A stretch of 14,460 bases of DNA. Source: a virus. Lineage: Duplodnaviria; Heunggongvirae; Uroviricota; Caudoviricetes. The stretch is from the IMG/VR virus record IMGVR_UViG_2645727821_000004, positions 1 through 14,460 of that record, one strand, 5' to 3'. The notes beneath the pieces are model-generated. The model did no database searches, was not told the DNA's origin, and saw only the letters and a program-made list of their open reading frames with translations. A program made the translations under genes and the position numbers. Shown here one piece after another: positions 1 through 14,460 of this stretch (positions are counted from its first letter, which is position 1; every line of letters begins with the position of its first letter).

Positions 1-79
1 TGTGAACACTGACTGCAATATCAACTGGCTCTCCGGAAACAAGAAAAACTGTCAGAACAAGTGCAAATGCTGTATTCAT
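1..79 (-). CDS. ydfD: YdfD-like small membrane/lysis protein, N-terminal part only; gene continues past the window start
   Basis: Minus-strand ATG at 79-77 overlaps the dicB stop (ATGA). In-window translation MNTAFALVLTVFLVSGEPVDIAVSVH is a hydrophobic N-terminus matching my recollection of Qin YdfD. Partial ORF, not in the six-frame track. Confidence 0.5.
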   Translation of the reverse strand, partial: MNTAFALVLTVFLVSGEPVDIAVSVH

Positions 80-264
80 TGCCAGCATCCTTTTTGTATC
101 GGACGTAAACGGGCCAGCATTGAAAGAATGCATATTTTATTTAATAACTCCCGTTCGTGTTTTCTCTTGTTAATGGCATCTTCAGTAAATACAGGATTAC
201 TGATAGTGACACCAATTTCAAAACAACCTTCAGACGTATTAACGTTTGGTAATAACGTTTTCAT
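76..264 (-). CDS. dicB: DicB-like cell-division inhibitor (62 aa)
   Basis: ATG at 264-262 inside track ORF 76..369 gives MKTLLPNVNTSEGCFEIGVTISNPVFTEDAINKRK..., near-identical to recalled E. coli DicB. Lies directly downstream of DicF, the canonical dicF-dicB order. Confidence 0.75.
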   Translation of the reverse strand: MKTLLPNVNTSEGCFEIGVTISNPVFTEDAINKRKHERELLNKICILSMLARLRPIQKGCWQ

Positions 265-438
265 TATCGCGCCCTCAACAATGAGTTTTGTGATGCGGTG
301 CCTGGTGCCTCCAGGTGACGTTAACCAGTTAACAATTAACACCGGATACAGAGAATCCACCCATAACACTGTTTTTGGTTTTAACTGTTCCGCGTGCGCT
401 TAGCCGCATTCACCGCATCACAAAATTCACTTTAAAAA

Positions 439-491
439 GGGCGGCAGAGCAGTCACGGAGTAAAACTGATACCGCCAAACGTCACCAGAAA
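439..491 (-). ncRNA. dicF: DicF small RNA (53 nt), Hfq-dependent ftsZ-targeting sRNA of the dicB operon
   Basis: Minus-strand sequence TTTCTGGTGACGTTTGGCGGTATCAGTTTTACTCCGTGACTGCTCTGCCGCCC matches the DicF sequence as I recall it, followed by TTTTT (plus 434-438). No ORF on that strand; dicB follows. Confidence 0.8.
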
Positions 492-1037
492 ATTGATAAC
501 AGAGGGCGTTGCAGCGGGGTTGTCACTTAAGCGTATGGTCAACCTGACAACCCGGTGTTCTCAACGGGGAAGGAATAACCCCGCCATACTTACCGTCGCG
601 CCATTTCGCGGAGTGCCACAACCGGAAGCGCACGGTCGAATTAAATTTAACGACACCGTACAGAGAGACCAATTTCGCCGTGCACTTTCGCGTTATGCCC
701 TGGCTTTTCAGGGATATATCCTTTCAGTAAACTGTCAGTACCGGATTCTTATCCGTGTCCGGCGCACGACCACACGTGACAGCGTGTTGGCCTCCATTTT
801 TAACCCAGAACCTCAATGGAGGATAAAATGCCAAACAAAAAAAGAAATCCGCTTATTGAAAAACAGATTGAATGCCTGGTAAATCAACTCAAGCAATCAG
901 GGTTATTAAAAACTCATTCAGAGTTGAGGCTCACAGAATCAGCATTCGACGATAAATTAAATAATGTCCTTTATAATGGCATTATTGATTTTAATCGTTC
1001 TTTTGGTCGCCGCGGCCCTGCTGGTGTTTCCTTATAA

Positions 1038-1676
1038 TTACCAGTCAATCCAGAGCGGACCGTGTTCAGCGTAAATATAACTGTACACATCCAGATTATA
1101 TTTGTGGTCTGTTAAGAACAGGCCGCAAATACATGCCGAAGCTTCCAGGGCAGCGGCTCTGTTACTGAATAACCATGTAGCAACATTCCAGCGTTTTTCT
1201 GCATCCCAGTCTTTCTCAAGGCCTGATACCATGAAGAAACCGTTAGTGTTGCCATCAAATAATTCTGTTTCCAGATTTTTAAGCAATGCCTGATGGACTC
1301 TTGCCAGGTATTCCGCCGGAATTTCGCCACGAATTCTGATGAGATTGTCATAAACAAACATGTTCCCCGCATATGGCGATTTTTCTTTCTTGTTTTTTAA
1401 ACCAGCATCATGAGCAAACTGTTCAATTTCTTCTTCCGTTGGTTTCGTATTGATGTTTTGCGCTGTCGTTTCTGCAATTTTCTTTGCCACACTCTCTGAG
1501 TCGTGTTTATTTACAGACGCACAGAAATACAATCCGGTAAACGCATCGCGCACATTACGAGCCATATTATCAGTGTCTTTTTTCGTTACCGATTCCAATG
1601 CAAGTTCGTTCAGACGATGACGAAGTGTGTGTGCTGCAATCTCCTGGATTGAAGTAGGTAAATCTTTAAATTCCAT
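1038..1676 (-). CDS. hypothetical protein (212 aa), unknown function, in repressor-controlled leftward operon
   Basis: Track ORF 1038..1688. ATG at 1676-1674 is preferred because GAGG sits 6 nt upstream on the minus strand; the ATG at 1688 has no SD. Soluble protein, no motif I recognise. Confidence 0.55.
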   Translation of the reverse strand: MEFKDLPTSIQEIAAHTLRHRLNELALESVTKKDTDNMARNVRDAFTGLYFCASVNKHDSESVAKKIAETTAQNINTKPTEEEIEQFAHDAGLKNKKEKSPYAGNMFVYDNLIRIRGEIPAEYLARVHQALLKNLETELFDGNTNGFFMVSGLEKDWDAEKRWNVATWLFSNRAAALEASACICGLFLTDHKYNLDVYSYIYAEHGPLWIDW

Positions 1677-1687
1677 CGTCAACCTCA

Positions 1688-1840
1688 TCAGTCAGAGTTT
1701 CTTGCTAACCAGCGATGCGCGCCAGCTTCGGTTTTAAACGTTTTACTTTTGGTATACGTCATCGCGGTGAACGTGCCGTCCTGGTTGGGAAACACGCCGT
1801 ACACCAGAGATTCGTTGTTGCCAAGATCGATAGTATCCAT
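1688..1840 (-). CDS. small protein (50 aa), first gene of leftward operon; YdfA-like by position
   Basis: Track ORF 1688..1921. Internal ATG at 1840-1838 has an AGG-N5 SD and gives MDTIDLGNNESLVYGVFPNQDGTFTAMTYTKSKTFKTEAGAHRWLARNSD, matching the expected ~51-aa YdfA size. The 77-aa start at 1921 also has a GAGG SD and cannot be excluded. Confidence 0.5.
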   Translation of the reverse strand: MDTIDLGNNESLVYGVFPNQDGTFTAMTYTKSKTFKTEAGAHRWLARNSD

Positions 1841-2022
1841 GCTGACCTCATTTCCCCTTAACGCCGGGGTAGCGGAACAAAAACCTGCTGCATAGTTATT
1901 AAAGTTGAACCCTGCCGTCATGTTCTTACGCCTCGGGCTGGCTACTTAACCCCTGACCACTGCCTGGTAACTCGAAGTATTGCCCTGCGTTCTGTGGGGC
2001 GGGGTGGGTTGGCATGAAAGGA

Positions 2023-2063
2023 AGGATACCCATGGGTATTTAAAAAGTAAATACCCATGGGTA
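2023..2063 (-). promoter_or_regulatory. Leftward early promoter candidate (PL/PdicB-like) with two identical 12-bp palindromic operators
   Basis: Perfect palindrome TACCCATGGGTA at 2027-2038 and 2052-2063 (25-bp centre spacing). Minus-strand -35 TTTACT (plus 2046-2051) and -10 TATCCT (plus 2023-2028) with 17-bp spacer; the -10 overlaps operator 1. Confidence 0.5.
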
Positions 2064-2107
2064 ATTTTTTTTGATGTATCTTAACCGGTGACTGATTGTT
2101 TGGTGAG

Positions 2108-2527
2108 TTATGATGCGTTTTGTGCTTTCTTTTTACGGATTTCTTCGTAGATCATATTGTAATACTGTTTTTTCTCTTCAAGAGTTTTTAATAAGTTATC
2201 CGCTTCACTTTCTGGTAGTTCGTCTAAGAGATCTAAAAAAATACGTTGTCGTGGCGTTAGAACCCTTGTTTCATAATTGGAGGCTGTGTTCGTTGATGAT
2301 GAAACGATACCATCCATCCATCCCCGAGGTAACCCAAAGGACTCTTCTATAATCTCCACCATATCATCTGCGATCCGTTTTTTTCCTTTTTTCCCCTCTG
2401 GGTACAACATTCTTGATACATAAGAAGGCTCGCGACCGATCTTTCTGGCCACGTTAACCGCTTTACCATCGCATTTCTCATCACGAATTTTGATGAGTTG
2501 TTGTCGTCTAAATTCATATTTGTCCAT
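2108..2527 (-). CDS. Prophage immunity repressor, HTH, DicA/RacR-like; no S24 peptidase domain
   Basis: Track ORF 2108..2569 (TTG start would read through the operators); ATG at 2527-2525 preferred, 139 aa. HTH-like AVNVARKIGREPSYVSRML. C-terminus with LPESEADNLL resembles recalled DicA (ALPESEQD). Divergent from the cro-like gene across an operator-rich 100-bp region. Confidence 0.7.
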   Translation of the reverse strand: MDKYEFRRQQLIKIRDEKCDGKAVNVARKIGREPSYVSRMLYPEGKKGKKRIADDMVEIIEESFGLPRGWMDGIVSSSTNTASNYETRVLTPRQRIFLDLLDELPESEADNLLKTLEEKKQYYNMIYEEIRKKKAQNAS

Positions 2528-2548
2528 AGGTAAATAATAGATGCGATT

Positions 2549-2603
2549 ACCGCAAGGTAAACAACCCAAGGGTATTGACTTTTGTTTACCCGCAGGTATT
2601 CTT
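2549..2603 (+). promoter_or_regulatory. Rightward early promoter (PR-like) with three operator 12-mers (OR1-3 analogues)
   Basis: TACC-N4-GGTA 12-mers at 2549-2560, 2563-2574 and 2587-2598. -35 TTGACT at 2575-2580, -10 TATTCT at 2597-2602 (16-bp spacer). AAGGAG SD at 2617-2622 precedes the cro-like ATG at 2628. Confidence 0.55.
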
Positions 2604-2627
2604 TGCTGTGTTTACTAAGGAGTAGCT

Positions 2628-2909
2628 ATGGAAGAATTAAGAATATTTCTCAATTCTCTTTCGTCAGATGAACAGCGTATGTTTGCATGTGAGTGTGGTA
2701 CTAGCATCGGTTATCTAAGAAAGGCATTGAGTAAAGGTCAAGTGTTAGGGGCATCGTTATGTGTCCTTATTGAGCGAGCCAGTAATGGTGAAGTTACACG
2801 TCAGCAACTAAGGCCTTTTGATTGGATGAATATTTGGCCTGAGCTGGAAGATACCAAAACGTTAACACAACCACTTTCTAGGAGCTTGATTCATGAAAAT
2901 CAGGCATGA
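2628..2909 (+). CDS. Cro-like HTH regulator (YdaS/DicC-type)
   Basis: 93 aa with strong SD; HTH-like CECGTSIGYLRKALSKG; a ...QLRPFDW motif resembles recalled YdaS. First gene rightward of the operators. Confidence 0.65.
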   Translation: MEELRIFLNSLSSDEQRMFACECGTSIGYLRKALSKGQVLGASLCVLIERASNGEVTRQQLRPFDWMNIWPELEDTKTLTQPLSRSLIHENQA

Positions 2910-3318
2910 ACACATCCGCATGGCGATGAATGCATGGGCGCGTCCTGATGGTGAAAAAGTTCCTGCGGCTGAGATAACCAGGGCGTATTTCGAACTGGGT
3001 ATGACGTTCCCGGAACTGTACGACGACAGCCACCCAGAAGCCCTGGCGCGTAATACCCAGAAAATTTTCCGCTGGGTAGAGAAAGACACCCCTGATGCAG
3101 TTGAAAAAATTCAGGCGTTGTTACCGGCGATCGAAAAGGCAATGCCGCCTCTGCTGGTGGCCAGAATGCGCAGCCACAGTTCAGCTTATTTTCGGGAGCT
3201 GGTGGAGATGCGGGAACGACTGGTGAGAGACGCTGATGATTTTGTCGCGGTGGCAATAGCTGGCTTCAACCAGATCAACCGTGGTGGCCCGGCCGGAAAT
3301 GCTGTGGCTGTGCATTGA
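2893..3318 (+). CDS. YdaT-like protein (CII functional analogue / toxic regulator family)
   Basis: 141 aa; AGGAG SD at 2880-2884. Starts MKIRHEHI and ends ...VH, with KIQALLPAI motif, as in recalled Rac YdaT. Overlaps the cro-like gene by 17 nt. Confidence 0.65.
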   Translation: MKIRHEHIRMAMNAWARPDGEKVPAAEITRAYFELGMTFPELYDDSHPEALARNTQKIFRWVEKDTPDAVEKIQALLPAIEKAMPPLLVARMRSHSSAYFRELVEMRERLVRDADDFVAVAIAGFNQINRGGPAGNAVAVH

Positions 3319-3389
3319 TCGGCAATATTCATACCGGATCTCTTTCGGTAATACGTGATTAAAAAGATTCGGTATCTGAAGAGGTTAGT

Positions 3390-4460
3390 ATGGCTAATGC
3401 CTGGCTCAGATTATGGCATGACATGCCAAATGACCCCAAGTGGCGAACCATTGCCCGGGTGTCAGGTCAGCCAATTGCAACAGTGATGGCTGTGTATATC
3501 CACCTCCTGGTGAGCGCGTCACGAAATGTCACGCGAGGTCACGTTGATGTCACGACCGAGGATTTGGCAAGCGCGCTCGATGTGACAGAAGAGGTGATTG
3601 ATTCAATTTTGCAGGCAATGCAGGGGCGGGTTCTGAAGGGGGATCTTATCACCGGATGGGAAAAACGCCAGGTACTGAAGGAGGATAACGGTAACGTTTC
3701 GCCAACCGCAAAATCCCCGGCAGAGCGCAAGAGAGCGCAGCGGGAGAGGGAAAGGCAGCGGGAGCAAAATGGCGACTGTCACGGCGTGTCACGAAATGTC
3801 ACGCACATGTCACGACGAGTCACGACAGATAAAGATACAGATAAAGATACAGATCAAGAAGATCAAAACACTATGGTTCATGGCGAGAAAAACGCCACGA
3901 ACCTGACAGGGGATGTTCAGACCGTCAATCCTGGTCAGCCGGCAGGCACGACACCGGAAGCCGATTCAGCGTATGCGCTGAAAGCCGATTCGGGCGCTGT
4001 GCAGCAGGCGATGGTCGCCGGACCGGAGAGATCACACCAACCGCAGCAGCCTGAAGCCGATTCCGCCCTTCAGCGGGAAGCCGATCGGGTAGTCCCGGAA
4101 AACACCGGGCAGCCTGTGGGACGAGTGGATTACCCGGACGGGTTCGAACAGGTCTGGCGGGAATATCCGCTGCGTGCCGGGGCAAATCCGAAGAAATCCG
4201 CGTTCAGTGCCTGGAAGGCCAGGTTACGCGAGGGGGTGCCACCGCAGGTCATGCTGGATGGTGTGAGGCGTTACGCGAGGTACCTGGCGGCGACCGGGAA
4301 AGCGGGAACGGAATTTGTTCAGCGGGCGACAACGTTTTTTGGACCTGACCGGAATTTTGAAAACCCCTGGTTGCTCCCGACTGGCGGGACGAACAACCAG
4401 CGTTGTGTGAATCATATTTCCGAACCGGATACCGAAATTCCACCAGGTTTCAGGGGGTGA
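3390..4460 (+). CDS. Replication initiator (lambda O-like / YdaU-like) containing an internal origin
   Basis: 356 aa; GAAGAGG SD. Lies immediately upstream of the DnaC-like gene; iteron arrays and an AT-rich tract inside the coding sequence (next two features) parallel lambda ori within O. Confidence 0.7.
   Translation: MANAWLRLWHDMPNDPKWRTIARVSGQPIATVMAVYIHLLVSASRNVTRGHVDVTTEDLASALDVTEEVIDSILQAMQGRVLKGDLITGWEKRQVLKEDNGNVSPTAKSPAERKRAQRERERQREQNGDCHGVSRNVTHMSRRVTTDKDTDKDTDQEDQNTMVHGEKNATNLTGDVQTVNPGQPAGTTPEADSAYALKADSGAVQQAMVAGPERSHQPQQPEADSALQREADRVVPENTGQPVGRVDYPDGFEQVWREYPLRAGANPKKSAFSAWKARLREGVPPQVMLDGVRRYARYLAATGKAGTEFVQRATTFFGPDRNFENPWLLPTGGTNNQRCVNHISEPDTEIPPGFRG
3518..3554. repeat. 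Iteron array 1: four GTCACG repeats at 10-11 bp periodicity
   Basis: GTCACG at 3518, 3528, 3538 and 3549, read directly from the sequence. Confidence 0.7.
3778..3866. repeat. Iteron array 2 (five GTCACG repeats) plus adjacent AT-rich tandem repeats with two GATC sites; putative replication origin
   Basis: GTCACG at 3778, 3788, 3798, 3809 and 3819. Tandem AGATAAAGATAC at 3827-3838 and 3839-3850. GATC at 3852-3855 and 3861-3864. Confidence 0.65.
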
Positions 4461-4466
4461 AGGATT

Positions 4467-5213
4467 ATGAAAAATATAGCGACAGGAGGCGTTCTTGAAC
4501 GTATCCGCAAGCTGGCACCACAGCATGTAACCGCGCCGTACCGGACGGCAGAAGAGTGGCGTGAGTGGCAACTTGCGGAAGGCCAGAAACGTTGCGAGGA
4601 GATCAACCGTCAGAATCGTCAGTTGCGGGTGGAAAAAATTCTGAATCGCTCCGGTATCCAGCCGTTGCACCGCAAATGTTCGTTTGCGAATTACCGGGTG
4701 CAGAACGACGGCCAGCGATATGCGCTGAGCCAGGCAAAATCCATCGCGGACGTACTGATAACCGGATGCACAAATTTCGTGTTCAGCGGTAAGCCGGGTA
4801 CCGGAAAAAATCACCTGGCAGCCGCCATTGGTAATCATCTTCTGGAGAAAGGTCGCAGCGTGATTGTGGTCACGGTGGCTGATGTGATGCTGGCGCTACA
4901 CGGCAGCTACGACAACAAAAACTCAGGCGAAAAATTTTTGCAGGGTTTGTGTGACGTTGACCTGCTGGTTCTGGATGAGATTGGCATGCAGCGTGATACG
5001 CGCAACGAACAGGTCACACTGAACCAGATCGTCGATCGCAGAACAGCCGCGATGCGCAGTGTCGGGCTGCTGACGAACCTGAACCATACCGCAATGAGCA
5101 CCCTGCTTGGCTGGCGCGTGATGGACCGCATGACCATGAACGGTGGGCGCTGGGTGAATTTTAACTGGGAGAGCTGGCGTCCGAATGTCGGTCAGCCAGG
5201 AATTGAAAAGTAA
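4467..5213 (+). CDS. DnaC-like AAA+ helicase loader (phage replication protein P analogue, YdaV-like)
   Basis: 248 aa. Walker A GKPGTGKNHLA and Walker B LLVLDEIG. Start 7 nt after the initiator stop, with GGTGAAGGA SD. Confidence 0.85.
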   Translation: MKNIATGGVLERIRKLAPQHVTAPYRTAEEWREWQLAEGQKRCEEINRQNRQLRVEKILNRSGIQPLHRKCSFANYRVQNDGQRYALSQAKSIADVLITGCTNFVFSGKPGTGKNHLAAAIGNHLLEKGRSVIVVTVADVMLALHGSYDNKNSGEKFLQGLCDVDLLVLDEIGMQRDTRNEQVTLNQIVDRRTAAMRSVGLLTNLNHTAMSTLLGWRVMDRMTMNGGRWVNFNWESWRPNVGQPGIEK

Positions 5214-5237
5214 TTTTTATCGGGGAGAAAAAATTTA

Positions 5238-6008
5238 ATGGAAACCGTTTTAGACGCACTGAAAGCGATGGGAAAAGCCACGTCGGTAGAACTGGCTACG
5301 CGACTTGATATCAGTCGTGAAGAAGTGCTGAACGAGCTGTGGGAACTGAAAAAGGCTGGCTTCGTTGATAAAAGCGTATACACCTGGCGTGTGGCTGGCG
5401 AAGGTGAATCCGGGGTAGCCGAAGAGCAGCCAGCACAATCTGAAGCACAGGATGTGCTAACCAGGGAGGTCGAACGAAAAGTTACCGCTGACATGATGAT
5501 TGAGTTTATCAGTCAGGAGGGGGCTAAAACGTGTGAGGAGCTGGCGGGTAAGTTCGGTGTCAGTACTCGCAAGGTTGCTTCCACGCTGGCGGTAGTAACC
5601 GCAACGGGGCGGCTGGCACGCGTTAATCAGAACGGTAAATTTCGTTACTGCATACCGGGCGATAATTTACCAGCAGAGCCGAAAGCTGCATCGGTAACAG
5701 AAGCTGATGGTAAATCCTTTCCTCTGCCATCAGGTGTTGCGTTACCAGTACAGGAGGCTGCAACACAGGAAGATATTAAAACAGAAACGGCGGCGGACAT
5801 TGTGCAGTCGCTACCACCGTTTACCGAAACGCAAGCGGATGACCTGGTTTTATCATCGCTGCATATGGCAAACCGCGAGCTGCGTCGGGCGAAAAGTTAT
5901 GTCCAGAAGTGGGAGCGTGTCTGCGCCGCGCTGCGGGAGCTGAACAAGCACCGGGATATTGTTCGACTGATTGTCGATTCCTCCAGTCGTATTGTGTCGG
6001 AAAAGTGA
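5238..6008 (+). CDS. hypothetical protein with two winged-helix-like modules and an acidic linker
   Basis: 256 aa; GGGAGA SD. wHTH-like segments [28 protein letters not shown] and [29 protein letters not shown]. Confidence 0.55.
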
Positions 6009-6022
6009 TTGCCGGAGGCGCT

Positions 6023-6445
6023 ATGGCAAAAGTATTTACACAGGAAGAGCGGGAAGATGTGAAGGCTCGCATTGTGGAACTGGTACGCAGGGATGGGCGG
6101 AAAACGCGTAAACAACTGGAAAATGAAACCGGGGCGACGAGACATCTGATAGAAGTTCTGACGAAAGAGCTGGTAGCCAGTGGTGTTGTATATGGCTCAG
6201 GGTATGGAATATTTCCTTCAGAGCAGGCACGTAAGGACTGGATGAAAGCCATTGAAAAGATGTCGAAAGCAAAGTCAAAGAAACTGGCTGTGGTTGATCC
6301 TTACCTTATCTGGTCATTACCAGACGGAGAAATACGTCGTTACGACAGGCGCCTGAACATGATTTGTCACGATTGCCGGAAGAGCGAAGCTATGCAGCGT
6401 GTACTGGCTTTCTATCAGGGTAATTTTCAGGAGGCGATACTGTGA
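6023..6445 (+). CDS. hypothetical winged-helix-like protein (141 aa)
   Basis: ATG at 6023 with GGAGG SD at 6014-6018, inside track ORF 5909..6445 whose GTG start overlaps the upstream gene. Confidence 0.5.
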   Translation: MAKVFTQEEREDVKARIVELVRRDGRKTRKQLENETGATRHLIEVLTKELVASGVVYGSGYGIFPSEQARKDWMKAIEKMSKAKSKKLAVVDPYLIWSLPDGEIRRYDRRLNMICHDCRKSEAMQRVLAFYQGNFQEAIL

Positions 6446-6502
6446 GTGAAATTAGCTATCAGGCTTCAATTACCGCTGGCATTCGCATCAAAGGAGAGGA
6501 GC

Positions 6503-6859
6503 ATGGAAATAAAACCAGAAGATGAGTTAAGCAATATCGTTTTATTTCCGATAAAAGAGGATGACCCTCGTAATCAGGTTAATTTTCTTTATGAGCCATC
6601 GGAAAGACCATATTGCCATCACACTTCTGTCCGGGTTGACGAAAAAGAGCGTCAGGTCCGCTGTAAAATCTGCGGTGCAGTTGTGGAACCATTTGACTGG
6701 ATGCTCTCTGTGGCGAAAAGAGAAACCAGGATGGCAGATGATGTAAAACAATTGCGCCAGGAGGAACGGGAAAGGCGAAAAAATATAGAAAAGCTAATTC
6801 AGATTGAGCGCAACGTGAAAGCGCGGATACGCAGGGCGACAAAAGCCCGAACTGAATAA
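6503..6859 (+). CDS. hypothetical zinc-ribbon protein (118 aa)
   Basis: ATG at 6503 with AAAGGAGAGGAG SD, inside track ORF 6446..6859. Candidate zinc ribbon CHH ... CKICG; basic coiled C-terminus. Confidence 0.5.
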   Translation: MEIKPEDELSNIVLFPIKEDDPRNQVNFLYEPSERPYCHHTSVRVDEKERQVRCKICGAVVEPFDWMLSVAKRETRMADDVKQLRQEERERRKNIEKLIQIERNVKARIRRATKARTE

Positions 6860-6955
6860 TTAAATTTGGCACAGAACATAAAATTAATCCTTAACCGGAG
6901 GGATTTATGCACCCTCAGAACATCAGGAGGCCACCCGAAAAGGCGGTAGTGAAAA

Positions 6956-7363
6956 ATGGCTGAATTAACCAAAGAGCAATTAATCGAAGAAGTTAAATTA
7001 AAAATAGCGATTGCGAAATGCCATCCCAATTCAGGCGTGGCACGAGTAGAGGGTGAGTTATTCAAAATTGCAGTGACATCGCTGGAAGCAGAACCGATAG
7101 CGTGGGAATGCGGTGAAAACATAATCCTGTTTAATCCTGACACAGTTGAAGCATACGCAAAACGTGCGGAGATATCACCTAAACCACTATTCGCCGCCCC
7201 ACCTGTGCTGGTAGTGCCTGAAGGGCTTGTTAAAGCGGTACGCTTTTATGAACAGGTAAAGTGTGAGAATCCGCCAGCCGAAACCGGAGCATGGAAAGAC
7301 GCTGTTGACTGGGTACTCGAAGAAGCTTGCCAGGCTGTAAACATTGGCATCAAAGGAGGGTGA
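6956..7363 (+). CDS. hypothetical phage protein (135 aa), DUF550-like N-terminal module
   Basis: N-terminus LTKEQLIEEVKLKIAIAK ... VTSLEAE is paralogous to the N-terminus of the 7656..8471 product. Confidence 0.5.
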   Translation: MAELTKEQLIEEVKLKIAIAKCHPNSGVARVEGELFKIAVTSLEAEPIAWECGENIILFNPDTVEAYAKRAEISPKPLFAAPPVLVVPEGLVKAVRFYEQVKCENPPAETGAWKDAVDWVLEEACQAVNIGIKGG

Positions 7364-7364
7364 T

Positions 7365-7652
7365 ATGGCAACTTTGCAGGAATTAATCGACCTGACGCCA
7401 GAACAGGAAAAAGCGTGGAATCGCCTTGTGAAGGCTGTAAAGGATTTCAGGGCAGCCGGAGGAAAGTTTTATAGCGTCCTGGACACGCTGAGCGCATACA
7501 ACGGCGAGCACGTTGCCAGCATTGATAACGATAAGGGCTACCACACTGCAAGCGTCTATATGCCTAGCATTGATGCGCCAGGGCTAACCAGTTGGGCTGA
7601 TGATTGGCACGGCATCACGCTGAAAGATGGCGTTGAAGTGGATGAGGACTAA
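7365..7652 (+). CDS. hypothetical protein (95 aa)
   Basis: ATG at 7365 with AAAGGAGGG SD at 7352-7360, inside track ORF 7344..7652 (TTG start). Confidence 0.5.
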   Translation: MATLQELIDLTPEQEKAWNRLVKAVKDFRAAGGKFYSVLDTLSAYNGEHVASIDNDKGYHTASVYMPSIDAPGLTSWADDWHGITLKDGVEVDED

Positions 7653-7655
7653 CAC

Positions 7656-8471
7656 ATGACTACTTTTACCGACAAAGAACTGATTAAAGAAATCAAAGAG
7701 CGCATAGGCAGCCTGGACGTTCGAGACAATATTGAGCGCCGGTCGTATGAAATTGCACTGGCATCGCTGGAACGCGAACAGATTCGCCACGAGCATGCCA
7801 AATGGTCTGACTCCACATTTGGCTGCGTTGGCCCCATTGGTCCACTGAAACACCTCTCAAAAGAGGCACTGGAAGCCGCAGCCGAACCAGACGATCTTAG
7901 CGAGTGGGCTGATATGCAGTTTCTGTTGTGGGATGCACAGCGCCGTGCTGGCATCAGCGATGCTGAAATTAACGTTGCTATGGAAGATAAATTGAAGATC
8001 AACATGGAGCGCCAGTGGCCTGAGCCAAAAGATGGTGAGCCTCGCTTGCACATTAAAGAACCCGGCAACTCTCCGGTAATTCCGGATGGTTTATCCACGG
8101 TATGCGCTGAGGCTTATCAGGTTGTAGGAGTTATGGCAGATGCGCTTGGTGTATTCGGTGATGCAGCAGTACAGAAAGTTCTGGATAACCTGTCACAGCA
8201 AAAACTTGTTCACAGAGATGTGCTGCCGTTCTCGCTTCCGGTAACTCCGGATGGTTGGATAAGCTGTAGTGATCGAATGCCTGAAAAGGGCCAGAACGTG
8301 CTTATTTCGGTGAATTTCGATAGCTCTCTGGTTGAACCGCTAATATGCTCCGCACGCTATACCGGAAGCACCTTTCGGCGCGGAGATGCAACGATTAAGC
8401 CGGGTAATGGTATTGAGCAAGCAACTCACTGGATGCCGCTACCGGAACCGCCGCAGGAGGTGAATCAATGA
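7656..8471 (+). CDS. phage protein with DUF550-like N-terminus and DUF551-like C-terminus
   Basis: 271 aa. C-terminal PDGWISCSDRMPEKGQNVLISV ... THWMPLPEPP is typical of DUF551 as I recall it. Confidence 0.6.
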   Translation: MTTFTDKELIKEIKERIGSLDVRDNIERRSYEIALASLEREQIRHEHAKWSDSTFGCVGPIGPLKHLSKEALEAAAEPDDLSEWADMQFLLWDAQRRAGISDAEINVAMEDKLKINMERQWPEPKDGEPRLHIKEPGNSPVIPDGLSTVCAEAYQVVGVMADALGVFGDAAVQKVLDNLSQQKLVHRDVLPFSLPVTPDGWISCSDRMPEKGQNVLISVNFDSSLVEPLICSARYTGSTFRRGDATIKPGNGIEQATHWMPLPEPPQEVNQ

Positions 8472-8551
8472 GCTGGCCTGAAGCGTTCACAACGGTAGGA
8501 ATTGCAATGGCGGTGGCGCTGGTGGTGTATTCTATTTGCCGCTGGGGGTAA
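8468..8551 (+). CDS. small hydrophobic peptide (27 aa, MSWPEAFTTVGIAMAVALVVYSICRWG)
   Basis: ATG overlaps the upstream stop (ATGA at 8468-8471); AGGAGG SD at 8455-8460. One predicted transmembrane helix. Below the track size cut-off. Confidence 0.4.
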   Translation: MSWPEAFTTVGIAMAVALVVYSICRWG

Positions 8552-8711
8552 GGTATTGAAAAACGCCCACACACATAAGTTGGGCACCTGAGTTGCGGGG
8601 ATAGGGAGTTAGTTAAATAGTTATACAACAATACCTGATTTTGTATTGAAGCAAGGAAGAGGTTGCCACATATTGAATCATGCACGTGTACGTCAAATGC
8701 GGGAGGTCATC

Positions 8712-8801
8712 GTGCTGGTTCTGAAATGTGCGCTGGCTATTGCGGCTGTAATGGCAATTTATTGTCTTGTTATTGTTCTTATGGATCACCTTTCTGATTG
8801 A
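8712..8801 (+). CDS. small hydrophobic peptide (29 aa, GTG start, MLVLKCALAIAAVMAIYCLVIVLMDHLSD)
   Basis: GGGAGG at 8701-8706, 5 nt before GTG at 8712; stop TGA at 8799-8801. Possible promoter TTGAAG-N17-CATATT upstream (~8648-8676). Confidence 0.3.
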   Translation: MLVLKCALAIAAVMAIYCLVIVLMDHLSD

Positions 8802-8955
8802 TTTTATATTGGCGAGGTGACGAGAGTTAAGTAGAATTGCTGCGGGTGCTTGAGGCTATCTGCCTCGGGCATGAACAGCAACGGCAGATAGATAAAAGCC
8901 CCAGTTAACATTACGCGTCCTGCAAGACGCTTAACATTAATCTGAGGCCCAATCT

Positions 8956-9153
8956 ATGCTTCACAAACGTAGGTTAGCCTCTTACGAGCCGAAAGGCAAG
9001 GAGAAGCAGGCTATGAAGCAGCAAAAGGCGATGTTAATCGCCCTGATCGTCATCTGTTTAACCGTCATAGTGACGGCACTGGTAACGAGGAAAGACCTCT
9101 GCGAGGTACGAATCCGAACCGGCCAGACGGAGGTCGCTGTCTTCACAGCTTAA
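8956..9153 (+). CDS. mok-like reading frame (in-frame N-terminal extension of hok)
   Basis: ATG at 8956 in frame with hok, as in recalled chromosomal mokC/hokC. 65-aa track ORF. Confidence 0.4.
   Translation: MLHKRRLASYEPKGKEKQAMKQQKAMLIALIVICLTVIVTALVTRKDLCEVRIRTGQTEVAVFTA
9013..9153 (+). CDS. hok: Hok/Gef-family type I toxin (HokD/RelF-like), apparently truncated by a premature stop (46 aa)
   Basis: MKQQKAMLIALIVICLTVIVTALVTRKDLCEVRIRTGQTEVAVFTA matches recalled HokD up to a TAA at 9151-9153. In-frame continuation GAA CCT GAG GAG TAA encodes EPEE-stop, the canonical Hok C-terminus. Confidence 0.8.
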   Translation: MKQQKAMLIALIVICLTVIVTALVTRKDLCEVRIRTGQTEVAVFTA

Positions 9154-9239
9154 GAACCTGAGGAGTAAGAGACCAGGCGGGGGAGAAATCCCTCGCCACC
9201 TCTGATGTGTCAGGCATCCTCAATGCACCCACACTTAAC

Positions 9240-9256
9240 CCGCTTCGGCGTTTTTT
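9240..9256 (+). terminator. putative intrinsic terminator at 3' end of hok transcript
   Basis: CGC-TTCG-GCG short stem with UUCG tetraloop, then T6 (9251-9256). Stem is short. Confidence 0.4.
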
Positions 9257-9311
9257 CGTTGATTAACTCTAGTTATCAGAGAACCGAACTTTTACTGATG
9301 GGGGCAGGGAG

Positions 9312-9704
9312 ATGAAGAAACTTGTTTTAGTTGCAGGTGTAATGATTGCAACAGTAATGTTGGGAGGGTGTGCAGCAAAGGTCGATCCTGCGTTGAAAGC
9401 AGAAGCAATGAAGCCACTAACATGTAAAGATGAAAAGCAATGTGACTTTTATTGGAAACGCGCGCAATTCTGGTTGGCTAATAATTCCGCATGGAAAATT
9501 CAAACGGCGACAGACACGCTAATTTCCACTTATAACCCCTCACCAAATAGTCCACTCCTCGCTTATCAAGTGAGTAAAATGCCAAATGAAGATGGATCCT
9601 CAAGAATTTTCATCCAGCCTTTTTGCGATAATATGTTTGGCTGTCAACCAAACCTCTATCAGGCGGTTGTTTCCTTCAAAAACTTCGTTAGAACTGGGCA
9701 GTAG
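9312..9704 (+). CDS. prophage lipoprotein (130 aa), function unknown
   Basis: Signal peptide MKKLVLVAGVMIATVMLGGC with lipobox LGGC; GGGAG SD. Confidence 0.65.
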   Translation: MKKLVLVAGVMIATVMLGGCAAKVDPALKAEAMKPLTCKDEKQCDFYWKRAQFWLANNSAWKIQTATDTLISTYNPSPNSPLLAYQVSKMPNEDGSSRIFIQPFCDNMFGCQPNLYQAVVSFKNFVRTGQ

Positions 9705-9896
9705 TGTATAGCGGGGACGGTAAATTATTAGTGAAAACGCCGTGAACCCTCACCCAATGTGAGCTAACCCCATCAAACATGACTGTGATGATTAGCATAC
9801 CCGCTTCAGCGAGTTTTGTTTTTTCCGGGAATTCTGGTTTACAATCTGCACGCCAGCCTGAACAACTGGCACCTGCTGCGCCAGCAGAGAAAACAA

Positions 9897-10169
9897 ATGG
9901 CGCACAATACCAAAAATCACAATTCTGATGCCGTTCGTGCCAGCAGGCATGGGCGGCGTTCGCGCGTATTTAAAACCGACTGGTACCAACACCCTCCATG
10001 CACTGAAGAACAGGCCGAATGGCTGATTCAGTGTTACCGCAGACACGGATACGAGATTAAGAAAGCCCTCAGCCTCGATTATCGTCACTGGATAATCTCC
10101 GTCAGGCTTCCTTACTCCGAACGCCCACCGCGTCCGTCCCGCACATTCCAGCAACGGATCTGGAGGTAA
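9897..10169 (+). CDS. small basic protein (90 aa), Rem-like by position
   Basis: ATG at 9897 inside track ORF 9816..10169. Sits immediately upstream of the YdfU-like gene as rem does in Qin. Candidate promoter TTGTTT-N18-TACAAT at 9816-9845. Confidence 0.45.
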   Translation: MAHNTKNHNSDAVRASRHGRRSRVFKTDWYQHPPCTEEQAEWLIQCYRRHGYEIKKALSLDYRHWIISVRLPYSERPPRPSRTFQQRIWR

Positions 10170-10170
10170 C

Positions 10171-11217
10171 GTGCGGGTATTACTTCGACCTGTTCTGATA
10201 CCGGAACTCGGGCTGGTGGTCCTTAAGCCCGGTCGTGAATCCATGCCGGTATTTCACAATCCTCGAGTGCTGGTGGAGCCGGAACCGAAAAGTATGTGCG
10301 GCCTGCCATCCGGAGTCGTCCCTGCCGTTCGCCAGCCGCTGGCGGAGGATAAATCATTACTGCCATTTTTCAGCGATGATCGGGTGATTCGTGCTGTTGG
10401 CGGCGCTGGGGCACTGTCTGACTGGCTGTTGCGTCATGTCAAATCCTGCCAGTGGCCTCATGGTGACTATCATCACAGTGAAATCGTCATACATCGTTAC
10501 GGTACCGGCGCGATGGTGTTGTGCTGGCACTGCGACAACCAGCTGCGTGACCAGACATCCGAATCACTCGAGCAACTTGCTCATCAAAACCTGTCAGCAT
10601 GGATGATTGACGTCATCGGTCACGCAATAAGCGGTACGCAGGAGCGTGAATTATCTCTGGCTGAATTATCCTGGTGGGCGGTCCGCAATCAGGTGGCGGA
10701 CGCGCTACCGGAAGCGGTATTACGTCGTTCGCTGGGGTTGCGTGCGGAAAAAATCCGCTCAATGTACCGTGAAAGCGACATCGTACCGGGAGAGCAGACC
10801 GCCACCAGCATACTGAAGCAGCGCACAAAAAATCTTGCGCCGCTGCCTCACGCCCACCAGCAAAACCCGCCACAGGAAGAGGCGGTGGTCAGCATTGCCG
10901 TTGATCCGGAGTCTCCGGAATCTTTCATGAGACGACCTAAACGTCGCCGTTGGGTAAAGGAGAAATATACGCGCTGGGTGAAGACACAGCCGTGTGCGTG
11001 TTGTGGTCAACCAGCCGACGATCCCCATCACCTGATTGGTCACGGTCAGGGAGGGATGGGAACAAAGGCCCACGATATTTTCACGCTACCGTTGTGCCGG
11101 GAACATCACAACGAACTTCATGCGGATCCGCTGGCGTTCGAAGAAAAGCATGGCTCTCAGGTTGATTTAATTTTTCGTTTTCTTGATCACGCCTTTGCAA
11201 CCGGCGTGCTTGGGTAA
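10171..11217 (+). CDS. YdfU-like DUF968 protein (348 aa) with HNH-like C-terminal Cys/His cluster
   Basis: GTG start 1 nt after the upstream stop; GGAGG 5 nt upstream. C-terminal CACCGQPADDPHHLIGHGQGG ... CREHHNELH. Length matches recalled YdfU (~349 aa). Confidence 0.7.
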   Translation: MRVLLRPVLIPELGLVVLKPGRESMPVFHNPRVLVEPEPKSMCGLPSGVVPAVRQPLAEDKSLLPFFSDDRVIRAVGGAGALSDWLLRHVKSCQWPHGDYHHSEIVIHRYGTGAMVLCWHCDNQLRDQTSESLEQLAHQNLSAWMIDVIGHAISGTQERELSLAELSWWAVRNQVADALPEAVLRRSLGLRAEKIRSMYRESDIVPGEQTATSILKQRTKNLAPLPHAHQQNPPQEEAVVSIAVDPESPESFMRRPKRRRWVKEKYTRWVKTQPCACCGQPADDPHHLIGHGQGGMGTKAHDIFTLPLCREHHNELHADPLAFEEKHGSQVDLIFRFLDHAFATGVLG

Positions 11218-11229
11218 AAGAGGTTACTG

Positions 11230-11592
11230 ATGCGTATAGAGCTTGTTTTGCCTTACCCGCCAACGGTGAACACCTACTGGCGACGTCGTGGCAGCACATA
11301 TTTTGTATCAAAAGCCGGTGAGCGTTATCGCCGGGATGTGGCGCTTATTGTTCGTCAGCAGCGACTGAAATTAAATCTGTCCGGTAGGCTGGCAATCCGA
11401 ATTATTGCAGAGCCACCGGATAAACGCCGCCGTGACCTGGACAATATCCTGAAAGCACCACTGGATGCGCTGATGCATGCCGGACTTCTCATAGACGACG
11501 AGCAGTTTGATGAAATTAATATAGTGCGCGGTCAGCCTGTTCCTGGTGGGCGGCTGGGCGTGAAGATTTACGAAATAATGCATGACGGGTAG
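11230..11592 (+). CDS. rusA: RusA Holliday-junction resolvase
   Basis: 120 aa. PYPPTVNTYWRRR ... DKRRRDLDNILKAPLDAL ... GGRLGVKIYEI aligns to the RusA family including the catalytic acidic cluster. AAGAGG SD. Confidence 0.85.
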   Translation: MRIELVLPYPPTVNTYWRRRGSTYFVSKAGERYRRDVALIVRQQRLKLNLSGRLAIRIIAEPPDKRRRDLDNILKAPLDALMHAGLLIDDEQFDEINIVRGQPVPGGRLGVKIYEIMHDG

Positions 11593-11600
11593 GTCCAAAA

Positions 11601-12422
11601 ATGAAACTGGAAGATTTACCGAAATACTATTCCCCAAAATCGCCAGGTCTGACTGATGCATCCGTCTCGACGTCAAAAGATGTGCTGAGCATCACTGATG
11701 TGATGGCTGCGCAGGGTATGACACAAAACCGGGCTGAGATGGGATTTTCTGCGTTCCTGGGGAAAATGGGCATCAGTATGAATGACAGGGCGCGGGCAAC
11801 AGAATTACTGGCAGATTATGCACTCAGTCGGTGCGATCGCGTGGCGGCGTTGAGAAAACTTCCGGCAGAAATAAAACCGGCAGTGATGCGTATTATGGCT
11901 TCGTACGCTTTTGAGGATTATGCCCGCAGTGCAGCGAGTAAAAAACAGTGCCCTTGTTGCGGTGGGAAAAAATTTATTGAAAGCGTAGTTTTTACAAACA
12001 AGGTCCAGTATCCGGATGGCAAGCCGCCAGTATGGGCAAAGTGTACAAAAGGCGTGTATCCGTCTTACTGGGAGGAATGGAAAAAAGTCCGGGAGGTGGT
12101 GAAAGTCTCCTGTCCAGAATGCAAAGGGAAAGGGGAGGTTTCTACGGCCTGTAAAGATTGCCGTGGACGTGGTGTTGCCATTCATCGTGAAGAGTCGGAA
12201 AAACGGGGTATGCCTGTTATCAGAGACTGCCAGCGTTGTGGTGGTCGTGGCTATGAAAGATTACCGTCGACGGAGGCATTTAATGCCATATGTGAGGTAA
12301 CAAAGCAGATAACACGCGCGTCATGGGAAAAAACTGTTAAGCAATTCTATGACACGCTGGTGATTAAGTTTGATATTGAGGAAGCATGGGCAGAGCGGCA
12401 GTTAAAAAAGGTAACCAGATAA
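11601..12422 (+). CDS. putative late-gene antiterminator Q (QuuQ/phage-82-like), with four CxxCxGxG zinc-finger-like motifs
   Basis: 273 aa. Position between rusA and a promoter/terminator pair is the Q slot. Motifs CPCCGGKK, CPECKGKG, CKDCRGRG, CQRCGGRG. Call is by position and zinc-binding character. Confidence 0.55.
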   Translation: MKLEDLPKYYSPKSPGLTDASVSTSKDVLSITDVMAAQGMTQNRAEMGFSAFLGKMGISMNDRARATELLADYALSRCDRVAALRKLPAEIKPAVMRIMASYAFEDYARSAASKKQCPCCGGKKFIESVVFTNKVQYPDGKPPVWAKCTKGVYPSYWEEWKKVREVVKVSCPECKGKGEVSTACKDCRGRGVAIHREESEKRGMPVIRDCQRCGGRGYERLPSTEAFNAICEVTKQITRASWEKTVKQFYDTLVIKFDIEEAWAERQLKKVTR

Positions 12423-12427
12423 CAATG

Positions 12428-12456
12428 TTGATTTTTCCGGAATCTGTGGTAAATTT
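12428..12456 (+). promoter_or_regulatory. candidate late promoter (PR'-like) just downstream of Q
   Basis: TTGATT at 12428-12433 with TAAATT/AAATTT 16-17 bp downstream; 6 nt after the Q stop. Confidence 0.35.
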
Positions 12457-12502
12457 ATCCTAACGATGGGCGTTTTATGCCTGACGTTAAAAGATTTTTT
12501 AC

Positions 12503-12526
12503 AACCCGCCGCCGTGCGGGTTTTTT
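12503..12526 (+). terminator. intrinsic terminator (tR'-like)
   Basis: Stem AACCCGC/GCGGGTT (12503-12509 / 12516-12522), loop CGCCGT, followed by a T-run. Confidence 0.65.
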
Positions 12527-12630
12527 GTTGGTTTAACAGGTTATAATGTATAGTGCGAAACTGCCTGTTCAGCAGAATCATTTTGTTTGTAGTAGAGTTC
12601 ACAAGTCGTCATTATCAGGCAAAGAGATTT

Positions 12631-13032
12631 ATGGTATTAAAGTATCAGCCGTCTGTTCGTTCTGTTTTAATGTGTGATTTTCGGGGAATGGTTGTTCCGG
12701 AAATAGTCAAGGCCAGGCCAGTGGTAGTAGTATCCAGAAACAGACACAACAATCAATTGGTAACAGTGGTACCAATAAGCACTACTGAACCGATCCCTCG
12801 CAGAGATTGCCATCATGAGTTATCAGAAAACCCCATTCCTGGTAATGAGCATATTACTTGCTGGGTAAAATGTGACATGTTGATGACGGTTTCATTGAGC
12901 CGACTGGATCGCATAAAAACCAGAAACTGGGAGGGGCGAAATTATATTGTTCCTATGATTGCGGAAGATGAGTTTGAGAATATTAAACGGGCGGTATTGC
13001 ACGGGATAGGGATGGCTTATCTGTATCGATAA
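12631..13032 (+). CDS. MazF/PemK-fold toxin-like protein (133 aa) with no adjacent antitoxin ORF
   Basis: By-eye parallel to MazF: CDFRG ... E..KARPVVVVSRNRHNNQLVTVVPISTT vs MazF VDFDP ... RPAVVLSPFMYNNKTGMCLCVPCTT; C-terminal ...IKRAVLHGIG vs ...KINVLIG. Perfect TATAAT at 12542-12547 upstream. Confidence 0.6.
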   Translation: MVLKYQPSVRSVLMCDFRGMVVPEIVKARPVVVVSRNRHNNQLVTVVPISTTEPIPRRDCHHELSENPIPGNEHITCWVKCDMLMTVSLSRLDRIKTRNWEGRNYIVPMIAEDEFENIKRAVLHGIGMAYLYR

Positions 13033-13067
13033 TCGAAAACGATTATCGAATTCGATATAAATTTATA

Positions 13068-13096
13068 TTGACACACATAGTGTGTTGACTGATACT
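13068..13096 (+). promoter_or_regulatory. strong sigma70-like promoter candidate with embedded inverted repeat
   Basis: TTGACA at 13068-13073, 17-bp spacer, GATACT at 13091-13096. Spacer holds ACACA-TAG-TGTGT and a second TTGAC. Confidence 0.5.
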
Positions 13097-13185
13097 GTCG
13101 CTGTACCCTGATGGGACTTGTGAGACTTCCGAACAGGAAGCCAGGAGTAGCGATAAGGTGATGACAAGCCTGCTGCCCCTGTGTA

Positions 13186-13217
13186 AAAGGCATCTTAATG
13201 GTGCCTTTGTCATTTTT
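13186..13217 (+). terminator. terminator-like hairpin 1
   Basis: Stem AAAGGCA/TGCCTTT (13186-13192 / 13202-13208), 9-nt loop, T5 at 13213-13217. Confidence 0.45.
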
Positions 13218-13228
13218 ATCAAAAGTTC

Positions 13229-13251
13229 CCCGCCATTGAGCGGGTTTTTTT
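13229..13251 (+). terminator. intrinsic terminator 2
   Basis: Stem CCCGC/GCGGG (13229-13233 / 13240-13244), loop CATTGA, T7 at 13245-13251. Confidence 0.65.
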
Positions 13252-13374
13252 ATGCCTGAAAAACGACACAGGACGTTAAACGCGCTGGTGGTTGCGAATA
13301 TCAGTTTTTCAGCTTGCTGGCTTTTCAGACAAGAGTTATTGGTATGTCACGTTAACCAGAAAAGGGAAAAAGAC

Positions 13375-13572
13375 ATGCTAAAACAGCAGGATATGACCGA
13401 AACCGCCAGAGTGGTGTTTAATGAATTAAGCGTCACCGAACCGACGACCGTCGGGGAGATTGCGCAGAATACTTACCTTTCACGCGAATGCTGCCAGTTA
13501 ATACTGACCCAGCTTGTTATGGCGGGCCTGGCAGATTATCAGTTTGGTTGTTACAGACGCCTTCCGCAGTGA
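13375..13572 (+). CDS. small winged-helix DNA-binding protein (65 aa), PapI/FaeA-like
   Basis: ATG at 13375 with AAGGGAAA SD, inside track ORF 13252..13572. ARVVFNELSVTEPTTVGEIAQNTYLSRECCQLILTQLVMAGLADYQ aligns by eye to PapI; the similarity is modest. Confidence 0.45.
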   Translation: MLKQQDMTETARVVFNELSVTEPTTVGEIAQNTYLSRECCQLILTQLVMAGLADYQFGCYRRLPQ

Positions 13573-13581
13573 AGGCTTTTT
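13559..13581 (+). terminator. intrinsic terminator overlapping the wHTH gene stop codon
   Basis: Stem GCCTTC/GAAGGC (13559-13564 / 13571-13576), loop CGCAGT, T5 at 13577-13581. Confidence 0.65.
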
Positions 13582-13722
13582 AATTTGTGGTAATGGGCGG
13601 CTGGTGGGTGTTAGCGGCACCTGCCAGCCATCTGCTCATGCGTTGGGGTCACAAGCAAACCTCAGGCCCATCTGCTTTGCGCAAAAGCGGTATGAGCCTA
13701 TCAGAGAAGCGCTTATTGATCT

Positions 13723-14460
13723 ATGGCTAATACTGTAAAAATATCCAGTTGTGAGTTAATCAACGCTGATTGCCTGGAATTTATCCAGACCTTACCGGAA
13801 AACTCTGTCGATCTGATAGTCACAGACCCGCCATACTTTAAAGTGAAACCCAACGGCTGGGACAATCAGTGGAAAGGGGACGAAGATTACCTTAAGTGGC
13901 TGGACCACTGTCTGGCCCAGTTCTGGCGGGCGTTAAAACCTGCCGGAAGCCTTTACCTGTTCTGTGGGCATCGCCTGGCATCTGATATTGAGATCATGAT
14001 GCGTGAACGTTTCAACGTGCTTAACCATATCATCTGGGCGAAGCCGTCCGGACGTTGGAATGGGTGTAATAAAGAAAGTCTGCGCGCATATTTTCCTGCC
14101 ACAGAGCGCGTTCTGTTTGCTGAACATTACCAGGGGCCATATCGCGGCAAAAGTGACGGCTATGCGGCAAAAGAAAGGGAACTCAAACAGCACATAATGG
14201 CACCGCTGATTTCGTATTTCAGGGATGCTCGTGCCGAACTGGGTATAACGGCAAAACAAATTGCCGAAGCCACAGGTAAGAAAAATATGGTTTCCCACTG
14301 GTTTGGTGCCAGTCAGTGGCAGTTGCCGAATGAGGCTGACTATCGGAAGTTACAGGCACTGTTTTCCCGTATAGCGGCAGAGAAGTTTCAGGAACAACAA
14401 CTGGAACAACCACACCACCAGCTGGTGGCATCTTATGATTCACTGAATCGCAAATATTCT
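13723..14460 (+). CDS. DNA methyltransferase, N6-adenine/N4-cytosine beta class (DPPY motif), 5' part; runs off the window end
   Basis: Open frame from ATG 13723 to window end (246 codons). LPENSVDLIVTDPPY ... AGSLYLFCG ... HIIWAKP follows the CcrM/M.HinfI-type motif order. Not in the track because it has no stop in the window. Confidence 0.8.
   Translation, partial: MANTVKISSCELINADCLEFIQTLPENSVDLIVTDPPYFKVKPNGWDNQWKGDEDYLKWLDHCLAQFWRALKPAGSLYLFCGHRLASDIEIMMRERFNVLNHIIWAKPSGRWNGCNKESLRAYFPATERVLFAEHYQGPYRGKSDGYAAKERELKQHIMAPLISYFRDARAELGITAKQIAEATGKKNMVSHWFGASQWQLPNEADYRKLQALFSRIAAEKFQEQQLEQPHHQLVASYDSLNRKYS

Follow-up and report, generated by a model that had tools for sequence, protein, structure and literature searches.

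Sequence analysis of a DicF/DicB/YdfD cassette at the distal end of a predicted repressor-controlled leftward operon in a lambdoid E. coli prophage

Results

The cell division cassette and its operon

The stretch of phage DNA analysed here, hereafter the window, is 14,460 nt long, and its left end carries dicF, dicB and the start of ydfD. From 1840 down to ydfD all genes lie on the minus strand, save for one embedded antisense ORF (828..1037). The features of this leftward segment are as follows.

1..79, minus strand: ydfD (lysis protein of the DUF1482 family), its first 26 codons (79..2) before the gene is cut at the window edge; recognised by identity with K-12
76..264, minus strand: dicB, 62-aa cell division inhibitor, ATG at 264; Pfam PF05358 and phrog_1251
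265..438, minus strand: structured dicF-dicB spacer, several stems enclosed by a 15-bp helix; MFE -59.8 kcal/mol, z -3.4
439..491, minus strand: dicF, 53-nt antisense sRNA with an intrinsic terminator stem at 440-476; RF00039 and identity with K-12
492..775, minus strand: non-coding leader 5' of dicF, conserved with Qin; alignment to K-12
828..1037, plus strand: 69-aa ORF, a hypothetical protein in relatives, antisense within the leftward operon; phrog_4274 (1-69/69, E 4e-50)
1038..1688, minus strand: 216-aa ORF at the ydfB/ydfC position of Qin; phrog_2151 (E 6e-145)
1688..1840, minus strand: ydfA/ydaF-like DUF1391 gene, first of the leftward operon; Pfam PF07151 (E 1e-28)
1841..2016, minus strand: leader of the leftward operon, of which 1925-2016 is common to K-12 Rac

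The first-pass annotation had placed DicF at 439-491, and the covariance model search bears this out, coordinates included: Rfam RF00039 matches 490..439 on the minus strand over the whole model (1-52/52), scoring 76.7 bits where the gathering score is 48 (E 8e-16), and the consensus structure fits perfectly, with no non-canonical pairs flagged. All 53 nucleotides of the interval are identical to the annotated K-12 dicF. The terminator hairpin (476..440, -15.1 kcal/mol) has the tail CUUUUUAA, its U-run occupying 434-438, so that the molecule has the 3' stem-loop, U-run and single-stranded 5' region expected of the RF00039 structure. DicF lies 5' of dicB in the leftward operon of a prophage and is preceded by a conserved precursor leader, as seen from alignment with Qin and with phages Tritos and mEp460. 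That leader is 97% identical to K-12 over 492-628 and 76% identical over 629-775, with the homology to Qin stopping near 775; the 492-628 segment is the counterpart of the 137 nt by which the 190-nt RNase III product known from K-12 extends 5' of DicF. The folding z score of the region 425-830 is -3.3. In K-12, DicF is processed out of the dicBp transcript (PMC10448788). A crude duplex energy for DicF against the K-12 ftsZ leader came to -38.5 kcal/mol across the RBS and AUG, a value equalled by 51 of 500 shuffles; it is from identity with K-12 DicF, hence the same pairing potential, that we infer pairing of this DicF with ftsZ.

As had been anticipated, DicF escapes annotation based on ORFs, the RefSeq relatives that we examined listing no RNA gene at this position. 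DicF is explicitly annotated in phage Tritos. One phage record has a spurious ORF annotated over dicF.

The spacer between dicF and dicB (265..438) is 96.6% identical to K-12, and its 287-427 portion gives a sub-threshold match to Rfam STnc100 (36.9 bits, gathering score 47). The 62-aa ORF beyond it had been read as DicB, and alignment to Pfam PF05358 upholds that reading over the whole length (1-62/62) with a score of 126.9 bits (cutoff 27, E 2.3e-37). Identity with the K-12 protein is 56/62 residues (90%), the six substitutions clustering in the C-terminal 27 residues. The program-made ORF list gives a GTG-extended frame of 97 aa (76..369); the Pfam alignment favours the 62-aa form. The K-12 DicB protein inhibits Z-ring formation in a MinC-dependent manner (PMC10448788). 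The start of ydfD overlaps the dicB stop in an ATGA at 76-79. YdfD had also been called here, and the call stands for the N-terminus, where 24 of the first 26 residues are identical to K-12; the gene runs off the left edge, which leaves the remaining 37 codons of the 63-aa protein beyond the window. Typical of YdfD are a hydrophobic segment near the N-terminus and translation coupled to that of dicB through the ATGA. Relatives annotate a DUF1482/YdfD gene at this position.

Upstream of the cassette, the 69-aa antisense ORF is preceded by a strong GGAGG Shine-Dalgarno sequence, and convergent transcription could attenuate read-through within the operon. The 216-aa ORF (1038..1688) has no Pfam or NCBIfam match. 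The open frame of the DUF1391 gene reaches upstream to 1921, and relatives annotate the 50-aa form. A hairpin scan of the minus strand from 2016 to 491 found no strong terminator; the two hairpins that it did turn up are weak and have poor U-tracts. The 1925-2016 part of the operon leader is common to Rac and to the majority of lambdoid prophages of E. coli, irrespective of immunity type: when 1925-2630 was used as query, the first ~90 nt matched in 3449 of 5426 complete E. coli genomes, and the homology can be read directly in the racR-ydaG intergenic region of Rac. We considered whether 1915-2017 might be a structured RNA of the put or nut kind and set the idea aside, there being no Rfam match and a folding z score of +0.9, no better than shuffles.

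The repressor and its predicted operators

The control region and the genes that diverge from it comprise the following.

2023..2051, minus strand: predicted PL-like promoter, -35 TTTACT (2051..2046), 17-nt spacer, -10 TATCCT (2028..2023); promoter scan
2108..2527, minus strand: immunity repressor, 139 aa; phrog_5736 transcriptional regulator (E 5e-70)
2548..2602, no strand assigned: OR region, with operator-like sites at 2548-2559, 2563-2574 and 2587-2598; motif scan
2575..2602, plus strand: PR, TTGACT (2575-2580), 16-nt spacer, TATTCT (2597-2602); promoter scan
2628-2909, plus strand: Cro-like gene of the YdaS family; Pfam and PHROGs
2893-3318, plus strand: CII-like gene of the YdaT family; Pfam and PHROGs
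3390-4460, plus strand: replication initiator with TGTCACG iterons; Pfam and PHROGs (356/356)
4467-5213, plus strand: DnaC-like helicase loader; Pfam and PHROGs

Two perfect 12-bp TACCCATGGGTA palindromes, OL1 (2027-2038) and OL2 (2052-2063), have centres 25 bp apart; taken as a pair they are a perfect inverted repeat of 16 bp whose arms enclose a 5-nt loop. Only 0.08 occurrences of the relaxed motif TACC-N4-GGTA would be expected in the window. There are 4, an enrichment well beyond chance, and every one is in the intergenic DNA on either side of the repressor gene. Among five relatives, operator changes fall in the central N4 and the half-sites are kept. It had been claimed that two perfect operators cover the leftward promoter, and the claim holds up: TTTACT-17-TATCCT, the sole candidate with at least 8/12 matches on the minus strand of 1925-2110, is bracketed and overlapped by both palindromes. 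Its hexamers are weak (8/12) and are missing from a stricter consensus scan, and they align column for column with those of K-12 dicBp (TTGACC-17-TAATCT) and of the Rac leftward promoter (TTGACA-17-TATAGT), the Rac homology starting directly past the -10. PL and PR share one layout, in which one operator abuts the -35 and another overlaps the -10 by 2 nt. Judged by its sequence, then, this is a control region of the lambdoid PL/dicBp type, with predicted operators over the leftward promoter and the same motif at PR/PRM. The position and symmetry of the palindromes suggest that they are bound by the repressor. A PRM-like TTTACC-16-TATTAT lies at 2561..2534, and the predicted repressor mRNA is leaderless.

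Two further matches to the OL pair can be put aside. The perfect hairpin accounts for the Rfam matches to mir-2041 at 2027-2063, which are artefacts. The one match among species-representative genomes is in a MAG contig, where the palindrome resembles an operator but is unrelated and the flanks show no homology; it is uninformative on host range.

What sort of repressor is encoded at 2108..2527? It resembles the C-terminus of DicA over residues 84-136 (BLASTP E 1e-7, 33% identity) and differs from DicA in the N-terminal DNA-binding part; the match to NCBIfam NF007257 (E 2.5e-5) is below the cutoff. No Pfam domain was found at E<0.01, and the N-terminal domain has no Pfam HTH match. RacR, suggested by the YdaS/YdaT neighbours, is rejected, as BLASTP finds no similarity; a search of solved structures returned insignificant winged-helix matches (ADAR Z-alpha, E 0.08 or worse). 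The 139-aa protein has no recognisable autocleavage domain and so does not look like a RecA-cleavable repressor of the λ CI kind, which has an S24 peptidase domain and an Ala-Gly site. It groups with the short DicA/Gifsy-type repressors, an assignment still compatible with the wider lambdoid leftward-operon class. DicA is a non-cleavable repressor (PMC10448788). With a short repressor that lacks a cleavage domain, SOS induction is not assured, and loss of repression by the classical RecA route is unlikely.

Rightward genes and replication functions

Every ORF examined in the window matches a PHROG or Pfam profile over its full length, including the initiator, the DnaC-like loader, RusA and Q. 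The TGTCACG iterons are within the initiator gene, at 3517-3543 and 3777-3824. The prophage had been described in the first-pass annotation as apparently replication-competent; this is borne out for the replication module, in which the initiator with its iterons, the loader and Q are intact, while the integrase, recombination, lysis and structural genes are beyond the window. Between hok and the DUF968 gene, the position occupied by the Rem-type antirepressor in Qin, no similarity to Rem was found.

Comparison with Qin, Rac and sequenced phages

The closest counterpart is prophage Qin of K-12 (dicA/dicC - dicBp - ydfABC - dicF - dicB - ydfDE). Its dicF is identical; identity is 98% over the 190-nt precursor region, 93% for dicB DNA (90% for the protein) and 96% for the start of ydfD. 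As here, the first gene of the operon is of the DUF1391 family, and the genes keep the same order and orientation with respect to those of a CI-like repressor and a divergent Cro-like protein. Qin differs in immunity specificity: only the C-terminal ~50 repressor residues are shared with DicA, and the operators here are TACCCATGGGTA rather than DicA sites. In place of the ydfB and ydfC genes of Qin there are the 216-aa ORF and the antisense 69-aa ORF. Moreover, the YdaS/YdaT-type rightward genes lead here into a replication module that is intact, in contrast to the heavily deleted Qin, and no Rem homologue was found at the Rem position.

Rac (racR - ydaG - ydaF - sieB - kilS - kilR) shares with our prophage a leader that is near-identical from directly past the -10, a DUF1391 gene near the operon start, a gene on the opposite strand inside the operon, YdaS/YdaT rightward genes, and a distal operon end that carries an sRNA and a small FtsZ-directed division inhibitor. 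Rac differs in that RacR is unrelated to the repressor described here, and in carrying KilR with KilS instead of DicB with DicF.

Among 5426 complete E. coli genomes, 4651 (~86%) carry the 500-bp cassette, with a median of 2 copies. It is also found in the same position in sequenced phages, among them Tritos (OV696610), mEp460_ev081 (LR597641) and vB_EcoS-640R1, where it is 96-98% identical; Tritos and mEp460_ev081 have the same order, int-xis-exo-ydfD-dicB-dicF-...-CI-Cro-replication. The immunity regions of these phages differ from the one here, the Tritos repressor matching in its 3' part only, and the whole 1925-2630 immunity segment is in no phage record.

Discussion

We think it highly probable that the left end of the window is the distal end of a PL-type early operon of a lambdoid E. 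coli prophage, carrying a canonical dicBF module under repressor control. In a lysogen, the 139-aa repressor (2527..2108) would bind both TACCCATGGGTA operators; with OL1 in the spacer and -10 of the promoter at about 2051..2023, and OL2 abutting the -35, bound repressor would block leftward transcription. Upon removal of repressor, a single transcript of ~2 kb would be made, reading through the ydfA-like gene, the 216-aa ORF, the leader, dicF, dicB and ydfD. RNase III and RNase E would then release 190-nt and 53-nt DicF species, as in K-12, and transcription would partly end at the DicF terminator and partly read on into dicB-ydfD. DicF would repress ftsZ translation by antisense pairing, DicB would recruit MinC so that Z-ring assembly is blocked, and early phage gene expression would thereby be coupled to division arrest.

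For the transcription start, repression by the 139-aa protein, RNA processing and filamentation, we infer the behaviour of this operon from that of Qin, whose repressor wiring is already established by experiment. In K-12, DicA represses dicBp, deletion of dicA gives a 22-fold induction, and derepression leads to filamentation that is dependent on DicF and DicB (PMC10448788). That filamentation would be co-induced on loss of repressor here is supported by this behaviour of the homologous operon.

Does the cassette serve the phage at all? An alternative, to which we give somewhat less than an even chance, is that the prophage is cryptic and decaying, and that the host keeps the cassette for phage exclusion (DicB-MinC-ManXYZ) and for metabolic control (DicF). 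The literature does present dicBF as a trait of cryptic prophages (PMC5069750, PMC6832061), and its frequency in E. coli genomes, often in multiple copies, would fit such a role; moreover, in the closest relative in a complete genome, in strain OkiPb01680, the DNA just to the left of ydfD contains IS insertions, and of the genes there the integrase is truncated and the exonuclease frameshifted. On the other hand, the full-length profile matches of the ORFs examined, from the initiator (356/356) and loader to RusA and Q, speak against decay within the window, and the same cassette is found in phage genomes that have an integrase and an excisionase.

A different question is whether the OL pair is an operator in the first place. 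It might mainly, or additionally, be an intrinsic terminator that ends the PRM transcript 45 nt past the stop codon and spares the cell the toxic leftward operon, its operator role being secondary. We consider this unlikely. The 16-bp inverted repeat does scan as a terminator on both strands, the hairpin in minus-strand RNA comes to -24.5 kcal/mol, and the sole natural substitution seen, TACCCATAGGTA in two relatives, leaves a G.U pair in the minus-strand RNA and an A.C mismatch on the plus strand. But two copies of a perfect palindrome make an inverted repeat automatically, so that operators explain 12 of the 16 bp; TACC-N4-GGTA recurs three times at PR/PRM without a hairpin; and the register of the operators with respect to the -35 and -10 is equal at both promoters. 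In addition, as a U-tract the minus-strand tail UCCUUCCUUU is poor, and the T-run on the plus strand is not kept among relatives. The two roles are of course compatible rather than mutually exclusive, and OL1-OL2 may conceivably do both, though we hold this, too, to be unlikely: the pair would be a DNA operator at PL and an RNA hairpin that terminates or stalls the PRM transcript, insulating ydfA-dicF-dicB-ydfD, next downstream on that strand, from the steady repressor transcription of the lysogen. If true, one sequence would give both repression and insulation of a lethal cassette.

It is very improbable that the cassette is autonomous, with DicF and/or dicB driven mainly by an internal promoter, in the leader or in the dicF-dicB spacer, that answers to host signals (stationary phase, oxygen, urea) and not to the repressor. 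In its favour are a promoter upstream of dicB put forward in one earlier study, the accumulation of DicF in stationary phase (PMC10448788), a degree of conservation that is higher in leader and spacer than in the adjoining genes, and the position of the antisense ORF between the cassette and the genes upstream. Against it, the minus strand from 2016 to 76 has no sigma-70-like site at the scan threshold, and in K-12 no internal promoter came to light by primer extension, northern blots or RT-PCR, and DicF was traced to the dicBp transcript (PMC10448788).

The favoured reading, a dicBF module at the end of a repressor-controlled early operon, has a familiar precedent. The λ PL operon follows the same logic, with kil, a division inhibitor, at the distal end of a leftward operon under repressor control. 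Further points of likeness are palindromic operators ~24-25 bp apart over the promoter, a leaderless PRM mRNA and origin iterons inside the initiator gene. Kil is without sequence homology to DicB or DicF, and λ has three OL sites against two here. Unlike in λ, we know of no N/nut antitermination system recognisable in this prophage.

The cassette itself is the well-known DicF/DicB/YdfD module, in the dicBF arrangement of Qin combined with a different immunity specificity, and as such is already known. Further roles of dicBF, in phage exclusion, metabolism and EHEC virulence, are established as well, and ties to cryptic prophages are on record (PMC5069750, PMC6832061). The locus has little significance beyond its right annotation, where flagging DicF is useful housekeeping, as ORF-based pipelines miss it. 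A 2016 paper found no dicBF in phage genome databases and left its role for a developing phage as a question (PMC5069750); sequenced phages now carry the cassette, in contrast to that absence. The present copy, which has its own immunity specificity and is located beside an intact-looking replication and antitermination module, would be a reasonable model for the role of dicBF in a phage that is still able to develop.

The dicBF cassette

The left end of the window carries, on the minus strand, a cell-division-inhibitor cassette closely related to that of Qin, the cryptic prophage of E. coli K-12. The first-pass annotation had named its members as DicF, DicB and YdfD, and all three calls were right.

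Features of the cassette
490..439, minus: DicF (RF00039), 76.7 bits (gathering score 48), E 8e-16, whole model aligned (1-52 of 52), no irregular base pairs
264..76, minus: dicB, ATG at 264, 62 codons, Pfam PF05358 residues 1-62, E 2.3e-37
79 to window edge, minus: 5' part of ydfD (ATG at 79), 26 codons; ATGA at 76-79 overlaps the dicB stop

A scan of the entire window at Rfam gathering thresholds gave two matches, DicF and a downstream sok antitoxin RNA. In a three-way alignment of the window, Qin of K-12 and the closest complete-genome relative, the 53 nt at 439-491 are identical to annotated K-12 dicF. The DicB product shares 56 of its 62 residues with K-12 DicB; a mechanical ORF list gives a longer frame of 97 aa with a GTG start, and the 62-aa form is favored by the PF05358 profile match and by the way relatives are annotated. 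Only the first 40% of ydfD lies in the window, and 24 of the 26 N-terminal residues are identical to K-12 YdfD. In the phage record mEp460_ev081 (4576-5030), dicB carries an annotated 5' extension (285 nt) and the dicF position is overlain by a 'hypothetical protein' on the plus strand, an example of how an sRNA is hidden by ORF-only annotation.

How far does the resemblance to Qin extend? Homology runs from window position 1 to about 775.

Identity to K-12 along the window
76-264, dicB coding DNA: 93%
265-438, dicF-dicB spacer: 96.6%
439-491, dicF: 100%
492-628, 137 nt 5' of dicF: 97%
629-775, next 150 nt of leader: 76%
776-1040: 40%, no real homology

Together, dicF and the 137 nt directly 5' of it correspond to the 190-nt RNase III product of K-12 (PMC10448788). 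The minus-strand spacer folds strongly (z -3.4) and is closed by a 15-bp helix, UUUUGUGAUGCGGUG/CACCGCAUCACAAAA, in which the two changes between K-12 and the window both still pair as G.U; 287-427 gives a sub-threshold match to Rfam STnc100 (36.9 bits; gathering score 47). The structure might serve as a substrate for RNase III or regulate dicB translation.

Upstream of 775, the ydfC and ydfB of Qin are replaced by two other ORFs, of 69 and 216 aa.

Genes between the leftward promoter and dicF
1840..1688, minus: DUF1391 gene, YdfA/YdaF family, first of the leftward series
1688..1038, minus: 216-aa ORF, phrog_2151 (function unknown)
828-1037, plus: 69-aa ORF, phrog_4274 (function unknown), strong GGAGG Shine-Dalgarno

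The 69-aa ORF is antisense within the leftward operon and lies tail to tail with the 216-aa ORF. Another plus-strand frame, 964-1074, would encode 36 very hydrophobic codons, MSFIMALLILIVLLVAAALLVFPYNYQSIQSGPCSA, with no obvious ribosome-binding site.

The repressor and rightward genes

Immunity and early genes
2527..2108, minus: immunity repressor, 139 aa, PHROGs transcriptional regulator phrog_5736, E 5e-70
2628-2909, rightward, divergent from the repressor: Cro-like YdaS-family protein
2893-3318, rightward: CII-like YdaT-family protein
Rightward: replication initiator, 356 aa, matching its PHROG profile end to end
Rightward, after the initiator: DnaC-like helicase loader

The repressor is not λ-CI-like. 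Pfam finds no domain in it at E<0.01; over its last ~50 residues it is similar to the C-terminus of DicA, the Qin repressor (33% identity, E 1e-7), and the NCBIfam DicA model gives E 2.5e-5, below its cutoff. The N-terminal part has no Pfam match and an insignificant similarity to PDB winged-helix structures. As judged from these comparisons, the protein appears to be a chimera in the evolutionary sense, with a DicA-like C-terminus and a different N-terminal DNA-binding part. The YdaS and YdaT neighbors raised RacR, the repressor of the K-12 cryptic prophage Rac, as a candidate identity, which was rejected, as the proteins are unrelated. DicA is a short repressor that lacks a RecA cleavage site and is not induced by mitomycin C (PMC10448788). 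Between hok and the DUF968 gene, the position that corresponds to that of the Qin antirepressor gene rem, no Rem homologue was found. RefSeq relatives label the repressor a 'hypothetical protein', though the immunity type is present in 822 complete E. coli genomes.

Proposed operators and promoters

In the 187-bp gap between the repressor stop codon and the leftward genes lie two perfect copies of the palindrome TACCCATGGGTA, OL1 and OL2, at 2027-2038 and 2052-2063, their centers 25 bp apart. In its relaxed form, TACC-N4-GGTA, the motif is present four times in the 14.5 kb, where shuffled sequence predicts 0.08, and all four copies fall within the two intergenic regions flanking the repressor gene. 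A fifth, slightly degenerate operator-like site, AACCCAAGGGTA, is found at 2563-2574.

Predicted promoters
2575-2602, rightward: PR, TTGACT 2575-2580, 16-nt spacer, TATTCT 2597-2602 (consensus scan)
2561..2534: PRM-like promoter (consensus scan)
2051..2023, minus: PL-like promoter, -35 TTTACT 2051..2046, 17-nt spacer, -10 TATCCT 2028..2023

The -10 of the PRM-like promoter ends seven bases before the repressor ATG, which implies a leaderless mRNA. The PL-like site is the sole minus-strand candidate scoring at least 8/12 on the leftward side of the repressor gene. At PR, the -35 has an operator-like site directly beside it and the -10 shares two bases with another; the layout at PL is the same, with OL2 abutting the -35 and OL1 overlapping the -10 by two bases. 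The PL-like hexamers align column for column with TTGACC-17-TAATCT of the K-12 dicA-ydfA intergenic region, and also with TTGACA-17-TATAGT of the Rac prophage, where near-identity to the window starts directly downstream of the -10 and runs on through the leader. Among five same-immunity relatives, the sites vary at their central four positions and keep the TACC/GGTA half-sites, a pattern that would be expected of protein-binding operators. The earlier proposal that two operators cover the leftward promoter thus holds up, for a promoter that we infer rather than map.

The minus-strand leader, 1925-2016, which begins right after the -10 and is nearly identical in Rac, has matches in 3449 of 5426 E. 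coli genomes regardless of immunity type, so that a sharp mosaic boundary falls at the predicted transcription start. It lacks unusual structure (z +0.9) and has no Rfam match. In a MAG contig labelled uncultured alphaproteobacterium (CAWHOZ010000022.1, 1503-1539), GAGTACCCATGGGTACTC occurs twice at the same 25-bp spacing; the sequence around the pair is not homologous to the window, and the pair seems to be an operator pair of independent origin with the same core palindrome.

Might the OL pair act as RNA? With their inner flanks (2027-2063), OL1 and OL2 make a perfect inverted repeat of 16 bp around a 5-nt loop, terminator-like on both strands; on the plus strand the hairpin is followed by T8. 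In a secondary role, the hairpin could end the repressor's own transcript, insulating it from the toxic operon: on the minus-strand RNA it has a predicted stability of -24.5 kcal/mol and lies 45 nt past the repressor stop codon, and the sole natural substitution seen, in OL1 of two relatives, remains a G.U pair on that strand's RNA only. However, 12 of the 16 pairs are an automatic consequence of two copies of one palindrome, and the recurrence of the motif at PR/PRM, where the hairpin is absent, argues that operator function is primary.

Operon continuity and repression

With the operators taken as primarily repressor-binding sites, is the cassette joined to PL? A permissive search of the minus strand for hairpins followed by U-tracts, from the inferred start (~2016) to dicF, gave two terminator candidates, both weak and poor in their U-tracts; no convincing terminator comes before that of DicF itself (476..440, -15.1 kcal/mol, tail CUUUUUAA). 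An autonomous internal promoter driving the cassette is improbable, as the minus strand from 2016 to 76 has no sigma-70-like site at the scan threshold and northern blots, primer extension and RT-PCR found none in K-12 (PMC10448788). The operon matches that of K-12 in both respects, and by the same methods K-12 transcripts from dicBp, the Qin leftward promoter, end at the DicF terminator or continue through dicB-ydfD (PMC10448788). In K-12, DicA represses dicBp; deletion of dicA gives 22-fold induction, and Rem gives 165-fold induction with filamentation that depends on DicF and DicB (PMC10448788). The prediction that repressor loss would co-induce division arrest with early phage genes is, by analogy, established K-12 behavior extended to a homologous operon whose repressor differs.

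Replication functions and mosaicism

The description of the prophage as replication-competent exceeds the data: the replication genes are full length and iterons are present, but integrase, recombination, lysis and structural genes lie outside the window, and decay of the left arm in the best complete-genome relative speaks against it. The element may be either a working phage or a domesticated remnant. The initiator gene contains TGTCACG iteron clusters at 3517-3543 and 3777-3824, with ~10-bp spacing, and the second is followed at 3825-3848 by two tandem copies of the AT-rich 12-mer ACAGATAAAGAT; from these repeats, the initiator gene appears to contain a λ-style origin. RusA and Q, like the helicase loader, are full length. 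In the nin-like region, 8844-9153 (plus strand) is a hok/sok type I toxin-antitoxin locus that corresponds in position to hokD in Qin; sok scores 107.6 bits in Rfam (gathering score 59), and the Hok/Gef family ORF spans 8956-9153.

The left arm has met different fates in relatives with the same immunity region. In the best complete-genome relative, OkiPb01680 (1-5800), IS3 and IS66 elements lie just beyond ydfD, with a truncated integrase and a frameshifted exonuclease. In E. coli ES6 (1146-1982), IS1 truncates the DUF1391 gene and dicBF is gone, leaving xisR/intR.

The 500-bp left-end region has matches in 4651 of the 5426 complete E. coli genomes, at a median of two places per genome and a maximum of nine, and in 3776 genomes at least 80% of its length is covered by a match. 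Multiple dicBF copies in O157:H7 prophages and four expressed DicF orthologues are already on record (PMC5069750; PMC10448788). In 2016, no DicF or DicB matches were found in ~2,000 phage genomes (PMC5069750); 38 phage records now match the region and eight cover all 500 bp, including mEp460_ev081 and Tritos, both with the order int-xis-exonuclease-ydfD-dicB-dicF-...-CI-Cro-replication. DicF is annotated in the Tritos record. The immunity segment, 1925-2630, is found nearly complete in 822 E. coli genomes and in no phage record. The window as a whole is a mosaic, of which any one complete genome covers at most 71%.

The observation of the cassette is therefore confirmed, and its interpretation as a repressor-controlled unit is supported, by way of a putative promoter. 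The feature itself is not new: it is a standard dicBF module with a PL-type promoter under repressor control, set apart from the K-12 paradigm only by its immunity specificity and by the genes of unknown function between promoter and dicF.

Follow-up and report, generated by a model that had tools for sequence, protein, structure and literature searches.

The question raised by this locus is what is encoded, and under which regulation, in the slot between the YdfA-like gene and the DicF sRNA of a Qin-like lambdoid prophage. The slot was analyzed in a 14,460-nt stretch of viral DNA (Caudoviricetes; positions 1 to 14,460 of IMG/VR record IMGVR_UViG_2645727821_000004), hereafter referred to as the window, where it holds a gene for a 212-residue protein. 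An original prediction had placed this gene in a repressor-controlled leftward operon and singled it out as a candidate for a novel exclusion or abortive-infection function, by analogy with rexAB and sieB of lambda. The ORF is already catalogued, in RefSeq and as PHROG 2151, with no function assigned; what is new here is the modular anatomy of its product, a C-terminal domain conserved across genera, a convergent partner gene and the cassette structure of the slot. Since homology yields no function, the functional argument developed below rests on anatomy.

Genomic context of the 212-residue gene

The left part of the window outlines the early-left (dicBF-type) operon of a Qin-like lambdoid prophage, in which the gene under study, hereafter the large gene, is the second gene. 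The following features were identified:

76..264, minus strand: DicB cell-division inhibitor (Pfam PF05358, 2.3e-37; NCBIfam, 5.6e-39)
439..490, minus strand: DicF sRNA (Rfam RF00039, 76.7 bits)
491..827, minus strand: conserved DicF 5' leader, about 340 nt (alignments including K-12 Qin, L002:4043-4382)
828..1037, plus strand: convergent partner gene, 69 aa (WP_001133037.1; PHROG 4274), its stop abutting that of the large gene
1038..1676, minus strand: large gene, 212 aa (ATG 1676-1674, stop 1040-1038; PHROG 2151)
1683..1686, minus strand: Shine-Dalgarno sequence GAGG, six bases from the ATG at 1676
1688..1840, minus strand: YdfA-like DUF1391 gene, first of the early-left operon (Pfam PF07151, 1.2e-28)
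2027..2063, no strand assigned: pair of perfect 12-bp palindromes, TACCCATGGGTA, separated by 13 bp; putative left operators of the early-left promoter
2108..2527, minus strand: immunity repressor, 139 aa counted from MDKYEF (PHROG 5736 'transcriptional regulator', 6.7e-70; weak match to the DicA C-terminus)

The predicted placement of a 212-residue gene with a good Shine-Dalgarno sequence between a YdfA-like gene and DicF was confirmed, with GAGG at 1686-1683 and the flanking features recognized by Pfam and Rfam. This GAGG sits within a conserved junction, ATGAGGTTGACGATGGA ('RLTME'), and the start context of the YdfA-like gene is that of K-12 ydfA. An alternative in-frame ATG at 1688, which overlaps the stop of the preceding gene (TGATG), would extend the protein by four residues, to 216 aa.

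A RecE-like exonuclease is also encoded in the early-left operon, and the rest of the window corresponds to a lambdoid early-right region, with YdaS/YdaT-like genes, a DnaC/IstB-like replication gene, DUF1627, DUF977, hok/sok, DUF968, RusA, a Q antiterminator and a PemK-like gene. The YdaS-like and YdaT-like proteins occupy the cro and cII positions (2628-3318), and Pfam calls these families toxins. The hok/sok type I toxin-antitoxin locus spans 8844-9153 (Rfam sok, 107.6 bits; Hok/Gef ORF at 9013-9153, Pfam 1.5e-22), and the Q antiterminator gene (11601-12422) is closely followed by a gene for a PemK/MazF-like toxin (12625-13032, Pfam 9.8e-14), next to which no obvious antitoxin is annotated. 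In addition, the ORF at 7656-8471 fuses a dATP/dGTP pyrophosphohydrolase domain (PF04447) to DUF551.

Distribution and conservation

When the window was shuffled 200 times by mononucleotide, 0.005 ORFs of 212 codons or more arose per shuffle, as compared to the 8 observed. RefSeq records the product of the large gene as an intact 'hypothetical protein' (WP_000394546.1), named 'Ybl81' in some records. Among 5426 complete E. coli genomes, Megablast searches located the gene at 80% coverage or more in 568, including many of serotypes O157:H7, O111, O145 and similar, and the annotation is always that of an intact hypothetical protein. The protein database contains 153 clusters of this family, from E. 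coli, E. albertii, E. marmotae and Salmonella, with identities of 65-99%; the full-length clusters are 67-97% identical and nearly all 204-221 aa long. Full-length alignments were obtained in 74 of the 79 IMG/VR prophage loci inspected, and the ORF is hence not disrupted in most homologous prophages. Against copies about 80% identical, the dN/dS ratio is around 0.3 over the full length and around 0.2 (0.09/0.45-0.55) for residues 98-212. By these sequence measures, the large gene is real, under purifying selection and rarely disrupted.

The same data bear on the notion that the ORF is left over from a defective prophage, in decay or without function. Matches in the isolated, completely sequenced phages of INPHARED cover only the N-terminal 50-86 residues, so that none of these phages has the gene in full, and many Qin-like prophages are defective; both points would fit a remnant. 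The selection acting on the C-terminal domain, the length kept across divergent members, the high proportion of intact loci and the conservation of homologs in Salmonella all argue against a remnant, making this reading hardly credible.

The original prediction also described the gene as unknown, and this was borne out. Pfam, NCBIfam, PADLOC and PDB sequence searches returned nothing above chance for the whole protein, for profiles of its C-terminal domain and N-terminal module, or for the small convergent protein. In particular, PADLOC 2.0 gave for the large protein just a chance-level match to Cas11a/Csa5 (E 0.038), and none for the small one. No Pfam domain was found in any of the 153 clusters, nor any name beyond 'hypothetical' or 'Ybl81', and a literature search returned nothing on the protein or on the latter name. 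The profile, sequence and fold searches combined gave only generic folds and PHROG 2151, a family of unknown function that matches the full length of the protein (E 6e-145, residues 1-212 versus profile positions 1-212 of 212). The protein is acidic (pI 5.4; GRAVY -0.45) and, as anticipated, soluble as judged from hydropathy, with a top 19-residue Kyte-Doolittle average of 1.16 and no membrane segment.

Expected regulation of the operon

The two perfect palindromes upstream of the YdfA-like gene have three near-copies between the repressor and the cro-like gene (2548, 2563 and 2587; span 2548-2598), and the promoter scan detected no promoter-like site directly upstream of the large gene. On the basis of these sequence features and of the Qin precedent, we infer that the large gene is under repressor control, as had been predicted. 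In Qin, DicA represses the dicBF operon, which becomes active once derepressed, and the dicBp promoter of this operon is spontaneously active in a subpopulation (PMC10448788). Given its location on the early strand downstream of the two operators, the large gene should be silent in the lysogen and made only after derepression. The palindrome pair at 2027-2063 also forms a hairpin with a 16-bp stem, followed by ATTTTTTTT on the plus strand and by a weaker T-tract on the minus strand, and could combine the function of operators with that of a bidirectional terminator. Such a dual role would stop read-through from the repressor gene into the early operon, as well as antisense transcripts from the small gene.

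This expected regulation undermines the analogy with rexAB and sieB. In lambda, rexAB is co-transcribed with cI, and both rexAB and sieB are expressed in the lysogen, whereas the large gene lies on the early strand behind the operators and would be repressed there; the inference drawn from these genes was therefore flawed. The proposal of a candidate exclusion gene at an immunity-adjacent slot stands in so far as the slot is polymorphic and the gene uncharacterized, and is weakened by the lack of a PADLOC match and of a membrane segment. These two results also count against the stronger reading, advanced originally, in which the 212-residue protein is itself a superinfection-exclusion or abortive-infection effector protecting the lysogen, as do the position of its gene on the repressed strand, the failure to find a promoter of its own and the contrast with the lysogen-expressed precedents. 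Its location beside the immunity genes, in a polymorphic slot, speaks for this reading, as do the spontaneous firing of Qin dicBp and the phage resistance that DicB, encoded in the same operon, reportedly confers when expressed (PMC6832061); on balance, we consider it quite unlikely.

Modular organization of the large protein

Comparative analysis resolved the large protein into three parts, all encoded on the minus strand:

1485..1676, minus strand: N-terminal helical module, approximately residues 1-64 (MEFKDLP..IQEIAA...NVRDAFTGLY), defined by N-terminal-only matches
1386..1484, minus strand: hydrophilic linker, residues 65-97 (GRAVY -1.29), with low to moderate pLDDT and the indels of the family
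1041..1385, minus strand: C-terminal alpha/beta domain, residues 98-212 (115 aa), the unit kept across genera

The N-module, for which two long helices are predicted, is widely shared. PHROGs 1363, 9419, 6937 and 33007 match the protein at its N-terminus only (residues 1-50/75), and most relatives obtained in a HMMER scan of 1.8 billion representatives are N-terminal-only as well. The module is common to a 147-aa protein of Stx phages and to a 135-aa protein of PPompW-type prophages, which share nothing with the large protein beyond the N-terminus; in all, its approximately 65 residues occur in at least four other protein classes of the same slot. Within the family alignment, the N-terminal 60 residues are mosaic and residues 98-212 almost invariant.

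The C-domain is acidic (pI 4.9) and has homologs in Salmonella, 27-37% identical and joined to other N-termini in proteins of 217-220 aa and in one of 286 aa that has an HTH_3 domain inserted. A scan with one genome per species (185,579 species) returned no C-domain relatives, which fits a narrow Escherichia/Salmonella range. Two further candidates from the representative-library search, P0132 and P0152, were rejected as low-complexity repeat proteins.

The full-length structure model was poor (pLDDT 64) and unusable, and an AF2 model of residues 93-212 with the Salmonella relatives added to the alignment reached a pLDDT of 77.5 and a pTM of 0.72, with a core near 90. The modeled C-domain is a two-layer b-b-a-b-b-a-b sandwich. 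Foldseek searches with this model returned nothing at E <= 1e-3 in the PDB and, in BFVD, a best TM of 0.49 that represents a generic fold match. The positions that are invariant across genera comprise core hydrophobics, an FDGxxNG loop, one Glu and two Trp, with no catalytic-looking residues among them, and this composition suggests a binding domain, not an enzyme. The HTH fusion in Salmonella and the ACT/PII-like fold matches also suggest a regulator, with the C-domain acting as an ACT/PII-like oligomerization or ligand-sensing domain that modulates lysis-lysogeny or early transcription, and the HTH-containing Salmonella relative as its DNA-binding version. Identities to ACT/PII/SUI1-type folds are 7-17%, with no profile match and scores in the range of generic folds. 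We deem a regulatory role possible but unlikely.

A convergent partner gene

Absent from the original prediction was the small gene encoded at 828-1037 on the plus strand, which by its position is the lysogen-type candidate at this locus, in the place that sieB takes in lambda. Among all six reading frames, the annotated one gives the smallest dN/dS (0.10/0.35) and is the only one under purifying selection. Furthermore, its Salmonella homologs, 49-56% identical, preserve the same frame and the same Shine-Dalgarno and ATG context. These lines of evidence indicate that the small gene is genuine. It was found in 597 E. coli genomes, versus 568 for the large gene, and its product is basic (pI 9.65) and has no membrane segment.

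Since DicF and DicB lie further downstream, the small gene is located antisense within the early transcription unit, and would consequently be expressible only while the operon is off, in the lysogen. No convincing sigma-70 promoter was identified for it, the best candidate (TTTTCA-17-TAAACT, 705-733) matching 8 of 12 positions and falling under the scan threshold. A lysogeny-establishment transcript, of the lambda pRE or 186 pE type, was rejected as a general explanation for the small gene because it runs parallel to the repressor and integrase genes in Salmonella Cox-type prophages and antisense to the repressor here. The pair does not conform to a type II toxin-antitoxin system either, since its genes are convergent instead of co-directional and neither product has a Pfam or NCBIfam toxin or antitoxin match. 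A hydrophobic 36-aa peptide encoded at 964-1074 on the plus strand (MSFIMALLILIVLLVAAALLVF..., MSFIMALLILIVLLVAAALLVFPYN...), overlapping the 3' ends of both genes, was considered as a type I toxin and rejected, given that its frame shows a dN/dS of about 1 whereas the annotated 69-aa frame is conserved, including in Salmonella; this hydrophobic frame is probably not a gene.

Exchangeable contents of the slot

The original statement that ydfB and ydfC occupy this position in Qin proved correct for K-12, where the early strand of the slot encodes YdfB (42 aa) and YdfC (72 aa). BLASTP searches of the large protein against K-12 YdfB and YdfC gave no alignment at E <= 100, and the idea that the large gene is a remnant of either was rejected for lack of similarity. 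No fewer than five unrelated contents were identified in the interval from ydfA to the DicF leader, which makes the slot polymorphic and agrees with its predicted status as an accessory hot spot. Comparison across prophages sorts the proteins bearing the N-module into classes:

Class A: large protein of 212 aa, convergent small A protein of 69 aa; this window
Class B: large protein of 112/119 aa, small protein of 64 aa (MSEQELKLGACY...); pair kept in Salmonella too
Class C: large protein of 135 aa, small protein of 77 aa
Class D: large protein of 201 aa, small protein of 63 aa
Class E: large protein of 147 aa (Stx phages), no convergent small ORF; elsewhere in the genome

Each of classes A to D thus has a convergent small ORF of its own, and Salmonella retains pairs A and B; the small ORFs of all classes fall in PHROGs of unknown function. 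The combination of a constant N-terminus, a variable C-terminus and a class-specific small gene observed in classes A to D is the pattern of polymorphic effector-immunity systems, which linkage alone could also generate.

The DicF leader is highly conserved across cassette classes and K-12, including a hairpin-forming block (GTGCGCCGGACACGG.TAAG.ATCCGG), and part of it is conserved in Salmonella prophages in which Rfam detects no DicF. Every class of small convergent ORF begins at the edge of this leader, and K-12 Qin has the leader without a small ORF. The variable block thus covers roughly positions 840-1520 of the window, with the DicF leader as its border on one side and the N-module and ydfA on the other. 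The junction ATGAGGTTGACNATGGA ('RLTME'; 1672-1688 in the window, near 4835 and 5591 in prophage locus L090) recurs before different early-strand cassette genes, including an ORF that encodes the C-domain alone, and may represent a translational-coupling signal or a recombination boundary.

Joint occurrence of the C-domain and the small gene

The small protein is encoded in 73 IMG/VR loci, and the C-domain is adjacent in every one of them. The two were observed together in four architectures among E. coli and Salmonella prophages, always with a convergent small gene that either abuts the large gene or shares 11-53 nt with it:

Architecture 1: E. coli fusion of N-module and C-domain (this window)
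Architecture 2: stand-alone 126-aa C-domain (L090-92)
Architecture 3: Salmonella N-domain and C-domain, 217-220 aa (L005-7, L087-89)
Architecture 4: Salmonella N-domain, HTH_3 and C-domain, 286 aa (L254-6)

In the second architecture, the stand-alone ORF is 79% identical to residues 96-212 and the abutting small gene 75% identical, and a separate N-module protein is encoded further downstream. In Salmonella and related enterobacterial prophages, the integrase and an HTH repressor are encoded on one strand, and Cox followed by the C-domain protein on the other, so that the C-domain gene is again the second early-operon gene beside the immunity switch, on a different phage backbone. P1/P7-type C4 antisense RNA, in one to three copies, and isrK were noted next to Phage_ASH genes in the Salmonella prophages bearing the cassette (L090:1236-2562, L007:10582-10669).

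The association has exceptions on both sides. The small gene is internally deleted, with the large gene intact, in 3 of the 79 C-domain loci (L081, L082 and L086), and the clusters ending in WFKG (P0047, P0055 and P0069), in which the large gene also occurs without the small one, represent at least 150 sequences. Conversely, the large gene is frameshifted and the small gene intact in L117 and L155. That each gene is found without the other in intact form indicates that neither strictly needs the other in a prophage. Moreover, the two genes abut without an intergenic spacer, and co-variation of the C-domain and the small gene is hence expected from linkage alone.

In the three loci with a deleted small gene, an opposite-strand gene is inserted in the DicF leader. 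It encodes a protein of 211 aa in L081 (6532-7167, minus strand; PHROG 1244) with a coiled coil and a Cys-rich C-terminus, gave no Pfam or PADLOC match and may be another moron.

A putative pair under opposite regulation

Based on this anatomy, we tentatively propose that the large and small genes encode a cognate binding pair with opposite regulation, operating as an exclusion factor and its self-antidote or as an effector and its inhibitor, our best reading, which we hold to be possible rather than probable. The small protein would be produced in the lysogen, with the operon off, in the same way as lambda sieB opposite N, and the 212-residue protein would be made solely after derepression, in the induction phase, with its C-domain acting as a binding module that complexes with the small protein. 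Following sieB/esc logic, the small protein would be made in the lysogen to cause exclusion or growth arrest, and the C-domain would be the antidote that the phage itself produces early. Following colicin/immunity logic, the large protein would be an early effector and the small protein its inhibitor. In both versions, the N-module and the DicF leader would provide the recombination flanks for swapping cassettes composed of a C-terminus and a small gene.

Several observations support a cognate pair. These include the recurrence of the association in four architectures, its presence in every locus encoding the small protein and the similar genome counts of the two genes, the opposite charges of the C-domain and the small protein (pI 4.9 and 9.65), the convergent small ORFs that classes B, C and D carry of their own, and the zero-gap convergent geometry of lambda N and sieB, where SieB spares its own phage. 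Other observations argue against it, namely the linkage of the genes without a spacer, the lack of a convincing promoter for the small gene, the persistence of each gene after loss of the other, and the N-module protein of Stx phages (class E), which has no convergent partner.

Some of these observations are also consistent with the 212-residue protein being an independent early lytic accessory, such as a host-takeover, anti-defense or host-enzyme inhibitor protein, acting after induction in the manner of Gam, Ral, Kil or DicB, with the small gene as an unrelated moron co-inherited by abutment. The large gene shares its operon with DicF, DicB and a RecE-like exonuclease, resides in a polymorphic slot and persists without the small gene, and its non-enzymatic-looking conserved residues fit a binding protein. 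What an independent accessory does not readily accommodate is that the pairing has withstood three swaps of the N-terminus, transfer between lambdoid and Cox/P2-like early regions, and sequence divergence that leaves about 30% and 50% identity. We view such independence, the main rival, as a plausible possibility that stops short of being likely.

A broader formulation of the cognate-pair proposal would envisage the slot as a site of exchangeable two-gene cassettes mediating polymorphic recognition between related prophages. The small protein of the resident would keep incoming or co-resident phages without a matching C-domain from growing lytically, the phage's own early protein would neutralize it, and the N-module and DicF leader would supply flanks for recombination together with a fixed socket for expression. 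This broader formulation we regard as doubtful.

Approximately one in ten complete E. coli genomes carries the pair, including EHEC O157:H7, O111, O145 and O103, and the pair sits in the dicBF operon, the products of which affect cell division, metabolism and sensitivity to phages. If matched, oppositely regulated pairs are confirmed, they would provide a concrete model for competition and tolerance among co-resident lambdoid prophages, and a role for several PHROG families now without function. If the genes are independent, the large gene would be one more uncharacterized accessory gene.

Comparison with known systems

Unlike exclusion genes of the rexAB and sieB type, the large gene follows the operators and ydfA on the early strand, and its product is predicted to lack the membrane association of RexB and SieB. 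In lambda, rexAB is instead located on the strand of cI, directly downstream.

In pore-forming colicin operons, the immunity gene is convergent and constitutive and the toxin gene is repressor-controlled. The cassettes described here resemble polymorphic toxin-immunity cassettes in combining a constant N-terminal part, a variable C-terminal part and a class-specific small neighbor, and differ from toxin-immunity and colicin systems in that the large protein has no recognizable toxin fold, secretion domain or delivery domain, and in that the large gene survives loss of the small gene.

The ydfA-ydfB-ydfC-dicF-dicB region of K-12 Qin differs in its unrelated slot content, with YdfB and YdfC encoded on the early strand, and in the absence of a convergent small gene. 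The two regions have in common the repressor, the YdfA-like gene, the variable slot, the DicF leader of about 340 nt, DicF and DicB.

In lambda, sieB (34482-35036, plus strand) meets N (35037-35438, minus strand), which is the first pL gene. There is no sequence or size similarity between the two loci: SieB is a membrane protein of approximately 185-192 aa, whereas the small protein is basic and soluble and has 69 aa, and the large protein lacks an arginine-rich motif and is not N-like. In P22, Esc is encoded inside sieB and not in a neighboring gene. SieB is expressed from the prophage and spares the phage that encodes it (PMC10883804). As in lambda N/sieB, and in P22 sieB/esc, an early-left gene next to the operators here abuts a convergent gene on the opposite strand inside the pL-type operon, with 828-1037 on the plus strand meeting 1038-1676 on the minus strand.

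Follow-up and report, generated by a model that had tools for sequence, protein, structure and literature searches.

Five copies of a TACC-N4-GGTA palindrome flank a 139-aa repressor gene in a lambdoid prophage of E. coli type, where they very probably serve as the operators of a bistable switch like that of lambda. We base this reading on sequence comparison: the DNA-binding domain of the repressor recurred in dozens of distantly related bacteria, accompanied there by the same layout of three plus two sites. The window (the whole 14,460-bp stretch of DNA analysed) represents the early region of the prophage, and all five copies lie within positions 2023-2603. A 1-kb region here was 98% identical to prophages of E. 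coli, Shiga-toxin-producing strains among them, and 822 of 5426 complete E. coli genomes carried 80% of it or more. When the region was compared with the phage collection by megablast, matches were confined to its flanks and, in phage Tritos, to the part of the repressor gene that encodes the C-terminus, and no phage carried the whole immunity region.

Probable operator sites and predicted promoters

Exact TACC-N4-GGTA matches occurred four times in the window (at 2027, 2052, 2548, and 2587), against 0.08 expected, and none of 200 shuffles of the window gave four or more. A one-mismatch search added a fifth copy at 2563-2574, with one mismatch in an arm, together with six further matches that were scattered over the window at a number near chance (2.75 expected). 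These counts agree with the initial annotation, which had reported five copies in this interval and two identical perfect palindromes at a leftward promoter; both left sites read TACCCATGGGTA (Table 1). It had also described all three right-hand copies as degenerate. This holds for the middle site (OR2), the only one with a broken arm, but not for the other two: their arms are perfect, and a non-palindromic central 4 bp is all that sets them apart from the left sites. An overlap of OR2 with the -35 hexamer of the rightward promoter, also proposed there, was not found: the site adjoins the hexamer, and its end is the exact start of the pR -35. Centre-to-centre spacings were 24 bp for OR1-OR2, 15 bp for OR2-OR3, and 25 bp for OL1-OL2.

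Table 1. Features of the immunity region and neighbouring genes, in window coordinates. Promoters are predictions.
Feature	Position	Strand	Sequence	Description
DUF1391 ORF	1688..1921	-		First ORF downstream of pL; PF07151, E 1.2e-28; shorter DUF1391 CDS in RefSeq here
Predicted pL	2023..2051	-	-35 TTTACT (2051..2046); -10 TATCCT (2028..2023)	17-nt spacer; read from sequence
OL1	2027..2038		TACCCATGGGTA	Exact match; covers pL spacer and first two -10 bases (read leftward)
OL2	2052..2063		TACCCATGGGTA	Exact match; directly adjoins pL -35
Repressor gene	2108..2527	-		139 aa; phrog_5736 'transcriptional regulator', E 4.7e-70; RefSeq 'hypothetical protein'
Predicted pRM	2534..2561	-	-35 TTTACC (2561..2556); -10 TATTAT (2539..2534)	16-nt spacer; promoter scan 9/12
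OR3	2548..2559		TACCGCAAGGTA	Exact arms; over predicted pRM -35 and spacer; centre ~-26.5 from repressor ATG
OR2	2563..2574		AACCCAAGGGTA (TACCCTTGGGTT in repressor orientation)	One mismatch; adjoins pR -35; centre ~-41.5
Predicted pR	2575..2602	+	-35 TTGACT (2575-2580); -10 TATTCT (2597-2602)	16-nt spacer; promoter scan 9/12
OR1	2587..2598		TACCCGCAGGTA	Exact match; covers pR spacer and first two -10 bases
Cro-equivalent gene	2628..2909	+		YdaS-like helix-turn-helix protein, 93 aa; first pR-operon gene; PF15943 YdaS, E 9e-6; phrog_35
YdaT-family gene	2893..3318	+		CII equivalent; PF06254, E 6.7e-10, above cut-off; phrog_163 'CII-like'
Replication genes	3390-5213

The repressor gene and the Cro-like gene are divergent, and the 100-bp gap between them holds the three right-hand sites. 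The assignment of the Cro-like protein to PF15943 scored 25.8 bits, below the cut-off of 30. A scan for sigma-70 promoters, with a listing threshold of 9/12 consensus matches, returned pR and pRM, so that the operators lie over both predicted promoters, in a register kept in 35-39 loci of the comparison described below. The hexamers of pL are weak (8/12) and fall below this threshold, which explains its absence from the scan list. On the minus strand, its order is TACCCATGGGTA-TTTACT-TTTTAAA-TACCCATGGGTA-TCCT, and this predicted promoter is supported by its comparative register across 32 loci. One layout is common to pL and pR, in which a site is followed by the -35 and then by a 16/17-nt spacer containing a second site, whose final TA opens the -10.

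The A of the repressor ATG (2527) lies 7 nt past the predicted pRM -10, and there is no Shine-Dalgarno sequence; the repressor mRNA is therefore predicted to be leaderless. The pRM -10 ended at -7 or -8 from the ATG in 28 of 37 loci and a Shine-Dalgarno sequence was lacking in 34 of 37, and this predicted leaderless geometry is kept family-wide. Relative to the predicted pRM start, the site centres are at about -65.5 (OR1), -41.5 (OR2), and -26.5 (OR3).

Conservation of the sites and alternative explanations

We compared 43 loci: 40 in genomes returned by a one-genome-per-species scan, one each in phages mEp043 and CharmingMan, and that of the window. The genome loci had 35-82% identity to the repressor domain and came from Yersinia, Edwardsiella, Klebsiella, Pantoea, Aeromonas, Neisseria, Paraburkholderia, Massilia, Xanthomonas, Stenotrophomonas, and others. 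Measured from the repressor ATG, OR1 was found at -71 to -75 in 39 of the 43 loci (at -85 in one locus), OR2 at -47 to -50 in 35, and OR3 at -32 to -35 in 35. The OL pair, 25-26 bp apart and downstream of the repressor gene, was present in 32. From the background rate of the window, about 0.06 matches would be expected by chance at any single offset over all loci. Both phages and most of the 40 genomes, all of which have the same repressor domain, thus keep the sites at near-equal offsets. Promoter hexamers stand in fixed register on both sides of the gene, which bears out, as a prediction, the earlier proposal that the operators flank the repressor in a two-way switch.

Each site had its own family pattern. 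OR1 followed tTTACC-YRYR-GGTAAa, always with a pyrimidine-purine-pyrimidine-purine (YRYR) centre. OR2 followed TCAA-TACC-YRYR-GG(T/G/C)(T/A/C)-ATTT, where TCAA is the complement of the pR -35; its arm toward OR3 was nearly always broken, on the same side in 35 loci (GGTT, GGGA or GGTC), and the TTGA complement next to it was kept in 33-34 of these 35. OR3 combined perfect arms with a non-YRYR centre, and OL1 and OL2 combined perfect arms with a YRYR centre. In relatives, TTGAnn or TAGACA came directly after OL2, and the OL1 equivalent was followed by TAnnnT as the -10, the final T of which was kept in all 32 loci.

In the two phages, the repressor N-terminal domain was 76% (mEp043) and 66% (CharmingMan) identical. 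In the mEp043 genome, three copies of the motif, spaced 25 and 15 bp apart, lie between cI and cro, and two more, 25 bp apart, coincide exactly with the putative PL annotated by its depositors. CharmingMan has the same 3+2 sites with the 25/15/25-bp spacings of mEp043. Our full-text literature search returned no experimental study of the operators of either phage and no binding measurements for the 139-aa repressor or a relative, and the papers that name mEp043 leave its operators untreated.

Sites were absent from three loci in which the recognition helix was altered from SYVSR (L039/L043, ASISH/ATISH; L023, SYVNR). Furthermore, among 80 prophage copies whose repressors were 99-100% identical, variable positions amounted to 3 of 24 in the arms, 9 of 12 in the centres, and 8 of 45 in the other intergenic sequence. 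Taken together, the offset, helix, and variation comparisons identify the arms, at the level of sequence, as constrained elements that travel with this DNA-binding domain.

Alternatively, only the Cro-like (YdaS-type) protein or some other factor might bind the sites, and the 139-aa repressor might recognise something else. A Cro homologue, with a conserved CGTSIGYLRKA helix, lay divergent from the repressor alongside the sites in 36 of 43 loci, and since Cro is thus co-inherited with the sites too, co-occurrence by itself does not decide between it and the repressor as the protein that binds them. However, the Klebsiella-type loci L007 and L010-L012 have no Cro homologue and keep the repressor domain, and a site near -73 was present in all four. 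A site near -33 was found in L010-L012 (L007 has only a 2-mismatch copy), and the OL pair in three of the four. The loss of sites also tracks changes in the repressor recognition helix, no other repeated palindrome was evident between the divergent repressor and Cro-like genes, and the operators of characterised lambdoid switches are common to both proteins (PMC8630535). We therefore consider binding without the repressor highly unlikely.

The left pair (2027-2063) could also be read mainly as a bidirectional intrinsic terminator hairpin that ends the repressor transcript, rather than as an operator pair. It can fold on either strand into a 16-bp stem with a 5-nt loop (about -24 kcal/mol; z = -4.6 and -6.6), with T8 after it on the plus strand and TCCTTCCTTT on the minus strand, and the interval between the repressor stop codon (2108) and the pair contains no other terminator. 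Two copies of a palindrome, however, pair with each other automatically. In relatives, the OL centres usually differ and the length of the A-run varies, and mEp043 carries a distinct terminator upstream of the OL pair. Conservation at OL falls not on the stem but on the arms and on promoter hexamers whose register is fixed, and the last T of the -10 is invariant. We accordingly set aside a terminator alone as very improbable. An additional terminator role of the left pair in this particular prophage is conceivable, although we would not expect it. Finally, a chance cluster or generic repeat unrelated to regulation, which only the shortness of the motif favours, is refuted by the shuffles and by the retention of site positions across 40 genomes from several orders of Proteobacteria, and its probability is negligible.

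Repressor architecture and comparison with known switches

The repressor comprises an N-terminal helix-turn-helix domain (aa 1-72), a disordered linker, and a C-terminal helical hairpin. A Pfam search of the 139-aa protein gave no match, HTH and Peptidase_S24 families included. In an AlphaFold model built from 20 relatives, residues 1-72 had pLDDT above 90 and formed four helices (3-18, 23-30, 34-40, and 54-63), followed by the linker (76-87) and the hairpin (92-138). The best fold match of the N-terminal domain was the corresponding domain of Rep in the Rep-Ant (repressor-antirepressor) complex of a Salmonella temperate phage (PDB 5d50_A; rmsd 1.6 A over 72 columns; 26% identity). Weaker matches were C.Esp1396I, lambda repressor 1lli, and the TP901-1 CI N-terminal domain. 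The Foldseek E-values were weak throughout (1e-3 or above), and a sequence-profile search of the domain also placed 5d50 at the top. As modelled, the N-terminal 72 residues are an XRE-type helix-turn-helix domain. The domain also matched PDB 7nkv/8c3l weakly (E 0.007-0.018); we tentatively take these entries to be PaaR2, the repressor of prophage CP-933P, and a weak relation between the N-terminal domains of both repressors rests on this assumption.

The N-terminal ~72 residues were 64-85% identical to the N-termini of many LexA/S24-family CI repressors of 221-242 aa, to whose C-termini the C-terminus of the 139-aa repressor is unrelated. These relatives carry PF00717, which the 139-aa repressor lacks. 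Residues 84-136 matched the DicA model NF007257 with an E-value of 2.5e-5 and 24 bits, under the family cut-off of 101. Because this DicA-like C-terminal region is also 72% identical to the C-terminus of the Tritos 'CI repressor', whose N-terminus is different, the repressor as predicted is modular, with an operator-specific helix-turn-helix domain joined to a short, non-catalytic oligomerisation domain.

The predicted switch resembles that of lambda in its divergent repressor and cro genes, in three operators over pR and pRM with a second cluster at pL beyond the repressor, in the 24 bp between OR1 and OR2, and in the position of OR2 about 42 bp upstream of the pRM start. A leaderless repressor mRNA and graded site quality, both predicted here, are further likenesses. 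It differs from lambda in its 12-bp core TACC-YRYR-GGTA (16 bp with flanks) against 17-bp sites, in having two OL sites rather than three, and in an OR2-OR3 distance of 15 bp rather than 23. In addition, the repressor has no S24 self-cleavage domain and the CII equivalent belongs to the YdaT family.

Experiments have shown that the CP-933P switch of E. coli O157:H7, which consists of the short repressor PaaR2, YdaS, and YdaT, works in this way with different operators (PMC8630535). As is predicted for the present locus, the CP-933P repressor is short and non-cleavable and its gene leaderless, Cro is of the YdaS type and CII of the YdaT type (PMC8630535, PMC9986795), and operators lie at PR/PRM and PL; the paaR2 mRNA is leaderless in the manner of lambda cI (PMC8630535). 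The YdaT operator TTGATT-N6-AATCAA has been footprinted and lies at the ydaS-ydaT junction of CP-933P. A one-mismatch copy, TTGATTCATGAAAATCAG, occupies the same place here (2886-2903; 0.07 expected). By analogy, this points to the presence of a CII-like (establishment) arm in the present switch as well. Unlike those of the window, the CP-933P operators are GTTTAGTAA repeats, so they were ruled out as the same specificity and CP-933P represents a different immunity specificity. The paaA2-parE2 toxin-antitoxin pair of the CP-933P repressor operon is also absent here.

Phage 933W has three OR and two OL sites in the same arrangement (PMC3317979), and the CI of mEp043, which shares the DNA-binding domain of the window, is annotated as similar to 933W CI. 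However, the sites of 933W span 15 bp, with a central base pair as their axis of symmetry, and have another sequence (PMC3317979), which ruled them out as the same specificity, and the 933W repressor is S24-cleavable. Further likenesses are mEp043 (NC_019706) and CharmingMan, which share with the window the DNA-binding domain, the operator motif, the 3+2 layout with near-equal spacings, and a homologous Cro. They differ in that their repressors have S24 peptidase C-terminal domains, and mEp043 has lambda-type CII and N.

Short repressors of the Gifsy type are inactivated by antirepressors (PMC3121763). The repressor described here resembles Gifsy/DicA-type repressors in its size class (~136-139 aa), in having no cleavage motif, and perhaps in its C-terminal region, and Rep (PDB 5d50) is the closest solved fold to its N-terminal domain. 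A tblastn search with that domain gave no match to a Gifsy phage at E <= 1e-5. Unlike the Gifsy type, the 14.5-kb window, which spans part of the prophage only, contained neither a LexA box (CTGT-N8-ACAG) nor a recognisable antirepressor gene.

Proposed switch and its significance

In the switch that we infer from the sequence, including binding, order of occupancy, cooperativity, activation, and Cro targets, repressor dimers would read the TACC/GGTA arms with the recognition helix S35-Y-V-S-R39 and would probably sense the YRYR centre indirectly, via DNA shape. Repressor on OR1 and OR2 would block pR, and repressor on OL1 and OL2 would do the same to pL, since one site of each pair lies over the spacer and -10 and the other adjoins the -35. 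OR2, about 41.5 bp upstream of the predicted pRM start, is in the position of a class II activator, from which bound repressor could, like lambda CI, stimulate its own synthesis. OR3, which overlies the -35 and spacer of pRM, would turn pRM off at high repressor levels (negative autoregulation). The Cro-like YdaS-type protein probably uses the same sites, repressing pRM and later pR.

The family-wide site patterns fit the graded affinity proposed in the initial annotation, with OR1, OL1, and OL2 consensus-like and OR2 (arm) and OR3 (centre) predicted to be weaker, and OR2 may, as in lambda, fill cooperatively with help from OR1. With 15 bp instead of 23 between OR2 and OR3, however, cooperativity and simultaneous occupancy may depart from the lambda pattern. 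As the repressor has no S24 peptidase domain, induction cannot proceed by RecA-stimulated self-cleavage as in lambda; by analogy with Gifsy prophages, it is probably brought about by an antirepressor.

The centres were the most variable part of the control region among prophages with 99-100% identical repressors, while the OR1 and OL centres stayed YRYR. It is a speculative and rather unlikely idea that the immunity module is tuned through its operator centres and a dual-use OL. If so, centre variation could reflect rapid selection on switch thresholds, i.e. induction frequency or partial heteroimmunity between co-resident prophages, and the hairpin formed in this copy by the two identical OL sites with their extended flanks could make the ending of the repressor transcript depend on operator occupancy.

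Conceptually, this is an ordinary lambda-type switch and will not surprise a specialist. The operator sequence, as read here, differs from those of lambda, 933W, and CP-933P, and no description of the motif (TACCCATGGGTA, TACCNNNNGGTA) was found in our full-text literature search, whose coverage excludes most subscription-journal papers. The comparison provides the specific operator sequence TACC-YRYR-GGTA and a complete predicted promoter/operator map for an uncharacterised immunity type. This type occurs in about 15% of complete E. coli genomes, many of them Shiga-toxin-producing, and related forms extend from Enterobacterales to Neisseria, Burkholderiales, and Xanthomonas. Across the family, the same DNA-binding domain and operator set go with a self-cleaving S24 domain in some members and with a short DicA-like domain in others. 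With two types of C-terminal domain on one domain/operator set, the family constitutes a natural experiment on the exchange of induction mechanisms with constant wiring.

Centres of the predicted operators and the left pair

We compared the control regions of 80 near-identical E. coli prophage copies (L044-L123; repressor identity 99-100%). The most variable part was the 4-bp centres of the three predicted right-hand operators, OR1-OR3. Across the region equivalent to window 2527-2605, 9 of the 12 centre positions varied, compared with 3/24 in the operator arms and 8/45 elsewhere. Nearly all OR1 centre variants kept the pyrimidine-purine-pyrimidine-purine pattern (YRYR). Read on the + strand, the OR1 centre is CGCA in the window and CACA in most relatives, and that of OR2 is CAAG in the window, again with CACA in most relatives.

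The predicted left operators (window 2027-2063) are two identical copies with TTTA/TAAA flanks, followed by T8. Together with window 2064-2072, this arrangement resembles an intrinsic terminator working in both directions. The length of the A/T run differs among close relatives.

Translation starts and a candidate YdaT site

In most of the family (window 2527-2561, - strand; loci L002-L042), the repressor gene has its start codon 7-8 nt past the predicted pRM -10 element and no Shine-Dalgarno sequence, which points to a conserved, predicted leaderless repressor mRNA. Several betaproteobacterial loci (e.g. L029, L032, and L038) also have the start of the Cro-like gene 6-7 nt past the pR -10, suggesting that both genes may be leaderless there.

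At window 2886-2903, TTGATTCATGAAAATCAG differs by a single mismatch from the YdaT operator OM, TTGATT-N6-AATCAA (chance expectation 0.07), which was defined by footprinting in prophage CP-933P (PMC8630535, PMC9986795). Its location is equivalent to that of OM, where ydaS ends and ydaT starts, and the ydaT ATG (2893) falls within it. This is probably a YdaT site belonging to a pRE-like region.

Genes around the Q-type antiterminator gene
Feature	Position	Placement
DUF968	10171-11217	Upstream of Q-type antiterminator gene
RusA	11230-11592	Upstream of Q-type antiterminator gene
Q-type antiterminator gene	11601-12422	
PemK/MazF-like toxin ORF	12553-13032	Next after Q-type antiterminator gene

Repressor variants

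Four Klebsiella loci (L007, L010, L011, and L012) show a variant architecture and encode S24-type repressors of 242 aa. They carry operator-like sites near -73 and near -33 from the repressor ATG, the latter with 2 mismatches in L007, and 3/4 have the left operator pair. These four loci lack OR2, an adjoining TTGA, and a detectable Cro homologue.

Some E. coli database proteins of 135-136 aa (P0013 and similar) start with the translation of an out-of-frame ORF within the repressor gene (window 2347-2517, - strand), resuming the normal frame at KKRIADD. These look like frameshifted, i.e. inactivated, repressor alleles.

The C-terminus of the window repressor is short and helical, resembling those of DicA and phage Tritos CI (72% identity to the latter), whereas the N-terminus of Tritos CI is different. 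[quoted passage not shown] By these sequence comparisons, the repressor (window 2108-2527, - strand) is modular.

Follow-up and report, generated by a model that had tools for sequence, protein, structure and literature searches.

Origins embedded in the gene of their own initiator are a known design, with phages lambda and SPP1 as the closest described systems. In lambda, the origin sits within the initiator gene, between the stretches that encode an N-terminal part for DNA binding and a C-terminal part for recruiting partners; it comprises four near-palindromic iterons of 19 bp, to which O dimers bind, with an A+T-rich melting tract on one side of the array, and P acts as the loader. The gene belongs to the rightward early operon, after cro and cII, and transcription from pR crosses ori-lambda (PMC5043065). 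Moreover, lambda-type phages exchange the N-terminal domain and the origin as a block (PMC5043065). In the Bacillus phage SPP1, oriL is located in gene 38, whose product, the replisome organizer G38P, binds direct repeats in its own gene beside an A+T-rich unwinding element, with G39P as the loader and G40P as the helicase (PMC6316719, PMC5615212); a second origin, oriR, lies ~13 kb away. Iteron plasmids (P1, F, R6K, RK2, pSC101), in turn, rely on winged-helix Rep initiators and on iterons of ~17–22 bp that are usually spaced two helical turns apart and are intergenic, and most of their origins need DnaA boxes.

We here describe a phage initiator gene with two short-repeat arrays, contained in a 14,460-nt stretch of viral DNA (IMG/VR record IMGVR_UViG_2645727821_000004; the whole of it referred to as the window). 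Judging from sequence, we place at about 80% the probability that positions 3518–3869 constitute the replication origin of a lambdoid prophage, embedded in its own initiator gene. With lambda, this locus shares the placement of the candidate origin in the initiator gene, between a DNA-binding N-part and a partner-recruiting C-part, an array of putative initiator sites with an A+T-rich tract on one side, and a rightward early operon following cro- and cII-like genes, whose transcription would cross the proposed origin. An earlier note on this DNA had interpreted it as the ori-in-O architecture of lambda with a different iteron sequence. This holds for an origin in the initiator gene together with an A+T-rich tract, but not for the remainder: there is no detectable sequence relation to O, the repeats are short (6–7 bp), direct and phased at 10–11 bp, and they form two arrays 260 bp apart, one of them inside the coding sequence of the DNA-binding domain. 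Also, the loader is a DnaC-like AAA+ protein instead of P, although a relative in Escherichia coli EC6868 has a P-like protein.

With SPP1, the locus has in common an organizer gene that carries its own repeats and an A+T-rich element, and a loader gene downstream; its predicted N-terminal fold may also be akin to that of the DnaD N-terminal domain, the fold class of replisome organizers, to which it comes closest. The locus differs from SPP1 in the sequence and length of the repeats, in having its second array in the same gene rather than a second origin kilobases away, in its proteobacterial hosts, and in that the initiator lacks a match to the Pfam organizer families. Compared with plasmid iterons, the repeats have a 6–7-bp core and one-turn spacing, are coding, and are accompanied by neither a DnaA box nor an IHF consensus. 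Because they are short, direct, phased and divided over two arrays, one within DNA-binding-domain coding sequence, they resemble plasmid iterons and SPP1 oriL more than the iterons of lambda. Two further systems were considered. The flanking genes are those of the Rac prophage of E. coli K-12 (YdaS, YdaT, the DnaC-like YdaV, YdaW/DUF1627), but in the Rac module ydaS-ydaT-ydaU-ydaV the gene at the initiator position, ydaU, encodes a DUF1376 protein and not the present N-domain, and Rac oriJ therefore cannot be the same element. The 'Eru' replication modules of non-lambdoid Stx phages are unrelated, being helicase/Toprim systems for which repeats are not mentioned. In the literature, including that on iterons and prophage replisome organizers and on D3-like Pseudomonas phages, we found no prior description of this element, nor did the examined records of related phages and genomes contain an origin annotation. 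While lambda and SPP1 exemplify the general design, what is new is an unstudied, very common initiator family with plasmid-like iterons.

Phased GTCACG arrays and an A-rich tract within the initiator gene

The genes at this locus form a lambdoid prophage's early-right operon and have the context of a replication module (Table 1). A repressor-like gene on the opposite strand lies upstream of the YdaS/Cro-like and YdaT/CII-like genes; the initiator gene is followed by the loader gene, by DUF1627 and DUF977/Ren-like genes and, later, by RusA and Q. The loader matches the Pfam families IstB_IS21 and Bac_DnaA, phrog_50 ('DnaC-like helicase loader') and NF009043 (489 bits, above the cutoff); it also scores 302 bits against the DnaC equivalog, below the cutoff.

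Table 1. Features of the initiator locus (positions refer to the window).
Feature	Position	Strand	Remarks
Promoter-like site	2575–2602		Upstream of the YdaS/Cro-like gene
YdaS/Cro-like gene	2628–2909	+	Upstream of the initiator gene, same rightward operon
YdaT/CII-like gene	2893–3318	+	Upstream of the initiator gene, same rightward operon
Replication initiator ('phage replisome organizer') gene	3390–4460	+	356 aa; ORF holding both arrays and the tract
N-terminal domain	3390–3767	+	Predicted winged helix (aa 1–93) and basic helix (aa 110–126)
Iteron array 1	3518–3554	+	4 GTCACG, steps of 10, 10 and 11 bp; encodes aa 43–55
Inverted imperfect copy	3581–3586	−	GTCACa on the − strand; full CGTGAC here in many distant relatives
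Iteron array 2	3778–3824	+	5 GTCACG, steps of 10, 10, 11 and 10 bp; encodes aa 130–145
A-rich, low-G+C tract	3825–3869	+	ACAGATAAAGAT three times, then CAAGAAGATCAAAAC; proposed DNA unwinding element
C-terminal module	3870–4460	+	Partner-recruiting part
Dyad symmetry	3875–3903		GGTTCATGGCG-agaaaaa-CGCCACGAACC (7-nt spacer); just right of the A-rich tract
DnaC-like helicase loader gene	4467–5213	+	7 nt downstream of the initiator gene

Exact copies of GTCACG start at 3518, 3528, 3538 and 3549 in array 1 and at 3778, 3788, 3798, 3809 and 3819 in array 2, all nine on the plus strand, with a gap of 223 bp between the arrays (260 bp from start to start). This confirmed the layout given in the earlier note, namely 4 + 5 copies at 10–11-bp spacing in two clusters ~225 bp apart. 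Counting both strands, the whole window contains 18 copies of the hexamer as compared to 6.5 ± 2.5 in shuffled sequences, with 18 reached in 0 of 200 shuffles, and 300 Markov simulations never produced nine copies of a single hexamer in 350 nt, peaking at 6 with 4 being usual. Assuming 10.4 bp per helical turn, all nine copies share one phase (resultant length 0.98); 10.0 bp per turn gives nearly as good a fit (0.96). With 4 + 5 of them, they qualify as iterons in the sense of at least three helix-phased copies of a replicon-specific repeat. Repeats of the GTCACG type are direct, with GTCACG as the conserved core, a weak preference for T at position −1 (81/164 copies) and variable flanks; they do not have the form of lambda-type iterons, of which there are at least four of ~19 bp, each with an internal inverted symmetry that binds dimers. 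A minus-strand match to GTCACG is found at gene nucleotide 192, the place of the inverted copy, in many related loci.

Each of the three reading frames is used by some of the nine hexamers, which points to a constraint on DNA. The same note had regarded the iterons as repeated Val-Thr codons, which is true of four of the nine copies (3528, 3549, 3798, 3819); three others encode Ser-Arg (3518, 3788, 3809) and two Gly/Cys-His (3538, 3778).

Its description of what follows the second array—tandem ACAGATAAAGAT repeats and two GATC sites—was reproduced: ACAGATAAAGAT is repeated 2.9 times at 3825–3859, directly abutting array 2, and the GATC sites occupy 3852–3855 and 3861–3864. The interval 3810–3869 has the lowest G+C content of the gene (0.37) and, with a strong A-over-T skew of 0.58, is its most A-skewed stretch. 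The dyad next to the tract, flagged as an 11-pair stem on the minus strand, shows a compensatory change from T-A to C-G in one relative (L002), and dyads are modestly enriched at the corresponding place in relatives. A dyad to the right of an A+T-rich tract is reminiscent of the palindrome of lambda.

As to host factors, a search of positions 3300–4000 yielded no exact DnaA box (TTATNCACA) and a single site with one mismatch (ATATACACA at 3491, minus strand), whose overlapping codons are not frozen (His38: CAC in 15 and CAT in 6 sequences); a convincing IHF consensus was likewise absent from this region. The candidate origin may therefore be independent of DnaA.

Frozen silent sites point to selection on DNA

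Are the repeats maintained as protein or as DNA sequence? Comparison of the iterons among relatives, which the earlier note had called for, revealed GTCACG arrays to be conserved across hosts of 34–69% GC, with frozen silent sites. Two data sets bear on this. A first IMG/VR scan returned only relatives of 92–95% identity, which were used for a population-level test: in a set of 30 close, distinct relatives, variation affects 3 of 54 positions within the hexamers versus 85 of 426 elsewhere (Fisher p = 0.0045). The silent-site test proper relied on 21 relatives from host genomes of 34–69% GC, with a median pairwise nucleotide identity of 74%. In array 1, the codons GTC, ACG, GGT and CAC are each used in 21/21 relatives and TCA in 20/21, with TCA for Ser kept in hosts of up to 69% GC. 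Codon entropy averages 0.10 bit inside the hexamers versus 1.36 bit at invariant residues outside them (Mann-Whitney p = 3.5e-5), where two to six codons are in use for each residue; Arg49, positioned between two hexamers, is encoded by four different codons. At the inverted copy, Val65 is specified by GTG in 19/19 relatives, and inverted copies fit recognition of duplex DNA.

The positions of the arrays in the gene are constant from Entomomonas (34% GC) to Pseudothauera (69% GC), and array 2 (3–5 copies) with an adjoining AGATAAAGATAAAGA is present in every locus of the GTCACG type, including that of the 69% GC host. Over 34 loci, the 36 nt after array 2 exceed the locus average in A+T richness by 22 points. 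Within the tract, genes from high-GC hosts (n = 11) specify Asp by GAT in 94% of cases and Lys by AAA in 84%, as opposed to 37% and 27%, respectively, outside the tract in the same genes (Fisher 2e-18). By its composition, then, the tract has the character of an A+T-rich DNA unwinding element beside the iterons, and it is kept against the GC content of the host. Together, these sequence comparisons show both the repeats and the A-rich tract to be under selection as DNA.

An initiator with a predicted winged helix, distinct from lambda O

For the 356-aa initiator, phrog_3729 ('replication initiation protein') gives a full-length match (E 5e-242), and close relatives are named 'phage replisome organizer' in RefSeq. 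No Pfam-A family was matched at E ≤ 0.01, and at E ≤ 5 only HTH_Crp_2 and PhyR appeared, at chance level; specifically, there was no Pfam match to lambda O (the Phage_rep_O N-terminal domain) or to the Phage_rep_org_N, Rep_Org_C and DnaB_2 families. Because no Pfam family matches, we do not consider the protein a homologue of lambda O, and the designation of the gene as 'O-like' in the earlier note is justified by position only. PHROG families annotated as 'DnaD-like helicase loader' or 'replisome organizer' do match the initiator (phrog_1701, E 1e-61; phrog_4880, E 1e-4).

An AF2 model of residues 1–131 (pLDDT 80) predicts a winged helix-turn-helix with helices at 29–45, 56–63 and 67–77 and a wing at 78–88, followed by the basic helix 110–126. 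The modelled winged helix appears closest to that of the DnaD N-terminal domain, with those of plasmid RepA and ORC also among the matches. Array 1 codes for the last part of helix 1 together with the loop/strand preceding the helix-turn-helix, and array 2 for a disordered linker after the basic helix. The C-terminal module is matched by phrog_1701 ('DnaD-like helicase loader', aa 120–356) and phrog_18526 (aa 200–356), and the last 24 residues of the protein (4386–4457) weakly resemble the C-terminal tail of DnaT (E 0.014–0.04).

Related initiators carry other hexamers at the same two places

Relatives are widespread, the hosts of the phages and prophages concerned including Pseudomonas, Bordetella, Aeromonas, Ralstonia and many others. 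A second IMG/VR scan, seeded with a protein of the GAACGC type, recovered diverse relatives. Sister subfamilies have other hexamers at the same two gene positions: GTAACG in Enterobacter, Pantoea, Marinobacter and Sphingomonas, CGAACG/GAACGC in several metagenomic lineages, and GCAACG in Ralstonia phage Firinga, whose protein is 38% identical. The repeat thus differs between related initiators, with four hexamer classes at matching places. Six relatives lack a clear hexamer. A de novo scan covered 116 distinct loci; in 108 of them, both zones contained two or more copies of one and the same hexamer, as opposed to 2/115 for control zones. Across the 116 loci, steps of 10–11 nt account for 86–88% in the GTCACG, CGAACG/GAACGC and GCAACG classes, whereas the small GTAACG group is less regular in step because inverted copies are interleaved. 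In the GTAACG and Erwinia types, the gene has an extra copy of the repeat where helix 3 begins. Distances between the arrays (last copies, counted by hand) amount to 249, 258–259, 267 and 270 nt across loci and so are close to whole helical turns in most cases, though not in all; as the loci are related and their indels occur in multiples of three, we make no claim that phasing between the arrays is conserved.

How closely does the hexamer follow the protein? The nearest neighbour shares the hexamer type in 64 of 71 cases, yet as a clade marker the type holds only in part, as identity within types is barely above that between types. A switch between GTCACG and GTAACG has occurred on more than one occasion, involving N-domains with 80% identity elsewhere. 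Residue 114 in the basic helix was considered as a specificity determinant, the majority residue being K, A, V or S depending on the class, and was rejected as two loci (L025, L031) break the rule. Outside the segments encoded by the arrays, no residue tracks the hexamer cleanly.

The N-domain and its arrays combine with different helicase modules

E. coli EC6868 shares the N-domain and the A-tract as well as both arrays (with 6 + 5 copies, including two degenerate GTCAC); directly after the tract comes a switch to a DnaT-like C-terminus, with a lambda-P-like gene next. Conversely, phiSTEC1589-Stx1c has the C-terminal module and DnaC-like loader of the window joined to a different N-domain, and its initiator gene contains zero copies of GTCACG. 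The N-domain is paired with DnaB in Firinga and with a Toprim-DnaB primase-helicase in Pseudomonas phage phi1, which brings the partners found with the N-domain and its arrays to four kinds of helicase or loader. These pairings show that the N-domain and the arrays exchange as a block against different helicase/loader modules, in the manner of lambda-type phages. The N-domain is the sole protein that always accompanies the repeats; this co-occurrence is partly forced, because array 1 lies inside the coding sequence of the N-domain.

Discussion

The earlier note had proposed an origin of replication within the initiator gene. Its core is strongly supported by the frozen silent sites, the conservation from 34 to 69% GC and the alternative hexamers at the same places; three of its details needed correcting, as set out above. 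How might such an origin work? Initiator monomers would bind GTCACG via the N-terminal winged helix and/or the adjacent basic helix. Since the sites repeat every 10–11 bp, the bound proteins would come to lie on one face of the helix, where they could oligomerise into a complex that bends the DNA. Array 1, which is in phase at a distance of 260 bp (25 turns at 10.4 bp) on the upstream side, might join this complex by looping, or else serve as an auxiliary or control array. Strain arising from the complex would melt the adjoining A-rich GATAAA/GATACA tract, and the C-terminal module would recruit host DnaB via the neighbouring DnaC-like loader. Binding of the repeats by the initiator, melting of the tract and origin activity are what we infer here.

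Could the same features be explained without an origin at this site? The arrays might be initiator or regulator sites devoted to control only—for example, to roadblock autoregulation, titration or handcuffing—with the origin elsewhere. A division into two arrays is reminiscent of how control arrays are set apart in iteron plasmids (PMC5043065), transcription coming from the upstream operon would run through both, and array 1 has no A+T-rich tract adjacent to it. However, a pure operator needs no such tract, and its retention argues against this reading, which we consider unlikely: array 2 directly joins the A-rich tract in every subfamily, the tract is maintained through codon choice in hosts of 57–69% GC, and within the window no second combination of repeats with an A+T-rich candidate was seen. 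A control role for array 1 is in any case compatible with 3518–3869 being the origin. It is very unlikely, in our view, that the repeats are instead bound by another host or phage factor, be it in packaging, partition, recombination or defence evasion. Related elements of Enterobacterales differ in their hexamers, with GTCACG in Escherichia and Erwinia versus GTAACG in Enterobacter and Pantoea, which speaks against a conserved host factor; the neighbouring phage genes vary widely between loci where the N-domain is constant; and the stretch 3300–4000 is devoid of a DnaA-box or IHF consensus.

Frozen silent sites in themselves would fit selection on RNA as well as on DNA, and the hairpin-forming dyad after the tract could be counted in favour of an mRNA-level constraint, such as structure, ribosome pausing or binding of an RNA-binding protein. 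Yet the 10–11-nt period equals the pitch of B-DNA, with nine copies in phase at 10.4 bp, inverted copies of the hexamer are conserved too, and the region has no match in Rfam, leaving this explanation extremely improbable. Chance, or a Val-Thr/Ser-Arg repeat at the protein level devoid of a DNA function, deserves next to no credence. It is true that S44, V47, T48, G50, H51, V54, T55 and other encoded residues are invariant in protein alignments; however, the hexamers occupy three frames, their exact codons are fixed while other invariant residues vary theirs, and GTCACG recurs in subfamilies whose loop peptides differ considerably (L031, L032 and the window). By the silent-site test on 21 relatives, the protein-level reading is refuted.

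Returning to the origin reading, one may ask how hexamer specificity is set. It is conceivable, albeit quite unlikely, that the peptide encoded by array 1 itself (the loop/strand of aa 44–55), along with further in-gene copies, determines which hexamer is recognized. If true, a change of the repeat would alter the reading head and its site together, which would explain both the repeated switches between GTCACG and GTAACG and the failure of any residue outside the array-encoded segments to track the hexamer. In a milder version, the in-phase arrays may loop out the 260-bp segment encoding the DNA-binding domain and thereby couple expression of the initiator to occupancy of the origin.

For genome annotation, the comparison suggests a sequence rule—two arrays of the subfamily hexamer at fixed positions in the gene, then a GATAAA-type tract—that would permit origins to be annotated in thousands of prophages. 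By the same rule, the hexamers GTCACG, GTAACG, GAACGC and GCAACG would suggest classes of replicon specificity or incompatibility, and the rule would provide compact parts for phage-derived vectors. The element is also an unusually clean natural case of dual coding, its silent sites frozen across beta- and gamma-proteobacteria by a function at the DNA level. Finally, this initiator module is among the commonest in E. coli prophages: the gene is present over at least 80% of its length, at 90–95% identity, in 1647 of 5426 complete E. coli genomes (30%).

Variation in array 1 and in relatives without the usual hexamers

How constant are the repeats among relatives? Array 1, the group of GTCACG copies within the winged-helix coding sequence of the initiator gene, differs at its third copy (3538-3543). 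The close relatives compared at this position (loci L001, L004, L005 and L048-L127) comprise 30 distinct sequences of the E. coli type, all but one of which (29) read GTCACA, and the common E. coli form therefore comprises 3 + 5 perfect copies; the window carries GTCACG here, in agreement with distant relatives. In E. coli EC6868 and E. albertii (L006), array 1 is longer by 21 nt (gene nt 129-186) and has two additional, partly degenerate copies. This expansion adds seven residues to the winged-helix loop, which thus tolerates length changes. Two relatives without a clear version of the usual hexamers, from Serratia (L041) and Pantoea (L042), have ACTACG/TACGTA repeats in place of these arrays, and at gene nt ~320-470 their N-domain is followed by a segment weakly resembling GIY-YIG (Pfam E 0.009, below cutoff).

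Sequences at and beyond the A-rich tract

Inside or just past the A-rich tract, the proposed unwinding element of the candidate origin, GATC (window 3852-3864) is found in most Enterobacterales relatives, often as AAAGATCTAAAA, and in only about one non-enteric relative of the set compared, as counted by eye. Across the whole window GATC is under-represented, with 37 sites observed versus 56 expected. The sites at the tract may possibly be linked to Dam/SeqA.

The dyad bordering this tract (see table) is kept in phiSTEC1589, whose initiator shares the C-terminal module and has another N-domain, through a compensatory change from T-A to C-G, of which Tritos represents a one-sided intermediate. 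GC-rich dyads are also modestly enriched here in relatives with other C-terminal modules (mean best stem 5.97 vs 4.95). In relatives from Aquitalea, Acidovorax and Chromobacterium (L007, L012 and L023), a hairpin lies 20-60 nt past the A-rich tract; its stem is variable but compensating (CACCTACC/GGTAGGTG, CCCACC/GGTGGG and CCTCCTCT/AGAGGAGG), and its loop, TCACT(A/T)CGTTC, is conserved.

Features near the candidate origin and elsewhere in the window
Feature	Position	Strand	Description
DicF antisense RNA	439-490	-	Rfam, 76.7 bits
Perfect palindrome	2027-2063		16-bp arms, TACCCATGGGTATTTA-5-TAAATACCCATGGGTA; between DUF1391 gene and repressor-like gene
11-pair dyad	3875-3903		Just right of A-rich tract; terminator-like on - strand in scan
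36-nt direct repeat	3954-3989 and 4050-4085		75% identical; initiator linker
DnaT-like tail	4386-4457		...VNHISEPDTEIPPGFRG; last 24 aa of initiator; similar to extreme C-terminus of E. coli DnaT
sok antitoxin RNA	8844-9018	+	Rfam, 107.6 bits

Linker repeat and C-terminal tail of the initiator

The direct repeat in the initiator linker encodes PEADSA...AD twice. In phiSTEC1589, a stretch of ~60 nt from this linker region occurs twice upstream of the initiator gene (about 2905-3060 of locus L002). The similarity of the C-terminal tail to primosomal protein DnaT (PDB entries 6aep, 2ru8 and 9zbt) is weak (E 0.014-0.04), the aligned part corresponding to positions 156-179 of the NCBIfam DnaT model. 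The same tail is common to relatives whose C-terminal domains are otherwise unrelated; a possible role is docking of the helicase or loader to this peptide.

Other elements in the window

The palindrome is terminator-like on both strands. A 65-aa ORF (8956-9153) begins within the sok RNA, and hokD is annotated around this place in close relatives.

Follow-up and report, generated by a model that had tools for sequence, protein, structure and literature searches.

Few bacterial toxins have been studied as thoroughly as those of the MazF family; in the families known to us, a protein serves as the antitoxin. The ToxN toxin of type III toxin-antitoxin (TA) systems resembles Kid/MazF, every type III antitoxin of which we are aware is an upstream repeat array, and phage-borne orphan type III antitoxin RNAs are known, such as the pseudo-ToxI of phage phiTE. 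Here, we analyzed a stretch of 14,460 nucleotides (nt) from a Caudoviricetes virus (IMG/VR record IMGVR_UViG_2645727821_000004, positions 1 to 14,460), hereafter the window, in which a MazF-fold toxin gene lies after the antiterminator gene Q and is followed by a structured small RNA (sRNA) gene. Toxin and sRNA form a widespread and apparently undescribed pair, of which we could find no description in open-access papers and bioRxiv. The region from Q to the window end comprises the following features.

11601 to 12422, + strand: antiterminator Q gene (Pfam PF03589 Antiterm, E 5e-52; a DnaJ-type zinc finger is also present); context, outside the module
12428 to 12455, + strand: candidate late promoter PR', read from the sequence (TTGATT, 16-nt spacer, extended -10 TGgTAAATT)
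12503 to 12530, + strand: terminator t1 (hairpin at 12503-12522 and T run), left copy of a duplicated tR'
12582 to 13078, + strand: 497-nt stretch with the toxin ORF and the -35 box of the sRNA promoter, precisely missing in the toxin-less E. coli S19-651
12631 to 13032, + strand: PemK/MazF-family ('YifN'-type) endoribonuclease toxin gene, 133 aa (Pfam PF02452)
13103 to 13216, + strand: structured sRNA of about 112 nt (covariance model R1, fold, covariation)
13229 to 13251, + strand: terminator t2 (terminator hairpin at 13229-13244), right copy of the duplicated tR', at which SfV-type backbone homology begins
13375 to 13572, + strand: 65-aa winged-helix (wHTH) protein gene, SfV orf47 homolog, separate module (AF2 pLDDT 91, H-H-H-E-E)
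13559 to 13576: terminator-like hairpin after the wHTH ORF
13723 to 14460, + strand: beta-class DPPY DNA methyltransferase gene of the M.EcoGII/SfV orf48 family, separate module, cut by the window end

All four post-Q units named in a preliminary description of this DNA (a toxin, a unit lacking an ORF, a wHTH gene, and a methyltransferase) were recovered at these positions, and the layout is modular and insulated, as proposed there, with the toxin/RNA cassette between the two tR' copies. PR' is only inferred because it fell below the threshold of a consensus promoter scan, and the candidate is conserved behind a Q of this type in the locus L005, which lacks the intervening toxin. The terminators t1 and t2 (13229-13250 in the comparison) form a direct repeat with 82% identity, each matching the single tR' of SfV, and backbone matches to relatives begin at query position 830, i.e., at t2. 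Toxin and sRNA are a separate cassette of ~0.7 kb flanked by this duplication. The cassette is precisely deleted in relatives, and in E. coli S19-651 (locus L003) the junction ...cagcagaatcat|agagtgttgactgatact... marks the exact absence of 12582 to 13078. As a whole, the region after Q shows a mosaic of independent morons. One hok/sok copy is also present in the window, at 8844-9153.

The preliminary description had the four units replacing the lysis cassette. This did not hold, as the window end falls within the methyltransferase gene and holin/lysin genes follow just downstream in relatives. The gene order in SfV is Q, tR', orf47, orf48, terminator, S, R, Rz, and that in E. coli VTB97432v is Q, toxin, wHTH, methyltransferase, two tRNAs, holins, lysozyme; the lysis genes of the present phage would likewise be placed past the window end. 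The companion proposal, that the four units act as one insulated defence or epigenetic system in the place of the lysis genes, draws on ~20 of 5426 E. coli genomes that carry all four in the same order at 90-93% identity. It is refuted by the co-occurrence data and is almost certainly wrong: wHTH and methyltransferase genes occur without toxin and RNA in SfV, phiP27, many Stx2 phages, and thousands of E. coli genomes (the majority of those searched), toxin and RNA are found without wHTH and methyltransferase genes, and lysis genes come after the methyltransferase in relatives. Toxin, wHTH, and methyltransferase do not, then, form a conserved block. What survives of the suspected undescribed system is the toxin together with the ORF-less RNA unit, not the four units as one; in the earlier account these two had been separate items.

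The wHTH and methyltransferase genes are a known and very common lambdoid pair, independent of the toxin/RNA cassette. DNA matching the post-Q query, mostly in its wHTH and methyltransferase part, was present in 3475 of the 5426 E. coli genomes. The methyltransferase, whose C-terminal ~100 residues fall beyond the window end, has the VTDPPYF motif in its translation and a Pfam N6_N4_Mtase domain (PF01555, E 1.7e-16), in agreement with its earlier designation as a DPPY enzyme. Enzymes of the M.EcoGII type are further marked by an FxGxG SAM motif near the C terminus and by non-specific adenine methylation. At the DNA level it was 85-93% identical to the SfV, mEp460, and 1720a-02 genes, and it is an ordinary member of the M.EcoGII family. 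M.EcoGII itself, a beta-class DPPY enzyme encoded by a prophage, stays silent in lysogens, and the 1720a-02 enzyme is a close homolog of it (PMC5778455). Viewed as defence cargo, the methyltransferase was recognized in the defence libraries (PADLOC MTase_II, E 5e-101); the toxin and the wHTH protein were not, neither matching any PADLOC or NCBIfam model. The wHTH protein had also been called PapI-like. No Pfam family was found for it at E up to 0.01, the top 50 Foldseek PDB matches were generic MarR-, IclR-, and GntR-type domains with no PapI entry, and a PapI/FaeA-like identity is not supported by these results. Its homologs (PHROG 331) are labelled TrmB-family or DprA-like WH in their sources.

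The toxin ORF matched Pfam PF02452 PemK_toxin (E 9e-14, 52 bits against a cutoff of 23.1), a domain present in 61 of 61 toxin homologs; Pfam returned PemK_toxin alone, with no ToxN/AbiQ-family match. Its AF2 model (pLDDT 90.8) has the MazF/Kid SH3-like barrel fold, and the top 50 Foldseek PDB matches were all MazF, MoxT, or YdcE (TM 0.65-0.81), upholding the MazF-fold assignment made from the letters alone. The catalytic residues of the reference E. coli MazF are R29 and T52. Toxin residues E24 and R29 are identical to those of E. coli MazF, S50 was aligned to T52 (hhalign), and all three (R29, E24, and S50) were invariant among 17 homologs. The toxin falls in PHROG 15698, labelled function unknown. 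E. coli K-12 yifN is a pseudogene with only a truncated RNA-like remnant downstream.

This toxin comes without any conserved protein antitoxin. No antitoxin-like gene was called beside it in eight gene-annotated loci, and clustering of neighbor ORFs within 700-900 nt of the toxin gave no ORF family common to genera, only within-genus synteny and spurious antisense ORFs across the RNA. A conserved protein antitoxin was rejected, the neighbor ORFs not being common to different genera. Genes upstream of the toxin vary (two Q families, Mor, a methyltransferase), and neighbors elsewhere include an unrelated HTH gene in E. coli C5 and holin genes in Enterobacter and Xenorhabdus.

The unit after the toxin, described earlier as running from promoter to terminator with no ORF, does have a sigma-70 promoter and terminator hairpins, and encodes an sRNA with the following parts.

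13068 to 13096, + strand: sigma-70 promoter (TTGACA, 17-nt spacer, GATACT; 10 of 12 consensus matches)
13103 to 13117, + strand: helix P1
13118 to 13125, + strand: joining strand ACUUGUGA
13126 to 13140, + strand: helix P2
13142 to 13181, + strand: helix P3, with the invariant loop GAUGACAA at 13160-13167
13186 to 13208, + strand: terminator hairpin, then the conserved tail UUUGUCAUU

Nearly every lineage, across phyla, has an equivalent promoter at an unchanged distance. Scored against covariance model R1, built from relatives, the window sRNA reached 91.5 bits (E 1e-17); its minimum free energy was -42 kcal/mol (z = -3.99 versus shuffles), and its helices were the same as those of the consensus. 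Four helices covary. In a plain MAFFT alignment, compensatory changes were seen in 17 of 25 predicted pairs, and in the covariance model (CM) alignment, which is biased toward the model structure, 97.1% of cells were paired, 23 of 25 pairs were altered on both sides, and 483 cells were compensatory. Not one of 500 shuffles matched any of five covariation measures, and slid controls were 39-63% paired. Rfam 15 gave no match at the sRNA position of the window, whether at the gathering score or at E up to 10, and none in seven diverse sRNA loci at E up to 0.1. No conserved ORF was found in the RNA unit: the frame of its only small peptide (MGLVRL...) is broken by a P2 loop indel in Enterobacter, and a second ATG (MTSLL...) was rejected, opening 11-36 codons that read through terminators. 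The sRNA is single-copy, with no repeat array in its region; the sole tandem repeat found (13 nt, 2.5 copies) lies at the toxin stop. Resemblance of the sRNA loop to 16S/23S rRNA (e.g., GGGGAUGACGUCAAGUC at 16S position 1187) was no better than in shuffles (p ~0.12), and an rRNA mimic was rejected.

Linkage of the toxin to the sRNA is near-obligate. The covariance model placed the sRNA downstream of the toxin, on the same strand and 7-190 nt past its stop, in 86 of 87 toxin loci (a protein-first scan across species-representative genomes contributed 79 of 80, and the other loci 7 of 7), with one weak off-target match in 547 kb. The pair spans Escherichia, Pseudomonas, Caulobacter, Geobacter, and Planctomycetes. 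RNA-first scans recovered 26 copies with toxin and 15 without in IMG/VR, and 30 copies with upstream toxin homology (a few as a fragment only) and 16 without in metagenomes, such that in about one-third of RNA copies the toxin is absent or only fragments are left. A first IMG/VR pattern, GATGACAAGCC-N13-GTGAA, had given 31 matches, all by chance and none CM-confirmed, and a P1/J pattern was used instead. No partner gene common to the RNA-only loci was found; some of these copies adjoin, or truncate, HigA-like antitoxin genes. A toxin nearly always with its RNA, and an RNA often without the toxin, is the asymmetry expected of toxin and antidote, and toxin fragments beside intact RNA represent a decay pattern typical of such pairs.

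The RNA-only copies also bear on a reading outside toxin-antitoxin function, whereby the sRNA would have the MazF-fold protein as its dedicated processing enzyme or partner, in an RNP with another role, or would itself be a phage regulator with its own targets, the protein being optional. Some RNA-only copies are diverged yet retain every helix, and in L005-type prophages the RNA is joined directly to the PR' leader, where it would be a constitutive short late transcript; both fit such a reading, which we nevertheless regard as unlikely given that the protein keeps the catalytic residues of a family of toxic RNases, that the toxin almost never occurs without the RNA, that toxin fragments adjoin intact RNA, and that the Pseudomonas pair sits at chromosomal sites with chromosomal neighbors and no phage context. 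Intact RNA-only copies could mean a toxin-independent role of the RNA, and to that extent count against an antidote.

In enterobacterial prophages, the toxin gene always follows a terminator and has the late activator (Mor or one of two Q families) on one side and the lysis genes on the other. This position would suit a toxin acting as a late host shut-off factor after Q antitermination with no antidote, the RNA being merely 3' UTR and terminator. That account is very improbable: the RNA has its own conserved promoter, its structure is conserved far beyond the needs of a terminator, it persists without the toxin, and Pseudomonas and other genera carry this pair on the chromosome, outside any phage.

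How the sRNA might act was addressed by comparing it with the toxin mRNA leaders. As a trans-acting antisense regulator (type I-like), it would pair with the leader and block translation or trigger decay. The E. coli RNA contains GACUUGUGA, complementary to the leader UCACAAGUC at 12598-12606, the Enterobacter leader is complementary to 11-12 nt of the RNA loop, and exact complementarity of at least 9 nt to the toxin translation-initiation region occurred in 8 of 53 leaders compared with 5.7% of control windows, a weak enrichment, so that an antisense component may contribute. Against antisense control as the main mechanism, complementary sites vary by lineage and are missing from most lineages, 6-mers complementary to the invariant loop were found in 4 of 80 leaders versus a background of 8%, and RNAduplex energies were no better than in control windows (mean z +1.1). 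An invariant loop and complex fold kept across phyla, next to highly variable leaders, are a better fit to a protein or another fixed-target ligand, and we consider purely antisense action improbable.

On balance, the locus is a mosaic late-operon leader with two unrelated accessory modules, in which toxin and sRNA probably form a type III-like toxin-antitoxin pair with an RNA antidote. In the first module, a MazF-fold endoribonuclease with intact catalytic residues is directly followed by an independently transcribed sRNA, which would be made constitutively from its near-consensus promoter and keep the toxin inactive. The sRNA would most likely bind the toxin protein through the invariant GAUGACAA hairpin loop, as a pseudo-substrate. 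Should the RNA run short, whether because an infecting phage shuts off transcription or because the element is lost, the toxin would be freed; late Q-dependent read-through would raise toxin mRNA and could outrun the RNA supply. The second module (wHTH and M.EcoGII-family adenine methyltransferase) is expressed together with the late genes; progeny DNA is presumably its methylation substrate. More tentatively, and short of an even chance in our estimation, PemK/'YifN'-type RNases and the ~112-nt four-helix sRNA could constitute an undescribed, wide TA class in which an RNA with the invariant GAUGACAA loop neutralizes a MazF-family toxin, with RNA-only phages, some of them PR'-fused, deploying the RNA as a decoy to counter the defence of hosts or prophages that bear the toxin.

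If the antidote reading is true, a large branch of the MazF family would have an RNA antidote, and RNA-based toxin control would gain a new architecture, built on one structured sRNA that has a promoter of its own and lies downstream of the toxin. The presence of hundreds of annotated "orphan" PemK genes would be explained, and studies of RNA-protein recognition would gain a new structured RNA family, deeply conserved and with an invariant loop prone to pseudoknots. Given the late-leader position in lambdoid and Mu-like prophages and the toxin-less phage RNA copies, abortive infection and counter-defence would be testable in E. coli.

Compared with known systems, the toxin/sRNA pair is like type III TA (ToxIN, CptIN, TenpIN) in combining an endoribonuclease lacking a protein antitoxin with an adjacent non-coding RNA, and the toxin folds are distantly related. 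Unlike the tandem arrays of 34-36-nt repeats of type III systems, placed upstream of the toxin behind a terminator, the RNA here is a single-copy, four-helix molecule of ~112 nt, downstream and with its own promoter; the toxin is a true PemK/MazF-family protein (PF02452) with no ToxN match. The copy number, position, and promoter of the sRNA, and a PemK rather than a ToxN/AbiQ protein as toxin, count against a type III-like assignment. Type II MazEF/PemIK (Kis-Kid) systems share the fold, the size, and the E24/R29/T52-equivalent residues of the toxin, but in place of their adjacent MazE/PemI-type antitoxin gene the present locus has a conserved sRNA gene. As in type I systems (hok/sok), an RNA antidote with its own promoter would lie beside the toxin gene; there the toxin is a small membrane peptide, whereas the present one is a soluble RNase of 133 aa whose gene has no overlap with the RNA, and conserved complementarity between the two is weak. 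The wHTH and methyltransferase genes correspond to the SfV orf47-orf48/M.EcoGII module, being 85-93% identical in DNA and in the same place after tR', with no notable difference. Finally, short PR' transcripts of the lambda 6S RNA/StxS type are likewise short terminated RNAs in the late leader, but the window sRNA has a separate promoter and sits 0.6 kb downstream of PR', and the same RNA also occurs far beyond lambdoid phages.

The window covers the early-right and late-leader portion of a lambdoid prophage, encoding a cI-like repressor, cro- and cII-like genes and replication genes, and later DUF968, RusA, and Q. The four post-Q units reported in the preliminary description, namely a toxin ORF, an ORF-less RNA unit, a winged-helix (wHTH) ORF, and a methyltransferase gene, were all present where they had been placed. 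As a hok/sok locus was also found, one classical RNA-antidote module is already carried on the same prophage.

439-490, minus strand: DicF sRNA at the left prophage end (full-length Rfam match, 76.7 bits)
8844-9153, plus strand: hok/sok type I locus (Rfam sok, 107.6 bits, at 8844-9018; end of the Hok-like ORF at 9153)
11601-12422, plus strand: Q antiterminator, 273 aa, upstream of the four units
12428-12455: candidate PR' (TTGATT, 16 nt, TGgTAAATT)
12503-12522: terminator t1, between candidate PR' and the toxin ORF
12631-13032: PemK/MazF toxin ORF, 133 aa (Pfam PemK_toxin, E 9e-14)
13068-13096: near-consensus sRNA promoter (TTGACA at 13068, 17-nt spacer, GATACT to 13096)
13186-13208 and 13229-13244: hairpin terminators downstream of the sRNA promoter
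13375-13572: wHTH ORF, 65 aa (predicted winged helix, pLDDT 91)
13723 to the window end, which cuts it: DPPY methyltransferase gene

The wHTH and methyltransferase genes are a separate, ordinary, already known module, their 1.2 kb sharing 85-93% identity with SfV, phiP27, mEp460, 1720a-02, and many Stx2 phages. Of 5426 complete E. coli genomes, 3475 contain DNA matching the post-Q query; in most of these the match is to the wHTH/methyltransferase part, and only ~20 add the toxin and RNA, a distribution at odds with one system of four units. The wHTH protein had no Pfam match; structural neighbors of its model were generic MarR/IclR/GntR-type domains, and homologs are named TrmB-family or DprA-like winged helix in the sources. 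PapI fell outside the top 50 structural neighbors, and the wHTH is not PapI-like as first thought. M.EcoGII, a 349-aa beta-class enzyme with the DPPY motif, is prophage-borne and methylates adenine non-specifically; it is silent in the lysogen and probably turned on by induction (PMC5778455). Since the 1720a-02 enzyme, matched by the window DNA, is very similar to M.EcoGII (PMC5778455), the window methyltransferase is, judged by sequence, a member of the same family.

Nor is the lysis cassette replaced. The order in SfV is Q, tR', orf47 (wHTH), orf48 (351-aa methyltransferase), terminator, S, R, and Rz/Rz1. E. coli VTB97432v, which matches all four units best, carries two tRNAs after its methyltransferase and then two holins and a GH108 lysozyme; lysis genes are not visible in the window because it ends too early. 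The late leader of relatives also holds tRNA genes upstream of the lysis genes, located downstream of the methyltransferase in L002 (8433-8586, Thr/Gly) and in the toxin-less E. coli S19-651 (L003 4744-4905, Ile/Arg), and directly downstream of the sRNA in E. coli Z1323CEC0011 (L005 3274-3506, Arg/Thr/Gly), which lacks the methyltransferase. In Stx phages, tRNAs occupy a similar position upstream of stx. The preliminary description was thus largely right about the units and wrong in reading them as a single four-part, lysis-replacing system; the real interest of the post-Q region is the toxin-sRNA pair.

Together, the toxin ORF and the ORF-less unit form one cassette. Terminators t1 (12505-12526) and t2 (13229-13250) are direct repeats with 82% identity, and a second repeat pair, TTTTATGCCTGA, has copies at 12473 and 13248. 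The single tR' of SfV aligns with both t1 and t2, and the ~0.7 kb between them is therefore flanked on each side by a tR' copy. E. coli S19-651 precisely lacks 12582-13078 (junction ...aatcat/agagtgttgac...), so that the toxin ORF and, with it, the RNA promoter's -35 box are missing and the RNA body is retained. Between t1 and the toxin gene there is also a perfect TATAAT (12542-12547) that has no recognizable -35 box; being common to toxin-less relatives (L003), it is part of the inter-tR' segment left upon toxin deletion, not of the toxin stretch, and could be a source of low toxin transcription in lysogens. The candidate PR' is also conserved behind the same Q type in a prophage of E. coli Z1323CEC0011, where it is fused directly onto the RNA body (L005 2918-3140), and the same fusion, without t1, toxin, or separate promoter, occurs in L139, L143, L144, L162, L166, and L170; in such prophages the conserved sRNA would be a constitutive short PR' transcript. 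Downstream of the toxin and RNA, E. coli C5 carries a different gene. Enterobacter has a PF03589-type Q upstream of the toxin gene, Xenorhabdus has a PF06530-type Q there, and a Mu-like prophage has Mor/gp27; holin or lysin genes lie downstream in all three, and no antitoxin gene was called at these loci. Outside E. coli, nucleotide similarity does not end with the toxin gene and continues into the RNA unit.

The toxin is a true PemK/MazF family member. Its AlphaFold model (pLDDT 90.8) retrieved the MazF family (MazF, MoxT, YdcE) as the top 50 PDB matches, with TM up to ~0.8, and profile alignment with E. coli MazF paired E24/E24, R29/R29, and S50/T52, the three toxin residues being invariant among 17 homologs. 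No PADLOC or NCBIfam model covers it, and its PHROG has no assigned function. The toxin stop codon falls within a tandem repeat of 13 nt (ATCGATAATCGAA x 2.5, 13025-13057), a short way before the sRNA -35 box. E. coli copies have this repeat, which is absent from Enterobacter and Xenorhabdus and might act as an operator or UP-like element.

The ORF-less unit is a deeply conserved structured sRNA. A protein-first scan with one genome per species yielded 251 loci, 80 of which were retained, including Pseudomonas, Caulobacter/Brevundimonas, Massilia, Acinetobacter, Rhodocyclaceae, Geobacter, Planctomycetota, and others. A covariance model built on 28 sequences placed the sRNA on the toxin strand, downstream of the gene, at 79 of these 80 loci and at all seven other toxin loci, with one weak off-target match in 547 kb. 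The consensus comprises, in order, P1 (CCC/GGG), the joining strand rCUUGyGAGACU, a variable hairpin, P2, then P3, GUGAA, a GC-rich terminator, and a conserved tail, UUUGUCrUU; the inner 3-bp helix of P3 presents an invariant 8-nt loop, GAUGACAA. Double-sided changes were found at 17 of 25 predicted pairs in an unfitted MAFFT alignment. The 89-row model alignment, which leans towards the model structure because it was fitted to it, paired 97.1% of cells with 23 of 25 pairs covarying; none of 500 shuffles reached any of five measures, and slid controls paired 39-63%. The window copy folds into the same helices (-42 kcal/mol, z -3.99). Complementarity of the loop both to the joining strand (CUUGU/ACAAG) and the 3' tail (UUGUCAU/AUGACAA) makes pseudoknots possible; the near-invariance of these segments precludes a covariation test. 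Almost every lineage has a sigma-70-type promoter at a fixed distance (-35 TTGaca or TTGcaa, ~17-nt spacer, -10 gATAcT or CATAtT, 6-7 nt upstream of GTwCCC). The sRNA matched none of the families in Rfam 15. Downstream of yifN, a PemK-family pseudogene in E. coli K-12 (NC_000913.3), TTGACA-17-GATAAT precedes a short element (L094 4908-5040, minus strand) that combines a P1-like hairpin and a CCUGCGAAGCC strand with a terminator and a UUUUGCCAU tail. The covariance model scores this element at only 10.7 bits (E 0.13), and it may be related to the sRNA in degenerate or minimal form.

Linkage was asymmetric. Counted from the toxin, the sRNA was present at 86 of 87 loci. Counted from the RNA, IMG/VR held 26 copies with the toxin, 15 without, and one at a contig edge, and metagenomes held 30 with upstream toxin homology (a few, e.g., L221, L175, and L194, matching only part of the toxin away from the contig edge), 16 without, and three at contig edges. 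Toxin fragments precede an intact sRNA in L221 (residues 73-132), L175 (77-130), and L194 (1-72), consistent with a toxin decaying ahead of its antidote, and in L250 (81-132), where just 380 nt lie upstream of the RNA, so the partial match may be a contig-edge cut. RNA-only IMG/VR copies L131, L160, L169, and L174 have diverged in sequence from the E. coli copy yet retain every helix and the GAUGACAAG loop, and may be phage-borne orphan antidotes; L174 has its own promoter (TTGACT-17-AATACT). Pseudomonas-type RNA-only metagenome copies L242, L201, L236, L213, and L254 lie directly downstream of one ORF, presumably a HigA-like antitoxin and apparently shorter in the first three, which may point to TA islands or to the RNA having inserted into other TA genes.

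We read the pair as toxin and antidote because the MazF fold and catalytic residues are kept, no protein-coding neighbor of the toxin is common to different genera, and linkage is asymmetric; a toxin unable to stand alone beside a partner that can is the signature expected of toxin and antitoxin. Direct neutralization at the protein level is preferred, since neither the loop nor the fold varies across phyla whereas toxin leaders are unrelated, 6-mers complementary to the loop were not enriched in those leaders (4 of 80 versus 8%), and sRNA-leader duplex energies were no better than in control windows. Antisense pairing may also contribute: exact complementarity of at least 9 nt to the toxin leader was in weak excess (8 of 53 versus 5.7%), at sites that differ from lineage to lineage.

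For this prophage, we infer that PR' transcripts would end at t1 in the lysogen, leaving toxin levels low, and the sRNA, made from its strong promoter, would hold the toxin inactive. Q-modified polymerase would then pass t1, the toxin gene, both terminators, wHTH, and methyltransferase into the lysis genes, so that toxin mRNA would increase late in the lytic cycle. Alternatively, when an infecting phage shuts off host transcription, a labile sRNA would run down and release the toxin, as happens in abortive infection of the ToxIN type, and RNA-only phages could use the sRNA as a decoy.

No description of the toxin-sRNA pair was found in the full text of open-access papers and bioRxiv. The pair fails the type II definition because it has no protein antitoxin, and type I is a poor fit. 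It also differs from known type III families, in that its toxin does not resemble ToxN and its RNA lacks a repeat array and lies downstream of the toxin. In its proposed mode of action, it is closest to a type III system.

Follow-up and report, generated by a model that had tools for sequence, protein, structure and literature searches.

The window analysed here, a stretch of 14,460 nucleotides taken at its full length, comes from a lambdoid prophage of the Rac/Qin kind. Rfam places a DicF RNA on its minus strand (439-490) and, through a match to sok, a sok/hok locus (8844-9153); these are its only Rfam matches in the window and both lie away from the RNA gene described below. RusA is encoded at 11230-11592 and is followed by a 273-aa antiterminator Q with a DnaJ-type zinc finger (11601-12422). 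Directly 3′ of the Q gene, on the plus strand, our reading of the sequence suggests a late promoter (TTGATT-16-TAAATT, 12428-12455) that we take to resemble lambda PR′; it scores under the threshold of the promoter scan, and the same copy follows the same 273-aa Q type in prophage L004. The terminator scan gives a tR′-like intrinsic terminator, T1, on the plus strand (12503-12528), consisting of a hairpin (12503-12522) and a T-run, as had already been read in an earlier note that a model made on this DNA from the letters alone. Further to the right on the same strand stands a terminator of the phage backbone, T3 (13229-13250), and T1 and T3 are copies of one another (82% identical). Beyond T3 lie a gene for a 65-aa winged-helix protein (13375-13572) and a DNA methyltransferase gene that extends past the right end of the window. 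The annotation of a related E. coli prophage matches this gene content.

Our best reading of the interval between these terminators is that 12631-13219 forms a two-gene module, in which the gene for a predicted YifN-clade endoribonuclease toxin of the MazF/PemK fold is followed on the same strand by that for a structured RNA of about 115 nt. The module has T1 on one side and two terminators, P4 (part of the RNA) and T3, on the other. By BLAST, similarity to 20 E. coli genomes, in prophages carrying the module, begins at about 12505, at T1. Phages of the phiP27 type align to the window only from T3 (13229), the right-hand limit of the module, and in phiP27 itself a GIY-YIG nuclease gene occupies the module's site. 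The toxin gene stands directly after Q/tR′ in prophages of E. coli, Enterobacter and Xenorhabdus, and the module as such follows Q genes of three unrelated types and, in a Mu-like prophage, Mor. To judge from these sequences, the site is a moron hotspot, and the slot behind Q/tR′ is also the position of the stx genes in Stx phages.

The toxin gene (12631-13032, plus strand) encodes a 133-aa protein of a YifN-like clade (PHROG 15698). A mechanical ORF call runs from a GTG (12553-13032), whereas homologues and RefSeq begin at the ATG at 12631 (MVLKYQP...), which gives the 133 residues. Residues 12-95 match PF02452 (PemK_toxin) with E=9.3e-14 and 52 bits, against a curated cut-off of 23.1 bits, and the match to PHROG 15698, whose function is unassigned, has E=1e-47. 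The NCBIfam model for MazF proper gave 15 bits against a cut-off of 120, no family among the PADLOC-DB 2.0 protein models was matched, and a search of PDB sequences with either the single sequence or the family profile found nothing. An AF2 model built on 24 homologues has a pLDDT of 90.9, and its best Foldseek match is the MazF structure 4mzm_B (E=7e-7, TM 0.67/0.81, probability 1.0). The top 50 PDB matches shown are MazF-family toxins (MazF, YdcE, MoxT; TM up to 0.82), S. aureus MazF, B. subtilis YdcE and E. coli MazF among them. The SH3-like barrel of the MazF/Kid fold, which the earlier note had suggested, is confirmed by this structural model, and the protein carries a C-terminal helix extension beyond MazF.

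Six residues, including R29 and S50, are invariant across the family (24 diverse homologues). By hhalign, R29 and S50 align to R29/T52 of E. coli MazF and R25/T48 of B. subtilis MazF, and the MazF R29/T52 positions are those that we take to be catalytic. Since both the fold and these catalytic-type residues are kept, the product of the gene is likely to be an active RNase. Its family is small and separate (804 clusters at E≤1e-10 among 1.84 billion representatives), with homologues on 86 plasmids, and JGI labels the relatives of the window toxin as YifN, in a 'YifN (PemK superfamily)' group.

Two further signals flank the gene. A perfect TATAAT (12542-12547, plus strand), seen on reading the sequence, has no good -35 and could be a weak promoter of the toxin gene; the promoter scan does not list it. 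The earlier note had pointed to this hexamer, which is indeed present, but its relevance did not hold up: the segment that contains it (12527-12578) also occurs in prophages without the toxin, such as L003. The palindrome over the toxin stop codon was likewise real but misjudged in size, with arms of 10 bp rather than 9 (13026-13035 and 13040-13049, plus strand) around a 4-nt loop and a span of 13026-13049. It sits within nested ATCGA repeats (13025-13057), which TRF returned as its sole tandem array (a palindromic 13-nt unit, 2.5 copies), and folds as RNA with -14 kcal/mol (z = -3.3). The palindrome is identical in the E. coli relative aligned and missing in the Enterobacter (L007) and Xenorhabdus (L011) relatives read, so that it, too, drops out as a relevant flanking signal.

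Past the toxin stop codon (by 69 nt, on our figure) begins a sigma-70-type promoter, TTGACA-17-GATACT (13068-13096, plus strand), which matches the consensus at 10/12 positions in the promoter scan. Its -10 element ends 6 nt ahead of the first conserved G of a structured small RNA of about 115 nt (13103-13219, plus strand), recognized by covariance model, fold, covariation and terminator scan, which we propose as an RNA antitoxin. The promoter and the conserved RNA gene (together 13068-13219) had been missed in the earlier reading. From its 5′ end the RNA consists of helix P1 (GUUCCC-GAAA-GGGGC, 13103-13117), a conserved single strand UUGUGAGA (13118-13125), a variable hairpin P2 (13126-13140), a long stem P3 (13142-13181) with the apical loop GAUGACAA (13160-13167), the linker GUGAA, a GC-rich terminator hairpin P4 (13186-13208) and a conserved tail GUCAUUUUUAU (13209-13219), for which the family form is UUUGUC(A/G)UUU. 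Within the single strands, CUUGUGAGAC between P1 and P2 is invariant and UUUGUCAU is a conserved segment of the tail. The covariance model matches the window at 13102-13215 (93.4 bits, E=4e-17), and the minimum free energy fold of this copy (-42 kcal/mol, z = -4.1) has the helices of the consensus. The P3 loop occurs as GAUGACAA, GAUAACAA, GAUUACAA or GACGACAA.

Tertiary or alternative pairings in the RNA are harder to judge by covariation. A CUUGU/ACAAG pseudoknot and a loop-tail pairing of AUGACAAG with CUUUGUCAU are complementary in 94-95% of sequences, in columns that are invariant, with a few sequences that break them; for the GAUGACAA loop, CUUGU and the UUUGUCAU tail are alternative possible partners, again in columns that do not vary. 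A coding role was rejected, as the ORF that opens at the ATG in the loop may have as few as 7 codons or more than 30, and the length of P2 shifts by non-multiples of three; ARAGORN found no tRNA. In Rfam 15 no family matched over the RNA at gathering score, either here or in 20 related loci, and a scan of 12400-13400 at E≤10 returned only weak chance matches driven by the terminator.

The two genes are inherited together. We built a covariance model from 41 diverse copies of the RNA and applied it to loci from 24 E. coli genomes, to Enterobacter, Xenorhabdus and Geobacter loci, and to 80 species-representative genomes chosen by similarity of the protein alone. The RNA lies directly after the toxin gene on the same strand in 88 of 89 toxin loci, with one match per locus; the sole miss, L071, is on a contig that ends 107 nt past the toxin gene, and 564 kb of loci held no further match at E≤1. 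These paired loci span Enterobacterales, Pseudomonas, Caulobacter, Neisseria, Geobacter and others. The gene is therefore not solitary, as the earlier note had it, since a structured RNA with its own promoter follows it in 88/89 loci, and we regard the association of toxin and RNA as virtually certain.

The helices are supported by the alignment of 85 distinct sequences. In a model-based alignment, 97.9% of cells hold standard pairs, against 81.5% after shuffling, and the figure drops to 38-55% when the partners are slid. Compensatory changes on both sides affect 20 of the 25 base pairs (276 cells), none of 500 shuffles reached any of the measures of pairing or covariation, and RNAalifold on a plain MAFFT alignment returned the same helices. 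A sigma-70-type promoter (at least 4/6 matches per hexamer, spacer 16-18) precedes the RNA in 55/85 distinct loci, in 54 of them at exactly the 6-nt offset, compared with a rate of 0.6% at control positions; in Caulobacter and some Pseudomonas it lies inside the 3′ end of the toxin reading frame. The module is spread over distant bacteria, prophages and some plasmids, and most of the family members examined (Pseudomonas, Caulobacter, Neisseria, Geobacter) come from contigs that show no evident phage genes. We considered whether the second promoter and terminator unit might be a duplicated PR′/tR′, and rejected this, as the same RNA follows toxins in loci without Q or evident phage genes.

In a Vibrio tectivirus-like element whose toxin has 37% identity the RNA is still recognizable (24.6 bits), and it is kept by two metagenomic homologues (P0058 and P0039, 33-38 bits) and by a Fluviibacter plasmid toxin (65 bits). 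No RNA was detected with two other distant homologues, P0055 and P0056 (39-40% identity), and in one of them a 207-aa ORF abuts the toxin gene upstream. A separate yifN-type branch comprises the E. coli K-12 pseudogene yifN (b3777) together with intact genes carried by plasmids of Enterobacterales, IncF among them. Over its N-terminal half, K-12 yifN has 29% identity to the window toxin, and it resembles our locus in having a promoter and a short hairpin RNA downstream; it differs in being broken by stop codons and in its shorter RNA, which is without P3 and the GAUGACAA loop. A TTGACA-17 promoter of its own precedes the short RNA of this branch, in which a P1-like hairpin, CNGCGAAG and a single covarying terminator hairpin are followed by a UUUGC tail. 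We had considered that the hairpin after K-12 yifN might be a decayed remnant, but the same short RNA and promoter follow the intact plasmid genes. No function for K-12 yifN is reported in the papers searched.

The RNA also occurs on its own. A scan of viral contigs for the RNA core returned 42 stretches, 40 of them true RNAs, of which 25 had the toxin directly upstream, one a toxin pseudogene, one was cut by the contig end and 13 were RNA-only (13 of the 39 contigs that could be judged). Complete E. coli genomes gave a similar picture, with toxin plus RNA in 24 genomes and the RNA alone in 13 (13/37), and in L135 a toxin pseudogene stands beside an intact RNA. Among the core clade loci examined there was no intact toxin without the RNA. 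In L003-type relatives a 497-bp stretch is missing (12579-13075), comprising the 5′ leader and coding sequence of the toxin gene, the hairpin and the RNA promoter's -35, while 12500-12578 and 13076-13140 align to the window; the simplest reading is that the toxin was deleted and the RNA spared. Prophages of the L004 type have the RNA joined to the PR′ leader; elsewhere, in the tail-gene regions of phages (L129, L133, L134), it stands free, each copy behind a promoter of its own. An RNA that outlives its toxin, together with a core toxin not seen without its RNA, is the pattern expected of an antidote, and, should the RNA be an antitoxin, the RNA-only copies in phages would be candidate anti-defence genes. 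Orphan RNAs are frequent enough that the RNA may have a separate job.

From these sequences we infer both toxicity and its neutralization, and there seems a somewhat better than even chance that the RNA is the antitoxin of the 12631-13032 toxin. The earlier note had left open a non-protein antitoxin, and that option now has strong circumstantial support from a conserved, independently promoted, structured RNA after 88/89 toxins. In the mechanism that we propose, constitutive transcription from the near-consensus promoter of its own gene would supply the RNA, which would keep the toxin inactive by binding it directly through the invariant single-stranded segments, namely CUUGUGAGAC, the GAUGACAA loop and the UUUGUCAU tail. 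These segments might serve as pseudo-substrate, and the ACA-containing GAUGACAA loop could do so. The toxin would be freed when the supply of RNA falls, for example when an infecting phage shuts off transcription or when the element is lost. In the window the module would be a moron in the leader of the late operon, between tR′ (T1) and further terminators. Its place behind tR′ in that leader would also bring the toxin gene under Q-modified polymerase late in the lytic cycle: in the lysogen the RNA promoter should be on, with the toxin gene behind tR′, and once the prophage is induced, polymerase modified by Q would transcribe the toxin gene. In a prophage, the location behind tR′ alone could keep the toxin silent.

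A protein partner was sought across the interval from Q to the winged-helix gene (12405-13259). Pfam assigns an antitoxin-type domain to none of the eight small ORFs on its two strands (26-66 aa), the sole matches being far under the cut-off, and the adjacent antitoxin gene that the earlier note had said would count against it was not found among them. Its statement that no MazE/PemI-like ORF lies beside the toxin holds here and in every relative examined. RefSeq annotates no antitoxin beside the ~97-98% identical protein in E. coli genomes, and clustering of neighbours over 90 loci found genus-level synteny only, with no protein family common to different genera; the contexts of the toxin gene are diverse (three Q types, Mor/gp27, methyltransferase, LysR). 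Pseudo-ORFs on the opposite strand downstream share motifs between E. coli, Xenorhabdus and Pseudomonas and, read as DNA, point to a conserved non-coding element; these apparently conserved minus-strand ORFs were rejected as translations of the conserved RNA. The adjacent, co-transcribed protein antitoxin gene, MazE/PemI or other, that marks type II systems is absent. RefSeq labels the protein 'type II toxin-antitoxin system PemK/MazF family toxin', and the defining feature of that label is missing in this clade. 'Orphan' PemK/MazF genes are usually labelled as type II toxins whose partner is missing; here the partner appears to be an RNA, invisible to gene callers.

A protein antitoxin could nevertheless lie elsewhere, as the winged-helix protein (13375-13572), a host MazE or an unrecognized small ORF. 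Reverse-order type II systems exist, the gene for this small DNA-binding protein is within 350 nt downstream, and the distant homologues L139 and L148 have an upstream ORF abutting the toxin gene. The winged-helix gene, however, is present in phiP27 and many other toxin-less phages, on which ground we rejected it as a reverse-order antitoxin, and it is missing from the Enterobacter, Xenorhabdus and chromosomal loci. No product of MazE/PemI/AbrB type is annotated in the related prophage, so that the earlier note's suggestion of an antitoxin elsewhere finds no support, and no small ORF is conserved; we hold a distant protein partner to be extremely doubtful. It is also very improbable that the toxin is truly solitary and under transcriptional control, that is, a late phage RNase silent behind tR′ and driven by Q, with the RNA as a 3′ UTR, a terminator or an unrelated sRNA. 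The position right after Q/tR′ with three Q types, or after Mor in a Mu-like prophage, would suit such a gene, as would the other nuclease gene at the same site in phiP27. Yet most of the members examined, in contigs that lack evident phage genes, have neither Q nor tR′ and still keep the RNA, which has a fixed promoter of its own and a structure conserved far beyond the need of a terminator. Those contigs also make the earlier note's other suggestion, a fold repurposed as a phage RNase, less likely, though it is conceivable.

If the RNA is an antitoxin, it might instead act in a type I-like manner, by base-pairing with the toxin mRNA and blocking its translation or stability, and individual loci offer some encouragement. 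The window has a perfect 9-nt match between 12599-12607 (UCACAAGUC), 24 nt ahead of the ATG, and its complement at 13115-13123 in the RNA; the 5′ UTR of Enterobacter L007 can pair with the loop of the RNA over 12 nt (-25 to -14), and that of Neisseria over 8 nt; and TGTCAT occurs in 6.4% of toxin 5′ UTRs against 1% of controls. Across the family, by contrast, there is no signal: RNAduplex z averages -0.2, with 5% below -2, and complementarity of at least 7 nt is found for the junction in 6% of loci (controls 4.9%) and for the loop in 3.6% (controls 10%). Different lineages would need different segments of the RNA, and the toxin, a soluble 133-aa enzyme fold, is unlike the small membrane peptides of type I, so we consider base-pairing quite unlikely. 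Another arrangement, unlikely in our estimate though it explains the co-occurrence of toxin and RNA equally well, is a ribonucleoprotein or processing pair, in which the MazF-fold protein, as nuclease or chaperone, matures, loads or is guided by the RNA, with the RNA or the complex acting as effector, for instance by regulating host or phage transcripts. The frequent orphan RNAs, with their own promoters or fused to the PR′ leader, suggest that the RNA can act alone, and its invariant single strands might serve as seeds or as target sites. Against this stand the antidote-like asymmetry, in which the RNA persists without the protein and the core-clade protein never without the RNA, the invariance of the catalytic-type residues, and the presence of the family on plasmids, a setting in which TA-type modules are common. 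For an RNA antitoxin, direct binding to the protein, as in type III systems, is the more likely mode, because base-pairing lacks a family-wide signal and by analogy with type III systems (PMC8860590) and AvcID (PMC10511110).

The closest parallels are with the type III systems ToxIN, CptIN and TenpIN, which also combine an endoribonuclease-type toxin gene with an adjacent, co-inherited gene for a non-coding RNA. ToxN has a Kid/MazF-like fold, and the pseudo-ToxI of phage PhiTE is reportedly an antitoxin-like RNA through which the phage escapes a type III system. Carriage on mobile elements is a further likeness, and the antitoxin-like RNA in a phage parallels the orphan RNAs described here. 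To our knowledge, however, the layout of the module differs from that of every known type III system. AvcI is a single, non-repetitive sRNA. In type III systems an endoRNase toxin is paired with an RNA antitoxin (PMC8860590). The RNA lies downstream of the toxin gene here, whereas the antitoxin of ToxIN, CptIN and TenpIN is upstream; it is a single four-helix molecule of ~115 nt rather than tandem repeats of 34-36 nt; and it has its own promoter, where in those systems a leaky terminator lets toxin and RNA share one. By Pfam the toxin is a member of PemK_toxin and not of the ToxN/AbiQ families, and its inhibition by binding is putative. AvcID, a type III system with a single sRNA antitoxin, AvcI (PMC10511110), illustrates that RNA antitoxins need not be repeat arrays, but its toxin AvcD is a deoxycytidylate deaminase and not an RNase, and both the AvcI RNA and the layout are unrelated to ours.

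With MazEF and PemIK (Kis-Kid) the module shares the toxin fold, the Pfam family and the positions of the catalytic Arg and Thr/Ser; it differs in having no MazE/PemI gene, and sequence similarity is low. A structured RNA is also associated with PemK-family genes in the pemK RNA motif of Rfam, which is said (Weinberg 2017) to lie in the 5′ UTR of Firmicutes pemK genes; that motif and our RNA differ, as the motif matched neither over 12400-13400, at gathering score or at E≤10, nor in 20 related loci.

The pairing of this toxin with a structured RNA was not found in Rfam 15, PADLOC-DB 2.0 or the papers searched. No description of it came up in the literature on yifN, on orphan or solo MazF, or on RNA antitoxins with MazF/PemK, although one may still have been published, and the sequence strings of the RNA do not occur in searchable papers. 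We tentatively suggest, at rather less than even confidence, an uncatalogued class of toxin-antitoxin or defence system, in which an RNase of the MazF family would be neutralized by a non-repetitive, four-helix RNA encoded downstream under its own promoter, spread over Proteobacteria, prophages and plasmids, with phages carrying the toxin-less RNA as an antidote. If the RNA is the antitoxin, control of the type III kind would reach the best-studied family of RNase toxins, the catalogue would gain a new class of structured RNA (~115 nt, with covarying helices and invariant loops), and there would be an explanation for an sRNA gene that is widespread and unannotated in Pseudomonas, Caulobacter, Neisseria and E. 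coli prophages. Furthermore, with two small parts in about 640 bp, the module would be a simple, testable system for the silencing of a MazF-type active site by RNA.

Finally, the module can be compared with the stx morons, with which it shares the slot between the late antiterminator and terminator and the lysis genes. In Stx phages the short transcript from PR′ is StxS, and the RNA of L004-type prophages takes the place of such a short PR′ transcript. The cargo differs, being here a toxin-RNA pair that is also found outside phages.

The slot that separates Q and its tR' terminator from the winged-helix and methyltransferase genes is a moron hotspot. When the slot of phage phiP27 (L144, 189-1418) was compared with window 12505-13229, a GIY-YIG nuclease gene was found at the same place in phiP27, flanked by terminators of the same type as the tR'-like terminator T1 (12503-12528) and the phage-backbone terminator T3 (13229-13250). 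In the window, TTTTATGCCTGA is present in two copies (12473 and 13248), as is GACGTTAAA (12483 and 13272). The Q antiterminator (11601-12422, plus strand) is a 273-aa protein with a DnaJ-type CXXCXGXG zinc finger. Elsewhere, the window contains a DicF RNA (439-490, minus strand) and a hok/sok type I module (8844-9153, plus strand), and thus has a second RNA-controlled toxin system besides the toxin gene with its proposed RNA antitoxin.

The RNA is also found without the toxin gene, in two E. coli prophages (L003 and L004) and in viral contigs (L105, L109, L110, L125, L127, L130, L128, L129, L133 and L134). In one type of RNA-only copy, the toxin appears to have been lost by an exact deletion of 497 bp. 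In another, the leader of the late promoter PR' is fused to the RNA, and therefore the terminator of the RNA acts as tR'. Further copies are free-standing in tail-gene regions, each with its own promoter. These RNA-only copies may be anti-toxin or anti-defence genes. An orphan copy (84 bits) was also observed in another prophage, in E. coli A34 (L006, 2989-3098), where it is flanked by a Panacea-domain gene and a parDE pair.

Nested palindromes and 2.5 copies of a 13-nt unit, ATCGATAATCGAA, occupy 13025-13057, in the gap that separates the toxin stop codon from the RNA promoter. This region is identical in the aligned E. coli relative (L001) and absent from Enterobacter and Xenorhabdus; its possible roles include those of an operator and of a 3' stabilizing hairpin. 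In E. coli, nine nucleotides of the toxin 5' UTR (12599-12607) are perfectly complementary to the conserved junction of the RNA (13115-13123), and in Enterobacter (L007) a different, 12-nt complementarity links 5' UTR positions -25 to -14 with the RNA loop. As no such feature is common to the whole family, this complementarity may be an extra, lineage-specific control.

Among distant toxin homologues, unannotated ORFs of 207 aa (L139/L140, 1374-1997) and 126 aa (L148, 1118-1498) end 2-3 nt upstream of the toxin start, and could encode protein partners in side branches; L139 has the ORF without the RNA, and L148 has both. On E. coli plasmid pSD5 (L146), the 3' end of a 40%-identical toxin gene that neighbours IS26 is overlapped, on the opposite strand, by an RNA-like match (1990-2127, minus strand; 25.6 bits), perhaps a variant that has been rearranged or is antisense.

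A conserved TTGACA-17 promoter followed by a shorter hairpin RNA, the terminator stem of which covaries, was observed 3' of the K-12 yifN pseudogene (L136; NC_000913.3, 3959905-3960460) and of intact homologues (32% identity) on IncF/IncX1 and IncFII plasmids (L147 and L149). In K-12, the interval that separates ppiC from yifN seems to hold a small-RNA gene that has escaped annotation.

Follow-up and report, generated by a model that had tools for sequence, protein, structure and literature searches.

The unit at positions 13068-13251 of the window, by which we mean the whole 14,460-nt stretch of viral DNA analysed here (positions 1 to 14,460 of the Caudoviricetes record IMGVR_UViG_2645727821_000004), carries a predicted gene for a structured small RNA that follows a gene for a MazF-like protein. 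Comparison of homologous loci makes it very probable that the RNA is a functional partner of this protein. The explanation that we favour, at a little better than even chances, is that the unit is an sRNA gene of approximately 115 nt whose product serves as the RNA antitoxin of the upstream MazF-fold RNase, in a mainly type III-like manner.

Results

Prophage context and the MazF-like protein

The window is a Qin/82-like lambdoid prophage. An Rfam search of the window located DicF (439-490, minus strand) and a hok/sok copy (8844-9153); sok, DicF, int-alpA and C4 were the only Rfam matches found elsewhere in the searched sequences, which comprised the window and eight relatives and were judged by gathering and E-value thresholds. 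Pfam identified a two-domain Q antiterminator (PF03589) at 11601-12422, and the backbone also encodes DUF968 and RusA. Reading of the sequence directly 3' of Q revealed a canonical late promoter and terminator unit, pR'-tR' (12428-12528, plus strand), which belongs to the context and lies outside the RNA gene. It consists of TTGATT-N16-TAAATT at 12428-12455, the element AACGATGGG, and the tR' terminator (12503-12522 with a T-run), and it resembles lambda pR'. The 208-nt gap between Q and the proposed toxin gene contains pR'-tR' alone. Downstream of the unit are a 65-aa wHTH ORF (13375-13572), which in the phiP27 annotation is a TrmB-family regulator, and the gene of a DNA methylase, starting at 13723. 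No family in PADLOC or NCBIfam was assigned to the 65-aa ORF.

The gene upstream of the unit (12631-13032, plus strand) encodes a 133-aa protein of the MazF/PemK family ('YifN-like'), which is proposed to be a toxin. PF02452 (PemK_toxin) was its sole Pfam match, at 51.6 bits, and the top 50 PDB fold matches of its AlphaFold2 model (pLDDT 91) were all MazF-type, with TM scores of 0.66-0.82. In an alignment with E. coli MazF, the invariant family residues R29 and S50 coincide with the catalytic residues R29 and T52 of that enzyme, and judged by its sequence the protein looks catalytically intact; it would be expected to be toxic. The YifN-like family comprised 816 clusters at 50% identity (E ≤ 1e-10). 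Some sources name homologues 'YifN (PemK superfamily)', and the NCBI label is 'type II toxin-antitoxin system PemK/MazF family toxin', MazF and PemK being textbook type II toxins that are paired with protein antitoxins. No PADLOC or NCBIfam model matched the 133-aa protein. Two candidate -10 elements for the toxin gene, TATAAT (12542-12547) and TAGAGT (12593-12598), both lacked a convincing -35, and the prophage toxin may be expressed only by way of Q-dependent read-through.

Promoter, hairpins and mini-ORF of the small RNA unit

An initial annotation, made from the sequence alone, had reported a near-consensus promoter, an inverted repeat in its spacer, two hairpins and a short ORF in the unit, and all of these were present. 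The predicted sigma-70 promoter of the small RNA (13068-13096, plus strand) has the -35 element TTGACA (13068-13073), a 17-nt spacer and the -10 element GATACT (13091-13096), and matches 10 of 12 consensus positions. The spacer repeat, with arms of 6 nt each (ACACAC-ATA-GTGTGT, 13071-13085), was restricted to the E. coli lineage and missing from the Klebsiella, Enterobacter and Xenorhabdus copies, so that the homologous copies gave no support for a function as an operator. Two terminator-like hairpins follow, at 13186-13208 with a T-run and at 13229-13244 with T7.

Promoter-like sites in the window numbered 3 versus 2.9 expected, which is within chance when taken alone, and terminators numbered 4 versus 1.6 expected. 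Since these counts are near the shuffled level within the window alone, the case rests on the comparison across loci. A promoter-like site with a -10 ending 6-7 nt before the first G of the RNA was present at 59 of 103 distinct homologous loci (57%), compared to 0.7% of random positions. A promoter at this fixed distance in so many copies indicated that the RNA is an independent transcript of about 115 nt, predicted to extend in the window from roughly 13103 to 13217.

Within the unit, the sole ORF on the plus strand comprises 33 codons, from GTG at 13158 (or ATG at 13161) to 13259, and crosses both hairpins; the approximately 80 nt between the promoter and the terminators hold no conserved ORF. 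A coding function for this mini-ORF (MTSLLPL...) was rejected: the ATG start is lost in Geobacter, where it reads ATT, relatives have versions of 11 to 32 codons, and helix P3c and the loop described below account for the conserved nucleotides.

Conserved structure of the RNA

The conserved core of the RNA (13103-13183, plus strand) was defined by two covariance models, R1 and R2, with which the window core scored 102.6 and 84 bits, respectively. It begins with the short helix P1 (13106-13108 with 13113-13115), which is followed by a conserved linker, ACUUGUGAGAC (13116-13126), and by helix P2 (13126-13130 with 13136-13140). Helix P3 is formed by three segments (13142-13145 with 13178-13181, 13147-13151 with 13172-13176, and 13156-13159 with 13168-13171) and is capped by a nearly invariant apical loop, GAUGACAA (13160-13167). 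P4, the intrinsic terminator hairpin of the RNA itself (13186-13208), and the conserved tail UUUGUCAUUUUU complete the molecule (13186-13217). All of these elements are on the plus strand. The consensus of the RNA was 5'-GUUCCC-(GNRA)-GGG-(G/A)CUUGYGAGACU-[P2 hairpin, sometimes extended]-AGC-[P3a]-[P3b]-bulge-GGC-GAUGACAAG-CC-...-3'.

Folding and covariation across homologues, which the initial annotation had named as a check, bore out the structure. The window RNA folded better than 200 of 200 shuffles (z = -3.95). In an alignment of 77 sequences that had been fitted to the covariance model, 95.2% of cells were paired and compensatory changes on both sides were seen in 19 of 21 pairs (324 cells); none of 500 shuffles was as good, and slid controls were just 30-50% paired. 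Independently of that model, RNAalifold recovered P1, P2, P3c and P4, with covariation, from 35 full-length copies aligned simply by MAFFT.

The apical loop read AUGACAA in 107 of 136 aligned copies. A GC-rich hairpin and the conserved tail CUUUGUC(A/G)UUUCU were located 2-8 nt past P3 in every copy, with the tail motif itself in 75 of 97 distinct copies. Because hairpin and tail are kept in all copies, the first terminator belongs to the RNA proper. The tail at 13207-13213 (UUGUCAU) is complementary to the loop at 13161-13167 (AUGACAA). The resulting loop-tail helix (AUGACA/UGUCAU) was 93% paired, and compensatory changes were present in 2 of its 6 pairs in the MAFFT alignment, representing few independent events. 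Loop variants occurred with matching tails (AUACCAA/UUGGUGU, AUAACAA/UUGUUUU and AUUACAA/UUGUGUU), and a distant clade as a whole carried the loop GCAA together with the tail UUGC. These covarying sequences point to a probable pseudoknot between the loop and the 3' tail, for which independent compensatory events are few because both partners are highly conserved.

An alternative pseudoknot, in which the linker (CUUGU) would pair with the loop (ACAAG), was rejected, as the linker is variable in its 5' half (CCAGU, CCGGU, GAUUG, ACUUA) and the invariant loop does not compensate. Also rejected was a resemblance of GUGAUGA to a hammerhead or a C/D box, for there was no helix II, no GAAA element and no Rfam match.

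For the RNA in the window and at eight diverse loci, no Rfam 15 family reached its gathering threshold, and the best sub-threshold matches, at 14-20 bits compared to thresholds of 41-60, were driven by the terminator. A BLAST search of phage GenBank sequences with the RNA returned no match. TRF detected no tandem-repeat array of the type III kind, and the sole repeat was one of 13 nt x 2.5 at 13025-13057.

Linkage of the RNA to the MazF-like gene

Homologues of the MazF-like gene were found in Enterobacter, Klebsiella, Atlantibacter, Arsenophonus, Xenorhabdus and Geobacter, either after Q antiterminators of both Pfam families or in unrelated chromosomal settings. At every locus compared, a recognisable copy of the unit began right behind the stop codon, with compensatory changes visible by eye; the RNA lay directly 3' of the gene in Enterobacter, Klebsiella, Xenorhabdus, Geobacter and one metagenome contig. 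R1 was built from five sequences.

A protein-profile scan yielded 80 metagenomic and 80 viral loci whose proteins were 37-99% identical. By covariance models, the RNA was present in at least 134 of these 160 protein-anchored loci, and most of the apparent misses carried a diverged variant in the same layout. With R1, 77 of 85 and 59 of 78 searched sources proved to contain the RNA, and R2 added further RNA loci. An exact DNA-pattern scan of IMG/VR, which was independent of the protein, retrieved 31 viral loci, and at approximately 20 of these the gene was the immediate upstream neighbour. The start of the RNA was nearly always 10-130 nt past the stop codon of the toxin gene and on the same strand. 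The linkage also survived rearrangement: at loci L073, L074 and L126 the RNA is on the opposite strand, and at L180-L185 it precedes the gene.

No conserved protein neighbour was found among 125 distinct loci, the commonest family, integrase, occurring in 13 of them. Downstream neighbours varied by locus and included a holin, a tRNA, a cytochrome, an integrase and the 65-aa ORF. The initial annotation had reasoned that poor conservation of the region relative to its flanks would count against it; the RNA proved to be conserved across phyla, and the downstream genes were not. Its proposal of a stand-alone sRNA was likewise supported: the RNA is equipped with a promoter and a terminator of its own, and in different phyla it accompanies the MazF-like gene irrespective of downstream neighbour or orientation.

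Among complete E. coli genomes, 24 carried toxin and RNA, 12 carried the RNA only and none carried the toxin only. Clean deletions of the toxin gene that kept the RNA were seen at L016, L029 and L036. In RNA-only copies the -35 element or the whole promoter was lost, and some had a 1-nt deletion in P3; these copies may be decaying remnants instead of selected orphan antidotes. The yifN locus of E. coli K-12 gave no match to the covariance models and only a partial resemblance, and a scan of genome contigs with the protein gave a single weak partial match.

Boundaries of the cassette and origin of the second terminator

The pR'-tR' stretch next to Q is kept in sequenced phages (mEp460 and others). 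Similarity to phages that lack the cassette ended on the left at approximately 12530 and resumed on the right at approximately 13238, inside the second terminator, as in phiP27. This second terminator (13229-13251, plus strand) is a tR'-type copy at the right edge of the cassette, outside the conserved RNA. The segments 12505-12526 and 13229-13250 are direct repeats with 82% identity, and TTTTATGCCTGA occurs at both 12473 and 13248. The second terminator was missing from most non-phage copies. The breaks in backbone similarity, together with the tR' repeats, indicated that the toxin-RNA pair is a discrete insertion in the tR' region and that the second hairpin is a copy of tR'. The 65-aa ORF and the methylase gene were present without the RNA in phiP27 and in Stx phages.

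The two tandem terminators thus differ in origin, the first being a co-varying part of the RNA and the second a duplicated phage tR'. In the lysogen, the terminator of the RNA and the tR' copy would together keep transcription from the constitutive RNA promoter out of the late genes.

Complementarity between the RNA and the toxin mRNA

A stretch of the toxin 5'UTR (12599-12616, plus strand) is complementary to two segments of the RNA. The sequence UCACAAGUC at 12599-12607 can pair with RNA positions 13115-13123 (9 bp), and GUCAUUAUC at 12608-12616 can pair with 13157-13165 over 9 bp that include two G-U pairs. Perfect complements of at least 7 nt to the P3 apical region were present in 18 of 103 5'UTRs, compared to about 2% in shuffles, and Klebsiella and Enterobacter had a perfect 11-12 nt complement at -25. 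A U-to-C difference in the RNA (GGUGAUGAC versus GGCGAUGAC) was mirrored by an A-to-G difference in the UTR, and the loop variant AUAACAA of L181 was mirrored by UUAUCGC in the UTR. Other lineages had complementary sites of 8-11 nt within the coding sequence.

More than 75% of lineages had no such 5'UTR site, and site positions varied. Cognate pairs had only a marginal advantage over non-cognate pairs in duplex energy, at a p value of 0.019 that is confounded by GC content. An antisense component would therefore at best be lineage-specific.

Discussion

A possible mechanism for the cassette

We propose that the toxin gene and the RNA constitute a two-gene mobile cassette between the Q/pR'-tR' unit and the second copy of tR'. 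Constitutive transcription of the RNA would start at its own near-consensus promoter and stop at its own terminator. The RNA would fold into P1, P2, P3 and the terminator hairpin, its 3' tail would pair with the P3 loop, and in this form it would keep the MazF-like endoribonuclease inactive. The main mode would probably be type III-like, with conserved surfaces of the RNA binding the protein directly, and the enterobacterial RNA may in addition pair with the toxin 5'UTR just 5' of the ribosome-binding site.

An RNA antitoxin fits best with a solitary and seemingly intact toxin that has no protein antidote, with a near-obligate RNA partner that has the stronger promoter and is found in mobile or prophage contexts, and with the asymmetry among E. 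coli genomes, in which both genes occurred in 24, the RNA alone in 12 and the toxin alone in none. The guess of the initial annotation that the RNA is an antitoxin for the upstream gene thus gained support from the comparative evidence. We consider it moderately probable that the RNA is an antitoxin; neutralisation of the toxin by the RNA, and the manner of binding, are features that the model would predict. That the invariant nucleotides and the fold are kept across phyla while the toxin mRNAs differ argues for recognition by a conserved protein, and we tentatively suggest, at somewhat less than even chances, that the RNA acts mainly through binding of the protein.

Alternative explanations

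The same data would also fit a role of the RNA as a cofactor or a substrate instead of an inhibitor. The RNA would then be a required partner of the protein, for instance as scaffold, specificity determinant, sensor or substrate for processing, and the complex would be active, for example in phage defence. Near-obligate co-occurrence, the conserved fold and the invariant loop and linker nucleotides are all consistent with this, as are the ACA-containing motif in the loop, ACA being the cleavage site of E. coli MazF, and the location of cassettes in prophage late regions and beside integrases or methylases, where defence genes often reside. However, loci with the RNA only were found and loci with the toxin only were not, a pattern more in keeping with an antidote; the stronger promoter is that of the RNA, and no member of the MazF family is known to require an RNA cofactor. 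We regard an active ribonucleoprotein as rather unlikely. Slightly less probable in our estimate is purely antisense action of the type I kind, in which the P3 apical region, and in E. coli also the linker, would pair with the toxin mRNA and block its translation or trigger its decay, leaving the protein untouched. The excess of complementary 5'UTRs over shuffles, the 11-12 nt complements in Klebsiella and Enterobacter, the matched substitutions in RNA and UTR, the coding-sequence sites of other lineages and the two 9-bp pairings at 12599-12616 speak for such pairing. Yet most lineages lack a site, the positions of sites vary and cognate energies barely differ from non-cognate ones, and invariant nucleotides within a four-helix fold, maintained from Enterobacterales to Geobacter, would be needless where the targets are not conserved.

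Two further explanations would separate the RNA from the toxin. Prophage regions 3' of Q are known for regulatory sRNAs such as StxS and DicF, and DicF is present in the window, so the RNA could be a trans-acting prophage sRNA that regulates host targets and is linked to the toxin gene only as a passenger. However, the linkage is also kept outside phages and in different phyla, where hosts and neighbours are unrelated, which makes conserved host targets implausible, and we consider such hitch-hiking very unlikely. The initial annotation had alternatively suggested an attenuator leader for the wHTH gene, and a leader of the 65-aa wHTH gene and the methylase, or the short pR'-tR' transcript of the phage itself, would agree with the location of the unit between Q and the late genes, with the overlap of the 33-codon ORF and the hairpins, and with phages of the L024/L026 type, in which the RNA lies about 65 nt 3' of a promoter-like site after Q. 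The downstream genes differ by locus, though, the mini-ORF is not conserved, and the 65-aa gene and the methylase exist without the RNA in phiP27 and in Stx phages; moreover, the lambda-like pR' with its AACGAT element and tR' is a separate unit at 12428-12528 that is common to phages without the cassette. The leader proposal was not borne out, and we consider this explanation in either form extremely improbable.

Comparison with known systems

The type III systems ToxIN, CptIN and TenpIN combine an endoribonuclease toxin with a pseudoknotted non-coding RNA antidote, are carried on mobile elements and prophages, have been linked to abortive infection, and keep their RNA in excess with the help of a terminator (PMC3401426, PMC5086642, PMC12283969). 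Their antitoxin is by criterion a tandem direct-repeat array upstream of the toxin, with a terminator between the two (PMC12283969). The cassette resembles these systems in having a putative protein toxin, here a predicted RNase, with a non-coding RNA, and in being carried by mobile elements and prophages. Unlike them, its toxin is MazF/PemK by sequence and fold rather than of the ToxN/AbiQ type, and PADLOC gave no match; its RNA is a single multi-helix molecule of about 115 nt without tandem repeats, has its own promoter and is usually downstream of the toxin instead of upstream in one operon. The cassette, as we reconstruct it, would work like a type III system yet is no member of toxIN, cptIN or tenpIN.

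With the type II systems MazEF and PemIK (Kis-Kid), the cassette shares the MazF/PemK fold and the positions of the catalytic Arg and Ser/Thr. It differs in having no MazE/PemI-type gene or other conserved protein neighbour, the RNA being its sole constant neighbour. AvcID and AbiF, which are phage-defence modules, are similar in that a single non-repeat small RNA is proposed to inhibit a protein toxin (PMC12283969). Their toxins, a cytidine deaminase and AbiF, are unrelated to the MazF-like protein, and the RNA described here matches no Rfam family.

The cassette shares with type I hok/sok a presumably constitutive small RNA, and some lineages show complementarity between its loop and the leader of the toxin mRNA. 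The proposed toxin, however, is a soluble 133-aa predicted RNase and not a small hydrophobic membrane peptide, and the RNA is not antisense-encoded and is conserved far beyond any complementarity to a target. Short transcripts from pR' to tR' are known in lambdoid phages, namely the 6S RNA of lambda and StxS of Stx phages. The unit resembles these in being an ORF-less stretch from promoter to terminator between Q and the late genes and in having a copy of tR' as its second terminator. Transcripts of this type begin at a promoter right behind Q, close to which a sigma-70 pause element lies, and end at tR'. In contrast to them, the unit has no pause element, is part of an inserted cassette after a toxin gene and occurs outside phages as well, and the true pR'-tR' (12428-12528) is 640 nt upstream.

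Implications for MazF-like toxins and their prophages

A survey published in 2025 listed toxIN, cptIN, tenpIN, AvcID and AbiF as RNA-antitoxin systems, none of which has a MazF/PemK toxin (PMC12283969). Our literature search on yifN, and on PemK/MazF-like proteins with RNA antitoxins or prophages, found no description of a toxin-RNA pair in a coverage that left out many subscription papers, so that a prior description is possible. The cassette is best read as a new RNA-antitoxin module in which a putative MazF-fold toxin is combined with a non-repeat, pseudoknotted RNA. More broadly, at chances just short of even, it may represent an undescribed toxin-antitoxin or defence family in which a MazF-fold endoribonuclease of the 'YifN' COG group is controlled by a dedicated RNA of about 115 nt, through direct inhibition and through antisense pairing with the toxin leader. 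The YifN group ranges from Enterobacterales prophages, including STEC prophages beside the methylase and tRNA genes of the Stx region, to Geobacter, and such a family would extend equally far. Phages can carry the RNA of a type III system alone, as with the pseudo-ToxI of phage phiTE, and phages with only the RNA described here might possibly use it as a counter-defence.

The RNA itself constitutes a new, well-supported family with strong covariation that is ready for Rfam. It also exposes a class of mis-annotation at NCBI, where the protein is called a 'type II toxin' and spurious 'hypothetical protein' calls are placed over the RNA. Orphan MazF-like copies are annotated as type II toxins while their tolerance by the cell goes unexplained, and the conserved RNA neighbour offers a testable answer. 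If this answer is true, a member of the MazF fold joins the few families known to have RNA antitoxins (toxIN, cptIN, tenpIN, AvcID and AbiF), and would found a new branch of them that combines direct inhibition of the protein with antisense pairing. For prophages of the Shiga-toxin type, the pair is likely to be an abortive-infection or addiction cassette in the region between Q and the lysis genes, where cargo affects the fitness of phage and host.

Boundaries of the toxin-RNA cassette

Located immediately 3' of the antiterminator gene Q is a canonical late promoter/terminator unit (12428-12528, plus strand). In the window sequence, this unit is arranged as TTGATT-N16-TAAATT, followed by TATCCT-AACGATGGG and a terminator at 12503-12522. 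The TATCCT-AACGATGGG element closely resembles the lambda pR' pause-inducing region. Sequence comparison indicated that the unit is common to phages mEp460, vB_EcoS, and others, and in SfV it is annotated as 'terminator'. The cassette formed by the toxin and RNA genes is flanked on both sides by direct repeats of TTTTATGCCTGA (12473-12484 and 13248-13259) that are identical at 12 of 12 positions. A second direct-repeat pair that brackets the cassette is provided by the terminators at 12505-12526 and 13229-13250, which share 82% identity. Because direct repeats bracket the cassette, these results suggest that it entered by recombination inside the region of the phage late terminator, tR'.

Sequence elements associated with the toxin gene

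The interval that separates the stop codon of the toxin gene from the promoter of the RNA contains a perfect 10-bp palindrome, TCGATAATCG-AAAA-CGATTATCGA (13026-13049, plus strand), and a second, overlapping palindrome is located 3' of it (13052-13071, plus strand). Within this region (13025-13071), TRF called a 13-nt repeat present in 2.5 copies (13025-13057). The region is confined to the E. coli lineage and may serve as a 3' stabiliser for the toxin mRNA or as a site for protein binding.

In several lineages, a perfect complement of 8-11 nt to the P3 loop region of the RNA was found within the toxin coding sequence and not in the leader that precedes it, for example at +125 in locus L116, +124 in L064, and +176 in L053. 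The UUGUCAU-type motif thus recurs in three places: the RNA tail, the toxin leaders, and the toxin ORFs. It could be a pairing site or the recognition motif of the toxin itself.

Variant arrangements and annotation of the RNA

In one subfamily (L180, L182, L184, and L185), the RNA (approximately 2356-2460) precedes the toxin gene and shares its strand, which is the gene order of classical type III systems. In a large metagenomic clade (L078-L107), the P2 loop carries an insertion of approximately 20 nt, which forms an additional hairpin (GGAUCCUGG...CCAGC), as in L100 (1946-2043). In Enterobacter prophages, a tRNA-like gene starts approximately 150 nt past the RNA (near 3700 in L004).

E. coli K-12 encodes a frameshifted homologue of the toxin, yifN, that has kept the PPEMIKNR, VVPLSTT, and WAKAD motifs. 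Directly 3' of this pseudogene (locus L207; NC_000913.3, 3959900-3960020, minus strand), TTGACA-N17-GATAAT is followed by a short predicted transcript with a terminator. Within it, CCCCUUGAGGGACCUGCGAAGCC looks like P1 and the linker of the RNA; P2, P3, and the GAUGACAAG loop are absent, and L207 gave no match to the covariance models of the RNA. This predicted transcript may represent a partner RNA that has decayed or an alternative one.

RefSeq annotation of some E. coli genomes places a 'hypothetical protein', as well as the beginning of an HTH protein, over the RNA (6119-6316 in L001; 3159-4079 in L002), and these calls over a non-coding RNA gene are probably spurious. Other RNA genes in the window were DicF (439-490, minus strand) and sok/hok (8844-9153, plus strand); two further loci carried an int-alpA RNA (L046, 710-777) and a C4 antisense RNA (L162, 3757-3867).

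Retention of the RNA without the toxin gene

A precise deletion that removes the toxin gene together with the -35 element, and spares the RNA, is present in three loci (L016, L029, and L036) and in 12 E. coli genomes (H45-H56). The deletion junction shows CAT(A) microhomology and fuses window position ~12581 to ~13078; some of these copies also carry a 1-nt deletion in the P3 3' strand.

The toxin gene is likewise absent, and the RNA present, in IMG/VR phages L024, L026-L028, L038, L040, and L043 (for example, L026, 6260-6500). There the RNA sits approximately 150 nt 3' of Q, and a promoter-like TTGATT...TATGCT precedes it by approximately 65 nt. Given this location after Q and the promoter-like site, the RNA of these phages would be transcribed as the pR' leader and would serve as tR'. 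Carried alone by phages, the RNA may be an anti-toxin counter-measure or a mere remnant.

Follow-up and report, generated by a model that had tools for sequence, protein, structure and literature searches.

The region analysed here most likely combines Q-dependent transcription of a toxic anti-restriction enzyme with leader-gated translation of the same enzyme. The window, by which we mean the whole 14,460-nucleotide stretch of viral DNA, closes on a gene whose sequence identifies it as an M.EcoGII orthologue, and directly upstream of its start codon lies a covarying structured RNA that is apparently undescribed. Before this leader stands a small winged-helix gene, a real gene under purifying selection, which is genetically coupled to the M.EcoGII type of methylase yet dispensable for it, and whose product is most likely a small, probably autoregulating, DNA-binding regulator. 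Taken jointly with these roles for methylase, leader and winged-helix protein, the region is probably where the Q-dependent late operon of a lambdoid prophage begins, a reading in which we have good confidence. The features are collected in Table 1.

Table 1. Features at the 3' end of the window, with the evidence or detail that defines each.
Feature	Position	Strand	Evidence or detail
Late-gene antiterminator Q, 273 aa, QuuQ type	11601–12422	+	Pfam Antiterm PF03589, E 5e-52
Candidate late promoter pR', within 3' end of Q	12349–12377	+	ATGACA-17-GATATT; consensus scan, 9/12 matches
Late terminator tR', copy 1	12503–12530	+	GC-rich 7-bp stem, then T run
Inserted cassette	12527–13228	+	Flanked by duplicated tR'; PemK/MazF-like toxin gene, promoter-like site, hairpin terminator
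Solitary PemK/MazF-like toxin gene, in cassette	12631–13032	+	Pfam PemK_toxin, E 9e-14
Strong promoter-like site, in cassette	13068–13096	+	TTGACA-17-GATACT; consensus scan, 10/12 matches
Hairpin terminator, in cassette	13186–13208	+	Terminator scan
Late terminator tR', copy 2	13229–13251	+	CCCGCC-loop-GCGGG, then T7
Conserved promoter-like element of winged-helix gene	13313–13350	+	CTTGCTG, 17-nt variable spacer, TATTGG, then GTATGTCAC
Shine-Dalgarno sequence of winged-helix gene	13362–13366	+	AAGGG
Small winged-helix protein gene, 65 aa, PHROG 331	13375–13572	+	ATG 13375, stop 13572; PHROG E 8e-36
Hairpin P0, weak intrinsic terminator over winged-helix stop codon	13559–13581	+	GCCTTC-loop-GAAGGC, then T5
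Conserved structured leader RNA, ~140 nt	13585–13725	+	Ends at methylase ATG
Leader helix P1	13594–13598/13666–13670	+	
Leader helix P2	13599–13629	+	
Leader helix P3	13631–13636/13654–13659	+	
Leader helix P4	13672–13690	+	
Leader helix P5	13692–13697/13711–13716	+	
M.EcoGII-type beta-class N6-adenine DNA methyltransferase	13723–14460	+	Open to window end, residue 246 of ~348
DPPY motif of methylase	13825–13836	+	Residues 35–38
HTH segment of methylase target-recognition domain	14245–14304	+	ITAKQIAEATGKKNMVSHWF, residues 175–194

The methylase and its late-operon setting

The methylase aligns with M.EcoGII without gaps, 208 of 245 residues being identical (85%), and matches both the Pfam N6_N4_Mtase profile (E 1.7e-16) and a PHROG DNA methyltransferase family (E 3e-103). 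Catalytic motif IV lies near its N-terminus (TDPPYF, residues 34–39), and the target-recognition segment ITAKQIA-ATGKKNMV-HWF is conserved between the two enzymes. The window ends at residue 246; in an orthologous locus that is 92% identical (L001), DFFMGSGST occupies residues 308–316, corresponding to the C-terminal SAM-binding FxGxG motif that defines the beta-class order. The original prediction of an orphan DPPY methyltransferase is borne out, as none of the orthologous loci has a restriction gene after the methylase, where tRNAs, stx or lysis genes are found instead. The helix-turn-helix-like stretch that had been read as an insertion is real, with a weak Pfam HTH_3 match at residues 167–193, but it belongs to the normal target-recognition domain, as in M.EcoGII, for which the domain limits and the presence of an HTH in that domain have been described (PMC11551740).

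M.EcoGII methylates adenine in any sequence context, is toxic when over-expressed and is silent in lysogens (PMC5778455); the 85% identity suggests that the window methylase is likewise non-specific. Because M.EcoGII acts in any context, there would be no recognition motif to cluster in promoters, which is where the original prediction would have sought one. Phage 1720a-02, named with the same methylase family (PMC5778455), is among the DNA matches to the region. The phage would use the enzyme to protect its DNA from restriction by hypermethylation; made in the lysogen, the enzyme would be toxic.

Upstream, Q also matches the PHROG 'anti-termination protein Q-like' and is 91% identical to quuQ of Stx2_EH1910. 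The site proposed as pR' is a consensus match, and we assign it as the late promoter because its position relative to Q, with a terminator ~125 nt downstream, fits a pR'–tR' unit. Seven terminator-like sites were found by the terminator scan between 11500 and 14460, compared with 2.6 ± 1.4 in shuffled sequences. The late terminator itself is present twice: SfV and Stx2_EH1910 have a single such terminator, directly 5' of the winged-helix gene, with which copy 1 is homologous, and copy 2 (hairpin at 13229–13244, T7 directly after) marks the beginning, at 13229, of a sequence block common to SfV, phiP27 and the Stx2 phages. Of 5426 E. coli genomes, only 20 carry the PemK cassette between the two copies, and it is absent from all of 80 viral contigs; PADLOC returned no match for either the PemK protein or the winged-helix protein. 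The order Q, terminator, winged-helix gene, methylase, then tRNAs, stx or lysis genes, recurs in SfV, phiP27, Stx2 phages and E. coli prophages, and the prophages with this order carry at least four Q types. Q, an intrinsic terminator and, by synteny in relatives, late genes are thus all found at this locus.

In a step that is partly shown and partly conjectural, transcription from pR' would read through both copies of tR' and through the P0 hairpin. Since this read-through would require Q, the methylase would be transcribed only during lytic growth.

The structured leader RNA

The spacer before the methylase is conserved above the level of the adjacent coding sequence and varies in length from 147 to 154 nt by single-base indels. 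It is predicted to fold into a three-way junction followed by two further hairpins, with invariant junction nucleotides. In the covariance model R1 alignment, 89.4% of pair cells are paired, compared with 33–46% when the partners are slid, although this alignment was fitted to the covariance model and so favours the structure. Thirty of the 37 pairs changed on both sides, in a compensatory manner, and none of 500 shuffles reached the observed pairing values. An independent RNAalifold prediction also yielded the structure, P3 and P5 being less consistent across clades.

Hairpins in RNA are palindromes in DNA, and in many loci P4 forms an almost perfect palindrome of 16 bp, so the conserved spacer might instead be a DNA element, either a set of operators or a promoter. 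However, G-U pairs are frequent in the helices, and at one position no other pair is as common; at a further position U-G and U-A replace each other, a change that preserves RNA pairing and would give C-A mismatches on the other strand. This pattern places the structure in the RNA of the plus strand. The nested multi-helix architecture also survives complete turnover of the P2 sequence in PY54, phiKO2 and VHML, and we regard a DNA element as very improbable. Nor does the spacer appear to encode a protein: two ORFs overlap it (13514–13738 and 13587–13730), but single-base indels across relatives break both frames.

The RNA has no counterpart in the resources that we searched. Rfam 15 gave no match to 13573–13722 even at E<=10, and at the gathering threshold it matched neither the window nor the motif of 10 divergent loci; ARAGORN found no tRNA-like element in the spacer, and a literature search for a described RNA motif matching the leader returned nothing relevant. 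The covariance model matched 71 of 80 viral pattern hits and 6 of 80 metagenome pattern hits, the other 74 of the latter being chance matches, so that the metagenome scan served only as a negative control.

The leader precedes genes for three unrelated DNA-modification enzymes: an M.EcoGII-type methylase, Mom (PF25680, E 7e-71) and a C5-methylase (PF00145). It also lies 5' of Com-like ORFs in phiARM81ld (E 1.6e-6) and Vibrio contigs; in Vibrio and Aeromonas phage relatives a Com-like zinc-ribbon ORF sits between leader and methylase. At one locus, the leader lies 42 nt before a holin gene. By our own count on the sequences, the start codon falls 23–37 nt 3' of the GAGCCUAUCA box, mostly at 29 nt. 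The window methylase, read from its sequence, has no Shine-Dalgarno sequence before its ATG; VHML has a normal one.

Position and spacing together point to a role in translation, against which the holin locus and the normal Shine-Dalgarno sequence of VHML speak. Methylase translation is most likely gated by the leader, within which an ATG devoid of a Shine-Dalgarno sequence would be held at a near-fixed distance. By analogy, such gating would do the job that Com does in phage Mu, where this small protein and an mRNA structure gate translation of the toxic DNA-modification gene mom. We tentatively propose, as a possibility still short of a firm expectation, that the leader represents a previously undescribed class of cis-regulatory RNA that gates translation of toxic anti-restriction DNA-modification genes and has been swapped among M.EcoGII-type N6-methylase, Mom and C5-methylase genes in lambdoid, N15-like, Vibrio and Aeromonas phages, whether Com is present or not. 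The RNA may sense a ligand or else a protein encoded by phage or host, the winged-helix protein being one candidate.

The winged-helix gene and its linkage to the methylase

The winged-helix gene has a median dN/dS of 0.20 over 110 pairs. The AlphaFold2 model of its product (mean pLDDT 90) has an H1-b-H2-H3-wing topology, and only 85 clusters among 1.84 billion representatives match the protein at E<=1e-3. As originally predicted, the ORF at 13375–13572 lies between two terminator-like hairpins, the upstream one being tR' copy 2 and the downstream one P0 (13559–13576, T5 directly after). The P0 stem is maintained by compensatory changes, and of 58 distinct loci 51 have a hairpin immediately ahead of the leader, including some without the winged-helix gene.

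Ahead of the gene, two sequence blocks are conserved at fixed spacing in 24 aligned loci, and the same element precedes winged-helix homologues in Providencia, Hafnia, phiKO2, PY54 and Vibrio. By a strict pattern it is found in 22 of 37 loci with the winged-helix gene and in 0 of 30 without it. It lacks the canonical -10 T and is not called by a sigma-70 scan; it is co-inherited with the gene, whose putative promoter it is. Judged by eye, an RNA hairpin was rejected for this element, as the pairings are inconsistent between clades, and so were sigma-54, sigma-32 and sigma-E promoters, whose spacings are unsuitable. With its own promoter-like element, Shine-Dalgarno sequence and terminator hairpin, the winged-helix gene would form a self-contained, moron-like unit.

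The original prediction had assigned the protein to the PapI/FaeA family, and no Pfam, BLASTP, HHalign or Foldseek result upholds this. The FaeA profile (PF04703) was not matched in Pfam even at E<=1, BLASTP against a PapI query verified against PDB 2HTJ gave a non-significant E of 0.19 over 7 residues, and HHalign against PapI gave a probability of 0.87%. The top Foldseek matches were winged helices of IclR, OhrR, Rrf2, SelB and O-methyltransferases, and PapI was absent from the top 50. Other identities fared no better. TrmB (PF01978), the PGAP name of homologues, reached 13.1 bits where the cut-off is 25.6 (E 0.088), and the DUF7342, DprA_WH and Rrf2 profiles scored about as weakly. A restriction-modification controller was rejected because the fold is a winged helix rather than Xre and no orthologous locus has a restriction gene; Mu Com, a CxxC...CxxC zinc ribbon (PF10122), gave no match to the window protein. 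A role as antitoxin for PemK was rejected as well, since the cassette is seldom inserted and SfV, phiP27, Stx2 phages and 80 viral contigs keep the winged-helix gene in its absence. We found nothing relevant in the literature on the function of the homologues gp51 and ORF59.

A PapI/FaeA-like protein paired with a site-specific orphan methylase could, as was first supposed, form a heritable phase-variable epigenetic switch. All that the locus shares with such a system is a generic winged-helix fold and gene adjacency; neither sequence nor profile comparisons relate the protein to PapI, its fold does not preferentially resemble that of PapI, the enzyme belongs to a non-specific family that is silent in lysogens (PMC5778455), and the context is a Q-controlled phage late operon rather than a fimbrial or other phase-variable promoter. 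We therefore consider a switch of this kind extremely improbable.

The other part of that prediction, in which the methylase counters restriction and a small gene is linked to it, is well supported by the M.EcoGII orthology and by gene order. The winged-helix gene stands ~150 nt 5' of an M.EcoGII-type methylase in 28 of 28 loci anchored on the winged-helix gene and, in the reverse direction, in 77 of 77 methylase-anchored viral contigs with enough upstream sequence. Its distant homologues phiKO2 gp51, PY54 ORF59 and an ORF of Vibrio ST2-1pr likewise adjoin this methylase type, so that the pairing spans Escherichia to Vibrio phages and lambdoid and N15-like architectures. The gene accompanies the N6-methylase type in 37 of 59 loci and the Mom or C5-methylase versions in 0 of 9, a restriction that points to a possible direct functional link, perhaps one that we under-weight.

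Such linkage, with its strict adjacency and spacing, is what one would expect of a dedicated regulator that binds the leader RNA or DNA to repress or activate the methylase, in the manner of Aca proteins, restriction-modification controllers or Com. There is precedent in the small HTH Aca proteins that bind the structured 5' UTR RNA of anti-defence operons (PMC13551039), and the Foldseek matches include the RNA-binding winged helices of SelB. The gene is nonetheless missing from 22 of the 59 leader-plus-methylase loci, and leaders with and without it are indistinguishable: no alignment column discriminates them, and identity is 91.7% between the groups and 91.7–92.3% within them. The leader is also conserved across clades in which the recognition helix of the protein has diverged completely. 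Moreover, Vibrio phages carry both the winged-helix protein and a Com-like ORF, so the former is not a Com substitute. The dedicated regulator of the original prediction is thus linked to the methylase type but at best optional, and we think this role unlikely.

Alternatively, the gene may be unrelated cargo, one of several morons that alternate at a hot spot flanked by tR' and the leader and act on genes of the host or on other genes of the phage. When it is missing, the slot holds 230-aa or 134-aa ORFs, or nothing; the PemK cassette of the window is inserted at the same place, and the winged-helix unit brings its own promoter-like element and terminator. However, linkage to a single enzyme type across such distant phages exceeds what random cargo would be expected to show, and unrelated cargo is, in our judgement, a somewhat doubtful explanation. 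We prefer to see in the winged-helix protein a regulator that travels with the methylase gene but that the methylase can do without.

Significance and relation to known systems

M.EcoGII has found wide use in chromatin mapping, RNA mapping and labelling. Its type is also a common prophage gene, 3475 of the 5426 complete E. coli genomes having matches to the region, and the papers that describe it leave unexplained how so toxic and non-specific a methylase is silenced and switched on. If our reading is right, the leader common to M.EcoGII-type, Mom and C5-methylase genes would be a shared post-transcriptional safety device for anti-restriction enzymes, and it would add a new RNA family. The analysis also corrects a tempting mis-annotation, in which the two genes would have been taken for an epigenetic switch of the PapI/Dam kind.

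The closest described counterparts of the methylase are M.EcoGII and M.EcoGI from prophages of E. coli O104:H4 C227-11, which are likewise prophage-borne and orphan, with an N-terminal DPPY and an HTH-containing target-recognition domain; the beta-class order is probably shared. Here the C-terminal third lies outside the window and activity is predicted from sequence; the upstream winged-helix gene and leader RNA are not mentioned in the papers on those enzymes (PMC5778455; PMC11551740). The setting resembles lambdoid Q–pR'–tR' control in its Q gene, its short promoter–terminator unit and its accessory genes before tRNAs, stx or lysis genes, and differs in the duplication of tR' around the PemK cassette. 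The winged-helix unit would have the promoter–gene–terminator anatomy of a moron, its promoter being putative, but an extra conserved RNA element separates it from the first late ORF.

PapI and FaeA work together with Dam and Lrp on a phase-variable operon that has paired GATC sites. The window protein is similarly small (~70 aa in that family) and shares the winged-helix fold, but it has no detectable homology to them, there is no pap-type GATC/Lrp switch context, and its partner methylase is, by family, non-specific and not Dam. With Aca1 and Aca2 (PMC13551039) the locus has in common a small HTH-type protein, a structured 5' UTR, an anti-defence gene and a mobile element; it differs in that the proteins have no sequence relationship, the protein is optional, its presence leaves the RNA unchanged, and its binding to the leader is putative. 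The com-mom operon of Mu differs too: the leader model matched neither it nor the P2-like phiO18P even with filters off, the window has no Com, its winged-helix protein is not a zinc ribbon, and a multi-helix RNA of ~140 nt stands in place of a single Com-binding hairpin. Yet the locus, as we read it, resembles Mu in controlling at several levels a late DNA-modification gene that is toxic and counters restriction, and in related phages a leader of the window type precedes true Mom homologues and Com-like ORFs.

The head of the late operon and its methylase

The window is the early-to-late region of a lambdoid prophage, carrying DicF, YdaS/YdaT, a DnaC-like loader, DUF1627, hok/sok, DUF968, RusA and the antiterminator Q, and its DNA is ~90-92% identical to that of E. 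coli prophages. In SfV, phiP27, Stx2 phages and many prophages, Q is followed by a terminator, the winged-helix gene, the methylase and then tRNAs, stx or lysis genes. Since this order is shared across loci with at least four different Q types, the winged-helix/methylase pair heads the Q-antiterminated late operon, and the upstream terminator of the original prediction is the late terminator, tR'. A scan of 11500-14460 found seven terminator-like sites where shuffled sequence gave 2.6 +/- 1.4, and the hairpins with T runs on both sides of the winged-helix gene bear out its description as bracketed by terminators. A structured RNA, here called the leader, separates this gene from the methylase.

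tR' occurs twice in the window, and the lone terminator of SfV and Stx2_EH1910 aligns with both copies. The cassette inserted between them has a strong promoter-like site (TTGACA-17-GATACT, 10/12 matches) with two terminators ~90-150 nt downstream, and its solitary PemK/MazF-like toxin gene has no visible antitoxin ORF. The cassette is rare: 20 of 5426 E. coli genomes carry it, and it was found in none of 80 viral contigs. The predicted transcript of the promoter-terminator region folds unusually well (z = -3.4, 0/200 shuffles) and could be the short RNA of a second late-control unit, of the type made from the late promoter pR', or a PemK-linked sRNA. In one C5-methylase locus, an isrJ-family sRNA match (69.7 bits) lies ~300 nt 5' of the leader and may represent that phage's short pR' transcript.

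By its sequence, the methylase is of a known kind, a predicted anti-restriction enzyme of the M.EcoGII family: the 246-aa fragment aligns without gaps to M.EcoGII (reference sequence from Supplementary Table S1 of PMC11551740) at 85% identity. M.EcoGII is a characterised non-specific adenine methyltransferase from a prophage of E. coli O104:H4, unexpressed in the lysogen, harmful on over-expression, and proposed to protect phage DNA against restriction (PMC5778455). That paper also names a homologue in phage 1720a-02, which is among the DNA matches. An HTH-like stretch, residues 175-194, had been read as an insertion; it falls within the family's target-recognition domain, a predicted four-helix bundle with HTH at residues 160-237 of M.EcoGII (PMC11551740), so it belongs to the normal make-up of the enzyme. 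The description of the methyltransferase as an orphan holds, as orthologous loci have tRNAs, stx or lysis genes downstream of it and none has a restriction gene there. Enterobacterial loci almost always keep the Dam site directly 5' of the methylase start codon (TGATCYATG); it is missing in PY54 and in the Hafnia and N15-like phages.

Coordinates of features in the window and in comparison loci (L-numbers, from other phages and prophages)
Feature	Location	Description
DicF sRNA	439-490 (-)	above Rfam gathering threshold
YdaS/YdaT-like genes	2628-3318	
hok/sok antitoxin RNA	8844-9018 (+)	above Rfam gathering threshold
tR', first copy	12503-12530	
Inserted cassette	12527-13228	solitary PemK/MazF-like toxin gene, strong promoter-like site, further terminator
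PemK/MazF-like toxin gene	12631-13032	
Promoter-terminator region	13068-13251	
tR', second copy	13229-13251	
Terminator-like hairpin, then T7	13229-13244	scan
Element 5' of winged-helix gene	13313-13350	
Winged-helix ORF	13375-13572	65 aa
Terminator-like hairpin, then T5	13559-13576	scan
P0 hairpin	13559-13581	
Leader	13585-13725	helices P1-P5
GATC (Dam site)	13718-13722	directly 5' of methylase ATG
DPPY methyltransferase	13723, open through window end	ORF and domain match
N15-like loci	L113 (phiKO2) 1003-1362; L110 (PY54) 992-1500	
Decayed winged-helix genes	L024 4001-4069; L021 ~3995-4171; L131	frameshifted or truncated
Unrelated ORFs in tR'-leader slot	L121, L138, L137	~220-230 aa
Unrelated ORF in tR'-leader slot	L153, L183	134 aa
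Empty tR'-leader slot	L127, L190	
Shortened spacer	L041 ~2888-3000	~40 nt deleted
Com-like ORFs	L115 1358-; L130; L140; L109 1329-1544	PF10122
Leader before Mom homologue	L157, L185, L194, L195, L133	
Leader before C5-methylase	L145, L118, L158	
Leader before holin	L155	
isrJ-family match	L145 2084-2162	

A winged-helix family and its link to one methylase type

The sequence features described at the locus, namely the winged-helix ORF, the terminators and the DPPY methyltransferase, were all confirmed, and the fold of the small protein is supported by a confident AlphaFold2 model (pLDDT 90, topology H1-b-H2-H3-wing). The proposed kinship to PapI/FaeA failed every comparison: a Pfam search gave no match to PF04703 (FaeA), BLASTP against PapI (its sequence checked against PDB 2HTJ) was not significant, the HHalign probability was 0.87%, and the Foldseek neighbours of the model are generic winged helices. 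We reject the interpretation of the locus as a PapI-type epigenetic switch. The name 'TrmB family', given to homologues by NCBI PGAP, is also set aside, since the Pfam TrmB score is far under threshold. The protein belongs to PHROG 331, a family without assigned function; the family is narrow, with only 85 clusters at E<=1e-3 among 1.84 billion representatives, and the gene is under purifying selection (median dN/dS 0.20).

With the winged-helix gene as anchor, all 28 loci have an M.EcoGII-type gene ~150 nt downstream; with the methylase as anchor, all 77 viral contigs that extend far enough upstream have the winged-helix gene ~150 nt before it. Distant homologues, in Providencia phage PSTRCR_117lys, Hafnia phage yong2, phiKO2 (gp51), PY54 (ORF59) and Vibrio phage ST2-1pr, also adjoin homologous methylases (52-64% identity). 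Among loci retrieved through the RNA motif, the gene accompanies only 37 of 59 N6-methylases and is found in none of nine loci in which a different gene follows the motif (Fisher's test p=4e-4, phylogeny uncorrected). Where it is missing, its slot is empty or filled by other cargo genes. The tR'-leader interval is thus an apparent cargo hot spot, in which loci lacking the winged-helix gene have differing, unrelated ORFs, and decayed copies of the winged-helix gene are also seen. In the N15-like linear-plasmid phages, gp51/ORF59 is followed by the annotated late promoter and terminator, and the leader starts right after the terminator.

The conserved element 5' of the gene consists of CTTGCTG, a spacer of fixed length and variable sequence, AGAGTTAY and then GTATGTCA. 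The element is also found 5' of the distant homologues and is restricted to winged-helix-positive loci, with 0/30 in loci without the gene. Together with a Shine-Dalgarno sequence and the hairpin P0, this gives the gene the look of an autonomous, moron-like unit, gained or lost as a whole. Its product is most likely a small DNA-binding regulator, probably autoregulating, that is co-inherited with the M.EcoGII-type methylase and not required for it; that it truly regulates the methylase is unlikely. The family, linked to one type of phage DNA-modification gene, is uncharacterised.

A structured leader before phage DNA-modification genes

Between the two genes lies a spacer that is better conserved than the winged-helix coding sequence and has a fixed length of 147-154 nt; single-base indels rule it out as coding sequence. 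In the architecture derived from RNAalifold and manual inspection, helix P1 (UGGGC/GCCCA) closes a junction holding the long hairpin P2 and hairpin P3, followed 5' to 3' by hairpin P4, an invariant GAGCCUAUCA box, hairpin P5 and the start codon. Because G-U pairs are frequent, the structure is assigned to the + strand RNA. In an alignment of 44 distinct sequences, fitted to the model and thereby favouring structure, 89.4% of cells are paired, against 33-46% with slid partners, 30 of 37 pairs are changed on both sides, and 0/500 shuffles reach the observed pairing values. An independent RNAalifold prediction on the same alignment still recovers P1, P2 and P4, and 18 of the 23 pairs that it predicts are compensated.

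R1, a covariance model of the leader built on 13 enterobacterial sequences, finds it 5' of divergent methylases in Providencia and Hafnia phages, PY54, phiKO2, N15-like YDC107_1, Vibrio ST2-1pr, VHML and Aeromonas phiARM81ld. It matches 71 of 80 viral contigs fetched by a loose two-anchor pattern; of 80 metagenome sequences fetched in this way it accepts only 6, the remainder being chance matches. The leader matched nothing in Rfam 15 at any threshold tried, and no account of it turned up in literature searches. Leaders with and without a winged-helix gene have no discriminating column (identity 91.7% between groups, 91.7-92.3% within), so their conservation is independent of the winged-helix protein. 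In the one locus with a shortened spacer, the R1 score is down to 60.6 bits.

The next ORF after the leader is an M.EcoGII-type methylase in 62 of the 71 viral loci, in some with a Com-like zinc-ribbon ORF first, a Mom homologue in five (PF25680, E 7e-71), a C5-cytosine methylase in three (PF00145) and a holin in one. The Com-like ORFs are seen in Vibrio and Aeromonas phages, and some of these loci also have a winged-helix homologue upstream. The Mom, C5-methylase and holin loci have a conserved UGUAUA(U/A)AUGACCA stretch with an in-frame upstream AUG. In 51 of 58 distinct loci the leader is directly preceded by a GC-rich hairpin or terminator; that of phiKO2 is the annotated late terminator, itself after the annotated late promoter. 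Counted on the leader-locus sequences, the distance from the invariant box to the start codon is 23-37 nt, mostly 29, and the start codon usually has no Shine-Dalgarno sequence. That unrelated genes keep this near-fixed spacing suggests that the leader acts in translation, and not only in transcription or RNA stability.

Two things make the locus of value: the leader, an apparently undescribed, widely distributed structured RNA found with interchangeable DNA-modification genes of phages, and the uncharacterised winged-helix family linked to one of these genes. In phage Mu, a toxic late DNA-modification gene is gated at translation (PMC3299994). A covariance-model search found the leader element absent from the Mu com-mom region, yet this system provides the functional precedent.
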